32,000 nucleotides of DNA. Origin: Acaryochloris thomasi RCC1774 (GTDB lineage: Bacteria > Cyanobacteriota > Cyanobacteriia > Thermosynechococcales > Thermosynechococcaceae). Location of the stretch: positions 1 through 32,000 of the forward strand of contig NZ_PQWO01000011.1 of assembly GCF_003231495.1 (NCBI RefSeq). The letters are read 5' to 3'. The notes under the pieces were generated by a model. It worked only from the letters and a program-made list of their open reading frames with translations, made no database searches and was not told where the DNA came from. The position numbers and the translations under genes were made by a program. Positions within the stretch are counted from its first letter, which is position 1, and every line of letters begins with the position of its first letter. Below, one piece after another: positions 1 to 32,000 of this stretch.

Positions 1-120
1 CTACGCCAACGCGTCTCAAGATTGGTGCGCAAGACACTGTCATTCTCCAAAAAGCTAGAGAATCATATCGGTGCTATTTGGTACTTTATTCACCATTACA
101 ATCAATCCTTACCTATTTAG
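1..120 (+). mobile_element. 3' end of an IS1-family transposase gene (partial, runs off left edge)
   Basis: Frame +1 reads LRQRVSRLVRKTLSFSKKLENHIGAIWYFIHHYNQSLPI* (stop 118-120). The RK(S/T)LSFSK..E.H...I.....HY tail matches the C-terminus of IS1 InsB-type transposases (E. coli InsB ends ...[27 protein letters not shown], recalled from memory). Terminal inverted repeat not identified. Confidence 0.7.
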
Positions 121-299
121 GACTACCCATCTCTAATTGTTAGCCCAGCTATATCTCAGAGGTATTTCGCATAAACTAAATTTGGTTGCAGAGATATTCG
201 CTAGCGCCGTTTTCAGATAGCGATGAAAGATCCACTTGCGATCGCGATGATATTGCCTTTATTGTCATCTCAGTTGCAACTGAACGATTCTCTGCTGCT

Positions 300-626
300 T
301 CAAGCCGATATCTGTCTCAGATCACGAGTGATTGCTTGAGGCTTACACCAGCAAACTTCTGCTTCAATTTGTATGGCCCCTTCGTCAGCTAGATCCTTGA
401 TGTATCCGCTGAGATTCTCTTCAGCCTCTTTTTTATCTTTGAAGGGACCAAAAAGGTACTCGTAATTTGGCTGCTGTGTCGTCACCGTTACCCACCAAGC
501 CTGGTCGTAGTCATCTTCTTGAGGGGATGTTTCATACGATTTTCCCTTTCGGAGGAGTATCGAGAGAACCAAAAAGGCAAGAATTACTAAGACTGTATTT
601 TGAATAATCTGCGAAATATGATTCAT
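300..626 (-). CDS. DUF1816-like small membrane-anchored protein
   Basis: 108-aa ORF with an N-terminal hydrophobic helix (TVLVILAFLVLSILL), then WWVTVTTQQPNYEYLFGPFKDKKEAEENLSGYIKDLADEGA. This is the WWV...Y.FGPF...EA....YI.DL..EGA pattern I associate with cyanobacterial DUF1816. Confidence 0.65.
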   Translation of the reverse strand: MNHISQIIQNTVLVILAFLVLSILLRKGKSYETSPQEDDYDQAWWVTVTTQQPNYEYLFGPFKDKKEAEENLSGYIKDLADEGAIQIEAEVCWCKPQAITRDLRQISA

Positions 627-846
627 TGAGTCAATCCCCCGAGCCTGCCGACTTTAAGTGTGTAGATATCTATCGTACGAGAACGTGCCAATGAAGACGG
701 TTATCGCCACGACAGTATTCAGTCTTCCCATTCTCAACTGGATATTGCAGCCTGGTGACCGACAGGGGGGTGAGCCAAGATACGTACAAAGAGTTCAAAA
801 TAGTTCTAGAAGTCTTATCTAGAAAGGCTTTCATGAATATTTTGTC

Positions 847-1182
847 ATGGTCTCTCAAGGCTCGCTGGCAACACCAACCGATATGGTCGAGATTCAAAAG
901 CAGGTTGAACAAGCAGGCCGTCGCTTTTTATTTTTGAAGGCTGATGTTCGAGATCTCAGCGCCCTACACGCCCTACAGGCAGCGGTCGCTCAAACTGTCC
1001 AGCTTTTAGGCTCTCTTGGAGCTGGCTCTTCTTTCATTACAAATCTTGCCTTTGGTAGCCCAGATCTCAACACGCTGTATATCTATGCAGCCAACGGAAA
1101 CTCACTAAACGAAGTTGAGCGAAGAAGCAGAATTGTTCGCTTGACCCTAAATGCTGTCCGGGGCCTGAGATTAACGCAGTAA
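847..1182 (+). pseudogene. Chimeric gene remnant: internal SDR fragment joined to an SMP-30/gluconolactonase-like C-terminal fragment
   Basis: The ORF reads ...VEQAGRRFLFLKADVRDLSALHALQAAVAQTVQLLGSL (typical internal SDR segment lacking the Rossmann N-terminus and catalytic YxxxK). It continues directly into ITNLAFGSPDLNTLYIYA (the 'AFGGPDL.TLYIT' tail of SMP-30/LRE-like proteins). No complete domain is present, and it lies next to an IS fragment. Confidence 0.35.
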
Positions 1183-1299
1183 TATCAACTTTTAGCAACC
1201 ATCTGCCGCGTAAAACAATGATGCGATGCTCAGAAAGGAAACGTAGAAGCTTGCCCGAAGTCATCCTAAACGAGTCAAAAAGCAATGCCGATGAGTCAT

Positions 1300-1848
1300 T
1301 TACTGGTTATCCAGAAACTGATCTGTTGACGAGATTTGCGCAAATGGCGCTCTCAGTGCTGCCATAAAAGCAGCTTGTACCTCCGAAGCCTTTACAAGCT
1401 GGCCGTCAAACTCTAAGTCTTTCGTTGCACATGCATCAGAAATGACATGGCATTTATAGCCTAAATCAAAGGCAGCGCGTGTTGTTGAGTCAACACACAT
1501 CTGACTCATAGCTCCACAAACAACGACTTCCTCAACTCCAGCCTTTTGTAGATGCGCGTTGAGGTCAGTTTCACGAAAAGAATTTGGATAGTGCTTAATC
1601 AGAACAACTTCACGTTCTTGGGGTTGAATGCTGTTGTGAATTCTACACCCTGGAGTATTTGGAGCAAAGAATGTGGGGTGATCCTGAGTTGAAATGTGTT
1701 GAATGTAAAAAAGTGGTGCTTGTTCAGTGCGAAAGGCATTCAATAGTCTTTTACAGTTCGAAGCCGCCTTATCCATTGCGACCAGTTCCATTGAACCACC
1801 CTTGAAGTAGTCATTCTGGACATCAATGACGATTAATCCTCGTTTCAT
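1300..1848 (-). CDS. Isochorismatase-family cysteine hydrolase
   Basis: GLIVIDVQNDYF... and VVVCGAMSQMCVDSTTRAAFDLGY are the D/K/C catalytic-triad context of isochorismatase/PncA-like hydrolases. I prefer the ATG at 1848 (MKRGLIVID) over 1881 because 1881 would overlap the upstream gene. Confidence 0.85.
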   Translation of the reverse strand: MKRGLIVIDVQNDYFKGGSMELVAMDKAASNCKRLLNAFRTEQAPLFYIQHISTQDHPTFFAPNTPGCRIHNSIQPQEREVVLIKHYPNSFRETDLNAHLQKAGVEEVVVCGAMSQMCVDSTTRAAFDLGYKCHVISDACATKDLEFDGQLVKASEVQAAFMAALRAPFAQISSTDQFLDNQ

Positions 1849-1861
1849 CTTGCTTAGTTCC

Positions 1862-2305
1862 TTAGCTTTTATCGACAACAAATCGTGTATCTAAATCACG
1901 TAGATAATAAAGTCCGAAGCAGGCAGCAAGAACAGGCCAAGCAGCCCAAAAAAGTATATTTGGATTACTGGGATCATCAACATAAGGATTCAGATAAAGG
2001 GGGAAGGCGATCAACGTTGACAAAGCATGCATGAGCAACACCAAACCATAAGTGATTCTTTTTCGATAGCCCAGCAAAAAACCGGTAAAGACTGCTAGCT
2101 GGATAGCACCAATCACATATGGAATAAACTGAGTGACTCCACCCACCCCATAAAACGTGCTAAAGACAGCAACAGCGTGCTCGGGACGGGCAAACTTATC
2201 AAGGCCCCAGACTGCCATCATCATAAATACGCCAATCCTCATCAAGAGAAGGACGAGTGATATGCGACGGAACATTAACTGCTCTGTTTTTCCAGTGTTG
2301 TTCAT
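1862..2305 (-). CDS. DoxX-like integral membrane protein
   Basis: Four predicted hydrophobic helices and a small size. Probably co-oriented and cotranscribed with the hydrolase (14-nt gap). GAGGGA lies 8 nt upstream of the ATG at 2305 (alternative start 2323). Family call is tentative. Confidence 0.55.
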   Translation of the reverse strand: MNNTGKTEQLMFRRISLVLLLMRIGVFMMMAVWGLDKFARPEHAVAVFSTFYGVGGVTQFIPYVIGAIQLAVFTGFLLGYRKRITYGLVLLMHALSTLIAFPLYLNPYVDDPSNPNILFWAAWPVLAACFGLYYLRDLDTRFVVDKS

Positions 2306-2417
2306 GATCAATCCCTCTACCATTATGATTTTTATGTGCGTCTAGACGACCGTTCTCGTGGTTACTGGGCATGAAGAGTGACGCAAAGTAGAATCTTGCT
2401 TGCCAGAAGGCCTAACC

Positions 2418-3392
2418 CTACCTGAACTCAACCGTTTCCCCCTCAGCAGGTATATAAACACTTTCCTTGATGTTCTCGGGGAGCTTATCAACAACTGCCT
2501 TCAACGTGTCTCTTGTTGTAAAGCAGTGATCTAGAGCATTCATGTGTACAGCCGTGATTTGGACATCTGGATTAATCCTTTCGGCTGCTTCAAAGAATCT
2601 CACTGCCTGTGGTTCATTTATCATTAACGGATCTGGAGCAATAGATTCGATCACAGCACCTCCGGTATGGACAATGACGATATCTGGCTTGTGCTTTGCA
2701 AGTATGGCTTCAACCTGGCCCTCATCATCTAGCACGGTATCGCCAGTCCAATAGATCGTAGGTTGTCCTTCTGCTCGAAGAATAATGCCGTTGACACCGC
2801 CCATAAGCTGTCCAACCCGTCCTATACCGTGTTGTCCAAACTCTTGGCTCATTGTGATGCCCTCGAATTTTGAAGCATTAGACGCCATCGTTGAAACATT
2901 CGTAAATCCCTTCTGCTCCAACTGGGCCTTGAAAGTTTGGGTCGAATTCTCTGGATCGGTCACATCAGTGGGCGCTTCATTGTCAGGGGTAAAGATTGGA
3001 GTGTCTTTTGCAATCTTCTCGGCAGCGGGTTGGTCAAAATGATCAAGATGCATATGTCCAACTAAGACAGCATCCACATCTTCTAAAATGGATTCGGTGC
3101 TGACGGGCAGATCAATTATTGGGTTGGGCGCAATACCTGCGAAAGACGGAAGTGCCCCTTTATCGGACAGCATTGGGTCTAGAAGCAGAGTTTGACCGTT
3201 GTAGGTCAATTTCGCCGTCGCGTTGCGGAAGAACTCGTAGGAGACGGGCATAGATTCGTTGGTCGTATTCTCTGCACCGGCTGGTGCCGGTGCATCATTC
3301 GTTCGTTCTTCCTCGCTACATGCACCGAGGATCAGACTGGCTCCGAGTAATAGACTTAATATGGAGGCAAACTTCTGCTTACTGCTTTTCAT
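2418..3392 (-). CDS. MBL-fold metallo-hydrolase, lipoprotein
   Basis: Signal peptide with lipobox (LLGASLILGAC), an HxHxDH-type motif (VGHMHLDHFD) and later conserved His/Asp (VIVHTGG, HMNALDH). Confidence 0.8.
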   Translation of the reverse strand: MKSSKQKFASILSLLLGASLILGACSEEERTNDAPAPAGAENTTNESMPVSYEFFRNATAKLTYNGQTLLLDPMLSDKGALPSFAGIAPNPIIDLPVSTESILEDVDAVLVGHMHLDHFDQPAAEKIAKDTPIFTPDNEAPTDVTDPENSTQTFKAQLEQKGFTNVSTMASNASKFEGITMSQEFGQHGIGRVGQLMGGVNGIILRAEGQPTIYWTGDTVLDDEGQVEAILAKHKPDIVIVHTGGAVIESIAPDPLMINEPQAVRFFEAAERINPDVQITAVHMNALDHCFTTRDTLKAVVDKLPENIKESVYIPAEGETVEFR

Positions 3393-3467
3393 ACAAACTT
3401 TCTATCTTTATTGAATAGTTACGGCGCAGTCACCACTGTATAGACTGCATAGGTGATTACACCTCTC

Positions 3468-3626
3468 TCAAGCATTGTCGAGATCTTTGAACCGCTCACG
3501 TACCTCTTGATTGGTGCCTGAAATCGAAGCTGGCATTCTGGCTCGACAATGAAGGCAATACCAGTAGATGCCTTGAGGTCCAATATGACTCAACAACTGT
3601 TCAGAGCAGCAAAGGCACGCATACAT
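3468..3626 (-). CDS. Small Cys-rich (zinc-ribbon-like) protein, 52 aa, absent from the ORF track
   Basis: Hand translation: MYACLCCSEQLLSHIGPQGIYWYCLHCRARMPASISGTNQEVRERFKDLDNA*. Two Cys pairs (C4/C6/C7 and C24/C27) about 17 residues apart flank an aromatic YWY, like a small treble-clef or zinc ribbon. Sits in an otherwise empty 568-nt gap. No strong SD. Confidence 0.4.
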   Translation of the reverse strand: MYACLCCSEQLLSHIGPQGIYWYCLHCRARMPASISGTNQEVRERFKDLDNA

Positions 3627-3833
3627 GGAACCACCAGGACGTTGTGTATGGTCAACAGATCGTCATCAATGAATAGGAAAACTTAAGGTTTATCAACTCC
3701 ATATTTCTTGCTCGGGTAGCTCATGGGCTAGAGATAGCTTACAGATGAGAAAAGGTAATTTCTTTTACATTTCTGCTGGGATTATCACAATGTTGCAACT
3801 TTCTTGCTCGCCACCCAATCATTACGAACTGTC

Positions 3834-3944
3834 TCTCTCATTTTTCTCAGTCAACTCTACGAACATCCTCAGCAAGTTCATGGAGCACTCATAGAAACGG
3901 ATCATTTGCGTCTCAGGCAATCCTCGTAGATTGAAGTCATTGAG
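3834..3944 (+). promoter_or_regulatory. Conserved leader/operator element, copy 1 (paralogous to 6673-6788)
   Basis: Aligns in the same orientation with 6673-6788. Identical blocks: CTCTCATTT, TCTCAGTCAA, CATAGAAACGG, TCATTTG, GTCTCAG, GATTGAAGTCAT. Ends 17-20 nt before the downstream ATG. Three CTCAG cores (3846-3850, 3868-3872, 3912-3916). Confidence 0.6.
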
Positions 3945-3960
3945 GTTAGAGAACTAAATC

Positions 3961-4266
3961 ATGAACAGCAAAAAACATTTGATTAACACCGCTCTCGCTG
4001 GATTAGCCGTGGTAACCCTTGGTTTGACCACTGGCCGTGCTGCAGAAGCAAAGGCACTCGGCCACTCTATTGACGATCAACCTGAGACCCAACTCGTGGC
4101 TCTTAAGTTTAAAAAGTTCAAGAAGATTCATCATGCTCCCAAGAAGTTCAAGAAGGCCAAAAAGATCCATCACGGCCACGGTAAGTTTCATGGTCGTAAG
4201 AAGTTCGTTGGCCACAAAAAATTCGTTGGCCACAAAAAATTCCATGGCGGTCATCATTTTCGCTGA
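3961..4266 (+). CDS. Secreted His/Lys-rich low-complexity repeat protein
   Basis: Sec-type signal peptide (MNSKKHLINTALAGLAVVTLGLTTGRAAEA). The mature part is dominated by KKF/HH repeats (KFKKFKKIHHAPKKFKKAKKIHHGHGKFHGRKKFVGHKKFVGHKKFHGGHHFR). The overlapping ORFs 4003-4257(-) and 4037-4294(+) are alternative readings of the same repeat DNA. Confidence 0.6.
   Translation: MNSKKHLINTALAGLAVVTLGLTTGRAAEAKALGHSIDDQPETQLVALKFKKFKKIHHAPKKFKKAKKIHHGHGKFHGRKKFVGHKKFVGHKKFHGGHHFR
4204..4239 (+). repeat. Perfect 18-bp tandem duplication inside the His/Lys-rich gene
   Basis: TTCGTTGGCCACAAAAAA occurs at 4204-4221 and again at 4222-4239 (encodes FVGHKK twice). The related units AAGTTCAAGAAG...CATCA lie upstream. 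Confidence 0.95.
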
Positions 4267-4462
4267 TTCTCTGACGATGGTTAGGCGCTGGTGACCCCGC
4301 CAGGATGTTTTGGCCGCAACAGATTTAGAGGTGCTGGCATCATTAGAGTCTTGAGATGACTTCTACGATTTTCAAAACAAGATTTCATGTCTGATACTTA
4401 TCAAGAACCAGAGGACTGATTATGACTTTACTTAAGTCTGCGCTCCCTGCTCAGTTTTGACC

Positions 4463-6436
4463 TTAGATTTCATCGTCATAAAAGCGATAGAAGAAGTATC
4501 CGTCTTGAAAAGGTTGCTCATCTGTAACATGATGAATCACGCCTCGGTCAATCAATATTTGCCCTAGCTTGATGGCCTCTTGAGTCGAGACTCCCTGAGT
4601 ATGCATCAGCCAGTCAACGGCTTCACAACCCAAAAAACTTTTGGGATAGCTGCGGAGACGATATGTTCGATCTTTGATGTCAATTCCGTTTTGACTCCGC
4701 ATCTGATTTGTAAGCTGCTCTATATCAAGACCTTGAAGAGGGACACGACGTTTGGCCATCGCGCCTACCCCAATATCTTCCGGTGTCGATTCGAAAGTTG
4801 ATGAGCGAATCGTTCCTTGCCTACTGATTGCATTAGGGTAGTAAAGTTCGGTCGGTTGAGGCGTCTGCTGTTGAGTCCAGGTATCAACGAGCGCATTGAG
4901 CTGAGGTGACTGCACATGTAAATCGTGCTGATTGTAAGGAATACGGATTTTGTATTCTTGAAACCGCTTAACAATCAGATACTGCAGATCACTTTTCAAT
5001 AAAAACTGATTTTTGGGCATCCGTGTAGATACGACCAAAAGAAGATTTAGCCCACTGTCACCTAGATCTGTAAAGAGAACAAGGGGTTGCGGATAGCCCA
5101 ACACACCATCATGATGTTTGGCAATTCCTAGCAACACTTGGCGCACCTGATCAATATCGCTGCTGTAGGCTACCTTAACGGGGATAGTGACACGAACAAC
5201 CCGCTGGCCATAATTCCAATTAATCAGGCGCTGACTGACCAGCTCAGAATTAGGAACAAACACAGACACTTGATCGAGTCTACGAATTTGAGTACTGCGC
5301 GTTCCGATATGTTCAATAGTGCCAAAGAGACCATCTAGGTCAATAAAGTCACCCACCTGGATAGGCCGCTCTATGAGCAGAACTATCCCACTGACAAAAT
5401 TATTCACTAGACCCTGTAAGCCAAAGCCAATACCAACCCCTAGTACACTCGCAATAATGGCAAGCGAGCTAATATCAATACCCCAAGCTTGCAAGATACC
5501 CAGGCTTCCAATGCTAGTCAATCCATAGTGTGCGAGCGTGGCAATGGTCTCCTGTGGACCTTTCTCAATACCGGTAAAGCTTAATACTTGGGCCTTAAGG
5601 AAACGTACAATTGCGCCAACTAATAGCCACAGTCCAACAATAAGCCCTAATAAAAGGAGCATATCCGCCAGAGAGTAATTGTTCTCCCCTAGCTGAAATA
5701 GGGGAAACCAGAGGTTCTTTTCTAGGCTGTACCAGACTTGAAAGCGCCATCGGCGAACAAGGGGAAAGAGATCGGTCGTGTAGATAAGAGCCGTAACCCA
5801 AAGAATGCCTTTCAAGCCGAGGATGCCTAAAAATACTAGAGATTGACCCCGCCGAACTGAAGACTGTTGAGGATTTAGAGAAACATAGCGCAAGAGCAAG
5901 CGTTGCTTGAGGATGTTGACAACCATGTGAAGTGAGATCGTTGTCATCAAGGCTAAGGCTAACAGGCCGAATGCCTTGCGCTGGTATCCAGGGGTGCGTT
6001 CCTGCTGTGCTTTTTGGAGTGCTTTATTGAGCCAATCTTGCCAACGCTGCGCCTGCTCACGCGGCATTACTCCTGGGAGTAAATCGCGCTCAGTTACTGT
6101 TAGAAGATGCTGATCGTTGAGCCGTAGTGTCAGGAGATTATCTTGCCTAACAATCTGAACTCGGGGTGGTTCGGTGCTGGAATCATTGCTGAGACTATCC
6201 ATTAGCGACTGATTGACGGGATCGGCGCGATCTTTGGCTGAAAAGCCAGAGATACTATGCACCTGAAACAGAACTCGCCCATCAATCACAATCGGTGATG
6301 GCGTGGTCTGCACTCTGTTGGGGCTTGTCGCGTCCTGAGATCGTACTGCTACGGGCGTACAGATCAGCCCGAGTATTGAGGCTGACAGTATTGCTAAGAG
6401 GCAAAACTTCAGTCGTTTTTTCTGGCCATTGAGCAT
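4463..6436 (-). CDS. MscS-family mechanosensitive channel with N-terminal periplasmic region and C-terminal DEP domain
   Basis: Signal peptide, multiple TM helices and the MscS pore/beta-domain signature (GFGLQGLVNNFVSGIVLLIERPIQVGDFIDLDGLFGTIEHIGTRSTQIRRLDQVSVFVPNS). The last ~85 aa (IKDRTYRLRSYPKSFLGCEAVDWLMHTQGVSTQEAIKLGQILIDRGVIHHVTDEQPFQDGYFFYRF) match the DEP-domain pattern seen in pleckstrin and Dishevelled. Confidence 0.85.
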   Translation of the reverse strand: MLNGQKKRLKFCLLAILSASILGLICTPVAVRSQDATSPNRVQTTPSPIVIDGRVLFQVHSISGFSAKDRADPVNQSLMDSLSNDSSTEPPRVQIVRQDNLLTLRLNDQHLLTVTERDLLPGVMPREQAQRWQDWLNKALQKAQQERTPGYQRKAFGLLALALMTTISLHMVVNILKQRLLLRYVSLNPQQSSVRRGQSLVFLGILGLKGILWVTALIYTTDLFPLVRRWRFQVWYSLEKNLWFPLFQLGENNYSLADMLLLLGLIVGLWLLVGAIVRFLKAQVLSFTGIEKGPQETIATLAHYGLTSIGSLGILQAWGIDISSLAIIASVLGVGIGFGLQGLVNNFVSGIVLLIERPIQVGDFIDLDGLFGTIEHIGTRSTQIRRLDQVSVFVPNSELVSQRLINWNYGQRVVRVTIPVKVAYSSDIDQVRQVLLGIAKHHDGVLGYPQPLVLFTDLGDSGLNLLLVVSTRMPKNQFLLKSDLQYLIVKRFQEYKIRIPYNQHDLHVQSPQLNALVDTWTQQQTPQPTELYYPNAISRQGTIRSSTFESTPEDIGVGAMAKRRVPLQGLDIEQLTNQMRSQNGIDIKDRTYRLRSYPKSFLGCEAVDWLMHTQGVSTQEAIKLGQILIDRGVIHHVTDEQPFQDGYFFYRFYDDEI

Positions 6437-6672
6437 ATATCACCAACTCTCAATTACGCTTTGGGAATGACTCAAGCGTTCTTGCCGCCATGAGAATATT
6501 GCGGAATTTACCCATACATTGCTAGAAAGTTCTCAATCTAGCCGCTAGAGTCAGGCTCATGAGAGACTTTGTCGTCTGCCTGAATGCAGCGTTCGGCTGT
6601 GTTGGCGAAGGAGTGCACTTGAATCCAGTGCTCTAGTAGGCTCATTCCTCCATCATGATACTGATAGATTAC

Positions 6673-6788
6673 CCTCTCATTTCTCTCAGTCAAGGCGACC
6701 GAAACTTGCTGAGAGTTTGTCATTCGCACATAGAAACGGCTCATTTGGGTCTCAGTGAACCTTCGTCGATTGAAGTCATCATCGGAGG
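6673..6788 (+). promoter_or_regulatory. Conserved leader/operator element, copy 2 (paralogous to 3834-3944)
   Basis: Same identical blocks as copy 1. GGAGG at 6784-6788 lies 8 nt before the ATG at 6797. Contains an 11-bp bulged hairpin (CTCTCAG-T-CAAG 6683-6694 / CTTG-CTGAGAG 6705-6715) because the middle CTCAGCAAGTT module is inverted relative to copy 1. Confidence 0.6.
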
Positions 6789-6796
6789 CTTCAATA

Positions 6797-7033
6797 ATGC
6801 GGCACACACAAGAATTGACTATCGCACCTAATGAAATACTTGAAAACACCTTGGCTGTTACCCTGCCACTGTTGAATCAGACTGGGGTGCAAGAGCTAAT
6901 TTCATCCTATGGTGAGTTAGGTTCAGACCCAAGCTCAGACTACTTCACCACCCGCACGAAACATATCGCAGTGCTGTGCATCAATGGAGAGTGGTTTCAA
7001 ATTCGAGCGCATTGCTTTGAGCTGAAATTCTAG
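6797..7033 (+). CDS. Hypothetical 78-aa protein
   Basis: MRHTQELTIAPNEILENTL...WFQIRAHCFELKF. Preferred over the overlapping 6538-6849(-) ORF because it is preceded by GGAGG and by the conserved leader, in the same geometry as the 3961 gene. No family recognised. Confidence 0.35.
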   Translation: MRHTQELTIAPNEILENTLAVTLPLLNQTGVQELISSYGELGSDPSSDYFTTRTKHIAVLCINGEWFQIRAHCFELKF

Positions 7034-7200
7034 CACCAGGGTTCCTTCAGTATGATCCAACAAGGGATTGCAAGAGTGGCTGCATCAAGCCAGAGCCATC
7101 TGAAAACGTACAAGTTTGCGCAATATCGTCCTATACAGGGTAAATAAATAATCCGTAACATAGCTGGGTACCTAGCAAATACCGCGCATTAAGAACTGCT

Positions 7201-8094
7201 ATGCCAGATTTTACTCGCCGCCAAGTGATAACGACAGGTGCGATCGCAACCACAGGTTTCGCCAGTGCGATCGCTGCCAAAAGCGTTGCTGCAAACACAC
7301 TCAACCCACCGGAACCGCAAAGTGAGTCAGCTAAATCTAGCGGTAGATTCTCTGAGAAAGTTGTTCTGATTACGGGAGCAACCTCTGGCATTGGTGCGAC
7401 AACAGCTAAAGCGTTTGCAAAAGAAGGGGCAAAGGTTGCATTCAACGGACGTCGCGCGAACCTCGGACAACAGGTAGAAAAGGATATTCGCGCTCTTGGA
7501 GGAGAAGCCACTTATTTTCAGTCTGATGTGCGGGACCCTAAACAGGTAGAACAGTTTGTCAATGCCACTGTCGATAAATATGGCCGGTTGGATATCGCCT
7601 TCAACAATGCGGGTGTGTTTATGACGCCAGTAGAAATTCAAGAGATGGATCTCGATAACTATCGCAATATGATCGCCACCAATCTTGACGGTGTGTTCTA
7701 TGCGATGCGATATGAGCTGCCTGTTATGATTCAGCAAAACAGCGGCATTATTATCAATATGGCATCAGTGGCTGGACATCGGGGTTTCGCTAACACGCCA
7801 CATTACAACGCCAGCAAGCATGGCGTCATTGGTCTGACTAAAGCTGCTGCCAGCGCTAACGCAAAACGTAATATTCGCATCAATTCCATTTCTCCTTTAG
7901 CTGTTGATACCCCGATGCTGCAGCAGTCCTTCGAATATCAAGGATTGACATACGAGCAAATGGCTCCCAATTTTGTCACTCCCCGAATTATGAACACTGC
8001 GGAAATAGCGCAGGCTGTCATGTTCCTGGCTTTAGATGAAGCAACTTCTATTAATGGAATGGACTTAGACGTTACGGGTGGACAACTCGCATAA
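7201..8094 (+). CDS. SDR-family oxidoreductase with twin-arginine (Tat) signal peptide
   Basis: N-terminus MPDFTRRQVITTGAIATTGFASAIAAKS (RR motif, h-region, AxA). Followed by TGATSGIG Rossmann motif, NNAG, and catalytic S...YNASK. Confidence 0.85.
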   Translation: MPDFTRRQVITTGAIATTGFASAIAAKSVAANTLNPPEPQSESAKSSGRFSEKVVLITGATSGIGATTAKAFAKEGAKVAFNGRRANLGQQVEKDIRALGGEATYFQSDVRDPKQVEQFVNATVDKYGRLDIAFNNAGVFMTPVEIQEMDLDNYRNMIATNLDGVFYAMRYELPVMIQQNSGIIINMASVAGHRGFANTPHYNASKHGVIGLTKAAASANAKRNIRINSISPLAVDTPMLQQSFEYQGLTYEQMAPNFVTPRIMNTAEIAQAVMFLALDEATSINGMDLDVTGGQLA

Positions 8095-8236
8095 GTCTAA
8101 GAACTGGAGCACGAGCTGCAGCGTAGAAGAAGCATCTGAGAAAAACAAAAGTGGCTAGCATTCCAGCGGCAGAAGAACCGGCTGTGGACTCCAGATTTCA
8201 GCCAAAGTGAAATTTACACTAACAGAAGGCATCACC

Positions 8237-9118
8237 ATGACCGAATTCACACGACGACAAATCGTGACGACAGGGGTTGTCGCAGCCACGGGCCTAACGG
8301 CTGCAATTGCTACCGGAGAATTAACTGCCGCTTCCCCCAAATCAACTGAGTCAAGCGCTTCCACTCTTGGCAATCGCTTCACCAACAAAGTCATTCTGAT
8401 TACAGGAGCCACCTCCGGTATCGGCAAGGTCACCGCTAAGGCTTTTGCTCAAGAGGGCGGAAAAGTCTTTTTCTGCGGACGGCGAGCAAACTTGGGTCAA
8501 CAGGTAGAATCCGAGATTCGTGACAGCGGCGGCGAGGCTACTTATCTCCAGGCAGATGTTCGTAATGCCGAGCAGGTTAAGGCTTTTGTCGAAGGCTGCG
8601 TTGCGAAATATGGTCGCCTGGATGTGGCCTTCAATAATGCAGGAATTGACTATCCCCCAGATGCGATCGCAGATACCGACATTGCAGCATTTGACGACCT
8701 AATGAACACCAACGCACGGGGCGTCTTTCTCGGCATGAAATATGAGATTCCCCACTTACTGAAAACAAAAGGGGCCATCATCAACAACGCCAGTATCGGT
8801 GGTCACCGTGCCTTCCCAAATATTGTGGGCTATGGCGCGAGTAAAGCCGCCGTGATTCATATGACTAAAATGGCGGCTCAAGAATACGGGAAGGATATTC
8901 GCGTCAATGTTATTGCCCCTGGTGGTGTGGATACACCCATGTGGGAGCGGGTACAAAAAGACTGGGGCGTAACAGAAGAACAGCTTGTTTCCAGCTACCC
9001 CATGAAGCGAGTGGCGCAGCCGGAAGAGATTGCTAAGGCCGTGATATGGCTGGCGTCAGGTGCAGCCTCCTACGTTTCAGGAATGCGCTTCGATATCGAT
9101 GGCGGTGGCCTGGGCTAA
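8237..9118 (+). CDS. SDR-family oxidoreductase with Tat signal peptide (tandem paralogue)
   Basis: MTEFTRRQIVTTGVVAATGLTAAIATGE, then TGATSGIG, NNAG, YGASK. ATG 8237 is preferred (GAAGG 7 nt upstream) over GTG 8207. Collinear similarity to 7201-8094 throughout. Confidence 0.85.
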   Translation: MTEFTRRQIVTTGVVAATGLTAAIATGELTAASPKSTESSASTLGNRFTNKVILITGATSGIGKVTAKAFAQEGGKVFFCGRRANLGQQVESEIRDSGGEATYLQADVRNAEQVKAFVEGCVAKYGRLDVAFNNAGIDYPPDAIADTDIAAFDDLMNTNARGVFLGMKYEIPHLLKTKGAIINNASIGGHRAFPNIVGYGASKAAVIHMTKMAAQEYGKDIRVNVIAPGGVDTPMWERVQKDWGVTEEQLVSSYPMKRVAQPEEIAKAVIWLASGAASYVSGMRFDIDGGGLG

Positions 9119-9161
9119 TCACAATTTAATTCATAGAACATCCAAGAACTAGGAATCAAAT

Positions 9162-10274
9162 ATGTCGATCAATCAATACTATACCCTTGGCCGTAGCGGT
9201 CTCCGCGTTAGTCGTTTGGCTTTGGGCACGATGACCTTTGGTACCGATTGGGGCTGGGGCGCAGATCGAGAAACCGCTAGTCAACTCTTCAATATGTACG
9301 TTGACGCTGGCGGAAATTTCGTGGATACGGCTGATTTATACACCAATGGCACCAGTGAAACTTGGGTGGGTGAGTTCATTAAAGAACGGAGCTTGCGCGA
9401 TAAAGTTGCGATCGCAACCAAGTTCTCCTACAACGCCGACCCCGGCAACCCCAATGCAGGCGGCAACGGTCGCAAGAATATCCTCAGAGCTGTCGAGGGA
9501 TCGCTGCAGCGCTTGGGGACAGACTACATCGATCTGTACATCCTCCACACCTGGGACAGTATTACGCCTGCTGAAGAAGTGATGCGAACGCTAGACGATC
9601 TCGTTAGATCTGGGAAAGTTCGCTATGTGGGTTTATCAGATGTTCCGGCTTGGTATGCGTCCCGCGCTCAGACTACTGCAGAACTGAGGGGCTATGAAAC
9701 CCTCTCCACTTTGCAGCTCGAATACTCCCTCGTTGAACGCAATATTGAGAATGAATTTGTCCCCCTTGGCACTCAGCACGGCATGGGCATTATGGTCTGG
9801 AGTCCGTTAGCTAGCGGTCTATTGAGTGGGAAGTATAAGCCCAGCGAGCAGGGCGGCGAAGGGGAAGGACGCCTTGCCGATCTCGCCGGAGCCGATAACC
9901 CAGCCTTCAACAAATTTACCGATCGTAACTGGAAGATCGTGGCTGAACTAGAGGCTGTCGCTAAAGAACTCGATCGCAGTATGGCGCAGGTGGCGGTCAA
10001 CTGGGCTGCGAATCAGCCAGGGATAGCGTCTGTGCTTGTGGGGGCGACCAAACTGCATCAGCTTGAAGATAATCTCAAGGCGTTAGAGTTTGAGATTCCG
10101 AAGGAACTTTGCGATCGCATCAACAAAGCCAGCGCTCCTGATCCCTCCTTTCCGTACACCTTCTTCACGCCTGGAATGCAGGCCATGCTCACCGGAGGCG
10201 CGATCGTTGGGGACAAACCCGAAGGGTACTATCCCACCGTGAAATTTGATGCTAAACCCGCTGGCGTGAGTTAA
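9162..10274 (+). CDS. Aldo/keto reductase
   Basis: LGRSGLRVSRLALGTMTFG..., DTADLY, YIDLYILH, GLSD and WSPLASGLLSGKY are canonical AKR motifs. Lies 43 nt downstream of the second SDR. Confidence 0.9.
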   Translation: MSINQYYTLGRSGLRVSRLALGTMTFGTDWGWGADRETASQLFNMYVDAGGNFVDTADLYTNGTSETWVGEFIKERSLRDKVAIATKFSYNADPGNPNAGGNGRKNILRAVEGSLQRLGTDYIDLYILHTWDSITPAEEVMRTLDDLVRSGKVRYVGLSDVPAWYASRAQTTAELRGYETLSTLQLEYSLVERNIENEFVPLGTQHGMGIMVWSPLASGLLSGKYKPSEQGGEGEGRLADLAGADNPAFNKFTDRNWKIVAELEAVAKELDRSMAQVAVNWAANQPGIASVLVGATKLHQLEDNLKALEFEIPKELCDRINKASAPDPSFPYTFFTPGMQAMLTGGAIVGDKPEGYYPTVKFDAKPAGVS

Positions 10275-10361
10275 CTGATTGCCATCCAAGCCACCGTGCA
10301 GCTTTCTCATCTATTTCTCTGAGGGGACAACTTCTACTTTCCTTATGTTGCTTTCCTCCTA

Positions 10362-11324
10362 TCACCAAACGCCCGTTTGCTTTAGAAAAGGCGAAAACTC
10401 TGGAATTGACCAGTGCAGCGGCAGACTGCCTTCTACCCGATAGCCGCTTTTGGGATGGAAGCGGAACAATCGTTCAGCCCCAGCGAAGGCTTCGACCTCA
10501 GCGCCGCTCCAAATTACCTCGGCAGCTCCAGTGAGATATAGCAGATCTCCCCGTTGGAAATCAAGAAATAATAGTCCAGCCCGAGGGTTCAGTTCGATAT
10601 TGCCGAAGGTATTGAAATGGCAATTCCCTGAAAAGTCAGGAACCGTGAGTGTATCGTCATCATCAATGCGGACGAAGCCCGGTTTACCGCCCCGATGGGA
10701 GACATCAACGCCGCTGGCCGCGCCTGCTGCTTCATTTTGGTAGGCTGTGGCAATAAAAAAGGTATCGGCTGCCGTAATCAGCGATCGCTCCGATTCAGAC
10801 AAGGCTGTTAACTTGTGTACTGGCTTCGGTGCGGCTGGATCGAATGCATCCAACGCTGAGGAGCGAGCCTGAATGTACTGTGGGCAATTGCCGAAGGTCT
10901 GTACCACCTGAATCTCAAAGCTATCAATATGAACTGCACTGATGCTTCCGTTGACTCGATTGCGACGACGGTTTTCTAGCTCAATGCCGAGCAACCCGAT
11001 ATCGCGCCCCTTTCTCAAGGTCTTAGCCAGCGGATCACCAAAGAGAGGCTGAGCGTTGATCCGCAGAGTTTGCTGATCGGGAGCCGAGATGAAACCGGGT
11101 TTCCCTACAAGGATTGAGGCCCAAATCTGATCTGCTTCGTCCACTGTGCCAACGGTCACATAGGGAAGCTGAGGAAAGAACTGACAATGCTGCTTGGTTA
11201 GAGACTCCCGGATCATGCGTCGACCTTGGCGATCCATGCGCTCCTGAGCACCGAACCGTGCTTGAATTGCGAGTTCACCCTGATGGAAGGGGGATTCTGA
11301 ACGGGGCCAGCCTGGAATTGCCAT
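10362..11324 (-). CDS. Pyridoxamine 5'-phosphate oxidase-like (FMN-binding split-barrel) family protein
   Basis: SPFHQGELAIQARFG...MIRESLTKQHCQFFPQLPYVTVGTVD and a second barrel-like half (FFIATAYQ...VDVSHRGGKPGFV). ATG 11324 (MAIPGW) is preferred because 11357 would overlap the upstream VOC gene. Confidence 0.65.
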   Translation of the reverse strand: MAIPGWPRSESPFHQGELAIQARFGAQERMDRQGRRMIRESLTKQHCQFFPQLPYVTVGTVDEADQIWASILVGKPGFISAPDQQTLRINAQPLFGDPLAKTLRKGRDIGLLGIELENRRRNRVNGSISAVHIDSFEIQVVQTFGNCPQYIQARSSALDAFDPAAPKPVHKLTALSESERSLITAADTFFIATAYQNEAAGAASGVDVSHRGGKPGFVRIDDDDTLTVPDFSGNCHFNTFGNIELNPRAGLLFLDFQRGDLLYLTGAAEVIWSGAEVEAFAGAERLFRFHPKSGYRVEGSLPLHWSIPEFSPFLKQTGVW

Positions 11325-11340
11325 TGTATTTACGCTCCGC

Positions 11341-11742
11341 TCAAGATCCAGGGGCAAACAGTTCCATGCGGATGCCCCCTGGGATATAGAACATCATGTG
11401 ATGGGCAGGAAAACCGTTCAAGGATTCTGGAGCAAACTCGATTTCAACGCCTTCAGTATTGACGAGCGTTTGATGAAGAGTGTTGAGGGTGTTGAGGCTG
11501 TCGACCTTGAGGGCAAAATGGTGGAGGCCGATGTTGTTTTTACGATCAAAGGGGGTTGCTGAATCAGGATTGACCGCCTGCCATAGGGTCAACATGGTTG
11601 TCCCATCAGAGATGAAAGCAGCAGGATAGTCAGGGACCTCACCGACCTGCTCAAACCCCAATACGTCAATGAAAAAGTTGCGGGTAGCTGTTAGGTCAGG
11701 GACGGTGAGCCCAATATGGTGAGCGCCTTGAGTAATGGCCAT
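11341..11742 (-). CDS. VOC (glyoxalase/bleomycin-resistance/dioxygenase) family protein
   Basis: HHIGLTVPDLTATRNFFIDVLGFE ... GLHHFALKV ... is the typical paired beta-alpha-beta-beta-beta VOC pattern. Confidence 0.85.
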   Translation of the reverse strand: MAITQGAHHIGLTVPDLTATRNFFIDVLGFEQVGEVPDYPAAFISDGTTMLTLWQAVNPDSATPFDRKNNIGLHHFALKVDSLNTLNTLHQTLVNTEGVEIEFAPESLNGFPAHHMMFYIPGGIRMELFAPGS

Positions 11743-11791
11743 GAGCTGAGTCTCCAGTTTAGGTATGAGGAACGAGAAATCTTCAAGGACT

Positions 11792-12844
11792 TCAAATCAA
11801 TGCTTCTTGGGTAAAGAGGGTGCGAATCTGTTCAGCAATCAGTATGCCTTCCTCTTCCAAAGCAAAATGTCCGGTATCTAGCAGATGAAACTTGAGGTTG
11901 GTTAAATCTCGCTTATAGGGATGTGCCCCCGATGCTGGAAAAATTTGATCATTCTTACCCCAAACCAGCAACGTTGGGGGTTGATTTTCCCGCATGTAGG
12001 CTTGCCATTTGGGGTAAAGGGGTGGATTTGACCCGTAGGAGTAGAACAGCGCTAGCTGTATGTCTTTATTCCCCGGGCGATCTAGAAATCGTTGATCAAG
12101 GTTCCAGTTGTCGGGACTAACGGCCTCGGGGTTGCGTACACCATGAATATATTGCCATTCAGTCGCCTTGATTTCGAAGAACGGCTTGAGTGGGGCTGCA
12201 TTTTCATCAGTTCGGTTCTGCCAATAGACTTTTAGCGGATCCCAGAACTTACTCAGCCCTTCATCGTAAGCATTCCCATTTTGAATAATTAGGGCTTGTA
12301 CTCGCTCTGGATGGCGAGTCGCAATGCGAAAACCAATGGGTGCGCCATAATCCATTAGATAGAGGCTATAGCGTTCTAAACCCGTGGCTTGGATGAAGCC
12401 ATCCATAATTTCTGCCAAGCGATCAAAGGTGTAATCAAATTCAGTGACCAGAGGCATGGAGCTGTTGCCATAGCCAGGATAGTCAGGAGCGACAAGATGA
12501 AACTGATCGGCAAGGGCTGGTATCAGATTGCGAAACATGTGGGATGAGGTGGGAAAGCCATGAAGTAGCAATAGCGTTGGTGCGTCTGGTGAGCCAGCTT
12601 CACGGTAGAAAATCTCTAACCCCTCAACGGTTGTTGTTCGATACCGAACTGCCTGAACGTCAGAAGCGGATGAATGAGCGGAGATCATGGCCCCCTTCTC
12701 GTGAACGCCCGCCCAAGCAGGAGAGCCGAGGATAGTACTGCCGACAAAGCCCGCAGTGCCATGAGTCAAAAGTGTACGTCGGCTCAGATGTCTAATCACA
12801 GCATTACTCCGAAGAAATGAATCCAAATCAGTGTAGAAGAGCAT
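11792..12844 (-). CDS. Alpha/beta-fold hydrolase (Asp-nucleophile, epoxide-hydrolase/dehalogenase-like) with Tat-type signal
   Basis: [28 protein letters not shown] (RR signal). [38 protein letters not shown]. Nucleophile elbow [10 protein letters not shown] has Asp rather than Ser. C-terminal DTGHFALEE. Confidence 0.8.
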
Positions 12845-12879
12845 TTCCGCTGAGTTCCTTAACCAAGGTTAAGTTCGCA

Positions 12880-13491
12880 TTACTCTGTAAGGTTCTCTAA
12901 CCATTCTTGAGAGAAAGTAATACTTCGTTTCTTACGGGTAATAATCCCATCAGCCTGAAGCTGCGCTAGTAAGCGGGACAAGCTTTCGGGCAAGAGGGCT
13001 AGTTCATCAGCGATCGCATTTAAAGGTCTATCTAACGCAACAGTTGCCTGCCCTTGAGGACGACGCTGAATCAGGTAGCGCAGTAGGCGATTTCGGGCTG
13101 ATCGAATACTCCTCAGCTCTAAAAACTGCGTGACGGCAAAAAAACGATGGGTCAGATGTGAGCGGTACTGCTCGGATAGCTCAAGCGATTGGCGCAGTGT
13201 GTCCAAAAAAATCTGTTTGGGAACGGCGATAACGCGAGAGGGTTGCTCTGCGATCACTGTACAGCCGTAGGCATCGAAATACAGGGCCGTTTCAGCAAAG
13301 CTCTCGCCAGCTTCTACTGAGTAGTGGGTGACCACTTGTTGCTCCGTAAAGCTGACGAGCTTCAATCGGCCAAACTCGACCCAATAGATAGCCTGGGTAG
13401 GCTCTCCCTGCTGAAACAAAATCTGATCTTTTGCCATCTCATGGCGAGTGATAGCGCGCTGAAGATTGAGAGGAAATTCGTTGATCAGCAT
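12880..13491 (-). CDS. Crp/Fnr-family transcriptional regulator
   Basis: N-terminal cNMP-binding-like beta-barrel (ILFQQGEPTQAIYWVEFGRLKL) and C-terminal HTH (LNAIADELALLPESLSRLLAQLQADGII). ATG 13491 (MLINEF) is preferred over 13563. Confidence 0.8.
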   Translation of the reverse strand: MLINEFPLNLQRAITRHEMAKDQILFQQGEPTQAIYWVEFGRLKLVSFTEQQVVTHYSVEAGESFAETALYFDAYGCTVIAEQPSRVIAVPKQIFLDTLRQSLELSEQYRSHLTHRFFAVTQFLELRSIRSARNRLLRYLIQRRPQGQATVALDRPLNAIADELALLPESLSRLLAQLQADGIITRKKRSITFSQEWLENLTE

Positions 13492-13510
13492 TGGGCCTCG
13501 TTCTCGGTTT

Positions 13511-13556
13511 TGTACCAAACGTTCGGTACATTTAATCATACTGAACGTTTGGTACA
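13511..13556. promoter_or_regulatory. Two copies of a 20-bp pseudo-palindromic operator in the crp/tetR divergent intergenic region
   Basis: TGTACCAAACGTTCGGTACA (13511-13530; its reverse complement differs at 2 positions) and CATACTGAACGTTTGGTACA (13537-13556; 17/20 to the reverse complement of site 1). Located 20 nt from the crp start and 32 nt from the tetR start. Confidence 0.6.
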
Positions 13557-13587
13557 ATTTCAAATAAGTTTTCGAGCTGCTTTGTCT

Positions 13588-14145
13588 ATGTCGAAGGCGC
13601 AGTATATCCCCAGTTTGTTAGGGCTTTTTCGGCAGCACGGCTACGATGGTGCTACTCTTTCCAGGATCTCGGAGGCAACCGGCTTAGGTAAGGCCAGCCT
13701 CTATCACCACTTTCCAGGCGGTAAGTCTGAAATGGTAGCGACGGTTCTCGACTATTTAGAGCAAGAGACTGAAATACACATTCTGCAAGTACTGCGCGGT
13801 CAGGGAGAGGCTCCAGCCCGCCTACAAAAGATGTGTGATGGGATTAGTCGGCTGTATGAGCAAGGAGACCAGCCCTGTCTGCAGGCCATCTTGCTCATGG
13901 GGTCGGCTCGGGACGTGTTTCATGCCAAGGTTGAGATGCTGTTGCGAAGTTGGATCGATGCGATCGCAACCCTCTTAATGGCAGAGGGGCTTAGTAAAGA
14001 TATTGCCCTGCAGCGTGCCGAGAATGCGGTTCTCGCGATCCAGGGATCGCTAATTCTGTCCCAGGGACTCAATAGCCCTGCAGTCTTTCAGCGTGTAGTC
14101 AATCAACTGCCGCAACAGCTCTATCAAGGTTTGGATGAGGGATAG
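13588..14145 (+). CDS. TetR/AcrR-family transcriptional regulator
   Basis: LFRQHGYDGATLSRISEATGLGKASLYHHFPGGKSEM is the TetR HTH signature. True start is ATG 13588. The 13324-13587 extension in the track is antisense to crp. Confidence 0.85.
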   Translation: MSKAQYIPSLLGLFRQHGYDGATLSRISEATGLGKASLYHHFPGGKSEMVATVLDYLEQETEIHILQVLRGQGEAPARLQKMCDGISRLYEQGDQPCLQAILLMGSARDVFHAKVEMLLRSWIDAIATLLMAEGLSKDIALQRAENAVLAIQGSLILSQGLNSPAVFQRVVNQLPQQLYQGLDEG

Positions 14146-14175
14146 GCGATATTCCTTCGCTCTTCTATAGCAGCA

Positions 14176-14985
14176 CTAAGCGGCATCTTCAATCGCTCTA
14201 ATGTAGCGCTCCGCTGAACATTTAACGCTGGTTTTCGCCTCTACAGTAATCACAGCATCCCACCAAGCGCCGTAAAGTCGGTCAAAGCTGTAAGGTTCTA
14301 GAGAATTCGCAATATGTCTAACCTTTGATGCTGAAAGCGGGATCAGGTTGGCATAGCTGTACATAAAACTAACCCAGTGCTTAGCAGGGACGACTTGAAT
14401 CAGATCGCCCGTCAAAAGCCCACCGGCTCCATGTGCACCGGATGCCCAATGGCAGACGGTCCCACCTTCGAAATGGCCGCCGATGTTGATCAATGTCAGT
14501 CCCTTTAGTTCTAATACGTTACCTTTCCAGAACTGGAGCCGAGGGTCGGGTCGCATCATCCACTGACGATCCGCTTCGTGCAGATAGATCTCAGCATCAA
14601 AAGCGTTTGCCCATTCAACTGCTGATGCATAAAAGTGAGGGTGGGAAAGTGCGATTGCATCCACCCCACCTAGCTCATTCACTTTGTCAACCGTCTGCTC
14701 ATCAATAAGACTGATGCAGTCCCACAGAACATTCCCTTGCTTTGACTGGATTAGCAATGCCCGCTGACCAATCGCAAAACTCGGTTCTGTCCCAATACCG
14801 TATAGATTCTCTTCTTGCTGCTCAATACGATTGTGGTGTTCTTTTCTGAGTTCAGGTAAGGTTGTCCACTGCTGACCGTCATGCCCCACGTACTGCCGGT
14901 CATCTTCGCAGATGGGACAGCGTTCGGGTGCTGAAGACGTGTCAGCAAACTGCGTTCCGCAGGTAATACAGATGTAGTTGACCAT
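14176..14985 (-). CDS. MBL-fold metallo-hydrolase with N-terminal CxxC...CxxC zinc ribbon
   Basis: CITCGTQFADTSSAPERCPICEDDRQYV, then an MBL core (ALSHPHFY ... GGHFEGG ... H). Confidence 0.75.
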   Translation of the reverse strand: MVNYICITCGTQFADTSSAPERCPICEDDRQYVGHDGQQWTTLPELRKEHHNRIEQQEENLYGIGTEPSFAIGQRALLIQSKQGNVLWDCISLIDEQTVDKVNELGGVDAIALSHPHFYASAVEWANAFDAEIYLHEADRQWMMRPDPRLQFWKGNVLELKGLTLINIGGHFEGGTVCHWASGAHGAGGLLTGDLIQVVPAKHWVSFMYSYANLIPLSASKVRHIANSLEPYSFDRLYGAWWDAVITVEAKTSVKCSAERYIRAIEDAA

Positions 14986-15042
14986 GAATACTCTCCGATA
15001 ACAAGTGCGGTTTGTTTTATCGCGCTCAAGGCATTCAGCCCC

Positions 15043-15462
15043 CTAACGTTCTTCAGGAGTGGGAATTGCGACCATCGCATCTATCTCAAACAACATTCCT
15101 TCTCCCGCCAACCGAGGCACAGGAATAAGCGTGCTAGCCGGTTTAATATCACCCGGCCACATCGCATTCCGTGCGGCTGAAATCAGTTCCTGTTTCCTCG
15201 CATCGTGGTCTACAGAAAGCACCGTAATTTTCACAACCTGTTCGGGCGTCGCACCGACAGCCACTAAAGCCGCTCTCAGATTCGTAAAAGCTTGGCTTAG
15301 CTGACTGTCAAAGTCAGTTGAATTACCCTGCTGATTCATGCCTCCTTGCCCCGCAATGAAAACAAGGGTTTGATGGGCAGGAACGAGCACAATGTTTGTA
15401 AATCCATAGTGAGATGGATCGCCCAACTCAGGTGGATTGAGTCGCTGAATATTTTGAGCCAT
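15043..15462 (-). CDS. RidA/YjgF-family protein
   Basis: 139 aa. VFIAGQGG... and ...IPVPRLAGEGMLFEIDA are typical of RidA/endoribonuclease L-PSP-fold proteins. Confidence 0.8.
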   Translation of the reverse strand: MAQNIQRLNPPELGDPSHYGFTNIVLVPAHQTLVFIAGQGGMNQQGNSTDFDSQLSQAFTNLRAALVAVGATPEQVVKITVLSVDHDARKQELISAARNAMWPGDIKPASTLIPVPRLAGEGMLFEIDAMVAIPTPEER

Positions 15463-15536
15463 GGTGATGAATTACCTCGAAATAATAGTGTTGATTTTCT
15501 AAACGCTTAACCAGCAGAAGATAGGTATTTTGTTGA

Positions 15537-16394
15537 TCAGTCAGACTGTTGCCCAACCAGTACGCTGCCTAGCACAATTGCAATTCCGGCCAGTTGGATA
15601 CCGGTAAAGGTCTCCTGCAAAAAGAGATAGCCGATCAGGGTGGCAACCACAGGACTCAGCAGTCCCAAATAAGAAACAGCCGTGGGGTTTAACTTGGCGA
15701 TTCCCCGAAACCACAGTGCGTAAGCCAGACCCGTACCAATCAAACCTAGATAGATAAAGGCCCATATGTTCGTTGAGGTGATTTGCTCAAACGGTCCCTC
15801 TGTGACTAGAGCAACGGGCAGTAATATCAGTCCACCCACCGTTAGCTGCCAAGCAGTAAAAACCATTAGCGGAACAGGAGGCTTCCACCGTTTGACCAGC
15901 ACTGTGCCCAGCCCCATTGCACCCGCACCTGCAAGCGCTGCAGTAATTCCCACACTGTCCAGACGAGCCGCAGGACTAAGGACCAGTAGCCCCACACCGA
16001 TGAAACCTGCGATCGCAGCCGCCACAGAAACCCTGGACGGCCTCTGACTTAAAATCACCCAGGCAAAGAGTCCAACCAGTAAGGGCTGAATCGCCCCCGC
16101 CGTTGCGGCTACACCTCCCGGAAGACGGTAGGCGGCTACGAACAATAACGCCTGGAAAACGCCGATATTTAAGCCCCCTAAAATCAACATCCGCAGCCAC
16201 CAGATGCCTTGAGGCAGCTTCCTGGAGACAGCGATCAGCAGCAGACCAATGGGAAGCGATCGCATCGCAGCCACCAACAGCGGATGATTAGGCGGCAAAA
16301 ACTCTGTGGCAACAACATAGGTTGTCCCCCAAGAGATGGGAGCCAGAGCCGTTAGTAAGAGGTCGGATAGACGGCCAGTTGATATCTTTTTCAT
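15537..16394 (-). CDS. EamA/DMT-family transporter
   Basis: 285 aa with ~10 hydrophobic helices arranged as two EamA repeats. Divergent from a MarR gene. Confidence 0.8.
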   Translation of the reverse strand: MKKISTGRLSDLLLTALAPISWGTTYVVATEFLPPNHPLLVAAMRSLPIGLLLIAVSRKLPQGIWWLRMLILGGLNIGVFQALLFVAAYRLPGGVAATAGAIQPLLVGLFAWVILSQRPSRVSVAAAIAGFIGVGLLVLSPAARLDSVGITAALAGAGAMGLGTVLVKRWKPPVPLMVFTAWQLTVGGLILLPVALVTEGPFEQITSTNIWAFIYLGLIGTGLAYALWFRGIAKLNPTAVSYLGLLSPVVATLIGYLFLQETFTGIQLAGIAIVLGSVLVGQQSD

Positions 16395-16398
16395 TTTG

Positions 16399-16454
16399 TC
16401 TTGATATCAAGATTCTTTATTTCAAGATTCTAGCATTTATCTTGACGTTAAGAT
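16399..16454. promoter_or_regulatory. Palindromic operator set in the eamA/marR divergent region
   Basis: Perfect 14-bp palindrome TCTTGATATCAAGA (16399-16412). Half-site TCAAGAT recurs at 16422-16428. Imperfect palindrome ATCTTGACGTTAAGAT at 16439-16454. Confidence 0.6.
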
Positions 16455-16487
16455 TGTTGGCAGTATGATTCCTGAAAACGAACCCCT

Positions 16488-16979
16488 ATGGCAGTTGATG
16501 CAGTTGATGAAGTGTTGGCTCAGTGGCGAAAAGAGCGTCCTGATTTAGATGCATCGCCAATGGGAGTCATGGGCAGAATGGCGCGGTTGGCCAAACACCT
16601 AGAGCGATCGCTGGGAGAAGTCTTCTCAGATTTCGGCTTGAACGGTGGGGAATTCGATGTATTGGCGACCCTGCGGCGGTCGGGTCCGCCTTATCAGCTT
16701 TCGCCCACGGCGTTATTCAATTCCATGATGGTGTCCTCCGGCACAATGACGCATCGGATTGATGGTCTAGAGAAAGCGGAGCTTGTGGAGCGTATTCCTG
16801 ACCCTTGCGATCGCAGAGGGACGCTGATTCATTTGACGGATAAAGGCTTCAGTTTGATTGAAAAAGCGGTTGAAGCCCATGTTGCTAACGGACAACAGAT
16901 TCTCAGTGTGTTGGAGAAAACTGAGCGTGAAGCGCTAGCCGAGCTGCTGCGCGAGCTTTTAGTTTCGTTGGAGGATTAA
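16488..16979 (+). CDS. MarR-family transcriptional regulator
   Basis: GLNGGEFDVLATLRRSGPPYQLSPTALFNSMMVSSGTMTHRIDGLEKAELVERIPDPCDRRGTLIHLTDKG is the winged-helix MarR core. Confidence 0.85.
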   Translation: MAVDAVDEVLAQWRKERPDLDASPMGVMGRMARLAKHLERSLGEVFSDFGLNGGEFDVLATLRRSGPPYQLSPTALFNSMMVSSGTMTHRIDGLEKAELVERIPDPCDRRGTLIHLTDKGFSLIEKAVEAHVANGQQILSVLEKTEREALAELLRELLVSLED

Positions 16980-17209
16980 TGGTTGCCTGGGAAGATAGTA
17001 TCACTGTCCGCCAGTCCTACTTGGCGATGTACGAGTTTTTAAAGCAGCACTATGAAAGTTGTCCAACTGATGTTGTTGGCGGTCTTCTTGGCGATTTATC
17101 TTTTTTACAAGATGGTTCCAGTGCTGACCCCGCCGTAGGTCATGAATTTTTAGCGGCAGCGCAACTAGCTATCGAAGATCAGTCTGATGCTAAATTTCTA
17201 CTTGAGTAG
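16979..17209 (+). CDS. Hypothetical 76-aa acidic protein, translationally coupled to marR
   Basis: The start ATG overlaps the marR stop (TAATG at 16977-16981). Sequence MVAWEDSITVRQSYLAMYEFLKQHYES...SADPAVGHEFLAAAQLAI. No family recognised. Confidence 0.5.
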   Translation: MVAWEDSITVRQSYLAMYEFLKQHYESCPTDVVGGLLGDLSFLQDGSSADPAVGHEFLAAAQLAIEDQSDAKFLLE

Positions 17210-17391
17210 CGCTGATTTGACGTCCAATAAATCCATGCAGTGGGACGCTCGCAGCACTCTATTGCTTGACGCGTTGATATAATTCTCGCACCCCTGATGG
17301 CCGAGCCGTTAGACCTCAGTCCCTTATCTTGTATACTCCAGTAGCACCTTTTAACCTAAGCAGAGACTATTGACTAGCATGGGTATTCATT

Positions 17392-17565
17392 TTGCCAACG
17401 GCTGATCAGGGGGTTATTTGTATAACGCTATGCCAATCCCTGACTAACTCATTCATGCCTATCTTTGTCATTCGTCTTGACGAGCGAACCGGAAACGTAT
17501 TCATTCTTGCGGGCGATAATATAGAGATAGAAATATACCGCAACGGTCGTTGGAGGTTTTTGTGA
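17392..17565 (+). CDS. DUF6888-like small protein (57 aa, TTG start), absent from the ORF track
   Basis: Hand translation from TTG 17392: LPTADQGVICITLCQSLTNSFMPIFVIRLDERTGNVFILAGDNIEIEIYRNGRWRFL*. The pattern C...CQ.L.N...PI...R.DE.TG.V.ILAG....I.I...G.WRF matches my recollection of a cyanobacterial small-protein family (the DUF number is from memory). In-frame stop upstream at 17371-17373. The stop TGA (17563-17565) overlaps the next gene's GTG. Confidence 0.5.
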   Translation: MPTADQGVICITLCQSLTNSFMPIFVIRLDERTGNVFILAGDNIEIEIYRNGRWRFL

Positions 17566-17768
17566 GCAAGCCTGACTTCAATAGCATGGCTAAATCTGAG
17601 CTGCGAGCCTATGTCATTGCTCATCCTGATGATAAGACCGCATTTAGTGTTTTTGTTGATCGTTTTACCGCTGATGCATCTCCAGAAACGTTTGATGTGC
17701 CGCAATCCAAATCTGGGATTGAAAAAATCGACAACCTAATCCAGCAAAAAGTCCAGCAGATAAAATAA
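17562..17768 (+). CDS. DUF6887-like small protein
   Basis: (V)SKPDFNSMAKSELRAYVIAHPDDKTAFSVFVDRFTADAS... is the typical cyanobacterial 'PDF..M...EL..YVL.H..D..AF' family. GTG 17562 is preferred (GGAGG at 17552-17556, GTGA overlap with the upstream stop). The track's start at 17550 is TTG. Confidence 0.6.
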   Translation: MSKPDFNSMAKSELRAYVIAHPDDKTAFSVFVDRFTADASPETFDVPQSKSGIEKIDNLIQQKVQQIK

Positions 17769-17803
17769 GTCATTGATGTCTATCAGGTATTAAACCGACC
17801 GCT

Positions 17804-17874
17804 GGCTTCGACTCCGCTCAGCCTGCTAAACGGTTTGCTCGTCTAGGAGTCGAGGGTTGAGCGGAGCCGAAACC
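17804..17874. repeat. Imperfect 20-bp inverted repeat (hairpin-forming element) between convergent genes
   Basis: GGCTTCGACTCCGCTCAGCC (17804-17823) against GGTTGAGCGGAGCCGAAACC (17855-17874), 17/20 complementary with a 31-nt spacer. The spacer holds a nested complement, CGACTCC (17810-17816) / GGAGTCG (17847-17853). Confidence 0.5.
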
Positions 17875-17947
17875 CGTCTGCAAGAGTGTTGCGCCTATCT
17901 ACTTAACAGCTGCTCGTTTGATACTGAGCTACGAGGGTAATTTTCAT

Positions 17948-18724
17948 CTAACAGGCATAGGCCGCCATGCTGAGCGTACCGTAAGTAAAACCGCGATAAA
18001 GCTGTTGTCCTTTGATAGCCTTCCCGCCAGCTCCTAAAGCGACAAACAAAGGCAGCAAGTGCTCTTCGGTGGGGTGGTTCTCTTGAGCATAGGGCGCTAA
18101 TTGTCGATAGTTGAGCAGATCATCCCAGTTCCCCTGTGTGATTGTTTTAGCCAGCCAGTCATCAAACTGAGTCACCCATTCTGGAGGGGATGCACTGTAG
18201 CTCTCTCTAGAAGCATTGAGATTATGAGTCGCACTCCCGCTGCCGATAATCAGGACTCCTTCCTGCCGTAATGCTTCCAACGCCTGACCCACTTCCCAGT
18301 GATAACGCGGATCGCGATACGGCTGAATCGAAAGCTGTATGACCGGAATGTTAGCCTTGGGGTAGATCAAAGTCAAAGGGGTCCAAGCCCCATGATCAAG
18401 ACCTCTAAAGGGATGCACCTCACACGTAATACCCGCTTGAGTTAGCAATTCAGAGGCCCGAGCCGCCAGTTCAGGATCACCACTAGCCGGGTAACTTAAT
18501 TCGTAAAGCTGCTTCGGGAAACCTGAAAAGTCATGGATTGTTCTGGGTTGTGGTGTTGCACTCACGACGGGGGAATCTGAAAGCCAGTGAGCAGAAATCA
18601 CCAGAATAGCCTTGGGACGAGGAATCTGTTTGTGCAGGGCCCGCAAAAACTGTTGAGCGGCTCCCTCTCGAATAGGGAGGTCTGGCGCGCCGTGGGATAA
18701 AAAGATGGCGGGTAGCTCGTTCAT
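17948..18724 (-). CDS. Class III extradiol ring-cleavage dioxygenase (YgiD/4,5-DOPA-dioxygenase-like, LigB superfamily)
   Basis: MNELPAIFLSHGAPDL...RPKAILVISAHW...HGAWTPL...GSGSATHNL...EEHLLPLFVALGA parallels E. coli YgiD motifs (recalled). ATG 18724 is preferred. GTG 18814 is an alternative. Confidence 0.85.
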   Translation of the reverse strand: MNELPAIFLSHGAPDLPIREGAAQQFLRALHKQIPRPKAILVISAHWLSDSPVVSATPQPRTIHDFSGFPKQLYELSYPASGDPELAARASELLTQAGITCEVHPFRGLDHGAWTPLTLIYPKANIPVIQLSIQPYRDPRYHWEVGQALEALRQEGVLIIGSGSATHNLNASRESYSASPPEWVTQFDDWLAKTITQGNWDDLLNYRQLAPYAQENHPTEEHLLPLFVALGAGGKAIKGQQLYRGFTYGTLSMAAYAC

Positions 18725-18917
18725 GGTGAAAAATTTAAGGTCGTTTTGTTCGTAGCCATGTGCTCCACTGACGCCAGCGGGCGCGCAGAACCTTTTAATG
18801 AGCGGGCCATCCACCAGTGAATAGATATGAGTCGCTTGAAGGCTGAATTATTTTTTGCTGATGTCAAGCTCATGATTTTCACCTTGCGCTCCTGATAGAC
18901 TCCTAACGCTGGCGATG

Positions 18918-19382
18918 CTAGATCGAGCCAATGGCATAGGCTCCGTCCCCCAGAAGGAACTGCACTAGAGATGCGATCGCAAACAAAGCCGGAAACTCCC
19001 AGCCCCCTCCTTCATTGGTGAATAGCCAACCATTGGCACCATGTACTTTGAGTGTGGCAACCAGCAAAATTGGGAACAGTCCCAAAGCTACCCAACGCGT
19101 ATAAATCCCGGCAATTAACAGCAGTCCACCGATGATTTCGGCCAAGGCAACGGGTGCGGCCATAAAGCCCGGAAGCCCGACGCTATCAAAAAACTGAGCG
19201 GTCCCTGGCAACGTAAACGTAAACACCTTCAGCAAACCGTGGGCGAGAAAGAGCAGCCCCAAGCTGAGCCGTAAAAGTGCGATCGCATAGGGCGCAGTAT
19301 CCAAATCAATCGTAGGCTTCGCCAACCGCAGAGAGCGGGCCGGAGGCGCGGAAGAAACAGGATCGTGAATAGTGAGCTTCAT
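18918..19382 (-). CDS. DoxX-family membrane protein
   Basis: ALLRLSLGLLFLAHGLLKV...AEIIGGLLLIAG...TLKVHGANGW is the canonical DoxX pattern. Confidence 0.85.
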   Translation of the reverse strand: MKLTIHDPVSSAPPARSLRLAKPTIDLDTAPYAIALLRLSLGLLFLAHGLLKVFTFTLPGTAQFFDSVGLPGFMAAPVALAEIIGGLLLIAGIYTRWVALGLFPILLVATLKVHGANGWLFTNEGGGWEFPALFAIASLVQFLLGDGAYAIGSI

Positions 19383-19466
19383 TTTCTCTTCTCTCCAGAA
19401 CTGTACTAATTAAAACTATGGGCAAAAAAATTGTATCCATTGCGAGTCAAATTGCGATAGCTCCAA

Positions 19467-19649
19467 TCAGTAGGAGATCTCGACAACCTTAGGGGCTTGA
19501 ACCTCTAGTTCTATGGGCTGGAGCGAGGTGCTTTGATGGCCGCCGTCGCAGTAGGGAGCATTCTTTGATAATCCGCAGCTACAGATCCAGTGGGTACCCG
19601 TCTCTAGGTGGGCAGTGGCCGAAGATGTGGCGCTATGTTGTGACATCAT
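19467..19649 (-). CDS. CDGSH iron-sulfur domain protein (mitoNEET-like)
   Basis: CSCGLSKNAPYCDGGH fits C-x-C-x2-(S/T)-x3-P-x-C-D-G-x-H. ATG 19649 is preceded by GAAGGA. Confidence 0.8.
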   Translation of the reverse strand: MMSQHSATSSATAHLETGTHWICSCGLSKNAPYCDGGHQSTSLQPIELEVQAPKVVEISY

Positions 19650-19747
19650 GAAATCCTTCTGCTGGTTAAATATAGTTCTAATTAGAACCATGCAGAAATA
19701 CTAGCTCACTCAAGCCGATTCTGGCAAGAGAGTTTTAGGGATTATCT

Positions 19748-20203
19748 TTAGAAAGCCTGCTTTAGGCGACTAAGCAGAACTTTTAAAAGTTCTAGTTCTG
19801 AAGGATCAAGTCTCTCAAACCGCTCCTTCAGGTAAGCAATATGCTCAGGGAAAACCTTTTCAAAGTTTTGCTGCCCTTCTGGCGTCAATTGAACAATGAC
19901 GCTGCGGCGGTTGTCTGCGGGGGTTTCTCGGTACACGAGCGATTTCTTGATCAGGCGATCGATCACGCCAGTTAACGTTCCTTTAGTGATTAGGGTCTTT
20001 TCGCCGATTTCTCCCATGCTCAAACCGTTGGTATTGCCGAGGGTTGCAATCACGTCGAATTGAGCAGGCGTAAGATCGAACTGTCGAATATGAGTATCTG
20101 AACAGGCTGAGAATGATTGATAAGCCCTCGTCAACTCCCGCATAGTGGCAACGAAGGATTCATTGGCGGCTTGGGCCGTCGCTTTTGAGGGGGCCGTAGA
20201 CAT
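19748..20203 (-). CDS. MarR-family transcriptional regulator
   Basis: LTPAQFDVIATLGNTNGLSMGEIGEKTLITKGTLTGVIDRLIKKSLVYRETPADNRRSVIVQLTPEG. First gene of a four-gene same-strand cluster. Confidence 0.85.
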   Translation of the reverse strand: MSTAPSKATAQAANESFVATMRELTRAYQSFSACSDTHIRQFDLTPAQFDVIATLGNTNGLSMGEIGEKTLITKGTLTGVIDRLIKKSLVYRETPADNRRSVIVQLTPEGQQNFEKVFPEHIAYLKERFERLDPSELELLKVLLSRLKQAF

Positions 20204-20278
20204 CAAGAATTTTGGTTAAGAGTGTTCTGGCTAGTTTTATCCTACAGGGAAGGGTTTGATTATTCTGTGGACTTGATT

Positions 20279-20860
20279 TGAGGTGCTGCAATAAGCCCTG
20301 ACGCAGATCTGCTTCTGTATGCGGCTTTAGCAGATTGAGAAAATCTACGAAATAATCATCGTGAAAAACATCCAGCAGTTCAGGATGAGATTGTGACACT
20401 GCTGATGCGGCTTGTGCTGGATTCAGTACGCTGCGCTCAAACAACGCGCCTTTAAACTGACGCTCTAGCTCCTGCTTTGACCATTTCTCCTGAACGGCTA
20501 GACGGAGGTAAAACTCCCGTTCTTCGGGGCGTTTGCTTTGATTGAGAATGATTAAATTATGGGTCCAGGATAATTGTGACACCAGTGATGTCACTTTTTC
20601 ATCGTCGCGGTTGGTCTCGTAAAATTTGCGCATCCGAAACAGGTCTCTTGGCGTGAATCCGCGCAGTCCGGGCTGAGTCTGGGCTAGGTATTCAGCTAGC
20701 TGCTTGACGACGCCATCACTCCATTCGGCCTGCTCTAGCTTTTGGCTAATGTAGACTTCCACCTGCCAGTACAGTTCAACAGTTGCTTATTGACGACTTG
20801 AACGGCGGTTTGCTTCGCAGCTTGGATCAGTTGCACTACTTCCGCAAAGCTTTGTTCCAT
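20279..20860 (-). pseudogene. DUF1016/YhcG-type (PDDEXK nuclease) gene remnant: frameshifted N-terminus, C-terminal nuclease domain deleted
   Basis: Two frames carry the N-terminal YhcG-like region: ...FAEVVQLIQAAKQTAVQVVNKQLLN (20735-20920 ORF), then, after a 1-nt frame change near 20775-20782, LYWQVEVYISQKLEQAEW...GFTPRDLFRMRKFY...LSWTHNLIIL...REFYLRLAVQEKWSKQELERQ. Similarity stops after ...ADLRQGLLQHLK (~20279), before any PDDEXK core. The ORF tail then runs antisense-free into the marR 5' region. Confidence 0.65.
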
Positions 20861-20889
20861 TTCAGAGCTGATGGGCTGCTGTGTCGTGC

Positions 20890-21234
20890 TCACAGTTCTT
20901 CTTGCTTGGGCCAGTTGCAATGTAAATAACCAACTTCTTCTGAATAATGGTCATAGATTTCGAAACGGTGCCGAACTCCAGCGCGGCTGAGGGCTTCGGA
21001 GACTAATTGCCTATCACGCATCATCTCTTCAACGGAATCAGCATTGGCATCAATGGCAGGGTCGCCTAAGTCACCCCTGTATTCTTGAAATACAAAGTGG
21101 TCGCAGTCTTTGACTCTGATCGAATACTGACCTACGGAAACCTTTAAGCCTGCTTTACGAAGAATCACTACCATCTGTCGTTTGCTGGGCCAAATCCCTA
21201 GTTGTCCTGAGATCGTCGCCGATGCTTCCATCAT
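20890..21234 (-). CDS. Hypothetical 114-aa protein
   Basis: Clean ORF 45 nt downstream of hepT on the same strand (…GQYSIRVKDCDHFVFQEYRGDLGDPAIDANADSVEEMMRDRQLVSEALSRAGVRHRFEIY…). No family recognised. Confidence 0.5.
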   Translation of the reverse strand: MMEASATISGQLGIWPSKRQMVVILRKAGLKVSVGQYSIRVKDCDHFVFQEYRGDLGDPAIDANADSVEEMMRDRQLVSEALSRAGVRHRFEIYDHYSEEVGYLHCNWPKQEEL

Positions 21235-21279
21235 CTGAACTCAAAGATTAGTCTCCAGCTTGTCAAACGCATCCTGAAG

Positions 21280-21627
21280 CTATTCTTTAATTGCCTCTAA
21301 AACTTTAGCAATCATGATCTTCAACTGTGGCACATCTGTCTGAACTGCCTCCCAGATGATCTCTACATCCGTATTGAAGTAATCATGAATCAACTTATCT
21401 CGCATTCCAGCAATATCCCGCCAGGGTATATCAGGATATTGGCTTCTTACAGAGTCTGGAACCCGTTTCACTGCTTCACCAATAATTTCCATCGCCCTTG
21501 ATACCGCAAATACTTTCTCTAAGTTTTGCGAAAATGCTTCAAATTTAACACCCGCCGTAAACTGCTCGATCGCATCCACCGCATCCAAAATATCCTCTAA
21601 ATAATCCTGAATCTGTCGCTGGGTCAC
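21280..21627 (-). CDS. hepT: HepT-like (DUF86) ribonuclease toxin, type VII TA
   Basis: Rx4HxY active-site motif (RDKLIHDY) in a ~115-aa helical protein. The GTG start overlaps the stop of the upstream MNT gene (GTGA at 21624-21627). Confidence 0.85.
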   Translation of the reverse strand: MTQRQIQDYLEDILDAVDAIEQFTAGVKFEAFSQNLEKVFAVSRAMEIIGEAVKRVPDSVRSQYPDIPWRDIAGMRDKLIHDYFNTDVEIIWEAVQTDVPQLKIMIAKVLEAIKE

Positions 21628-21917
21628 AGATAGACCACCTCCGCCAAAATCCGTTTACCAATGCGTGGCTTTAAACCAGCTTTATGCACGAGGTCAACCT
21701 TTACACCCAAATTATCGCTGAGGTAGTTCTCTAAATTGACGAACTTCAAAAGGCTCGGTGTCTTAGAGAACTCCACCAGTACATCCACATCACTAGATTC
21801 CGTCTGTTCTTGCCTAATGTAAGAGCCAAAAATCCCTAACTCTCTGATTTGATAACGCTCCTGCAATACTGATTGGTGCTGTACTAACCATTCCTTAATT
21901 TCTTCCAAAGTTTTCAC
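21624..21917 (-). CDS. mntA: MNT-type nucleotidyltransferase antitoxin
   Basis: GIFGSYIRQEQTESSDVDVLVEF is the GSx10-11DxD nucleotidyltransferase motif. No ATG is available. GTG 21917 is preceded by GAGAGGG 7 nt upstream. TTG 21941 is the track's alternative. Confidence 0.8.
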   Translation of the reverse strand: MKTLEEIKEWLVQHQSVLQERYQIRELGIFGSYIRQEQTESSDVDVLVEFSKTPSLLKFVNLENYLSDNLGVKVDLVHKAGLKPRIGKRILAEVVYL

Positions 21918-22028
21918 AGCTCTACCCTCTCTCAAAGACAAGCACAGTAAGTAATCTACCCTACCTTGTATTAATTATCAGTAAATGAGGCCGGCTTCTC
22001 TTCAAATTTCAACCAGACAAGAACTTGC

Positions 22029-22059
22029 TTGACCTTCAAGTTACTTGAAACTCTAGACT
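22029..22059 (+). promoter_or_regulatory. MerR-type promoter: -35 TTGACC, 19-bp spacer containing a perfect palindrome, -10 TAGACT
   Basis: TTGACC (22029-22034), 19-nt spacer (22035-22053) holding TTCAAGT-T-ACTTGAA (22035-22049), TAGACT (22054-22059). Lies 28 nt upstream of the merR-family ATG at 22088. Confidence 0.65.
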
Positions 22060-22087
22060 ACGGAATATTGGCTCAGAGGAAGCAAGG

Positions 22088-22927
22088 ATGTTTCGCATTG
22101 GTGAGTTTTCCAAAATTGCCCAGGTGCCTGCTAGTCTGCTGCGCTACTACGACGATATTGGGTTGTTTAAACCGATGGAGTGCGATCGCAACACCAGCTA
22201 TCGCTACTACAGCGTTCAGCAACTCACCGAACTCAACCGCATTCTTGCCCTCAAAGATCTGGGACTCTCGCTAGAGCAAATCAAGCGTCTGACTGAAGAG
22301 GAGGTCTCTCCCGATGAAATTCGCGGGATGCTCTCTCTAAAAAAGGTGCAGATTGAGCAAACCCTCCAAACCGAAGCCGCTCGCCTTCGAGCGGTAGAAT
22401 CTCGCCTGCAGCAGATTGAGCGCCAAGGGCAGTTTCAAGATGACGACGTCGTTTTGAAATCTCTACCTGCAACGCCTTTCTTGTCATTGCGGCGGACCTA
22501 TCCAGACCTAGCGCAAACCTTCGCAGCCATCTCAGACGTGGGACAGGCTGTGAACAAACAAGTTGATGCTAAGTCCATTGGGCACTTTGCCGCCGTGATT
22601 TACGGAGAGCTGTATGAAGAAGCGAACTGGGACTTAGAGTTTGGATTCTTGCTGACTCAGGCTCTAGACATCAGCGTACCGTTAGCTAACGGTTCATCAA
22701 TGGATGTCCGAGAATTACCTCCAGTCGAAATGGCAGTGACGGCGGTACGGTTTGGTGGTCCTGAAAAGGGGCACCTCTCCTACAGCGCCATAGGTACCTG
22801 GGCAGAAAACCATCAATACAAGCTGATTGGGCCGGGGCGGGAGGTTTTTATCGTGCCACCGAAACCGGGCCATGAATCAGAAATGGTGGTCGAAATTCAG
22901 TTTCCGGTGGAGGCACTGGCTGCTTAA
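22088..22927 (+). CDS. MerR-family regulator with C-terminal GyrI-like effector-binding domain
   Basis: MFRIGEFSKIAQVPASLLRYYDDIGLFKP...YRYYSVQQLTELNRILALKDLGLSLEQIK (MerR HTH and coiled coil). A ~150-aa C-terminal half ending ...VEIQFPV is typical of GyrI/BmrR-like ligand domains. Confidence 0.85.
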   Translation: MFRIGEFSKIAQVPASLLRYYDDIGLFKPMECDRNTSYRYYSVQQLTELNRILALKDLGLSLEQIKRLTEEEVSPDEIRGMLSLKKVQIEQTLQTEAARLRAVESRLQQIERQGQFQDDDVVLKSLPATPFLSLRRTYPDLAQTFAAISDVGQAVNKQVDAKSIGHFAAVIYGELYEEANWDLEFGFLLTQALDISVPLANGSSMDVRELPPVEMAVTAVRFGGPEKGHLSYSAIGTWAENHQYKLIGPGREVFIVPPKPGHESEMVVEIQFPVEALAA

Positions 22928-23058
22928 CCCGTCAGGAAGACTCTGAGTTTTCTGCTTTTGCCTTGCTGACAATCCAAGACGTATTGGCAGATAGCTGTGT
23001 TTAGCTGTCACAGAACGTGTTGGTCAATTTCACACAATCCAAAATAGGAGATTAAACC

Positions 23059-23256
23059 ATGCCTACGATTAAACTCACGGTTCCCAAGAATGCTTGGACG
23101 AAGGATGAAAAAGCCAAGCTCGTTGAGCGGTTTACGAATACGCTCAGTGACTTTGCTCAAGAAGCGGGCAAAGGCGATATCAAGCCATTTATCGGAGTCC
23201 AGATCGAAGAAACGGCTGAAGGTGGTTATGCCATCGGAGGCCAGATTTTTGGATAA
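23059..23256 (+). CDS. Tautomerase-superfamily (4-oxalocrotonate tautomerase-like) protein
   Basis: 65 aa beginning MPTIKLTV (Pro-1 after Met removal) with a beta-alpha-beta-sized fold. AGGAG RBS at 23047-23051. Confidence 0.7.
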   Translation: MPTIKLTVPKNAWTKDEKAKLVERFTNTLSDFAQEAGKGDIKPFIGVQIEETAEGGYAIGGQIFG

Positions 23257-23410
23257 GAATCATCAAATAAAATTCCCCATCCCCGGAAAGTAGAAGCTCA
23301 GCGCAATGCTCCACTCAAGGCGGCTTGATAGAGCTTTAGCTGTTCTCAATCACAGAGGTGGAAGCGCCTGTGACTTGCACCTCTATTTAAATCTTGATGA
23401 GAAGAATAGT

Positions 23411-23815
23411 ATGACAATCGAACTCTGGTCTCTATTGAGCGTCACTGCAATCTTGTGGATTGCGATCTTGGTTCAACAGCTTCAGCTTGATATAACGGGT
23501 GGAGCCAAATACGCTTTATCAAACCGAGAGCAAGGCTATAGCTTTAAAGAAGCGACGGCACTGACGGGTCGTTTGGCTCGCAATGTCCGCAACCATGTTG
23601 AGGGTTTAGCTCTGTTTGCCCCTCTTGTTCTGACGGCTGCGATCGCAAACATCTCAAATACCTGGACTCAATCTGCTGCGATCGCTTTTTCCGTCACGCG
23701 GGGGCTACATTTCTTTTTCTATGCCGCAGGCATCACACCGTTCCGCAGTTTCGCCTGGGGGATTGGTTTCTTTTTAGCCCTCGGTAGCTTTGTGTTCGGC
23801 CTAATTACGGGCTAA
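23411..23815 (+). CDS. MAPEG-family membrane protein (glutathione-transferase-like)
   Basis: ATG 23411 (MTIELWSLL...). Four helices, with RNHVEGLALFAPLVL and ...RGLHFFFYAAGI resembling MAPEG conserved segments. Confidence 0.7.
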   Translation: MTIELWSLLSVTAILWIAILVQQLQLDITGGAKYALSNREQGYSFKEATALTGRLARNVRNHVEGLALFAPLVLTAAIANISNTWTQSAAIAFSVTRGLHFFFYAAGITPFRSFAWGIGFFLALGSFVFGLITG

Positions 23816-24134
23816 ATATTAGACCTCTTACATAAATCAGCGACCTCTTCTGCATTCCTCCCCTTGGCCCCTTTTTGCTTGTTCAAGTTAACGACATCTG
23901 GTTACAGCAAATATTGATGAAATTTGGCCCATCTAACGAGAAGGACTTTCCTCGAGTGGTGCATTTTTGAAACATTGAGCCGCATTTTTGGCTATTCCCG
24001 TCGCATGAATATCAACTTATTGTATGAGCAGGCTACCGACCCAGTTCAAGCATTAATCTGACTCAATCTTCAACGAGACAAGAACTCAACAGCACTCGTT
24101 ACAGTGCCCCTGCTGTTTTCTCCAGAGATGAACT

Positions 24135-26288
24135 ATGAAACCGAACAACAATCAATTTGACGTAGCGATTATTGGCTCCGGTATCGCCGGTTCAACTCTG
24201 GCGTCGATTCTAGCCCGCCAAGGCCAAAAGGTGATTCTCTTTGAGGCCAGTAGTCACCCCAAGTTCGCCATCGGAGAATCCATGATCCTGGAAACCTCCG
24301 AGATCATGCGGTCAATGGCGGAGTTCTACGATGTTCCAGAACTCGCCTACTTCAGTTCTGAAAATTATTTCGAACACATCGGTACTTCCCACGGCGTTAA
24401 GCGCCACTTTAGCTACGCACACCATACCGAAGACCAACCTTTCAACAGAGATCATACGCTGCAGGCAGTGATTCCCAAGCAGCCCCACGGCCACGAACTC
24501 CATCTCTACCGGCAGGATACCGATTATTTTTTGATGACGGTCGCTATCCGCTATGGAGCGAAGGTTTTGCAGAAGACCAATATCCAGTCTGTTCATATTG
24601 ATGCTGATGGTGTGCAGTTGACTACGGATAGAGAACAAGAGTTTCAGGCGGAGTATGTTGTCGATGCTGGCGGTTTCCGGTCGCTGTTAGCTGAGAAATT
24701 CGATCTACGTCATCATGATCTACCAACCCACTCGCGGGCGATTTTTACACACATGGTTGAGGTGCCTTGCTACCACGAGGTGAGTGCAACCAAAGAGAGC
24801 TATCAGCTTCCGTTTCAATTGTCTGAAGGAACTCTGCACCATGTCTTTGAGGGGGGCTGGCTGTGGGTAATTCCCTTCAATAACCATGCGAAATCGACGA
24901 ACCCGCTTTGCAGTGTGGGTCTGATGCTAGATCCTCGAGTGCATCCCCAGCAATCTGAACTCAGTCCTGAAGCAGAGTTTTATCAATTTATTGAGCGCTT
25001 CCCTGGTATTGCTGCTCAGTTTACGCAGGCCAAGGCAGTAAGGGACTGGACGCGAACCGGACGGATTCAGTACAGCGTCAAGCAAGTGGTGGGCGATCGC
25101 AACTGTCTCCTCGGCCAAGCGGCAGGATTCATCGATCCGCTATTTTCAAAGGGACTTTATACATCGTTGTCTTGTACATCGTTGCTGGCAGACCGTTTAC
25201 TGGCCGCGCACAAGACAGGTGACTATTCTGCTTCTTTTTTCAAACCCGTCGAGGAGATGACGCTGGGATTTATTCAAGCCAATGATCATCTAGTTGCCAA
25301 TGCCTACAGATCATTTGCAGACTATCGGCTCTGGCAACCGTTTTCAGTGCTGTGGCTGTTGGGTGCGTACCTGGAATTAGTGAAACTGACGAGCGATCGC
25401 GCCCAAACTATAGACCGCTCTAACTACTATCGACGGTTACAAAATCTCAGGATGGTCGGAGGAGGCTTTCCTGAGTTTGAACGGCTTTCTCAGCAGATTT
25501 ATACACTTTTAGATGACTGCGTTACAGGTGCTTCCGTTACGCAAGTTAGTCAACAGATCAAAGCCCACCTCGATCAAACCTCTTGGATGCCCCAAACATT
25601 TAGGGCTATTTTAAACGGCAAGAATCACCTGCCGACCAGTAAGCTGCATCCCCGGTTACTGCGACGCAAGCAAGGGTTCTTCGGCACAGGGGACTATCGT
25701 ACTCACTTTTTTGCGGATAAGACTCTACCCTTCTTTATCCAATTCTATTTACGAGATAGGGCAAAGTATGGCAGCTCAGTTCTGCAGTTGAAACGCACGG
25801 CAAAACTGTGGCGACGGGGTTTGTTGCCTTCCCCTCAAGTGGGAACTGCGATAGTCTCTGATTGGCCTTCGGCCATCGCAATCTCAGCAATGGTGATCTC
25901 TGGCTTGGTGATTGGCCCCAGGATGCTGAATTCATCGCCGAATCTCGCCAGCACTGCCTCTGTCGATAAAACAGTTATGGGGCTGGTCAATTTTCTGGAT
26001 AATCCCACTGAGTTTAAGCTGGCCTGCGGGAATCATGCGGGGCAAGTTGTTGACGCTCAGGTTCAAGGCGATCGCATCACGATCAAGGTGGTTTCAGGTG
26101 GGATAGATCCTCGACGTGTCACGCTAACTGGCAGCTTGAATGAGCAGGGTGTTTTCAATGGCACTTATCAAACCGAGTTGCCTACAGGTTTAGCTTTTGG
26201 GAAGGTGCGCTTGAATTTTGATCAGGATGGTTCCGCTCAGGGCGTAAATGAGGATTGGGGAGGTGCGATCGCAATTCTCAAAATCTAA
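24135..26288 (+). CDS. Flavin-dependent halogenase-like enzyme fused to a hydrophobic segment and an uncharacterised C-terminal domain
   Basis: GxGxxG (IIGSGIAGS, aa 12-20), WxWxIP (GGWLWVIPF, aa 240-248; W242-P247 = nt 24858-24875) and FxxPxxSxG (FIDPLFSKG, aa 332-340, nt 25128-25154) are the two halogenase hallmark motifs. Hydrophobic stretch SAIAISAMVISGLVIG (~aa 579-594). The C-terminal ~110 aa (nt ~25962-26285) have no family I recognise. Confidence 0.8.
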   Translation: MKPNNNQFDVAIIGSGIAGSTLASILARQGQKVILFEASSHPKFAIGESMILETSEIMRSMAEFYDVPELAYFSSENYFEHIGTSHGVKRHFSYAHHTEDQPFNRDHTLQAVIPKQPHGHELHLYRQDTDYFLMTVAIRYGAKVLQKTNIQSVHIDADGVQLTTDREQEFQAEYVVDAGGFRSLLAEKFDLRHHDLPTHSRAIFTHMVEVPCYHEVSATKESYQLPFQLSEGTLHHVFEGGWLWVIPFNNHAKSTNPLCSVGLMLDPRVHPQQSELSPEAEFYQFIERFPGIAAQFTQAKAVRDWTRTGRIQYSVKQVVGDRNCLLGQAAGFIDPLFSKGLYTSLSCTSLLADRLLAAHKTGDYSASFFKPVEEMTLGFIQANDHLVANAYRSFADYRLWQPFSVLWLLGAYLELVKLTSDRAQTIDRSNYYRRLQNLRMVGGGFPEFERLSQQIYTLLDDCVTGASVTQVSQQIKAHLDQTSWMPQTFRAILNGKNHLPTSKLHPRLLRRKQGFFGTGDYRTHFFADKTLPFFIQFYLRDRAKYGSSVLQLKRTAKLWRRGLLPSPQVGTAIVSDWPSAIAISAMVISGLVIGPRMLNSSPNLASTASVDKTVMGLVNFLDNPTEFKLACGNHAGQVVDAQVQGDRITIKVVSGGIDPRRVTLTGSLNEQGVFNGTYQTELPTGLAFGKVRLNFDQDGSAQGVNEDWGGAIAILKI

Positions 26289-26365
26289 GTTGTGGTCATT
26301 CACGGCTTCATCGTTGGCATGACCCCACTAGACATCAAATCTAGCAGTTGCTAGATAGCAGACTG

Positions 26366-28498
26366 TTAAACAATCGCTGCCGACGGAGCCTCAATACTAG
26401 GAAGGGCATTTAGTTCTGCATCACTGAGCGGATCGCCACCCAAGTCACCATAAAGACGAGCGACCGCACCTGTGAAGCCCGCATTGTAGTCAAGGGCAAC
26501 CTCATTCGCGATGAAATCTGAGCGGATGTCCTGGTAGCCATCATCACTGGGCGAAGAAGGACCGCCCACGAGGGCACCATATAGCGTGTGTTCGTTGGGC
26601 TGTGGAGCGTTAACATCGTTAGTCCCTGACGCTCCTCTGTGGTGAGGATTGCGGGCAAAATCATCGCCAAATCCAACCAGATAGCTGAAGTCATTGGGGT
26701 TATCGCCCAAAATGTAATCAATTTGATCTCTGGAGAACTGATCGTACTGCCCGTTTTTATCATTGACGGTATCGCTATAAATCCCAGCCAAGAAAGCCGT
26801 ATTGGCGCTGTGTCGCAGCGAACCCCACTGACTGAGCCATGCTAGGCCACCGTCTGTGTAGGTCACCCCGGAACCTCCCTCTGGTGTCCAGTTGTCTAGC
26901 CAGGCTTCGACATCATTTCTGTAGATATCCTTACCCGTTGCTTGAGCCAGCAAGATGGCACCGCCAGCCGATTTGTTGTCCCAGTCCTGGGTCCAGTCTT
27001 GATTGACGCCTTCGTAGAGATTTTCGGCTTTATCCAAGTAAGCCTCATCCCCCGTTGCCTTATACAGCCAGGTGGCTCCCCAAACTAGCTCGTCATTGAA
27101 GCCGCTAAAGGAGTTATAGAAATTAGAGGCATCCGGGATGGAGTCAGAATATTTGCCGCGATAGGTATCGGCAAACTCAAAGAGCTGCTCCGCATTGGTG
27201 AGTAATTCATCTGCGTAGGCTTGATTGGTGGGCCGGAAAATCGTGGATGCCGCCGCTAAGGCTGCCGCTGCCTCGCCCGCAAGGTCAGAACCGGGGTTTT
27301 GGGCATCAATTTTGAATGCAGTTCTGGGCGCAGGTAACGACTCAGGAGATCCCCAATAAGCGTGGTCAGAGCCGCCTTCTCCCACCTGTCCCCAAAATGC
27401 GCGTGTTCCGTTGGGGCTAGAATCGTGAGCCTTGAGAATGTAATCAGTGCCCCATTTAATCGCGTCTAAGGCTTCATCTAGCTGACCACTTTGCTGATAG
27501 GCTCCTCGATACTCATTGACGCCCCACCCCAGCATGGTCATCGCCCCCGCCATCGGGAAGCCGAATTTGACGTGGTCACCTGCGTCAAAATAGCCGCCGG
27601 TTAAATCACGACCGACATCACTGCCGTCTGTAAGGGTAGAGTCACTGCGCCAAGCAATGCGGTTGTCTCTGGGAAGCGGACCGGAGCGGTTGGCTTCATA
27701 GAAAAGAAAAGACTTTTGCAGCGCCTCGCCATAGTTAAACTCTACAGCTTGAGGAGGATTTGGCGTCGGTGGATTTGGCCCAGGGGCAGGCGTGGGCGGA
27801 TCAATCGGGGGCGGTGCGGCATCGTCATCTTGAATCGTCGCGGTTCCAAACGTTTGATCCCCAAACTCAGCATTGCGAGGACGCCTGAGTCTCAAAGAGA
27901 AAGTCTCGTCCGATTCACTAATGTTGTCATCGAATAAGTTGACCCGAATGAGCTTAGAGGTTTGTCCGGGCCGGAAGACTAGCCTGCCACTGGTGCGCCT
28001 AAAGTCACTGCCTGAAGTGGCCGTGTCATTGCGGGTGGCATATCCAACGGTGACGCGCTCTTCGCTAGCCTCTGCTAGCTCTACTCTGAAGACCGCCGCA
28101 CCATCCCCCTCTGAAACAATGACATCCCCGATAGAAAGCTGAGGCAAAGGTGAGGAGGGTAGGGGCGCTGGGGGCGTCGGGGGCGTTCCTGGAGACTCTA
28201 TATCTTCTCCGTTCAGTGTGTAGCCGCTGGGTTCAGTCGTGGTCTCACCTTGACCGATAAAGCCAAACGAGACGGCATCACCTGAGGCGATGTTCTGGTT
28301 CCAGTCTAAATACTGAACAACGTAGCGGTTGCTGTTTTGACTGATGATTTCTGCATCCCAAATCTGTGTGATTTCAAAGGGGGCTTCAAATTCTAGTGTC
28401 CACCGATCTAATGAGTTTTGACCGTTGTTTGCAATGGAGATAGATCCCTGAAATCCTTGTTCCCATTGGCTCTCTACATTGAAGTCAACAAGATTCAT
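26366..28498 (-). CDS. Glycoside hydrolase family 9 endoglucanase with N-terminal CBM2-like and Calx-beta domains
   Basis: CBM2-like N-terminus (WEQGFQGSISIANNG...WTLEFEAPFEITQIWDAEI...GDAVSFGFIG). Calx-beta (LSIGDVIVSEGDGAAVFRVEL...TATSGSDF...DDNISESDETFSLRL). GH9 motifs (DLTGGYFDAGDHVKFGFPMA, NPHHRGA, DFIANEVALDYNAGF). Pro-rich linkers. Confidence 0.9.
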   Translation of the reverse strand: MNLVDFNVESQWEQGFQGSISIANNGQNSLDRWTLEFEAPFEITQIWDAEIISQNSNRYVVQYLDWNQNIASGDAVSFGFIGQGETTTEPSGYTLNGEDIESPGTPPTPPAPLPSSPLPQLSIGDVIVSEGDGAAVFRVELAEASEERVTVGYATRNDTATSGSDFRRTSGRLVFRPGQTSKLIRVNLFDDNISESDETFSLRLRRPRNAEFGDQTFGTATIQDDDAAPPPIDPPTPAPGPNPPTPNPPQAVEFNYGEALQKSFLFYEANRSGPLPRDNRIAWRSDSTLTDGSDVGRDLTGGYFDAGDHVKFGFPMAGAMTMLGWGVNEYRGAYQQSGQLDEALDAIKWGTDYILKAHDSSPNGTRAFWGQVGEGGSDHAYWGSPESLPAPRTAFKIDAQNPGSDLAGEAAAALAAASTIFRPTNQAYADELLTNAEQLFEFADTYRGKYSDSIPDASNFYNSFSGFNDELVWGATWLYKATGDEAYLDKAENLYEGVNQDWTQDWDNKSAGGAILLAQATGKDIYRNDVEAWLDNWTPEGGSGVTYTDGGLAWLSQWGSLRHSANTAFLAGIYSDTVNDKNGQYDQFSRDQIDYILGDNPNDFSYLVGFGDDFARNPHHRGASGTNDVNAPQPNEHTLYGALVGGPSSPSDDGYQDIRSDFIANEVALDYNAGFTGAVARLYGDLGGDPLSDAELNALPSIEAPSAAIV

Positions 28499-28627
28499 TC
28501 TGCCACAGATGATTATTCTACAGCCGTAGTTTACATGGGCGCGAATCTTTGATGATGTAATTCACTACACGCCTTGGTGATTTGCCACACGCCTTTATTT
28601 ATGAATCATGTTTGTAAAACGGTGCGG

Positions 28628-29293
28628 TTACCAGGGCAAACGCTCTCCATTAGCGTGCCAAAAGGTACCGGTATTTTCAAGGTTTAGTTGGTCAATGCGC
28701 GCCAGCAATCCCTGCACGGAGGTCTCTGTTGTAATGCCGTTGGTCGTAAAGTTGGTCATTCGAGTTTGGACTAAACCAGGGTGCAGAATGGCGACGGCGA
28801 TCCCTTTGGGTTTGAGGTCATGCGCTAAAGATTTGCCTGCCATGCAGAGCGACACTTTAGACATCCGGTAGCCGTAGGAGGCACCCGAGGTATTATCGTC
28901 GATGGATCCCATGCGGCTGGTCATCAAGGCTACTTTTGCCCCTGAATTGAGGTTGGGTAATAGCGCACGGGTAACCCTTAGCGGACCGATGGCATTGACT
29001 TCGAACTGCCGCCGGAGGCTATCAGCGTCAAGATTCTCTAGGTTTGTGCGCTCGACGATACCAGCGTTATTGATCAGTACATCAATGGGGCGTCCACCGA
29101 GGCACTGAACTAAGTCGGTCACGGAGGTATCTGAGGTGACATCTATACCCGTTTCAATCTGAATACCCAGCGCTTCCAGTTCTGATGAAGTGCTGCGACA
29201 GGCTGCAATCACGGTGTCACCCCGCTGCTGTAGTTGTCGACAGTACTCTAGGCCAATGCCTCGATTTGTGCCTGTAATCAGATAGGTTGCCAT
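28628..29293 (-). CDS. SDR-family oxidoreductase (CsgA/C-factor-like short form)
   Basis: MATYLITGTNRGIGLEYCRQL..., NNAG, and S...YRMSK catalytic motif. 221 aa. Confidence 0.85.
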   Translation of the reverse strand: MATYLITGTNRGIGLEYCRQLQQRGDTVIAACRSTSSELEALGIQIETGIDVTSDTSVTDLVQCLGGRPIDVLINNAGIVERTNLENLDADSLRRQFEVNAIGPLRVTRALLPNLNSGAKVALMTSRMGSIDDNTSGASYGYRMSKVSLCMAGKSLAHDLKPKGIAVAILHPGLVQTRMTNFTTNGITTETSVQGLLARIDQLNLENTGTFWHANGERLPW

Positions 29294-29537
29294 AAAAAAA
29301 ATATATCGTGAGTCTTTCTCAAGGTAGCGAAATTAATACCGTCTTTGATCATTGATTGCGGTTCTCTCGGTGCCGTATATTTGCTCTCAGTAGGGTTGGT
29401 GGCCTGGGCTAAATTTGGCACGACAGCAGTACCTAGATGAGTTCGGAGAGCTTTTCTCTGTGATAGATGGGGCATCGCTATTGAGTCCAATCAATGCCCG
29501 TACCGCTATAGCGATTGATTTACTGGAGAATAGCTGT

Positions 29538-30086
29538 ATGGCTGTGATCTCGAATGCATTAAAAGAGTGGGCGGTCGTGATCGAGGCACTGTTGGCTGGA
29601 GACACGATCCTGCTGCTGCGAAAGGGAGGCATTCGTGAGGCAAGGTTCACGGTGCCCCATATTCGGGTGCTGCTTTACCCAACCTATGAGCATCAGCGAT
29701 CGCAACTCTTAAAACCCAATATCGCTATCCCGCAAGATCCCACGCCGGGTCAGATCGCTCTATCTGCCTGGGCTCAAATTACGGATGTGCTGCAGGTGAG
29801 TGAGTTAGAACCGCTTCAAGCGCTGATGCCTTACCACCTCTGGACTGAATCGTTTGCCTATGAACGGTTTAAATGGAAGCCGAAGCAGCCCCTCTCTGTT
29901 TTGCTGTTGCGTGTCTATGCGTTAGCGAAGCCGATCAATATTCCCTACCGCGATGCTTACAGTGGCTGTCGCTCTTGGATTGAACTGGAGGGAGAAATTG
30001 AAGTGGGTGGGGCAGAACCGGTGCTAACTCAGGAGGAATATCTGTTGCGATCGCAACAGATCAAAACAGCTATCCAAACGGCCTAG
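29538..30086 (+). CDS. DUF1802-family protein
   Basis: ALKEWAVVIEALLAGDTILLLRKGGIRE...LLYPTYEHQ matches my recollection of DUF1802. ATG 29538 is preferred over the upstream TTG 29415. Confidence 0.65.
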   Translation: MAVISNALKEWAVVIEALLAGDTILLLRKGGIREARFTVPHIRVLLYPTYEHQRSQLLKPNIAIPQDPTPGQIALSAWAQITDVLQVSELEPLQALMPYHLWTESFAYERFKWKPKQPLSVLLLRVYALAKPINIPYRDAYSGCRSWIELEGEIEVGGAEPVLTQEEYLLRSQQIKTAIQTA

Positions 30087-30110
30087 CCAATCGAGAACCG
30101 AAACCAGCCA

Positions 30111-30971
30111 TTAGTTACCTGGACCGTAGCTCCCGGTCGCAGGGTTATATACATATTCAGCCGTCCGCAGACCCGAAGGATTGGCGCTTCTTGCTGAACG
30201 GTTGCCAGTATTGGAGCCACGCGAACGATTTGGCCCAGATGCGGCAGAGCCTGAAGACTCAAAGTCCATAGAGGGTAAGGAGTTAGAGGTAATCGAAGGT
30301 AGAGAGGTAGACGCTGCTGGTAAGGGGGCCGGAGGCGGGGCGTTACGGCTGACGGGTTGGCTGAGTGCTTTTGCCTCCTCGGTCAAACCGGACGTATCTC
30401 GAAGTGGGGCTGGAGCACCTGCACCCGACGGAACAGCCGACGCAGGTGGACGAGGCGCTGGTGCCGGTAAAGCTGTAGCTGGAGCCTGACTGGAGGCAGT
30501 CGGCGGTGAAAGCTGAGGAGGGAGTTGAGTTTGCTGTGCCAGCGCGGCCCTGGCTCTAGCGAGTTCTTGAGCCACACCAGAAGAAGGCTGGGTGCTGGGC
30601 AGCTCTGCTCCACCCGTGGGTAGTTCTGGCGTACCTGCAGGGATGCCGCCTGGAAGAAGCGGATTCCGAGAGGCTGCAGCTCCGCTGTTCGGGAGCGGCA
30701 GGGCTTTAGAGTTAGACGGGGGTTGAGCACCAGAGGACGGCACGGGCAGTTGAGTCGGTTGCGATAAAGGATCTAATGCGGTGTTAGGCCCCGTTAGGTT
30801 AGGTGGACGGGGGATATTGCGGCTGGGACTCGCGCTTGAACCAGCGTCAGGACTGCGGGTGATCGAGTTGGGGGTGCTGTCACAGCTTGATAGCCCGGAT
30901 ACCGTTACTGCCGCAAGTCCTAGCAGCAGAGCTTGAATAACAAGGGGATAGCGACGAAAACCGGACATCAT
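30111..30971 (-). CDS. Pro/Ser/Ala-rich low-complexity lipoprotein
   Basis: Signal peptide with lipobox (LLLGLAAVTVSGLSSC) followed by ~250 aa of P/S/A/G-rich sequence. The overlapping ORFs in other frames are composition artefacts. Confidence 0.6.
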   Translation of the reverse strand: MMSGFRRYPLVIQALLLGLAAVTVSGLSSCDSTPNSITRSPDAGSSASPSRNIPRPPNLTGPNTALDPLSQPTQLPVPSSGAQPPSNSKALPLPNSGAAASRNPLLPGGIPAGTPELPTGGAELPSTQPSSGVAQELARARAALAQQTQLPPQLSPPTASSQAPATALPAPAPRPPASAVPSGAGAPAPLRDTSGLTEEAKALSQPVSRNAPPPAPLPAASTSLPSITSNSLPSMDFESSGSAASGPNRSRGSNTGNRSARSANPSGLRTAEYVYNPATGSYGPGN

Positions 30972-31117
30972 AAATCTCTCGGGCAACAGCAGAATTAAAA
31001 TCGCCGTTCAAGTGCTGGTGAGGATAACCGATAGGGTTAAGCCACACGCCACAGAATGAGCGACTTGTCTCTAAAAATATTATATAAACCTTATTTTACT
31101 TTCTGAAAGTGATGAAC

Positions 31118-32000
31118 CTATGAAGCCTGTGGCGAATTTAAATAGCCTCTCGGCGTAATCATCCAGTTTTGATAGGTATGGGTGCTGCCGTTGCCAATTA
31201 GTACCGTCGTCAACATATCCACTGTGACCGTATGGAGCTGGCCTAGCGTTGTTAGCTGTGTGGCCTCATCCTCGCGGTAGGCCGACCGCACCACCGCCAC
31301 CGGCGTGTTGGGATCTCGATGCTCCAGCATAATGGTTTGGGCGATGGTCAACTGCTCGACCCGGAGTTGCGATCGCGGGTTATACAGCGCCGTCACAAAG
31401 TCAGCAGCAGCAGCAGCCTGCAGCCGTTTCTCAATTACCTCCCAGGGGGTCAGGCGATCGCTGAGGCTAATGGCGCAAAAGTCGTGCATCAGCGGCGTTC
31501 CCACCCGTGATGCCGCTGCCTGTAGCGCCGAGACCCCCGGAAAAATCTCGACGGCGGGGGCTCGACCGTCCCAGTTCTGCAGCTCTAGTTCTTCTAAGAC
31601 CAGGCCCGCCATCCCGTAGATGCCTGCATCTCCCGAAGAAATCATGGCCACCGTTAGACCCCAGTTAGCCAGGGCAATAGCCCGCTGCGCCCGCTGGCGT
31701 TCTTGGGTAATCGGATAGGTCTCAATCATTTGACCGGGACGGAGGCGAGACTGGACAAGATCCATGTAGAGCGAATAGCCGATCACGGCATCAGCCTGGA
31801 CGATGGCGGTCTGTGCGGCTGGCGTCATTTGGTCCAGGGAACCCGGTCCCGTGCCCACGAGATAAAGCCTTCCCTGCCGTCCTGTGAACTCTAGGGGAGA
31901 CAACGCGATCGCAACTGTTGCTGCCCCTGCTTCCTCTGCATTACGAATGATTTGCTTGGGCACAATCAGCGTGGCTGGCTCTGCCTTGAGGGACTCTGCT
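31118..32000 (-). CDS. cobJ: Precorrin-3B C17-methyltransferase (CobJ/CbiH-type), 5' end beyond the window (possibly CbiG fusion)
   Basis: RLYLVGTGPGSLDQMTPAAQTAIVQADAVIGYSLY...ISSGDAGIYGMAG...ISLSDRLTPW is the tetrapyrrole methylase signature of CobJ/CbiH. The reading frame stays open upstream of the GTG at 31963 to the window edge. Confidence 0.85.
   Translation of the reverse strand, partial: AESLKAEPATLIVPKQIIRNAEEAGAATVAIALSPLEFTGRQGRLYLVGTGPGSLDQMTPAAQTAIVQADAVIGYSLYMDLVQSRLRPGQMIETYPITQERQRAQRAIALANWGLTVAMISSGDAGIYGMAGLVLEELELQNWDGRAPAVEIFPGVSALQAAASRVGTPLMHDFCAISLSDRLTPWEVIEKRLQAAAAADFVTALYNPRSQLRVEQLTIAQTIMLEHRDPNTPVAVVRSAYREDEATQLTTLGQLHTVTVDMLTTVLIGNGSTHTYQNWMITPRGYLNSPQAS

Follow-up and report, generated by a model that had tools for sequence, protein, structure and literature searches.

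Results and Discussion

Two copies of a conserved element in the A. thomasi window

The window analysed here, a 32-kb stretch of the Acaryochloris thomasi RCC1774 genome, contains 27 HIP1 sites (GCGATCGC), consistent with a cyanobacterium. A ~110-nt element occurs twice within it, at 3834–3944 (copy A) and 6673–6788 (copy B); the element copies, their motifs and the genes that follow them all lie on the plus strand. Copy A precedes an ORF (3961–4266) for a 101-aa secreted His/Lys-rich repeat protein, with a signal peptide and KKF/HH repeats, and copy B precedes a 78-aa ORF (6797–7033). Between the copies, on the minus strand, lies a gene (4463–6436) for a 657-aa protein that joins an MscS core to a C-terminal DEP domain (PF00610, E 1e-22), an unusual fusion for a bacterium. 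Beyond copy B there are two tandem ORFs of ~300 aa (7201–8094 and 8207–9118) with the motif GATSGIG and alike at their N-termini, where FTRRQ... precedes a hydrophobic stretch (possible Tat signals); they look by eye like duplicated short-chain dehydrogenases. Further along, a near-perfect palindrome, TTGTACCAAACGTTCGGTA-N10-TACTGAACGTTTGGTACAA (13510–13557, 19-nt arms, 95% complementary), sits at the overlap of two opposite-strand ORFs and resembles the operator of a dimeric repressor.

MAFFT aligned the two copies in the same orientation without gaps at ~72–80% identity; the core of the element is 72% identical between them and the best block, of 51 nt, 86% identical. The blocks that are identical in both are CTCTCATTT, TCTCAGTCAA, CATAGAAACGG, TCATTTG, GTCTCAG and GATTGAAGTCAT. 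Two patterns derived from such blocks each matched only copies A and B in the 32-kb window when up to three mismatches were allowed, and neither matched anywhere in 100 dinucleotide shuffles. Copy A ends just 5′ of the ATG at 3961 and copy B just 5′ of that at 6797, each with GAGG/GGAGG before the start codon. The element, its shared blocks and its position before a ribosome-binding site are therefore as the preliminary description of this DNA had reported them. That description had also counted three CTCAG modules in each copy; copy A does have three in direct orientation, but copy B has two, its middle module being inverted. No other CTCAG cluster was found in the window, and separate HMMs of the 5′ and 3′ halves of the element recovered no additional copies there.

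The element is conserved among related cyanobacteria

Outside the window, the element was found directly 5′ of every retrievable homologue of the His-rich gene, at nine further distinct loci in MAGs and metagenomes of related cyanobacteria (L001:6102-6236, L002:4363-4496, L003:9870-10003, L055:73-203, L056:1055-1181, L054:5181-5307, L057:3303-3444, L059:5868-6006 and L060:4896-5035; nhmmer, E 1e-19 to 1e-40 at all nine). Its conservation among orthologues thus extends well past the two copies that were first described. The alignment used throughout comprises these nine copies together with copies A and B (11 copies). In nhmmer searches copy A scored 131 bits over 3835–3960, the full 5′ regulatory region of the His/Lys-rich gene, which aligns gaplessly with the 10 other copies; copy B scored 118 bits over 6674–6780, from the region of the first CTCAG boxes to ~2 nt past the transcription start proposed below. 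Pattern searches of genome and metagenome collections, in which the A. thomasi genome was not included, gave no match to the exact pattern AACGGNTCATTTGNGTCTCAG. The looser pattern ATAGAAANNNNTCAN{22,28}ATTGAAGTCA matched 48 loci, among which nhmmer recognised a true copy at L006 only, the same contig as L003; the rest were chance matches.

Conservation begins abruptly at ~3835, at the first CTCAG box in the information profile, and the DNA further 5′ is not alignable. Over 36 locus pairs the element averages 71% identity, compared with 75, 79 and 47% at codon positions 1, 2 and 3 of the adjacent gene, and the contrast with the third positions shows that the element is under purifying selection. 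It is constrained about as strongly as non-synonymous sites, with synonymous sites near saturation. None of the six frames holds a conserved ORF across the element, every frame being interrupted by stop codons in several copies, and conservation by codon phase (0.79/0.79/0.83) reveals no meaningful three-base periodicity. The element is functional non-coding sequence; as had been proposed, it is this 5′ region that is conserved, rather than a coding sequence that was duplicated.

Both downstream genes trace to one operon

The His/Lys-rich family numbers 14 proteins among 5.8 billion, two of them further A. thomasi paralogues (C1752_09168 and C1752_14877), and is covered by no Pfam or NCBIfam family. 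Protein matches to 3961–4266 included no 100%-identical entry, though other A. thomasi proteins were present among them; the intact 101-aa gene therefore seems to be unannotated in the source record. At L060:5036-5273, as also at L061-L063, the ATG that follows the element lies ~64 nt upstream of a called 57-aa gene, with a resolvase gene after it, so the His-rich gene may be frameshifted there. At L001 and L057, which are syntenic, a Peptidase_M50 (site-2 protease) gene and the His-rich gene are divergently oriented. This arrangement, which is not kept at the other loci, could hint at regulated proteolysis or alternative sigma factor control.

A gene for a ~113-aa secreted partner protein follows the His-rich gene in the relatives. 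All that the window retains of it behind copy A is a 12-codon stub, MTLLKSALPAQF*, at 4422–4460, which blastn matched to the 5′ ends of L002:4930-5268 and L003:10453-10794 and which only 2 nt separate from the 3′ end of the MscS-DEP gene (4463–6436), convergent with it. The operon of copy A is thus also damaged, its partner gene being cut to 12 codons.

The ORF behind copy B is identical to the hypothetical protein C1752_03762 of A. thomasi RCC1774, and a word-indexed search returned no other proteins like it. Low-stringency BLAST of the DNA 3′ of copy B, however, matched L002:5363-5587 at 81% nucleotide identity. The first 75 codons of the 78-aa ORF share 79% amino acid identity with residues 1–75 of a 257-aa 2OG-Fe dioxygenase (L002:5363-6136), whose PF10014 domain spans residues 40–223. 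Past residue 75 C1752_03762 diverges and then stops, homology ending near 7018, and the remainder of the dioxygenase gene is nowhere in the window. C1752_03762 is a truncated 5′ fragment of this gene: it contains no complete PF10014 catalytic domain and has no Pfam match.

The gene order of L002 accounts for both genes of the window. There the element is followed by the His-rich gene (4491-4799), a gene for a 112-aa secreted protein (4930-5268) and the dioxygenase gene (5363-6136). Since the dioxygenase gene lies two genes downstream of the His-rich gene and behind the same element, both window genes trace to one operon. The genes behind the two copies had been described as unrelated, and from this a shared regulon had been argued; as the 78-aa fragment and the His-rich gene go back to one operon, they are not independent of each other, and this argument is not supported.

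A phased array of boxes leads up to a promoter-like hexamer

The motifs of the element are most easily placed relative to a hexamer, TAGATT in copy A (3927–3932), which occupies the sole conserved TAnnnT place in the element. It reads TAGATT, TACATT, TAAATT or TAACTT in 10 of the 11 copies. Its third base, which varies between G, C and A, is the variable position expected of a -10 hexamer. Behind it stands an invariant GAA..CA, with the CA 7 nt downstream and the ATG 22 nt further, and GGAG/GAGG at normal distance from the start codon. A TAnnnT 5–9 nt before a purine start is what defines a sigma-70-type -10 site, and the hexamer has this arrangement, as judged from sequence alone. In copy A the stretch from 3939 to 3960 (conserved CATCGAGGTTGGAG...ATG) would then be a short 5′ UTR with a GAGG/AGAG Shine-Dalgarno sequence. 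A consensus scan found nothing like a TTGACA -35 site 16–18 nt 5′ of the hexamer, where ATTTGG/TTTGGG stands instead. The block CATAGAAA was considered as an alternative -10 site and rejected, TAnnnT occurring there in only 2 of 11 copies.

Upstream of the hexamer the CTCAG boxes start at 90, 81, 59 and 15 nt before it, with a CTCAG-like CATAG at 37 nt, and this geometry is the same in all copies. Box 0 lies 9 nt 5′ of box 1 in most other copies and is degenerate in copy A (CTCAT, 3837–3841). Box 1 (3846–3850), 81 nt before the hexamer, is part of a TCTCAG that is invariant in 11/11 copies; box 2 (3868–3872), 59 nt before it, follows 22 nt later. The nearly invariant CATAGAAA (3890–3897, 11 copies) carries the CATAG, 22 nt past box 2 and 22 nt before box 4. 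Box 4 itself (3912–3916), in which TCAG is invariant (11/11), starts 15 nt before the hexamer, within the putative promoter spacer. The spacing is therefore 9/22/22/22 bp, and four sites stand exactly 22 bp apart, about two helical turns. A repeated, helically phased motif whose primary sequence is conserved is the mark of an operator array, and the boxes have it. None of the 11 copies has an indel between the first box and the hexamer, though the stretches between blocks are freely substituted; the only indels of the family lie downstream of the inferred start.

The 11-copy profile also detected a diverged twelfth copy of nearly full element length (L002:2729-2848; 22.3 bits, with E 5.5e-7 in 16 kb). 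Boxes 0, 1 and 2 are retained in it at their 9- and 22-nt spacing, TACTCT, a TAnnnT, stands at the position of the hexamer, and 9 nt separate its end from the start codon of an unrelated 155-aa gene. Within the L002 MAG, one or more further genes may thus be served by the element. No further copies were found in 465 kb of related loci.

Conserved promoter-like sites 5′ of the element are absent from the family, and in L002 the stop codon of the preceding gene lies only ~44 nt 5′ of it. Copy A does have a promoter-like site upstream, TTTACA-16-CACAAT (3764–3791), with a 9/12 match. By eye, none of the sites for NtcA (GTA-N8-TAC), Fur/Zur, HLR1, the Pho-box or ECF-type sigma factors (AAC...CGT) was convincing. 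No regulator gene is conserved beside the loci. Literature on CTCAG boxes in cyanobacteria yielded no regulator, and that on A. thomasi nothing relevant.

Proposed function of the element

Taken together, these data lead us to favour, with moderate confidence, the view that the element is the promoter and upstream control region (~-105 to +22) of a lineage-specific operon. This operon encodes the secreted His/Lys-rich protein, its ~113-aa secreted partner and, in at least one relative, the 2OG-Fe dioxygenase, and is present in A. thomasi and a few related cyanobacteria. RNA polymerase would use the TAnATT hexamer (3927–3932) and start at the invariant A3939, giving a leader of ~22 nt with a GGAG/GAGG ribosome-binding site. 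With no usable -35 site, the promoter should depend on a putative DNA-binding regulator. Such a regulator may occupy the CTCAG boxes at 90, 81, 59 and 15 nt, the CATAG at 37 nt and the GATCATTTG block over the -35 position. The signal is possibly a metal, a link drawn only from the composition of the His-rich protein.

A wider claim can be put forward only tentatively. The CTCAG array could be the operator of an undescribed transcription factor (or, less likely, an unstructured leader RNA recognised by an RNA-binding protein) that controls, in a small marine cyanobacterial clade, a multi-copy family of secreted His/Lys-rich peptides together with one or more unrelated genes. It would then define a new, possibly metal- or envelope-stress-responsive regulon of unusual architecture, its four sites having a 22-bp period.

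Evidence for and against a leader RNA

The preliminary description had left open whether the element acts as RNA or as a multi-site operator, and had matched it to none of the riboswitch classes that it considered. The latter finding holds against Rfam 15, which gave no match above gathering threshold in the window and none at the element copies in the nine related loci; between 3700 and 7000 the only match at E<10 was a chance snoRNA match outside the element. A c-di-GMP-I riboswitch in a related MAG, at L003:1707-1797 (RF01051; gathering score 35, observed 42.3 bits), is unrelated to the element. As to the former question, the promoter and operator reading is favoured, and an RNA or riboswitch has no structural support from RNAalifold, folding z-scores or helix controls.

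In its most specific form, the case for RNA is that the element is a transcribed 5′ leader in which (U)CUCAG and CCCUCG pair with the purine-rich CGAGGUUGGAG and so sequester the Shine-Dalgarno sequence; alternatively, the leader could be a platform for an RNA-binding protein or a small RNA. We regard this as possible but doubtful. RNAalifold returned no consensus structure (-2.3 kcal/mol for 8 copies, -1.6 kcal/mol for 11) and 0 covarying pairs. Single-sequence folding of the whole leader was no better than that of shuffles in either window copy (z-scores +0.55 and -0.89, not significant). Hairpins drawn by hand around box 2, box 4 and CCUCG/CGAGG did not beat their controls and were not supported. 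Those at box 2 and box 4 had 41% and 68% of cells paired, and together 54.5% as drawn against 55.7% with the partner columns slid by +1. In the CCUCG/CGAGG hairpin 79% of cells are paired; none of its changes is compensatory, and the L056/L054/L059/L060 subgroup does not preserve it. There is no intrinsic terminator inside the element.

What speaks for an RNA lies at the 3′ end. In 10–11 of 11 copies the YCUC of box 4 can base-pair with the Shine-Dalgarno GAGR, and within this helix columns 90/133 form one covarying pair (UA 4, CG 4, UG 2). L002 can form a perfect 10-bp UUUGGUUCUC/GAGAACCAAA helix. Over the last ~60 nt folding is on average ~1 sd better than that of shuffles, with 8/11 copies beating mononucleotide shuffles. 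The covarying pair and the better 3′ folding mean that an RNA-level effect on the ribosome-binding site is conceivable. However, when UUUGGGUCUC (box 4) is paired with the ribosome-binding region in a long-range helix, 72.7% of cells form pairs; column shuffles give 71.1%, and the observed value is reached by 98 of 500 of them. Moreover, pyrimidine-rich CUC against purine-rich GAG gives complementarity from composition alone.

A poorly conserved promoter further 5′, such as the site at 3764–3791 before copy A, could drive transcription of the entire element, but no upstream promoter is conserved. Strict length conservation of the variable stretches would be unusual for RNA loops. The inverted box 2 of copy B, described below, keeps a double-stranded DNA site and destroys an RNA motif, and is counted for the DNA reading.

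Junction and fate of copy B

Copy B is closest to the copy at L001 (76%) and not to copy A (72%), from which we conclude that A and B are old paralogues. Its similarity to the element runs through GAAGTCATC / ...GATTGAAGTCATC to 6780. After a junction at 6781–6783 similarity to the DNA upstream of L002:5363 takes over with GGAGGCTT (from 6784), so that 6781–6796 comprises the junction and then the ribosome-binding site of the dioxygenase gene. The switch between 6780 and 6784 indicates that a deletion joined the promoter region to the ribosome-binding site of a downstream gene of the operon, and the junction falls just past the inferred +1. Copy B is thus an old paralogue that a deletion fused, 2–5 nt past the proposed start, to the dioxygenase ribosome-binding site, and the dioxygenase gene behind it was truncated later.

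The copy has also changed within the element. At 6703–6717 a 15-bp segment has been inverted in place. It contains box 2 and is flanked by AACT/AGTT, two short inverted arms; its sequence, AACTTGCTGAGAGTT, is the exact reverse complement of the AACTCTCAGCAAGTT, or close variant of it, that the other ten copies have. At the position of the hexamer (6766–6771) it reads TCGATT, the A at position 2 being lost, and it is the only copy of the 11 with no TAnnnT there. At otherwise invariant columns copy B has 7 private changes, against 0–4 elsewhere; they amount to four mutational events, the 15-bp inversion explaining 4 of the 7. With a mutated hexamer, an inverted box and a truncated gene behind it, copy B is probably a decaying relic.

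It is unlikely that copy B is instead a working member of a regulon and the element a portable control module for the His-rich operon, the dioxygenase gene and the 155-aa gene of L002. A diverged full-length copy does precede that unrelated 155-aa gene, and copy B is still 72–76% identical to the other copies. Nevertheless, what follows copy B is a 75-codon fragment without the greater part of the PF10014 domain, no other copy is missing the hexamer A or has as many private changes, and the dioxygenase gene is an operon neighbour in L002 and not an independent recruit.

Mobile-element and coding origins

The cassette of element and His-rich gene occurs in different genomic neighbourhoods, and at L054, L059 and L060 it adjoins integrase, resolvase or Tn3 transposase genes; the integrase and Tn3 transposase genes near L054 and L059 suggest that some copies may be on mobile DNA. 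That the element is itself a mobile-element terminus, or a site of recombination that moves with the cassette, is very improbable: it has no inverted partner downstream of any cassette, never varies in orientation or in distance from the start codon, and gave no matches in plasmid and viral collections other than the bases that the search pattern itself imposes. A MITE or other dispersed repeat was rejected as well, every copy lying in one orientation directly 5′ of a start codon, with no inverted partner and no others in 465 kb.

The notion that the copies are relics of a decayed minus-strand gene (...DFN.R...ETQM.RFY...LTE.NER), for which the few stop codons of that frame in all copies speak, can practically be dismissed, since 4 of 8 copies have stops whose positions differ, no start codon is conserved in place, conservation lacks periodicity, a 103-aa minus-strand ORF over copy B has no Pfam match, and a relic would not stay 71% identical while adjacent third codon positions fell to 47%.

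Implications

What appeared to be a riboswitch-like leader on two unrelated genes is better read as the promoter region of one operon, duplicated, fused and now partly decaying. The main argument for a regulon falls with this, shared control of unrelated genes being largely explained by operon history. What stays is a selected control region of ~125 bp with a precise motif geometry, in front of an orphan family of secreted His/Lys-rich proteins: a clean but narrow substrate for finding the regulator and the inducing signal. In addition, the annotation is corrected at two places, C1752_03762 being a gene fragment and the His-rich gene at 3961–4266 appearing to be unannotated.

Comparison with known systems

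Like riboswitches and other structured leaders, the element is a conserved stretch of 110–130 nt immediately 5′ of the start codon of more than one gene; it differs from them in having no Rfam match, consensus fold, covariation or terminator. ROSE and fourU RNA thermometers are leaders that sequester the Shine-Dalgarno sequence, and the pyrimidine-rich CUC segments of the element can likewise pair with GAGG/GGAG. This pairing, however, is no better than in column shuffles, the hairpin is lost in one subgroup, and motifs specific to those families were not found. The history of copy B resembles promoter capture by deletion within an operon, a form of ordinary genome decay: the copy was joined to the ribosome-binding site of what is, in a relative, a more distal gene of the operon. 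The one unusual point is that the captured gene is itself truncated.

The closest parallel is with activator-dependent sigma-70 promoters that have phased upstream sites, such as the Pho-box arrays of PhoB, in which 22-bp units replace the -35 site. The element differs from these in that its 22-bp units have no 11-bp half-site pattern, the kind used by response regulators, that one box lies in the -10/-35 spacer, and that no regulator gene is linked to it. To our knowledge, its motif (CTCAG/CATAG with the blocks GATCATTTG and CAAGTTTG) matches no regulator box. In its layout it is otherwise alike: as in such promoters, there is a recognisable -10 but no -35 site, direct motifs extend at a 22-bp period to ~-100 and keep strict spacing to the -10, and a predicted short leader with a normal Shine-Dalgarno sequence follows.

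Follow-up and report, generated by a model that had tools for sequence, protein, structure and literature searches.

We have found that the open reading frame at 4463..6436 of the minus strand of the window (the whole stretch of 32,000 nucleotides from Acaryochloris thomasi RCC1774 that was analysed) encodes a bona fide MscS-like channel subunit of 657 residues, with an intact hydrophobic pore and a C-terminal DEP domain that is carried on a disordered tether; the protein, to which we refer as MscS-DEP, is a real, conserved and uncharacterised type of accessory-domain MscS channel. The ORF list returned the coordinates, the strand and the length from which the preliminary description had started. 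The protein is composed of a signal peptide, a periplasmic domain, five TM helices, a pore and cage that resemble those of MscK and MscM, the tether and the DEP domain; the coordinates of these features are collected in Table 1. As regards its mode of action, the most likely mechanism that we infer, with a probability of about 0.45, is that the tethered DEP domain docks through its basic hairpin at a specific site, tuning the gating of the channel or coupling the channel to signalling.

Table 1. Features of the MscS-DEP gene and of its product; nucleotide positions are those of the window.
Feature	Residues	Nucleotides	Strand	Source
Whole gene: MscS-like channel with C-terminal DEP domain		4463..6436 (stop codon included)	-	ORF list, Pfam, homologs
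Basic N-terminus and hydrophobic helix, read as signal peptide or N-terminal anchor	1-34	6335..6436	-	
Periplasmic alpha/beta domain, kept across the family	35-148	5993..6334	-	AlphaFold, conserved columns
Two additional TM helices on the N-terminal side, joined by a basic cytoplasmic loop and followed by a periplasmic loop	149-249	5690..5992	-	
MscS core: TM1-TM3, beta-domain, alpha-beta cage domain	250-510	4907..5689	-	phmmer, Foldseek, Pfam
Tether: short helix (511-523), then disordered P/S/T/Q-rich linker	511-567	4736..4906	-	
DEP domain: helix 1, beta-hairpin arm, helices 2 and 3, beta wing	568-655	4472..4735	-	
Basic beta-hairpin 'finger' of the DEP domain (IKDRTYRLRSYPKS)	587-600	4637..4678	-	

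It is confirmed that the last ~90 residues form a true DEP domain. The Pfam profile PF00610 (DEP) matches residues 584-652 with 80.2 bits (cut-off 32.7; E=1e-22), over profile positions 1-72 of 72, and the peptide on which the preliminary description had based its assignment (IKDRTYRLRSYPKSF...FFYRF) is located at residues 587-652; with helix 1 included, the full fold covers approximately residues 568-655 (nt 4472-4735), in agreement with the extent of ~4475-4735 that had been proposed, and the protein stops two residues past it. The full-length Foldseek search was saturated by MscS structures, and a separate AlphaFold model of the DEP domain was made (pLDDT 89.8, pTM 0.81), the secondary structure of which follows the order H-EE-H-H-EE. 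In the Foldseek search with this model, ranks 1-48 are occupied by DEP domains, at rmsd values of 1.5-2.1 Å and, for the best matches, TM-scores (query) of 0.65-0.76; they include DEPTOR, P-Rex1, RGS7, Epac2, DVL2, pleckstrin, LYCHOS and DEPDC5, while the first match from a different winged-helix family, MarR, is found at rank 49 (E=0.15). A sequence search of the PDB with the same domain retrieves P-Rex1 and DEPTOR at E ~1e-26, and also Epac2, LYCHOS and DVL2. Of the two outcomes by which the preliminary description could have been overturned, a failed profile search and a predicted fold of another winged-helix family, neither was obtained.

The same data bear on the reading that the DEP domain is an artefact or a relic, i.e. 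a chance match, the result of a mis-assembly or of a frameshift fusion, or a decaying appendage with no function. A chance match is dismissed by the E-value of the match over the whole profile; moreover, the fusion is kept in 120 of the 120 best-matching clusters, from many genera, 119 of which have a single terminal DEP domain, at overall identities of 37-53% (apart from P0001, which is the window's own protein, and P0002, at 80%). The DEP domain is among the best-conserved blocks of the MscS-DEP family, with 12 invariant residues across 40 aligned members (including G584, F601, G603, W609, A621, G625, F643 and Y650), and its fold is confidently predicted; the fusion is under selection, as is seen from its retention in all 120 clusters and from the invariant residues of the DEP block. 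Nothing specific speaks for an artefact: the shorter start of P0001 (616 aa), where the gene caller took a GTG 41 codons downstream of the ATG, is an annotation uncertainty at the opposite end of the gene, and we regard this reading as effectively refuted, with a negligible residual probability. We favour the ATG at 6436 over the GTG because residues 1-34 form an N-terminal hydrophobic segment: residues 7-33 are a hydropathy peak, the segment has a net charge of +5, the AlphaFold model contains a helix at residues 2-26, and the aligned homologs have an equivalent segment, followed by 'AQ'; P0002 is a full-length homolog, with 80% identity at 100% query coverage.

All MscS-DEP matches that bear the name of an organism are cyanobacterial, and many of these organisms appear to be filamentous forms of marine or benthic habitats; every organism-named short stand-alone DEP protein is cyanobacterial as well. 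The taxonomy of the family has been taken from such source names, in place of a scan of genome contigs by exact patterns that had yielded 4 loci. Membrane-anchored multi-DEP proteins and EAL-DEP-DEP proteins (P0231, P0263) have also been found. With its cyanobacterial occurrences, the DEP domain is not exclusively eukaryotic: the 'eukaryote-type' domain of the preliminary description is a genuine DEP domain, but its label is overstated, with DEP being common in cyanobacteria in several architectures. The novelty that had been claimed for the combination of MscS with DEP stands insofar as it has not been studied before, but the combination is not unique, as it belongs to a large cyanobacterial family that is already tagged PF00610 in precomputed annotations. 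In our literature search, no paper was found on MscS-DEP, bacterial DEP, EAL-DEP or MscS-FHA, and the term 'MscS' mostly drew papers on mesenchymal stem cells.

The closest relatives of the DEP domain itself, at 50-62% identity, are found in stand-alone or multi-DEP proteins (P0121, P0122, P0326, ORFs of loci L002 and L003, P0124) and in the two EAL-DEP-DEP proteins, which, unlike MscS-DEP, have no channel domain. A word-index search with the short DEP-only query had given 3 hits and was replaced by an exhaustive HMMER search and a profile search; the HMMER search gave 2,986 hits, the best 150 of which are multi-DEP proteins; in these, the scores of the individual domains are summed, and these best 150 offer little information on single-DEP relatives. 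In Leptolyngbya cf. ectocarpi LEGE 11479 (P0087 and P0358) and in Spirulina sp. SIO3F2 (P0106, P0369 and P0389), one genome encodes both MscS-DEP and stand-alone DEP proteins; such proteins show that a DEP domain can act without a channel, an observation that counts against the docking reading.

The channel part of the protein has the features that are typical of the MscS superfamily, i.e. a pore-lining TM3 that has a hydrophobic gate, a glycine kink and Gly/Ala packing, a beta-domain and an alpha-beta cage. The assignment to MscS in the preliminary description holds at the level of Pfam profiles: the MscS beta-domain (PF00924, 76.3 bits, cut-off 20.2) and the MscS C-terminal domain (PF21082, 55.7 bits, cut-off 21) together cover residues 343-499, and the MS_channel_1st profile is just under its cut-off (20.6 vs 23.1). 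The best match in the PDB by phmmer is MscK (PDB ID:7uw5, E=4e-41, residues 255-517), with MscM also retrieved and EcMscS at E of about 3e-27, and the top 50 matches of the full-length Foldseek search are all MscS-family structures, the best being MscK and MscS. The pore helix (residues 322-357) is aligned with EcMscS and MscK with no gap, so that EcMscS L105 corresponds to V334, L109 to F338, Q112-G113 to Q341-G342, N117 to N346, G121 to G350 and R128-P129 to R357-P358; V334 and F338 of the hydrophobic gate are retained, as are the hinges G342 and G350, and the intact pore suggests that MscS-DEP has a genuine conductance.

For the part upstream of the core, the topology has been deduced by applying the N-out rule of MscS to the count of five TM helices. 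The periplasmic domain is predicted with high local confidence (residues 45-146, pLDDT ~85-94) and contains the conserved columns G53, R70, LLTVT 111-115 and W132; the two extra TM helices are located by hydropathy at approximately residues 154-177 and 198-221, where the AlphaFold model has helices at 149-187, 191-221 and 225-242. The scan for promoters and terminators gave counts that do not exceed those of shuffled controls, with no minus-strand terminator past the stop codon of the gene and no convincing promoter upstream of it, and no RNA family of Rfam was found in the window.

Two groups of known channels are comparable with MscS-DEP. The bacterial cyclic-nucleotide-gated MscS-like channels (bCNG; Caldwell et al. 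2010 and Malcolm et al. 2012, as cited in PMC13591265), which the preliminary description had proposed as the known analogue, are the sole class for which a 2026 review of MscS channels lists a ligand-binding domain at the C-terminus (PMC13591265). Like MscS-DEP, they are mostly cyanobacterial (PMC13591265) and carry a soluble regulatory domain at the C-terminus of an MscS pore and cage; their appended domain, however, is a cNMP-binding domain (PF00027) with a known ligand, and MscS-DEP further differs from bCNG by its signal peptide, its periplasmic domain and its two additional TM helices. Membership in bCNG has been rejected, with no PF00027 match in the Pfam search (E<=1) and a C-terminus that is a DEP domain, and MscS-DEP is an architectural analogue of bCNG only. 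The second group is that of E. coli MscK and MscM (PDB IDs:7uw5 and 11so), which are the best matches of the pore and cage, and which share with MscS-DEP a phenylalanine at the position of EcMscS L109, an N-terminal domain that is located in the periplasm, and additional TM helices; both are without a C-terminal DEP domain, and MscK has 11 TM helices in ~1100 residues, with ~830 residues on the N-terminal side, as opposed to the five predicted TM helices and the ~250 N-terminal residues of MscS-DEP. Membership in MscK has also been rejected: the NCBIfam equivalog NF008438 scores 196 against a cut-off of 991, its match being limited to the C-terminal 271 profile positions, and judging from these sequence comparisons MscS-DEP is not an ortholog of MscK.

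The core and the DEP domain are connected by the tether, for which a Q/P-rich linker of ~65 residues had been anticipated; its length is approximately 57-59 residues (59 by HMM boundaries, 511-569), it holds the stretch 'TQQQTPQPT', and residues 524-566 are disordered in the AlphaFold model (pLDDT ~30-45). In the 120 members of the family, the tether has a median length of 59 residues (range 15-100) and is of low complexity, enriched in proline (x2.2) and serine (x1.6); a motif of the 'LYYP' type, located at residues 531-534 in the window, is found in 25 of the 120. The full-length monomer model has a pTM of 0.43, at which the placement of the DEP domain relative to the core is unreliable.

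The charge pattern of the DEP domain is conserved and dipolar, with a basic beta-hairpin on an acidic body. The position of R590 is basic in 97% of the members, position 591 (a threonine in the window) in 80%, the position of R593 in 75% and that of K588 in 59%; the median net charge of the hairpin is +3 in the family (+4 in the window), that of the rest of the domain is -7 (-9 in the window), and that of the whole domain is -4 (-5 in the window), with a negative value in 87% of the members. As the whole domain is acidic, non-specific adsorption to an anionic bilayer is disfavoured, and the combination of the basic hairpin with the acidic remainder argues for docking rather than for bulk adhesion to the membrane.

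In the docking mechanism, the DEP domain would serve, on its tether, as a module for docking or regulation. The channel is expected to be a heptamer, in which seven such domains would hang below the base of the cytoplasmic cage, on tethers that should be long enough for them to extend to the portals of the cage and to the face of the membrane. The basic finger of each would insert into a specific site that complements it, on the cytoplasmic side of a membrane protein: this site could belong to the cage or the TM domain of the channel itself, which would lead to autoregulation of gating or of portal access, or it could belong to a partner protein, and as an outcome gating would be tuned or the state of the channel would be coupled to signalling. 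The proposed parallel is the docking of eukaryotic DEP domains on Frizzled, on GPR158 (through RGS7) and, in cis, on LYCHOS, and DEP domains docked on polytopic membrane proteins are among the Foldseek matches (Fzd4/DEP, PDB ID:8wm9; GPR158-RGS7, PDB ID:7ewr; LYCHOS, PDB ID:8u54). A cytoplasmic extension is known to shut the fenestrations of the cage in MscM (PMC13591265).

The DEP domains of P-Rex1, DEPTOR, Epac2, RGS7 and DVL2, at 28-47% identity (Foldseek), have in common with the domain of the window the motifs IKDRxYRL, F.G.E.VDWL, GxIHHV and FYRF; the proteins that carry them are soluble, act in eukaryotic signalling and dock in trans on a membrane or a receptor, whereas the domain encoded in the window is joined covalently, by its tether, to a bacterial channel and has an unusually acidic body. 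A closer architectural likeness is that of LYCHOS/GPR155 (PDB IDs:8u54 and 9jbe), a polytopic membrane protein that carries a DEP domain in cis at its C-terminus, on the cytoplasmic side (sequence match E ~4e-9, Foldseek ranks 28-39), although LYCHOS is a dimeric eukaryotic hybrid of a lysosomal transporter and a GPCR, with no homology to MscS-DEP beyond the DEP domain.

The basic hairpin is also compatible with a role as a lipid anchor or sensor, which we consider rather unlikely: the hairpin would bind the headgroups of anionic lipids (PG, SQDG or phosphatidic acid) in the inner leaflet and pin the C-termini to the membrane, and gating would then be biased, or the channel localised, by lipid composition, pH or surface charge. 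The conservation of the basic cluster and a tether that is long enough to span the height of the cage are consistent with this role, whereas the acidic character of the whole domain speaks against it. The DEP domain of Epac1 binds phosphatidic acid and that of DVL2 binds acidic lipids; that the basic hairpins of eukaryotic DEP domains bind acidic lipids too is a point against docking as well as a precedent for the lipid role.

In a further alternative, the channel would serve as a tension sensor or platform from which the DEP domain recruits other proteins, for example kinase/FHA components or, by domain swapping between DEP domains, the stand-alone and multi-DEP proteins, and the output would be signalling and not the release of solutes. 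The co-occurrence of stand-alone DEP proteins with MscS-DEP in two genomes points in this direction, as do the EAL-DEP-DEP and the TM-anchored multi-DEP proteins, the domain-swapped DVL2 DEP dimers among the Foldseek matches (PDB IDs:5lnp and 5suy) and the failure of bCNG channels to rescue cells from down-shock (PMC13591265). Additional support comes from the gene neighbourhood of one sister clade, where a membrane-anchored FHA gene is located directly upstream of MscS-DEP, on the same strand, in 5/5 loci (L005, L008, L009, L010 and L014), and a divergent Ser/Thr kinase-TPR gene is located nearby in 4/5. The window, however, falls in a separate clade, where this link is missing: the tblastn search with the FHA proteins of the sister clade gave no match in the window, neither FHA nor Pkinase was found by Pfam among the neighbours in the 32 kb, and the linkage is also absent at P0002 and P0003, the nearest homologs. 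This absence, together with a pore that suggests real conductance, makes recruitment an unlikely main function. FHA/kinase control of the window's own gene has been rejected, with no FHA or kinase gene within the 32 kb, and so have clade-specific serine or threonine residues of the tether as an FHA target: only alignment columns 22 and 354, located outside the tether, stood out. The neighbours of MscS-DEP in the window are unrelated metabolic genes, which offer no functional hint, also for docking.

A bolder form of the docking mechanism, which we consider improbable, is a seven-fold tethered 'ball-and-chain', where the fingers would reversibly plug the portals of the cage or clamp the TM paddles as a gate that is controlled by a ligand, by phosphorylation or by a partner, and where the cyanobacterial DEP domain would be ancestral to the eukaryotic one. 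If this were true, docking on polytopic membrane proteins would be the original task of the DEP domain, which would explain its later use with GPCRs.

The FHA and Ser/Thr kinase genes of the sister clade would suggest that a mechanosensitive channel is controlled by phosphorylation; our literature search found no report of such control through FHA and a Ser/Thr kinase in bacteria. Knowledge of MscS-like channels comes almost entirely from E. coli, and those with accessory domains are thought to serve roles beyond emergency osmotic release; next to bCNG, the DEP class would be a second class with a C-terminal domain, large and well conserved. For channel biophysicists, it would be a natural model of the regulation of the MscS cage by a tethered domain; for DEP biologists, it would be a simple prokaryotic system for recognition by the hairpin, without the intricacies of the Wnt, mTOR or GPCR pathways, and it would bear on the origin of the DEP domain, a docking module that has been described almost only in signalling proteins of animals and fungi and is usually classed as an invention of eukaryotic signalling.

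The preliminary description placed an MscS-family channel with a C-terminal DEP domain at positions 4463-6436, and the ORF listing of the window returns a reading frame at exactly 4463..6436 on the reverse strand, whose product carries three Pfam domains above threshold: MS_channel_2nd, MS_channel_3rd and DEP. The occurrence of MscS and DEP in one protein is thus confirmed, far above chance level. The DEP peptide first quoted corresponds to residues 587-652; once helix 1 is counted in, the domain spans residues ~568-655 (nt 4472-4735). Regarding the start site, the gene caller's version (P0001, 616 aa) would lose the signal segment; we prefer the ATG at 6436, because the homolog P0002 (80% identical) and others align across this segment.

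Features of the window, of its MscS-DEP protein and of homolog loci (coordinates after L-handles count within each locus)
Feature	Position	Strand	Basis or remarks
MscS-DEP ORF, 657 codons	4463..6436	-	ORF listing of the window
Signal-like segment, basic and hydrophobic	residues 1-34		hydropathy, AlphaFold model
Alpha/beta domain, confident fold	residues ~45-146		AlphaFold, pLDDT 85-94
Two extra TM helices, Arg-rich loop in between	residues ~154-177 and 198-221		hydropathy, AlphaFold model
Canonical TM1-TM3	residues 256-355		hydropathy, AlphaFold model
MS_channel_2nd	residues 343-408		Pfam, 76.3 bits, above threshold
MS_channel_3rd	residues 416-499		Pfam, 55.7 bits, above threshold
LYYP motif	4835-4846 (residues 531-534)		~20 residues into disordered tether
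DEP (PF00610)	residues 584-652		Pfam, E=1e-22, 80.2 bits, profile positions 1-72 of 72
101-aa ORF	3961-4266	+	signal-peptide-like N-terminus, then Lys/His/Phe-rich repeats (KKFKKIHH, KKFVGHKKFVGHKKFHGGHH)
Short-chain dehydrogenases (SDRs), tandem paralogs	7201-8094 and 8207-9118	+	
Aldo/keto reductase, after SDR pair	9162-10274	+	
HepT-like RNase (PF01934)	21280-21627	-	
MntA-type nucleotidyltransferase (PF01909)	21624-21941	-	
FAD-dependent halogenase-like protein, 717-aa	24135-26288	+	
GH9 endoglucanase-like protein, 710-aa	26366-28498	-	CBM2 + Calx-beta + GH9
Proteins of 180-208 aa with C-terminal DEP	L002:5653-6279; L003:5788-6327		
FHA-TM genes	L005:5311-5925; L008:5390-5962; L009:4355-4942; L010:4427-4990; L014:4429-5004		

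The channel part, by sequence, is MscK/MscM-like: residues 255-517 match MscK (7uw5) at E=4e-41 in a sequence search of the PDB, followed by MscM, EcMscS (E. coli MscS), YnaI, YbiO and plant MSL1, and the top 50 Foldseek matches of the full-length model are MscS-family structures only. Orthology to MscK itself is ruled out, the NCBIfam equivalog scoring 196 bits against a cut-off of 991. In pairwise alignment with an EcMscS reference (286 residues long; the positions of L105, L109, G113 and G121 agree), the gate residues L105 and L109 correspond to V334 and F338, the hinge residues Q112-G113 and G121 to Q341-G342 and G350, N117 to N346, and R128-P129 to R357-P358. Since the key pore positions map onto the protein, the pore looks functional. 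Given the MscS N-out rule, hydropathy and the AlphaFold model indicate a predicted topology of five TM helices, with the N-domain in the periplasm and the C-terminus in the cytoplasm.

The assignment of the C-terminus to the DEP family holds in both the profile search and the structure prediction, the two comparisons on which it had been made to depend. PF00610 reaches 80.2 bits, well over its gathering score of 32.7, and the C-terminal 99 residues match the PDB sequences of P-Rex1, P-Rex2 and DEPTOR at E ~1e-26 to 1e-25, and, more weakly, those of Epac2 (~1e-14), LYCHOS/GPR155 and Iml1 (~1e-9) and DVL2 (~1e-8), with the motifs IKDRxYRL, F-G-E-VDWL, G-IHHV and FYRF in common. The DEP-only AlphaFold model, built from 30 homologs (pLDDT 89.8, pTM 0.81), shows the expected order of helix 1, beta-hairpin, helix 2, helix 3 and beta wing; in Foldseek against the PDB, ranks 1-48 are all DEP domains, including DEPTOR (7dkl; rmsd 1.8 Å, 43% identity), P-Rex1, RGS7, Epac2, DVL2, pleckstrin, LYCHOS and DEPDC5, and the first match from another winged-helix family, MarR, occurs at rank 49 (E=0.15).

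The MscS-DEP family, represented by the best 120 clusters of a search of 5.8 billion proteins, combines PF00610 with MscS domains in 120/120 clusters, so that the proposed survey of this architecture finds the fusion to be widespread. Identity to the window protein is 37-53%, except for its own entry P0001 and for P0002; the nearest relative is from the MAG "Cyanobacteria bacterium P01_A01". The organism-named matches are all cyanobacterial (among them Symploca, Okeania, Trichodesmium, Coleofasciculus, Trichocoleus, Leptolyngbya, Leptothoe, Geitlerinema PCC 7407, Spirulina, Xenococcaceae and Elainellaceae), which marks the window itself as cyanobacterial; the only annotation these matches carry is "mechanosensitive ion channel (domain-containing) protein". 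In a neighbour-joining tree, the window protein forms a separate, deep clade with P0002, P0003 and P0004. The DEP block ranks among the most conserved parts of the protein: G584, F601, G603, W609, A621, G625, Q626, V637, F643, F649, Y650 and F652 are invariant over 40 aligned members, and 8 of these 12 hold over all 120. The domain is single in 119 members and occurs twice in tandem in P0005 (metagenomic, 801 aa), where the segment between the two repeats the stretch preceding the first (SVEEVTSIQFIEDIDLEQLA / FVEEVASIQFIEDIDLEQLA).

The DEP domain is connected to the cage by 59 residues in the window protein (HMM boundaries), modelled as a short helix (511-523) followed by disorder (524-566, pLDDT ~30-45). 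Over the 120 members, this tether has a median length of 59 aa (range 15-100), has an excess of P (x2.2), S (x1.6), D, E, Q and T and a deficit of hydrophobics, and is unconserved in sequence, except for the first helix and a [LIVM][YF][YFN]P motif; the latter, found in 25/120 members of several clades, including the window protein (LYYP), may be a linear docking motif. The DEP domain lies at the very end, a median of 2 residues from the C-terminus. An intact pore is combined in the subunit with a true terminal DEP on a flexible tether.

To look beyond the MscS-DEP family, the DEP region was searched exhaustively with phmmer against 1.84 billion representatives; 2,986 proteins match with E<=1e-3, of which 1,024 reach E<=1e-10, and the highest-ranked carry 2-7 DEP repeats but lack an MscS core. 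The sampled matches are a mixture of eukaryotic proteins (a Chrysoparadoxa multi-DEP protein, an MMETSP kinase-DEP protein) and clearly prokaryote-style ones, for instance TM-EAL-DEP-DEP (P0231, P0263) or proteins in which two or three DEPs are TM-anchored; P0124 and P0137 are likewise of prokaryote-style architecture, and the membrane EAL-DEP-DEP proteins are c-di-GMP phosphodiesterase-like. A DEP profile search adds ~140 short proteins (78-161 aa), all cyanobacterial where the organism is named (Geminocystis, Cyanobacterium, Xenococcus, Moorea, Spirulina, Leptolyngbya), one stand-alone family being ~154 aa long; C-terminal-DEP ORFs of 180-208 aa occur in Adonisia and a Leptolyngbyaceae MAG. 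Stand-alone DEP and MscS-DEP share a genome in at least two cases (LEGE 11479, Spirulina SIO3F2). DEP, found in several cyanobacterial protein types, is an established module of cyanobacteria, although unstudied; the term "eukaryote-type" is historically true, but the domain is not confined to eukaryotes.

The neighbours of the channel gene in the window are unrelated genes: convergent downstream are a small K/H-rich, secreted-looking ORF and a metallo-beta-lactamase-fold lipoprotein, and upstream, beyond a spacer of ~760 bp (6437-7200), two SDRs and an aldo/keto reductase. The sole ORF of the spacer is doubtful (103-aa, GTG start, 6538-6849, minus strand) and has no Pfam match; no minus-strand consensus promoter or Rfam match was found in the spacer, and consensus promoter and terminator scans around the gene were uninformative. 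The 101-aa ORF, convergent with the channel gene, has no Pfam match, contains an 18-nt tandem repeat in its region (4204-4248) and is accompanied by a terminator-like hairpin (4288-4303); its product is possibly a peptide of the periplasm, either metal-binding or polycationic. Both SDRs begin with a twin-arginine-like FTRRQ(V/I)xTTG and a hydrophobic segment; this points to Tat export, unusual among SDRs. The HepT-like and MntA-type genes overlap by 4 nt as a HEPN/MNT toxin-antitoxin pair; they lie at 21-22 kb, the low-GC bin of the window, where GC skew is strongly negative, and adjoin a DUF1016 gene fragment; the region may be a small mobile island. The endoglucanase-like and halogenase-like genes are adjacent on opposite strands, ~20 kb from the channel gene.

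Comparison of eight homolog loci reveals a conserved pair in a distinct clade of 28/120 members: an FHA gene (~190 aa; N-terminal FHA domain, one C-terminal TM helix; 52-65% identity to one another) is located immediately upstream of MscS-DEP on the same strand in 5/5 sampled loci, with gaps of 10-75 nt or, in L014, a 4-nt overlap, and a divergent Ser/Thr-kinase-TPR gene occurs in 4/5. The pair was not found in the window or in the P0002, P0003, P0050 and P0119 loci of other clades; the P0020 locus is uninformative, because it lies at a contig end. The FHA and kinase genes suggest phospho-dependent channel control in this clade, a family-level lead that does not extend to the gene in the window. 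At the TM3b position matching L354 of the window protein (nt 5375-5377), 28/28 FHA-linked members have Thr/Ser against 15% elsewhere; the residue could be a phospho-site or a mere clade marker. In the family alignment, the tether shows no Ser/Thr specific to this clade. That the DEP domain serves as a signalling scaffold with other DEP or FHA proteins seems to us rather unlikely.

The protein belongs to the MscS superfamily and carries a DEP-family domain. It is not a bCNG channel, as it has no cNMP domain; the analogy drawn with bCNG, a mostly cyanobacterial MscS class with a C-terminal regulatory domain, proves apt at the level of architecture, and in LYCHOS a membrane protein likewise has DEP at its C-terminus. 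A September 2026 review (PMC13591265) calls knowledge about MscS-like channels of bacteria other than E. coli "very limited" and cites only bCNG as a class with a C-terminal ligand-binding domain. In the literature covered, which leaves out many subscription papers, we found nothing on the MscS-DEP fusion, bacterial DEP, EAL-DEP or an FHA-MscS link, and no paper describing the multi-DEP, stand-alone DEP or C-terminal-DEP prokaryote-style proteins. The architecture is already visible in precomputed Pfam annotations, and we rate MscS-DEP as an uncharacterised accessory-domain MscS-like channel, neither categorically new nor unique to this genome.

The DEP domain carries a charge dipole. Its hairpin is basic at R590 in 97%, at 591 (T in the window) in 80%, at R593 in 75% and at K588 in 59% of the family, with a median net charge of +3 (+4 in the window); the remainder has a median of -7 (-9 in the window), and taken as a whole, the DEP has a negative net charge in 87% of members. 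This dipole argues against simple adsorption to an anionic membrane and favours a basic finger that inserts into a specific site. Anchoring by anionic lipids seems to us an unlikely role. Structural neighbours insert into polytopic membrane proteins in just this way: DVL2 DEP on Frizzled4 (8wm9), RGS7 on GPR158 (7ewr) and, in cis, LYCHOS (8u54); in MscM, the cage fenestrations can be shut by a cytoplasmic element (PMC13591265). Where the DEP sits relative to the channel is not fixed by the full-length monomer model (pTM 0.43). Pore and tethered terminal DEP are kept together across a phylum, and in the reading we prefer, the seven tethered DEPs would form a docking or gating module whose target is the cytoplasmic side of the channel itself or a partner.

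What the first reader, a model, noticed from the sequence alone, without database searches (positions are those of the whole stretch)
24135..26288. Orphan flavin-dependent halogenase fused to a putative membrane segment and an unknown C-terminal domain
The N-terminal ~520 aa carry GxGxxG, WxWxIP (GWLWVIPF) and FxxPxxSxG (FIDPLFSKG), the pair of motifs that separate halogenases from plain flavin monooxygenases. A Lys in GVKRHF (aa 89) lies roughly where variant-B halogenases place the chloramine-forming Lys (from memory; needs alignment). Unusually, the protein continues for ~200 aa. First comes a basic stretch, then a hydrophobic segment (SAIAISAMVISGLVIG, nt ~25869-25916), then a ~110-aa beta-rich-looking domain (…FKLACGNHAGQVVDAQVQGDRITIKVV…GKVRLNFDQDGSAQG…) that I cannot assign. 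No NRPS, PKS, carrier protein, flavin reductase or precursor-peptide gene is nearby. The neighbours are a MAPEG gene upstream and a convergent cellulase. A 319-nt untranslated region precedes the gene. The substrate and the role of the extension are open, and this may be a new halogenase architecture.
Basis: partly seen in the sequence, partly recalled or inferred. Interest (0 to 1): 0.7.

Follow-up and report, generated by a model that had tools for sequence, protein, structure and literature searches.

The report
Membrane-anchored halogenase with outer barrel domain
This cyanobacterial gene encodes a genuine flavin-dependent phenol halogenase that one lineage has fused to a membrane anchor and a small, previously uncatalogued barrel domain predicted to sit outside the cytoplasm, an arrangement I found no description of in two full-text searches for this enzyme class.

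Summary
ORF 24135-26288 (717 aa) is intact, and full-length homologues at 61-85% identity occur at about ten other loci, so the extension is not a frameshift artefact. Residues 1-~560 are a PltM/CtcP-type flavin-dependent halogenase with GxGxxG, WxWxIP and FxxPxxSxG. K89 aligns with the catalytic Lys87 of PltM and is invariant. This is not the carrier-dependent "variant B" type. The true extension is about 155 aa: a basic stretch, one hydrophobic helix (~577-597, positive-inside, so N-in/C-out) and a 106-aa domain. AlphaFold models that domain at pLDDT 93.6 as a helix plus an eight-stranded barrel. It matches no Pfam, NCBIfam or PDB entry. Elsewhere it occurs as small proteins with signal peptides or anchors, so it is probably extracytoplasmic. 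All anchor-bearing forms fall in one cyanobacterial subclade. They are never in NRPS/PKS clusters. A LysR regulator and a MAPEG membrane glutathione-transferase homologue recur beside them. The 319-nt spacer carries the operon's conserved promoter/operator element. My best reading is halogenation of a free, membrane-partitioning phenol at the cytoplasmic face. The barrel would bind a ligand outside, and MAPEG would handle the product. The substrate and the barrel's role remain inferred.

The parts
24135..26288 (+). Whole gene: 717-aa membrane-anchored flavin-dependent halogenase (stop codon included)
   Evidence: ORF list. It is 100% identical to P0001 of Acaryochloris thomasi RCC1774.
24135..25814 (+). 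Halogenase core, aa 1-~560: FAD-binding fold plus the helical C-terminal region typical of PltM/CtcP
   Evidence: Pfam Trp_halogenase 3.9e-19. PDB sequence search: CtcP 8.7e-105 and PltM 4.3e-96. Foldseek on the AF2 model: CtcP TMt 0.88-0.89 and PltM TMt 0.89-0.90, against 0.71 or less for PltA and 0.75 or less for every other non-PltM/CtcP structure.
24174..24191 (+). GxGxxG FAD-binding motif (GSGIAG, aa 14-19)
   Evidence: Regex on the translation. G14, G16 and G19 are invariant in the 47-sequence alignment.
24399..24401 (+). Codon of K89, the predicted chloramine-forming catalytic lysine
   Evidence: K89 aligns with the Lys in PltM 'CGIKLGF' (native K87) and in CtcP 'SHGQKSNF'. It is invariant in 47 homologues. 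PltM K87A is inactive (PMC6424973).
24858..24875 (+). WxWxIP motif (WLWVIP, aa 242-247)
25128..25154 (+). FxxPxxSxG motif (FIDPLFSKG, aa 332-340)
25755..25862 (+). Basic juxtamembrane stretch (aa ~541-576, ...RDRAKYGSSVLQLKRTAKLWRRGLL...)
   Evidence: Read directly from the sequence. In 24 anchored homologues the 20 residues before the hydrophobic segment carry +1 to +6 net charge, against -2 to +3 after it.
25863..25925 (+). Single predicted transmembrane anchor (aa ~577-597)
   Evidence: Kyte-Doolittle maximum 1.83. A hydrophobic segment sits at the same position in 24 homologues despite low sequence identity. AF2 pLDDT is below 50 for aa 570-610.
25968..26285 (+). C-terminal domain (aa 612-717): N-terminal helix plus eight-stranded antiparallel barrel, an uncatalogued family, predicted extracytoplasmic
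   Evidence: AF2 pLDDT 93.6 and pTM 0.85. No Pfam or NCBIfam hit and no PDB sequence hit. Foldseek best matches are designed eight-strand barrels and lipocalins, all at E > 1e-3. Free-standing homologues carry signal peptides or anchors.
23957..24009 (+). Conserved promoter/operator element in the 319-nt spacer (two GCATTTTTG repeats plus ATTCCCGTCGC)
   Evidence: It is 75-79% identical to the LysR-divergent promoter regions of L004, L008 and L016. The core ATWCCCRTCGC occurs 6 times in the 1.1 Mb fetched, always on the + strand and 108-585 nt upstream of the halogenase start.
23306..23815 (+). MAPEG-family membrane protein (type 'MAPEG1'), 319 nt upstream on the same strand
   Evidence: Pfam MAPEG 1.3e-18. 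Its orthologue sits beside MerR in L008. MAPEG genes are enriched next to anchored halogenases.
22088..23256 (+). MerR/GyrI-like regulator plus a 65-aa tautomerase-like gene; with MAPEG1 these form a separately conserved module
   Evidence: Pfam. The stretch is 72-74% identical at nucleotide level to L007, L008, L023 and L020.

Best explanation
The gene encodes a catalytically intact two-component flavin-dependent halogenase (FADH2, O2 and halide) of the PltM/CtcP clade. Enzymes of this clade act on free phenolic substrates.

In one cyanobacterial subclade this enzyme was fused at its C-terminus to what looks like a complete small secreted protein: a signal-anchor, a linker and a ~106-aa eight-stranded barrel. 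The product is a bitopic N-in/C-out membrane protein. The catalytic domain sits at the cytoplasmic face, where FADH2 is available. The barrel sits in the periplasm or thylakoid lumen.

The gene belongs to a small regulated operon rather than a biosynthetic cluster. That operon has its own conserved promoter/operator. In relatives it has a divergent LysR regulator and usually a MAPEG membrane glutathione-transferase homologue directly upstream.

**Shown:** halogenase identity and intact catalytic motifs; a conserved fusion; a hydrophobic anchor with positive-inside charge bias; export signals on free-standing relatives of the barrel; the recurrent MAPEG and LysR association; and absence of NRPS/PKS genes.

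**Inferred:** the enzyme halogenates a lipophilic, membrane-partitioning phenol at the membrane surface. The barrel binds a small hydrophobic ligand outside, either the product or a cue. MAPEG conjugates or detoxifies the electrophilic product, or protects the membrane.
For: **Halogenase identity**
- All motifs are present.
- K89 aligns with PltM K87 and is invariant. PltM K87A is inactive.
- CtcP and PltM are far the best matches by sequence (1e-105 and 4e-96 against 5e-30 for the next hit) and by structure (TMt 0.88-0.90).

**The fusion is real**
- Fifteen sequences carry anchor plus full domain; the 14 homologues are 61-85% identical to the query.
- All 24 anchor-bearing forms lie in one clade of 38 tips. 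The short members of that clade often keep the basic juxtamembrane stretch, so the tail was lost secondarily.

**Topology**
- There is a single hydrophobic segment, conserved in position, with +1 to +6 net charge before it and -2 to +3 after it.
- Of 39 Met-starting small hits (110-260 aa) to the domain profile, 37 have an N-terminal hydrophobic signal or anchor, and two have lipoboxes. A few of the 39 may be fragments of fused genes.

**The barrel**
- AF2 pLDDT 93.6.
- Nearest folds are ligand-binding eight-strand barrels and lipocalins.

**Genomic context**
- MAPEG lies directly upstream on the same strand in 6 of 11 anchored loci against 1 of 73 short-form loci. Fisher p = 7.5e-6, not corrected for phylogeny.
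- An orthologous LysR is found at L001, L002, L004, L007, L008, L013, L016, L017, L019 and L096.
- A free-standing barrel gene lies near halogenases in L019 and L009.
- A shared promoter element is present.
- A Synechocystis MAPEG acts in tolerance to lipid peroxidation (PMC6798054).
Against: - No topology predictor or experiment was available. The anchor is Ala/Ser/Gly-rich and only moderately hydrophobic, and AF2 models only a short helix there at pLDDT below 50.
- The substrate is unknown. The pocket differs from PltM (P48 to L52, L111 to P114, S404 to A411, N405 to Y412, by my residue mapping from the alignment, with PltM pocket residues).
- In this window the LysR and the operon-type MAPEG2 are absent. 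The adjacent MAPEG is of the MerR-associated type and sits 319 nt away, on the far side of the halogenase's own promoter element, so co-transcription is doubtful.
- Several lineages, including A. marina, keep the anchor but have a truncated barrel. The barrel is therefore dispensable for at least some functions.
- The MAPEG statistic is not phylogenetically independent.
- No flavin reductase gene is nearby.
Confidence: 0.6

Rival explanations
1. PltM/PltR-like signal generator. The enzyme converts a phenolic metabolite into a halogenated signal that the neighbouring LysR regulator senses, and the outer barrel senses or captures that signal. The role is regulatory, not biosynthetic or detoxifying. 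This overlaps with the best explanation.
For: PltM chlorinates phloroglucinol into signals that act through the LysR regulator PltR (PMC5395296). One orthologous LysR family lies upstream of the halogenase operon, divergent in most cases and same-strand and frameshifted in L007, at L001, L002, L004, L007, L008, L013, L016, L017, L019 and L096. A conserved operator-like element with direct repeats is present.
Against: No LysR is present in this 32-kb window. Relatedness of this LysR to PltR was not tested. The substrate pocket differs from PltM. No phloroglucinol synthase or other target pathway was seen nearby.
Confidence: 0.2
2. The hydrophobic segment does not cross the membrane. The whole protein is cytoplasmic or only peripherally attached, and the barrel acts inside the cell as a substrate-binding or delivery module for the active site.
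For: The segment is Ala/Ser/Gly-rich with modest hydrophobicity. AF2 gives only a short, low-confidence helix there. Lipocalin-like barrels commonly hold hydrophobic substrates.
Against: The segment is conserved in position in 24 homologues with a consistent positive-inside charge bias. Relatives of the domain are almost always preceded by a signal peptide, anchor or lipobox. The fusion looks like halogenase plus a whole signal-anchored protein.
Confidence: 0.12
3. It is an ordinary tailoring halogenase that serves a natural-product cluster located elsewhere in the genome. The anchor simply places it beside a membrane-bound biosynthetic or export machine.
For: Stand-alone halogenases acting in trans are known (my own knowledge). 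Only 32 kb of this genome could be inspected. Many relatives come from marine filamentous cyanobacteria, which are rich in halogenated metabolites.
Against: None of about 12 anchored loci, and none of the surveyed short-form loci, showed NRPS/PKS neighbours. The recurring neighbours are regulators, MAPEG, GST, SRPBCC and oxidoreductase genes.
Confidence: 0.12
4. The extension is an assembly or annotation artefact that joins two genes, or the enzyme is a flavin monooxygenase and not a halogenase.
For: The deposited name is 'kynurenine 3-monooxygenase'. The barrel also exists as a separate gene elsewhere.
Against: Uninterrupted full-length ORFs occur in independent assemblies at 61-85% identity. 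WxWxIP, FxxPxxSxG and the catalytic Lys are invariant. KMO matches only the Rossmann tip, at E ~5e-4.
Confidence: 0.03

Closest known systems
PltM (Pseudomonas protegens phloroglucinol halogenase; PDB 6bza)
   Same: It shares the FAD fold plus the 'unique' helical C-terminal region (E 4e-96 over aa 5-442; TMt ~0.9). The catalytic Lys (K87 = K89) is conserved, as are pocket residues E49, F90 and E115 (= E53, F92, E121). It acts on a free phenol rather than a carrier-bound substrate, and its gene lies in the same construct as the LysR regulator gene pltR (PMC5395296).
   Different: PltM is a soluble 502-aa monomer inside the pyoluteorin cluster (PMC6424973). This protein has an extra ~155 aa (anchor plus outer barrel) and is in no cluster. 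Its pocket is altered (L52, P114, A411, Y412 and a 4-residue longer His-rich loop at aa 113-123). It has MAPEG partners.
CtcP (tetracycline 7-halogenase; PDB 7xgb, 7v0b)
   Same: It is the best sequence and structure match (8.7e-105 over aa 5-412; TMt 0.88-0.89 over ~535 columns). Its length is similar to the core.
   Different: CtcP is a soluble enzyme of the chlortetracycline pathway and works with the reductase CtcQ (title and abstract of PMC12400496). No reductase, no type II PKS, no anchor and no barrel are involved there.
Short-form (~560-580 aa) homologues in Cyanobacteria, Chloroflexota and Deinococcota
   Same: They are 55-74% identical over the core and share all catalytic invariants.
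   Different: They end just after the core. In Chloroflexota they sit in operons with ABC transporter genes, a pyridine-nucleotide-disulfide oxidoreductase and a DedA-like protein; those family names are my reading of the sequences. MAPEG is nearly absent beside them.
Bitopic proteins with a cytoplasmic N-terminal effector and a periplasmic C-terminal sensor (ToxR/CadC-like, anti-sigma factors)
   Same: The topology logic is the same: a cytoplasmic functional domain, a basic juxtamembrane stretch, a single helix and a small outer domain. This is an analogy from my own knowledge.
   Different: Here the cytoplasmic part is an enzyme rather than a DNA-binding or sigma-binding module. There is no sequence relationship, and signalling across the membrane is untested.
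Lipocalin/calycin-type small eight-stranded barrels
   Same: The AF2 model is an N-terminal helix plus an eight-strand up-and-down barrel. Foldseek lists designed ligand-binding barrels (TM 0.52-0.60) and lipocalins (TM 0.45-0.5) first.
   Different: No match reaches E <= 1e-3, and there is no sequence similarity to any PDB chain or Pfam family. At ~106 aa it is smaller than natural lipocalins.

Membership tests
Flavin-dependent halogenases (Pfam Trp_halogenase PF04820) | GxGxxG dinucleotide-binding motif | tested here: met
   GSGIAG at aa 14-19, invariant in 47 homologues.
Flavin-dependent halogenases (Pfam Trp_halogenase PF04820) | WxWxIP motif, which separates halogenases from flavin monooxygenases | tested here: met
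   WLWVIP at aa 242-247. W242, W244 and I246 are invariant and P247 is nearly invariant.
Flavin-dependent halogenases (Pfam Trp_halogenase PF04820) | FxxPxxSxG motif | tested here: met
   FIDPLFSKG at aa 332-340. F332, D334, P335, L336, S338, K339 and G340 are invariant.
Flavin-dependent halogenases (Pfam Trp_halogenase PF04820) | Catalytic lysine that carries or directs the hypohalous species | tested here: met
   K89 aligns with PltM K87 and the equivalent Lys of CtcP and is invariant. PltM K87A is inactive (PMC6424973).
Flavin-dependent halogenases (Pfam Trp_halogenase PF04820) | FADH2-, O2- and halide-dependent halogenation activity | not testable with these tools
   This needs an enzyme assay with a flavin reductase.
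PltM/CtcP-type phenolic halogenases (free substrate) | Full-length similarity, including the helical C-terminal region absent from other halogenases | tested here: met
   E 8.7e-105 and 4.3e-96. Foldseek TMt 0.88-0.90 over 500-547 columns, against 0.71 or less for PltA and 0.75 or less for every other non-PltM/CtcP structure.
PltM/CtcP-type phenolic halogenases (free substrate) | Substrate-pocket residues of PltM (P48, E49, F90, L111, E115, S404, N405) | tested here: inconclusive
   E53, F92 and E121 are conserved. L52, P114, A411 and Y412 differ (alignment; residues). A phenolic substrate other than phloroglucinol is likely.
PltM/CtcP-type phenolic halogenases (free substrate) | Soluble enzyme encoded within its product's biosynthetic cluster | tested here: not met
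   A transmembrane anchor is predicted. No NRPS/PKS or pathway genes occur in the window or in about 12 related loci.
Variant B (carrier-protein-dependent) halogenases: PltA, CndH, Mpy16, Bmp2 | Closest similarity to PltA/CndH-type enzymes, with an adjacent carrier protein | tested here: not met
   PltA 2.1e-26, CndH 2.4e-15 and Mpy16 5e-30, against 1e-105 for CtcP. No carrier protein gene was found.
Lipocalin/calycin barrels (for the C-terminal domain) | Eight-stranded antiparallel up-and-down barrel with a flanking helix | tested here: met
   AF2 model at pLDDT 93.6: helix 3-15 followed by eight strands.
Lipocalin/calycin barrels (for the C-terminal domain) | Significant structural or sequence match to natural lipocalins | tested here: not met
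   Best Foldseek E is 5e-3, to designed barrels. Lipocalins score E 0.17-0.5 with TM 0.45-0.5. There are no sequence hits.
MAPEG (upstream neighbour, 23306-23815) | Match to the Pfam MAPEG model above the curated cut-off | tested here: met
   67.8 bits against a cut-off of 23.4. Glutathione-transferase activity was not tested.

The most novel reading that the evidence does not exclude
Two novel readings remain open.

1. The protein is a 'receptor-like' halogenase. Binding of a ligand to the outer barrel controls halogenation at the inner face of the membrane.
2. Alternatively, the halogenase and MAPEG form a membrane-embedded two-step pathway. Halogenation activates a lipophilic phenol, and MAPEG then catalyses glutathione substitution. 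This would be cryptic halogenation used to make a C-S bond or to clear a membrane phenol.

Either would be a function not yet described for flavin-dependent halogenases.
Probability: 0.12. Interest if true: 0.85.

Novelty: new variant of a known kind. Interest (0 to 1): 0.58.

Why it matters
This one would be anchored in the membrane and carry an exported ligand-binding-type domain. It belongs to a regulated operon with a membrane glutathione-transferase homologue.

That points to halogenation of membrane-resident or membrane-crossing phenols in marine cyanobacteria, which could be a signalling, defence or detoxification role. It also defines an uncatalogued domain family of small secreted proteins. 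The soluble core is a candidate PltM-like biocatalyst with a different substrate pocket. The wider ~560-aa family, found at 281 loci among species-representative genomes, has no characterised member that I could identify here.

Tried and rejected
- **Family searches for the C-terminal domain.** Pfam and NCBIfam scans of the domain and of ten free-standing relatives found nothing. A profile search of PDB sequences found nothing meaningful. Foldseek against PDB gave only designed barrels and lipocalins, all above E 1e-3.
- **Giant proteins.** Large proteins hit by the domain profile (P0131, P0154, P0162) are unrelated Thr/Gly-rich repeat proteins, so I discarded them.
- **Rfam.** A scan of the whole window gave no hits, so there is no riboswitch in the 319-nt spacer. 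The simple promoter/terminator scan found nothing useful on the + strand there.
- **Pseudogene remnants.** I looked for remnants of LysR or MAPEG2 in the spacer and for intact copies in the window, and found none.
- **Metagenome scan for free-standing barrel genes.** The first alignment was too diverse. The second returned only two loci identical to one already held.
- **Word-indexed search with the domain profile.** It gave only 11 small unannotated proteins.
- **A nearby flavin reductase.** The PNPOx-like plus glyoxalase pair at 10362-11742 is orthologous (59% and 72% identity) to a pair directly beside the halogenase in L095. It recurs in no other locus, so I treat it only as a lead.
- **Literature.** No paper links halogenases with MAPEG. 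Two searches found no description of a membrane-anchored bacterial flavin-dependent halogenase. Papers that mention halogenases and Acaryochloris mostly concern the vanadium haloperoxidase, judging by titles and one paper read.
Full report
**Observation.** The ORF at 24135-26288 (+) is a single uninterrupted 717-aa reading frame beginning at the most upstream in-frame start. It is identical to a deposited protein of Acaryochloris thomasi RCC1774 that carries the misleading name 'kynurenine 3-monooxygenase'. Apart from the Rossmann beta1 strand, the only hydrophobic segment lies at aa ~575-598, with a Kyte-Doolittle maximum of 1.83. The neighbours are as described: MAPEG upstream and a convergent GH9 cellulase with CBM2 and Calx-beta downstream. 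Pfam scans of window ORFs of 105 aa or more found no NRPS, PKS, carrier protein or Flavin_Reduct gene. Three ORFs were not scanned: two overlapping antisense ORFs at 7131-7737 and the 108-aa ORF antisense to the halogenase.

**What the N-terminal part is.** Pfam gives Trp_halogenase at 3.9e-19. Against solved structures, the tetracycline 7-halogenase CtcP (8.7e-105) and the phloroglucinol halogenase PltM (4.3e-96) are far ahead. The carrier-dependent enzymes score much lower: Mpy16 5e-30, PltA 2e-26 and CndH 2e-15. In those alignments K89 pairs with the Lys of PltM 'CGIKLGF'. By the numbering offset this is native K87. The PltM structure paper shows that residue to be catalytic, since K87A is inactive (PMC6424973). 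K89 and all three motifs are invariant in a 47-sequence alignment of homologues.

An AlphaFold model of the full protein (mean pLDDT 80) superposes on CtcP and PltM with target-normalised TM 0.88-0.90 over 500-547 columns. PltA reaches 0.71 at most. The halogenase fold therefore includes the helical C-terminal region peculiar to PltM and CtcP, and it runs to about aa 560 rather than 520. Of the PltM pocket residues, E49, F90 and E115 are conserved (E53, F92, E121). P48, L111, S404 and N405 are replaced by L52, P114, A411 and Y412, and a His-rich loop is four residues longer. I infer a phenolic substrate that is not phloroglucinol.

**The extension is real and has a single origin.** Of the 120 best homologues, 15 sequences including the window protein (61-85% identity to it) carry the hydrophobic segment plus the full C-terminal domain. 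About nine more keep the hydrophobic segment with a truncated or divergent tail, including the A. marina protein present in complete genomes. The rest, at ~560-580 aa, stop after the core. In a neighbour-joining tree of the cores, all 24 anchor-bearing proteins fall in one clade of 38 tips. The 14 short proteins inside that clade often retain the basic juxtamembrane stretch (LKRxxxLWK...) and then stop. This fits one fusion event followed by later truncations. A frameshift artefact is excluded.

**Topology.** The hydrophobic segment is conserved in position in 24 homologues although its sequence is not. The 20 residues before it carry +1 to +6 net charge, and the 20 after it carry -2 to +3. 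That is a positive-inside pattern implying N-in/C-out.

I searched a profile of the C-terminal domain against 1.84 billion representative proteins. Besides fragments of these halogenases, it found small proteins of 127-181 aa. Of the 39 small hits (110-260 aa) that start with Met, 37 begin with a hydrophobic signal peptide or anchor, and two have lipoboxes. A few of the 39 may be fragments of fused genes. The cyanobacterial free-standing proteins have the layout anchor-linker-domain. That is exactly what follows the halogenase core here, so the fusion looks like halogenase plus a whole signal-anchored protein.

The caveat is that the anchor is Ala/Ser/Gly-rich, and AlphaFold models only a short, low-confidence helix there. 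No dedicated topology predictor was available.

**The C-terminal domain.** Modelled alone with 26 sequences, it gives pLDDT 93.6 and pTM 0.85: an N-terminal helix followed by eight antiparallel strands. Foldseek against the PDB finds nothing at E <= 1e-3. The nearest entries are de novo designed eight-strand, small-molecule-binding barrels (TM 0.52-0.60), followed by lipocalins (TM 0.45-0.5). It has no Pfam, NCBIfam or PDB sequence match. It is therefore an uncatalogued small barrel family, and it is probably ligand-binding and extracytoplasmic.

Free-standing copies lie a few kb from halogenase genes in two loci. One is in L019, near a short-form enzyme, and one is in L009. Elsewhere they sit among peroxiredoxin, Zn-ADH, SDR, DUF427 and DUF1330 genes. 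The same families surround the long-form gene in L009.

**Genomic context.** None of the roughly 12 anchored loci examined contains NRPS/PKS genes.

- **LysR.** An orthologous LysR regulator lies upstream at L001, L002, L004, L007, L008, L013, L016, L017, L019 and L096, divergent in most cases.
- **MAPEG.** A MAPEG gene lies directly upstream on the same strand in 6 of 11 anchored loci, against 1 of 73 short-form loci. Fisher p = 7.5e-6, not corrected for phylogeny.
- **Two MAPEG types.** A 129-aa type ends between 19 nt inside (by the maximal ORF) and 116 nt before the halogenase start in L002, L004, L008 and L013. A second type is associated with a MerR/GyrI regulator. The window has only the second type, as part of a separately conserved MerR, 4-OT-like, MAPEG module. 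It lacks the LysR and the first MAPEG type, and no remnants remain.
- **Other recurring neighbours.** SRPBCC, GST, SDR and Zn-ADH genes also recur.
- **Literature.** A Synechocystis MAPEG protects against lipid peroxidation (PMC6798054). No paper in the library links halogenases with MAPEG.

**The 319-nt spacer.** It matches no Rfam family. A ~50-nt element at 23957-24009 is 75-79% identical to the LysR-divergent promoter regions of L004, L008 and L016. The element contains two GCATTTTTG repeats about 22 nt apart, followed by ATTCCCGTCGC. The core ATWCCCRTCGC occurs six times in the 1.1 Mb of fetched loci. Every occurrence is on the + strand, 108-585 nt upstream of a halogenase start, and is followed by a -10-like hexamer. 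The spacer is thus mainly the operon's promoter/operator region. The halogenase here probably has its own promoter, about 100 nt upstream of the start codon.

**Mechanism.**

*Shown:*
- An intact PltM/CtcP-type halogenase.
- A conserved fusion to an anchor and an exported-type barrel.
- Recurrent MAPEG and LysR partners.
- No biosynthetic cluster.

*Inferred:*
- The enzyme receives FADH2 from a cellular reductase.
- It halogenates a free, lipophilic phenol at the cytoplasmic face of the membrane.
- The barrel binds a hydrophobic ligand outside, either the product or a cue.
- MAPEG conjugates or detoxifies the electrophilic product, or protects the membrane.

The PltM/PltR precedent, in which chlorinated phloroglucinols act as signals through a LysR regulator (PMC5395296), makes a signalling role a serious and partly overlapping alternative. 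Lineages that keep the anchor but have lost most of the barrel suggest that membrane tethering is the more strongly selected feature.

**Novelty and verdict.** The catalytic core is a new member of a known clade. Two full-text searches returned no description of the architecture or the operon partnership. That architecture is a cytoplasmic halogenase, a single-pass anchor and an extracytoplasmic barrel of an uncatalogued family. I classify it as a new variant of a known kind and rate it of moderate to good interest. The substrate, the topology and the barrel's role all need experiments.

Noticed in passing
window 23957-24009: A conserved promoter/operator-like element: two GCATTTTTG direct repeats about 22 nt apart, followed by ATTCCCGTCGC. 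It is shared with the LysR-divergent promoter regions of homologous halogenase operons. The 11-nt core occurs only upstream of these operons in the 1.1 Mb fetched. The cognate LysR gene is absent from the window.
   Followed up: partly
window 22088-23815: The MerR/GyrI-like regulator, a 65-aa tautomerase-like gene and MAPEG form a separately conserved module. It is 72-74% identical at nucleotide level to L007, L008, L023 and L020, and it repeatedly lies near halogenase genes.
   Followed up: partly
window 17948-20206 (- strand): A MarR, DoxX, LigB-type extradiol dioxygenase gene string. It resembles catechol/quinone detoxification operons such as CatDE; that comparison is from my own knowledge.
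   Followed up: no
window 10362-11742 (- strand); L095 7517-9071: A PNPOx-like FMN-binding protein (331 aa) and a glyoxalase-fold protein are 59% and 72% identical to a pair located directly beside the long-form halogenase in L095. The PNPOx-like protein is a possible flavin-handling partner, but the pair was seen next to a halogenase in only that one locus.
   Followed up: partly
L031-L089 (Chloroflexota short-form loci), e.g. L082, L088, L063: The ~560-aa short-form halogenases recur (12-22 of 76 loci) with five neighbours: an ABC-type ATPase, a permease, a binding protein, a ~490-aa pyridine-nucleotide-disulfide oxidoreductase and a DedA-like membrane protein. A ~190-aa membrane protein is often immediately downstream. 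The family names are my reading of the sequences, not Pfam results. This is not a classical biosynthetic cluster, and I found no characterised member.
   Followed up: partly
L092, L093, L009, L019: Free-standing genes for the barrel domain sit among peroxiredoxin, Zn-ADH, SDR, DUF427, DUF1330 and YgaP-like genes. This suggests a link to redox or electrophile stress.
   Followed up: partly
L005/L006/L012 (Acaryochloris marina), protein P0017: The A. marina orthologue (678 aa, identical in two complete genomes) keeps the anchor but has only the first ~45 residues of the barrel. A Zn-ADH gene follows 15 nt downstream.
   Followed up: partly
window 4463-6436 (- strand): An MscS-type mechanosensitive channel carries a C-terminal DEP domain (Pfam 1e-22). 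I believe this combination is unusual in bacteria.
   Followed up: no
window 21280-21941 (- strand): A HepT-like ribonuclease and a nucleotidyltransferase (an MNT/HepT-type toxin-antitoxin pair) lie between the MarR/dioxygenase genes and the MerR module.
   Followed up: no
window 26366-28498 (- strand): The GH9 cellulase with an N-terminal CBM2 and a Calx-beta domain begins directly with the CBM2 in the listed ORF and shows no obvious signal peptide. The start codon or the export route may need checking.
   Followed up: no
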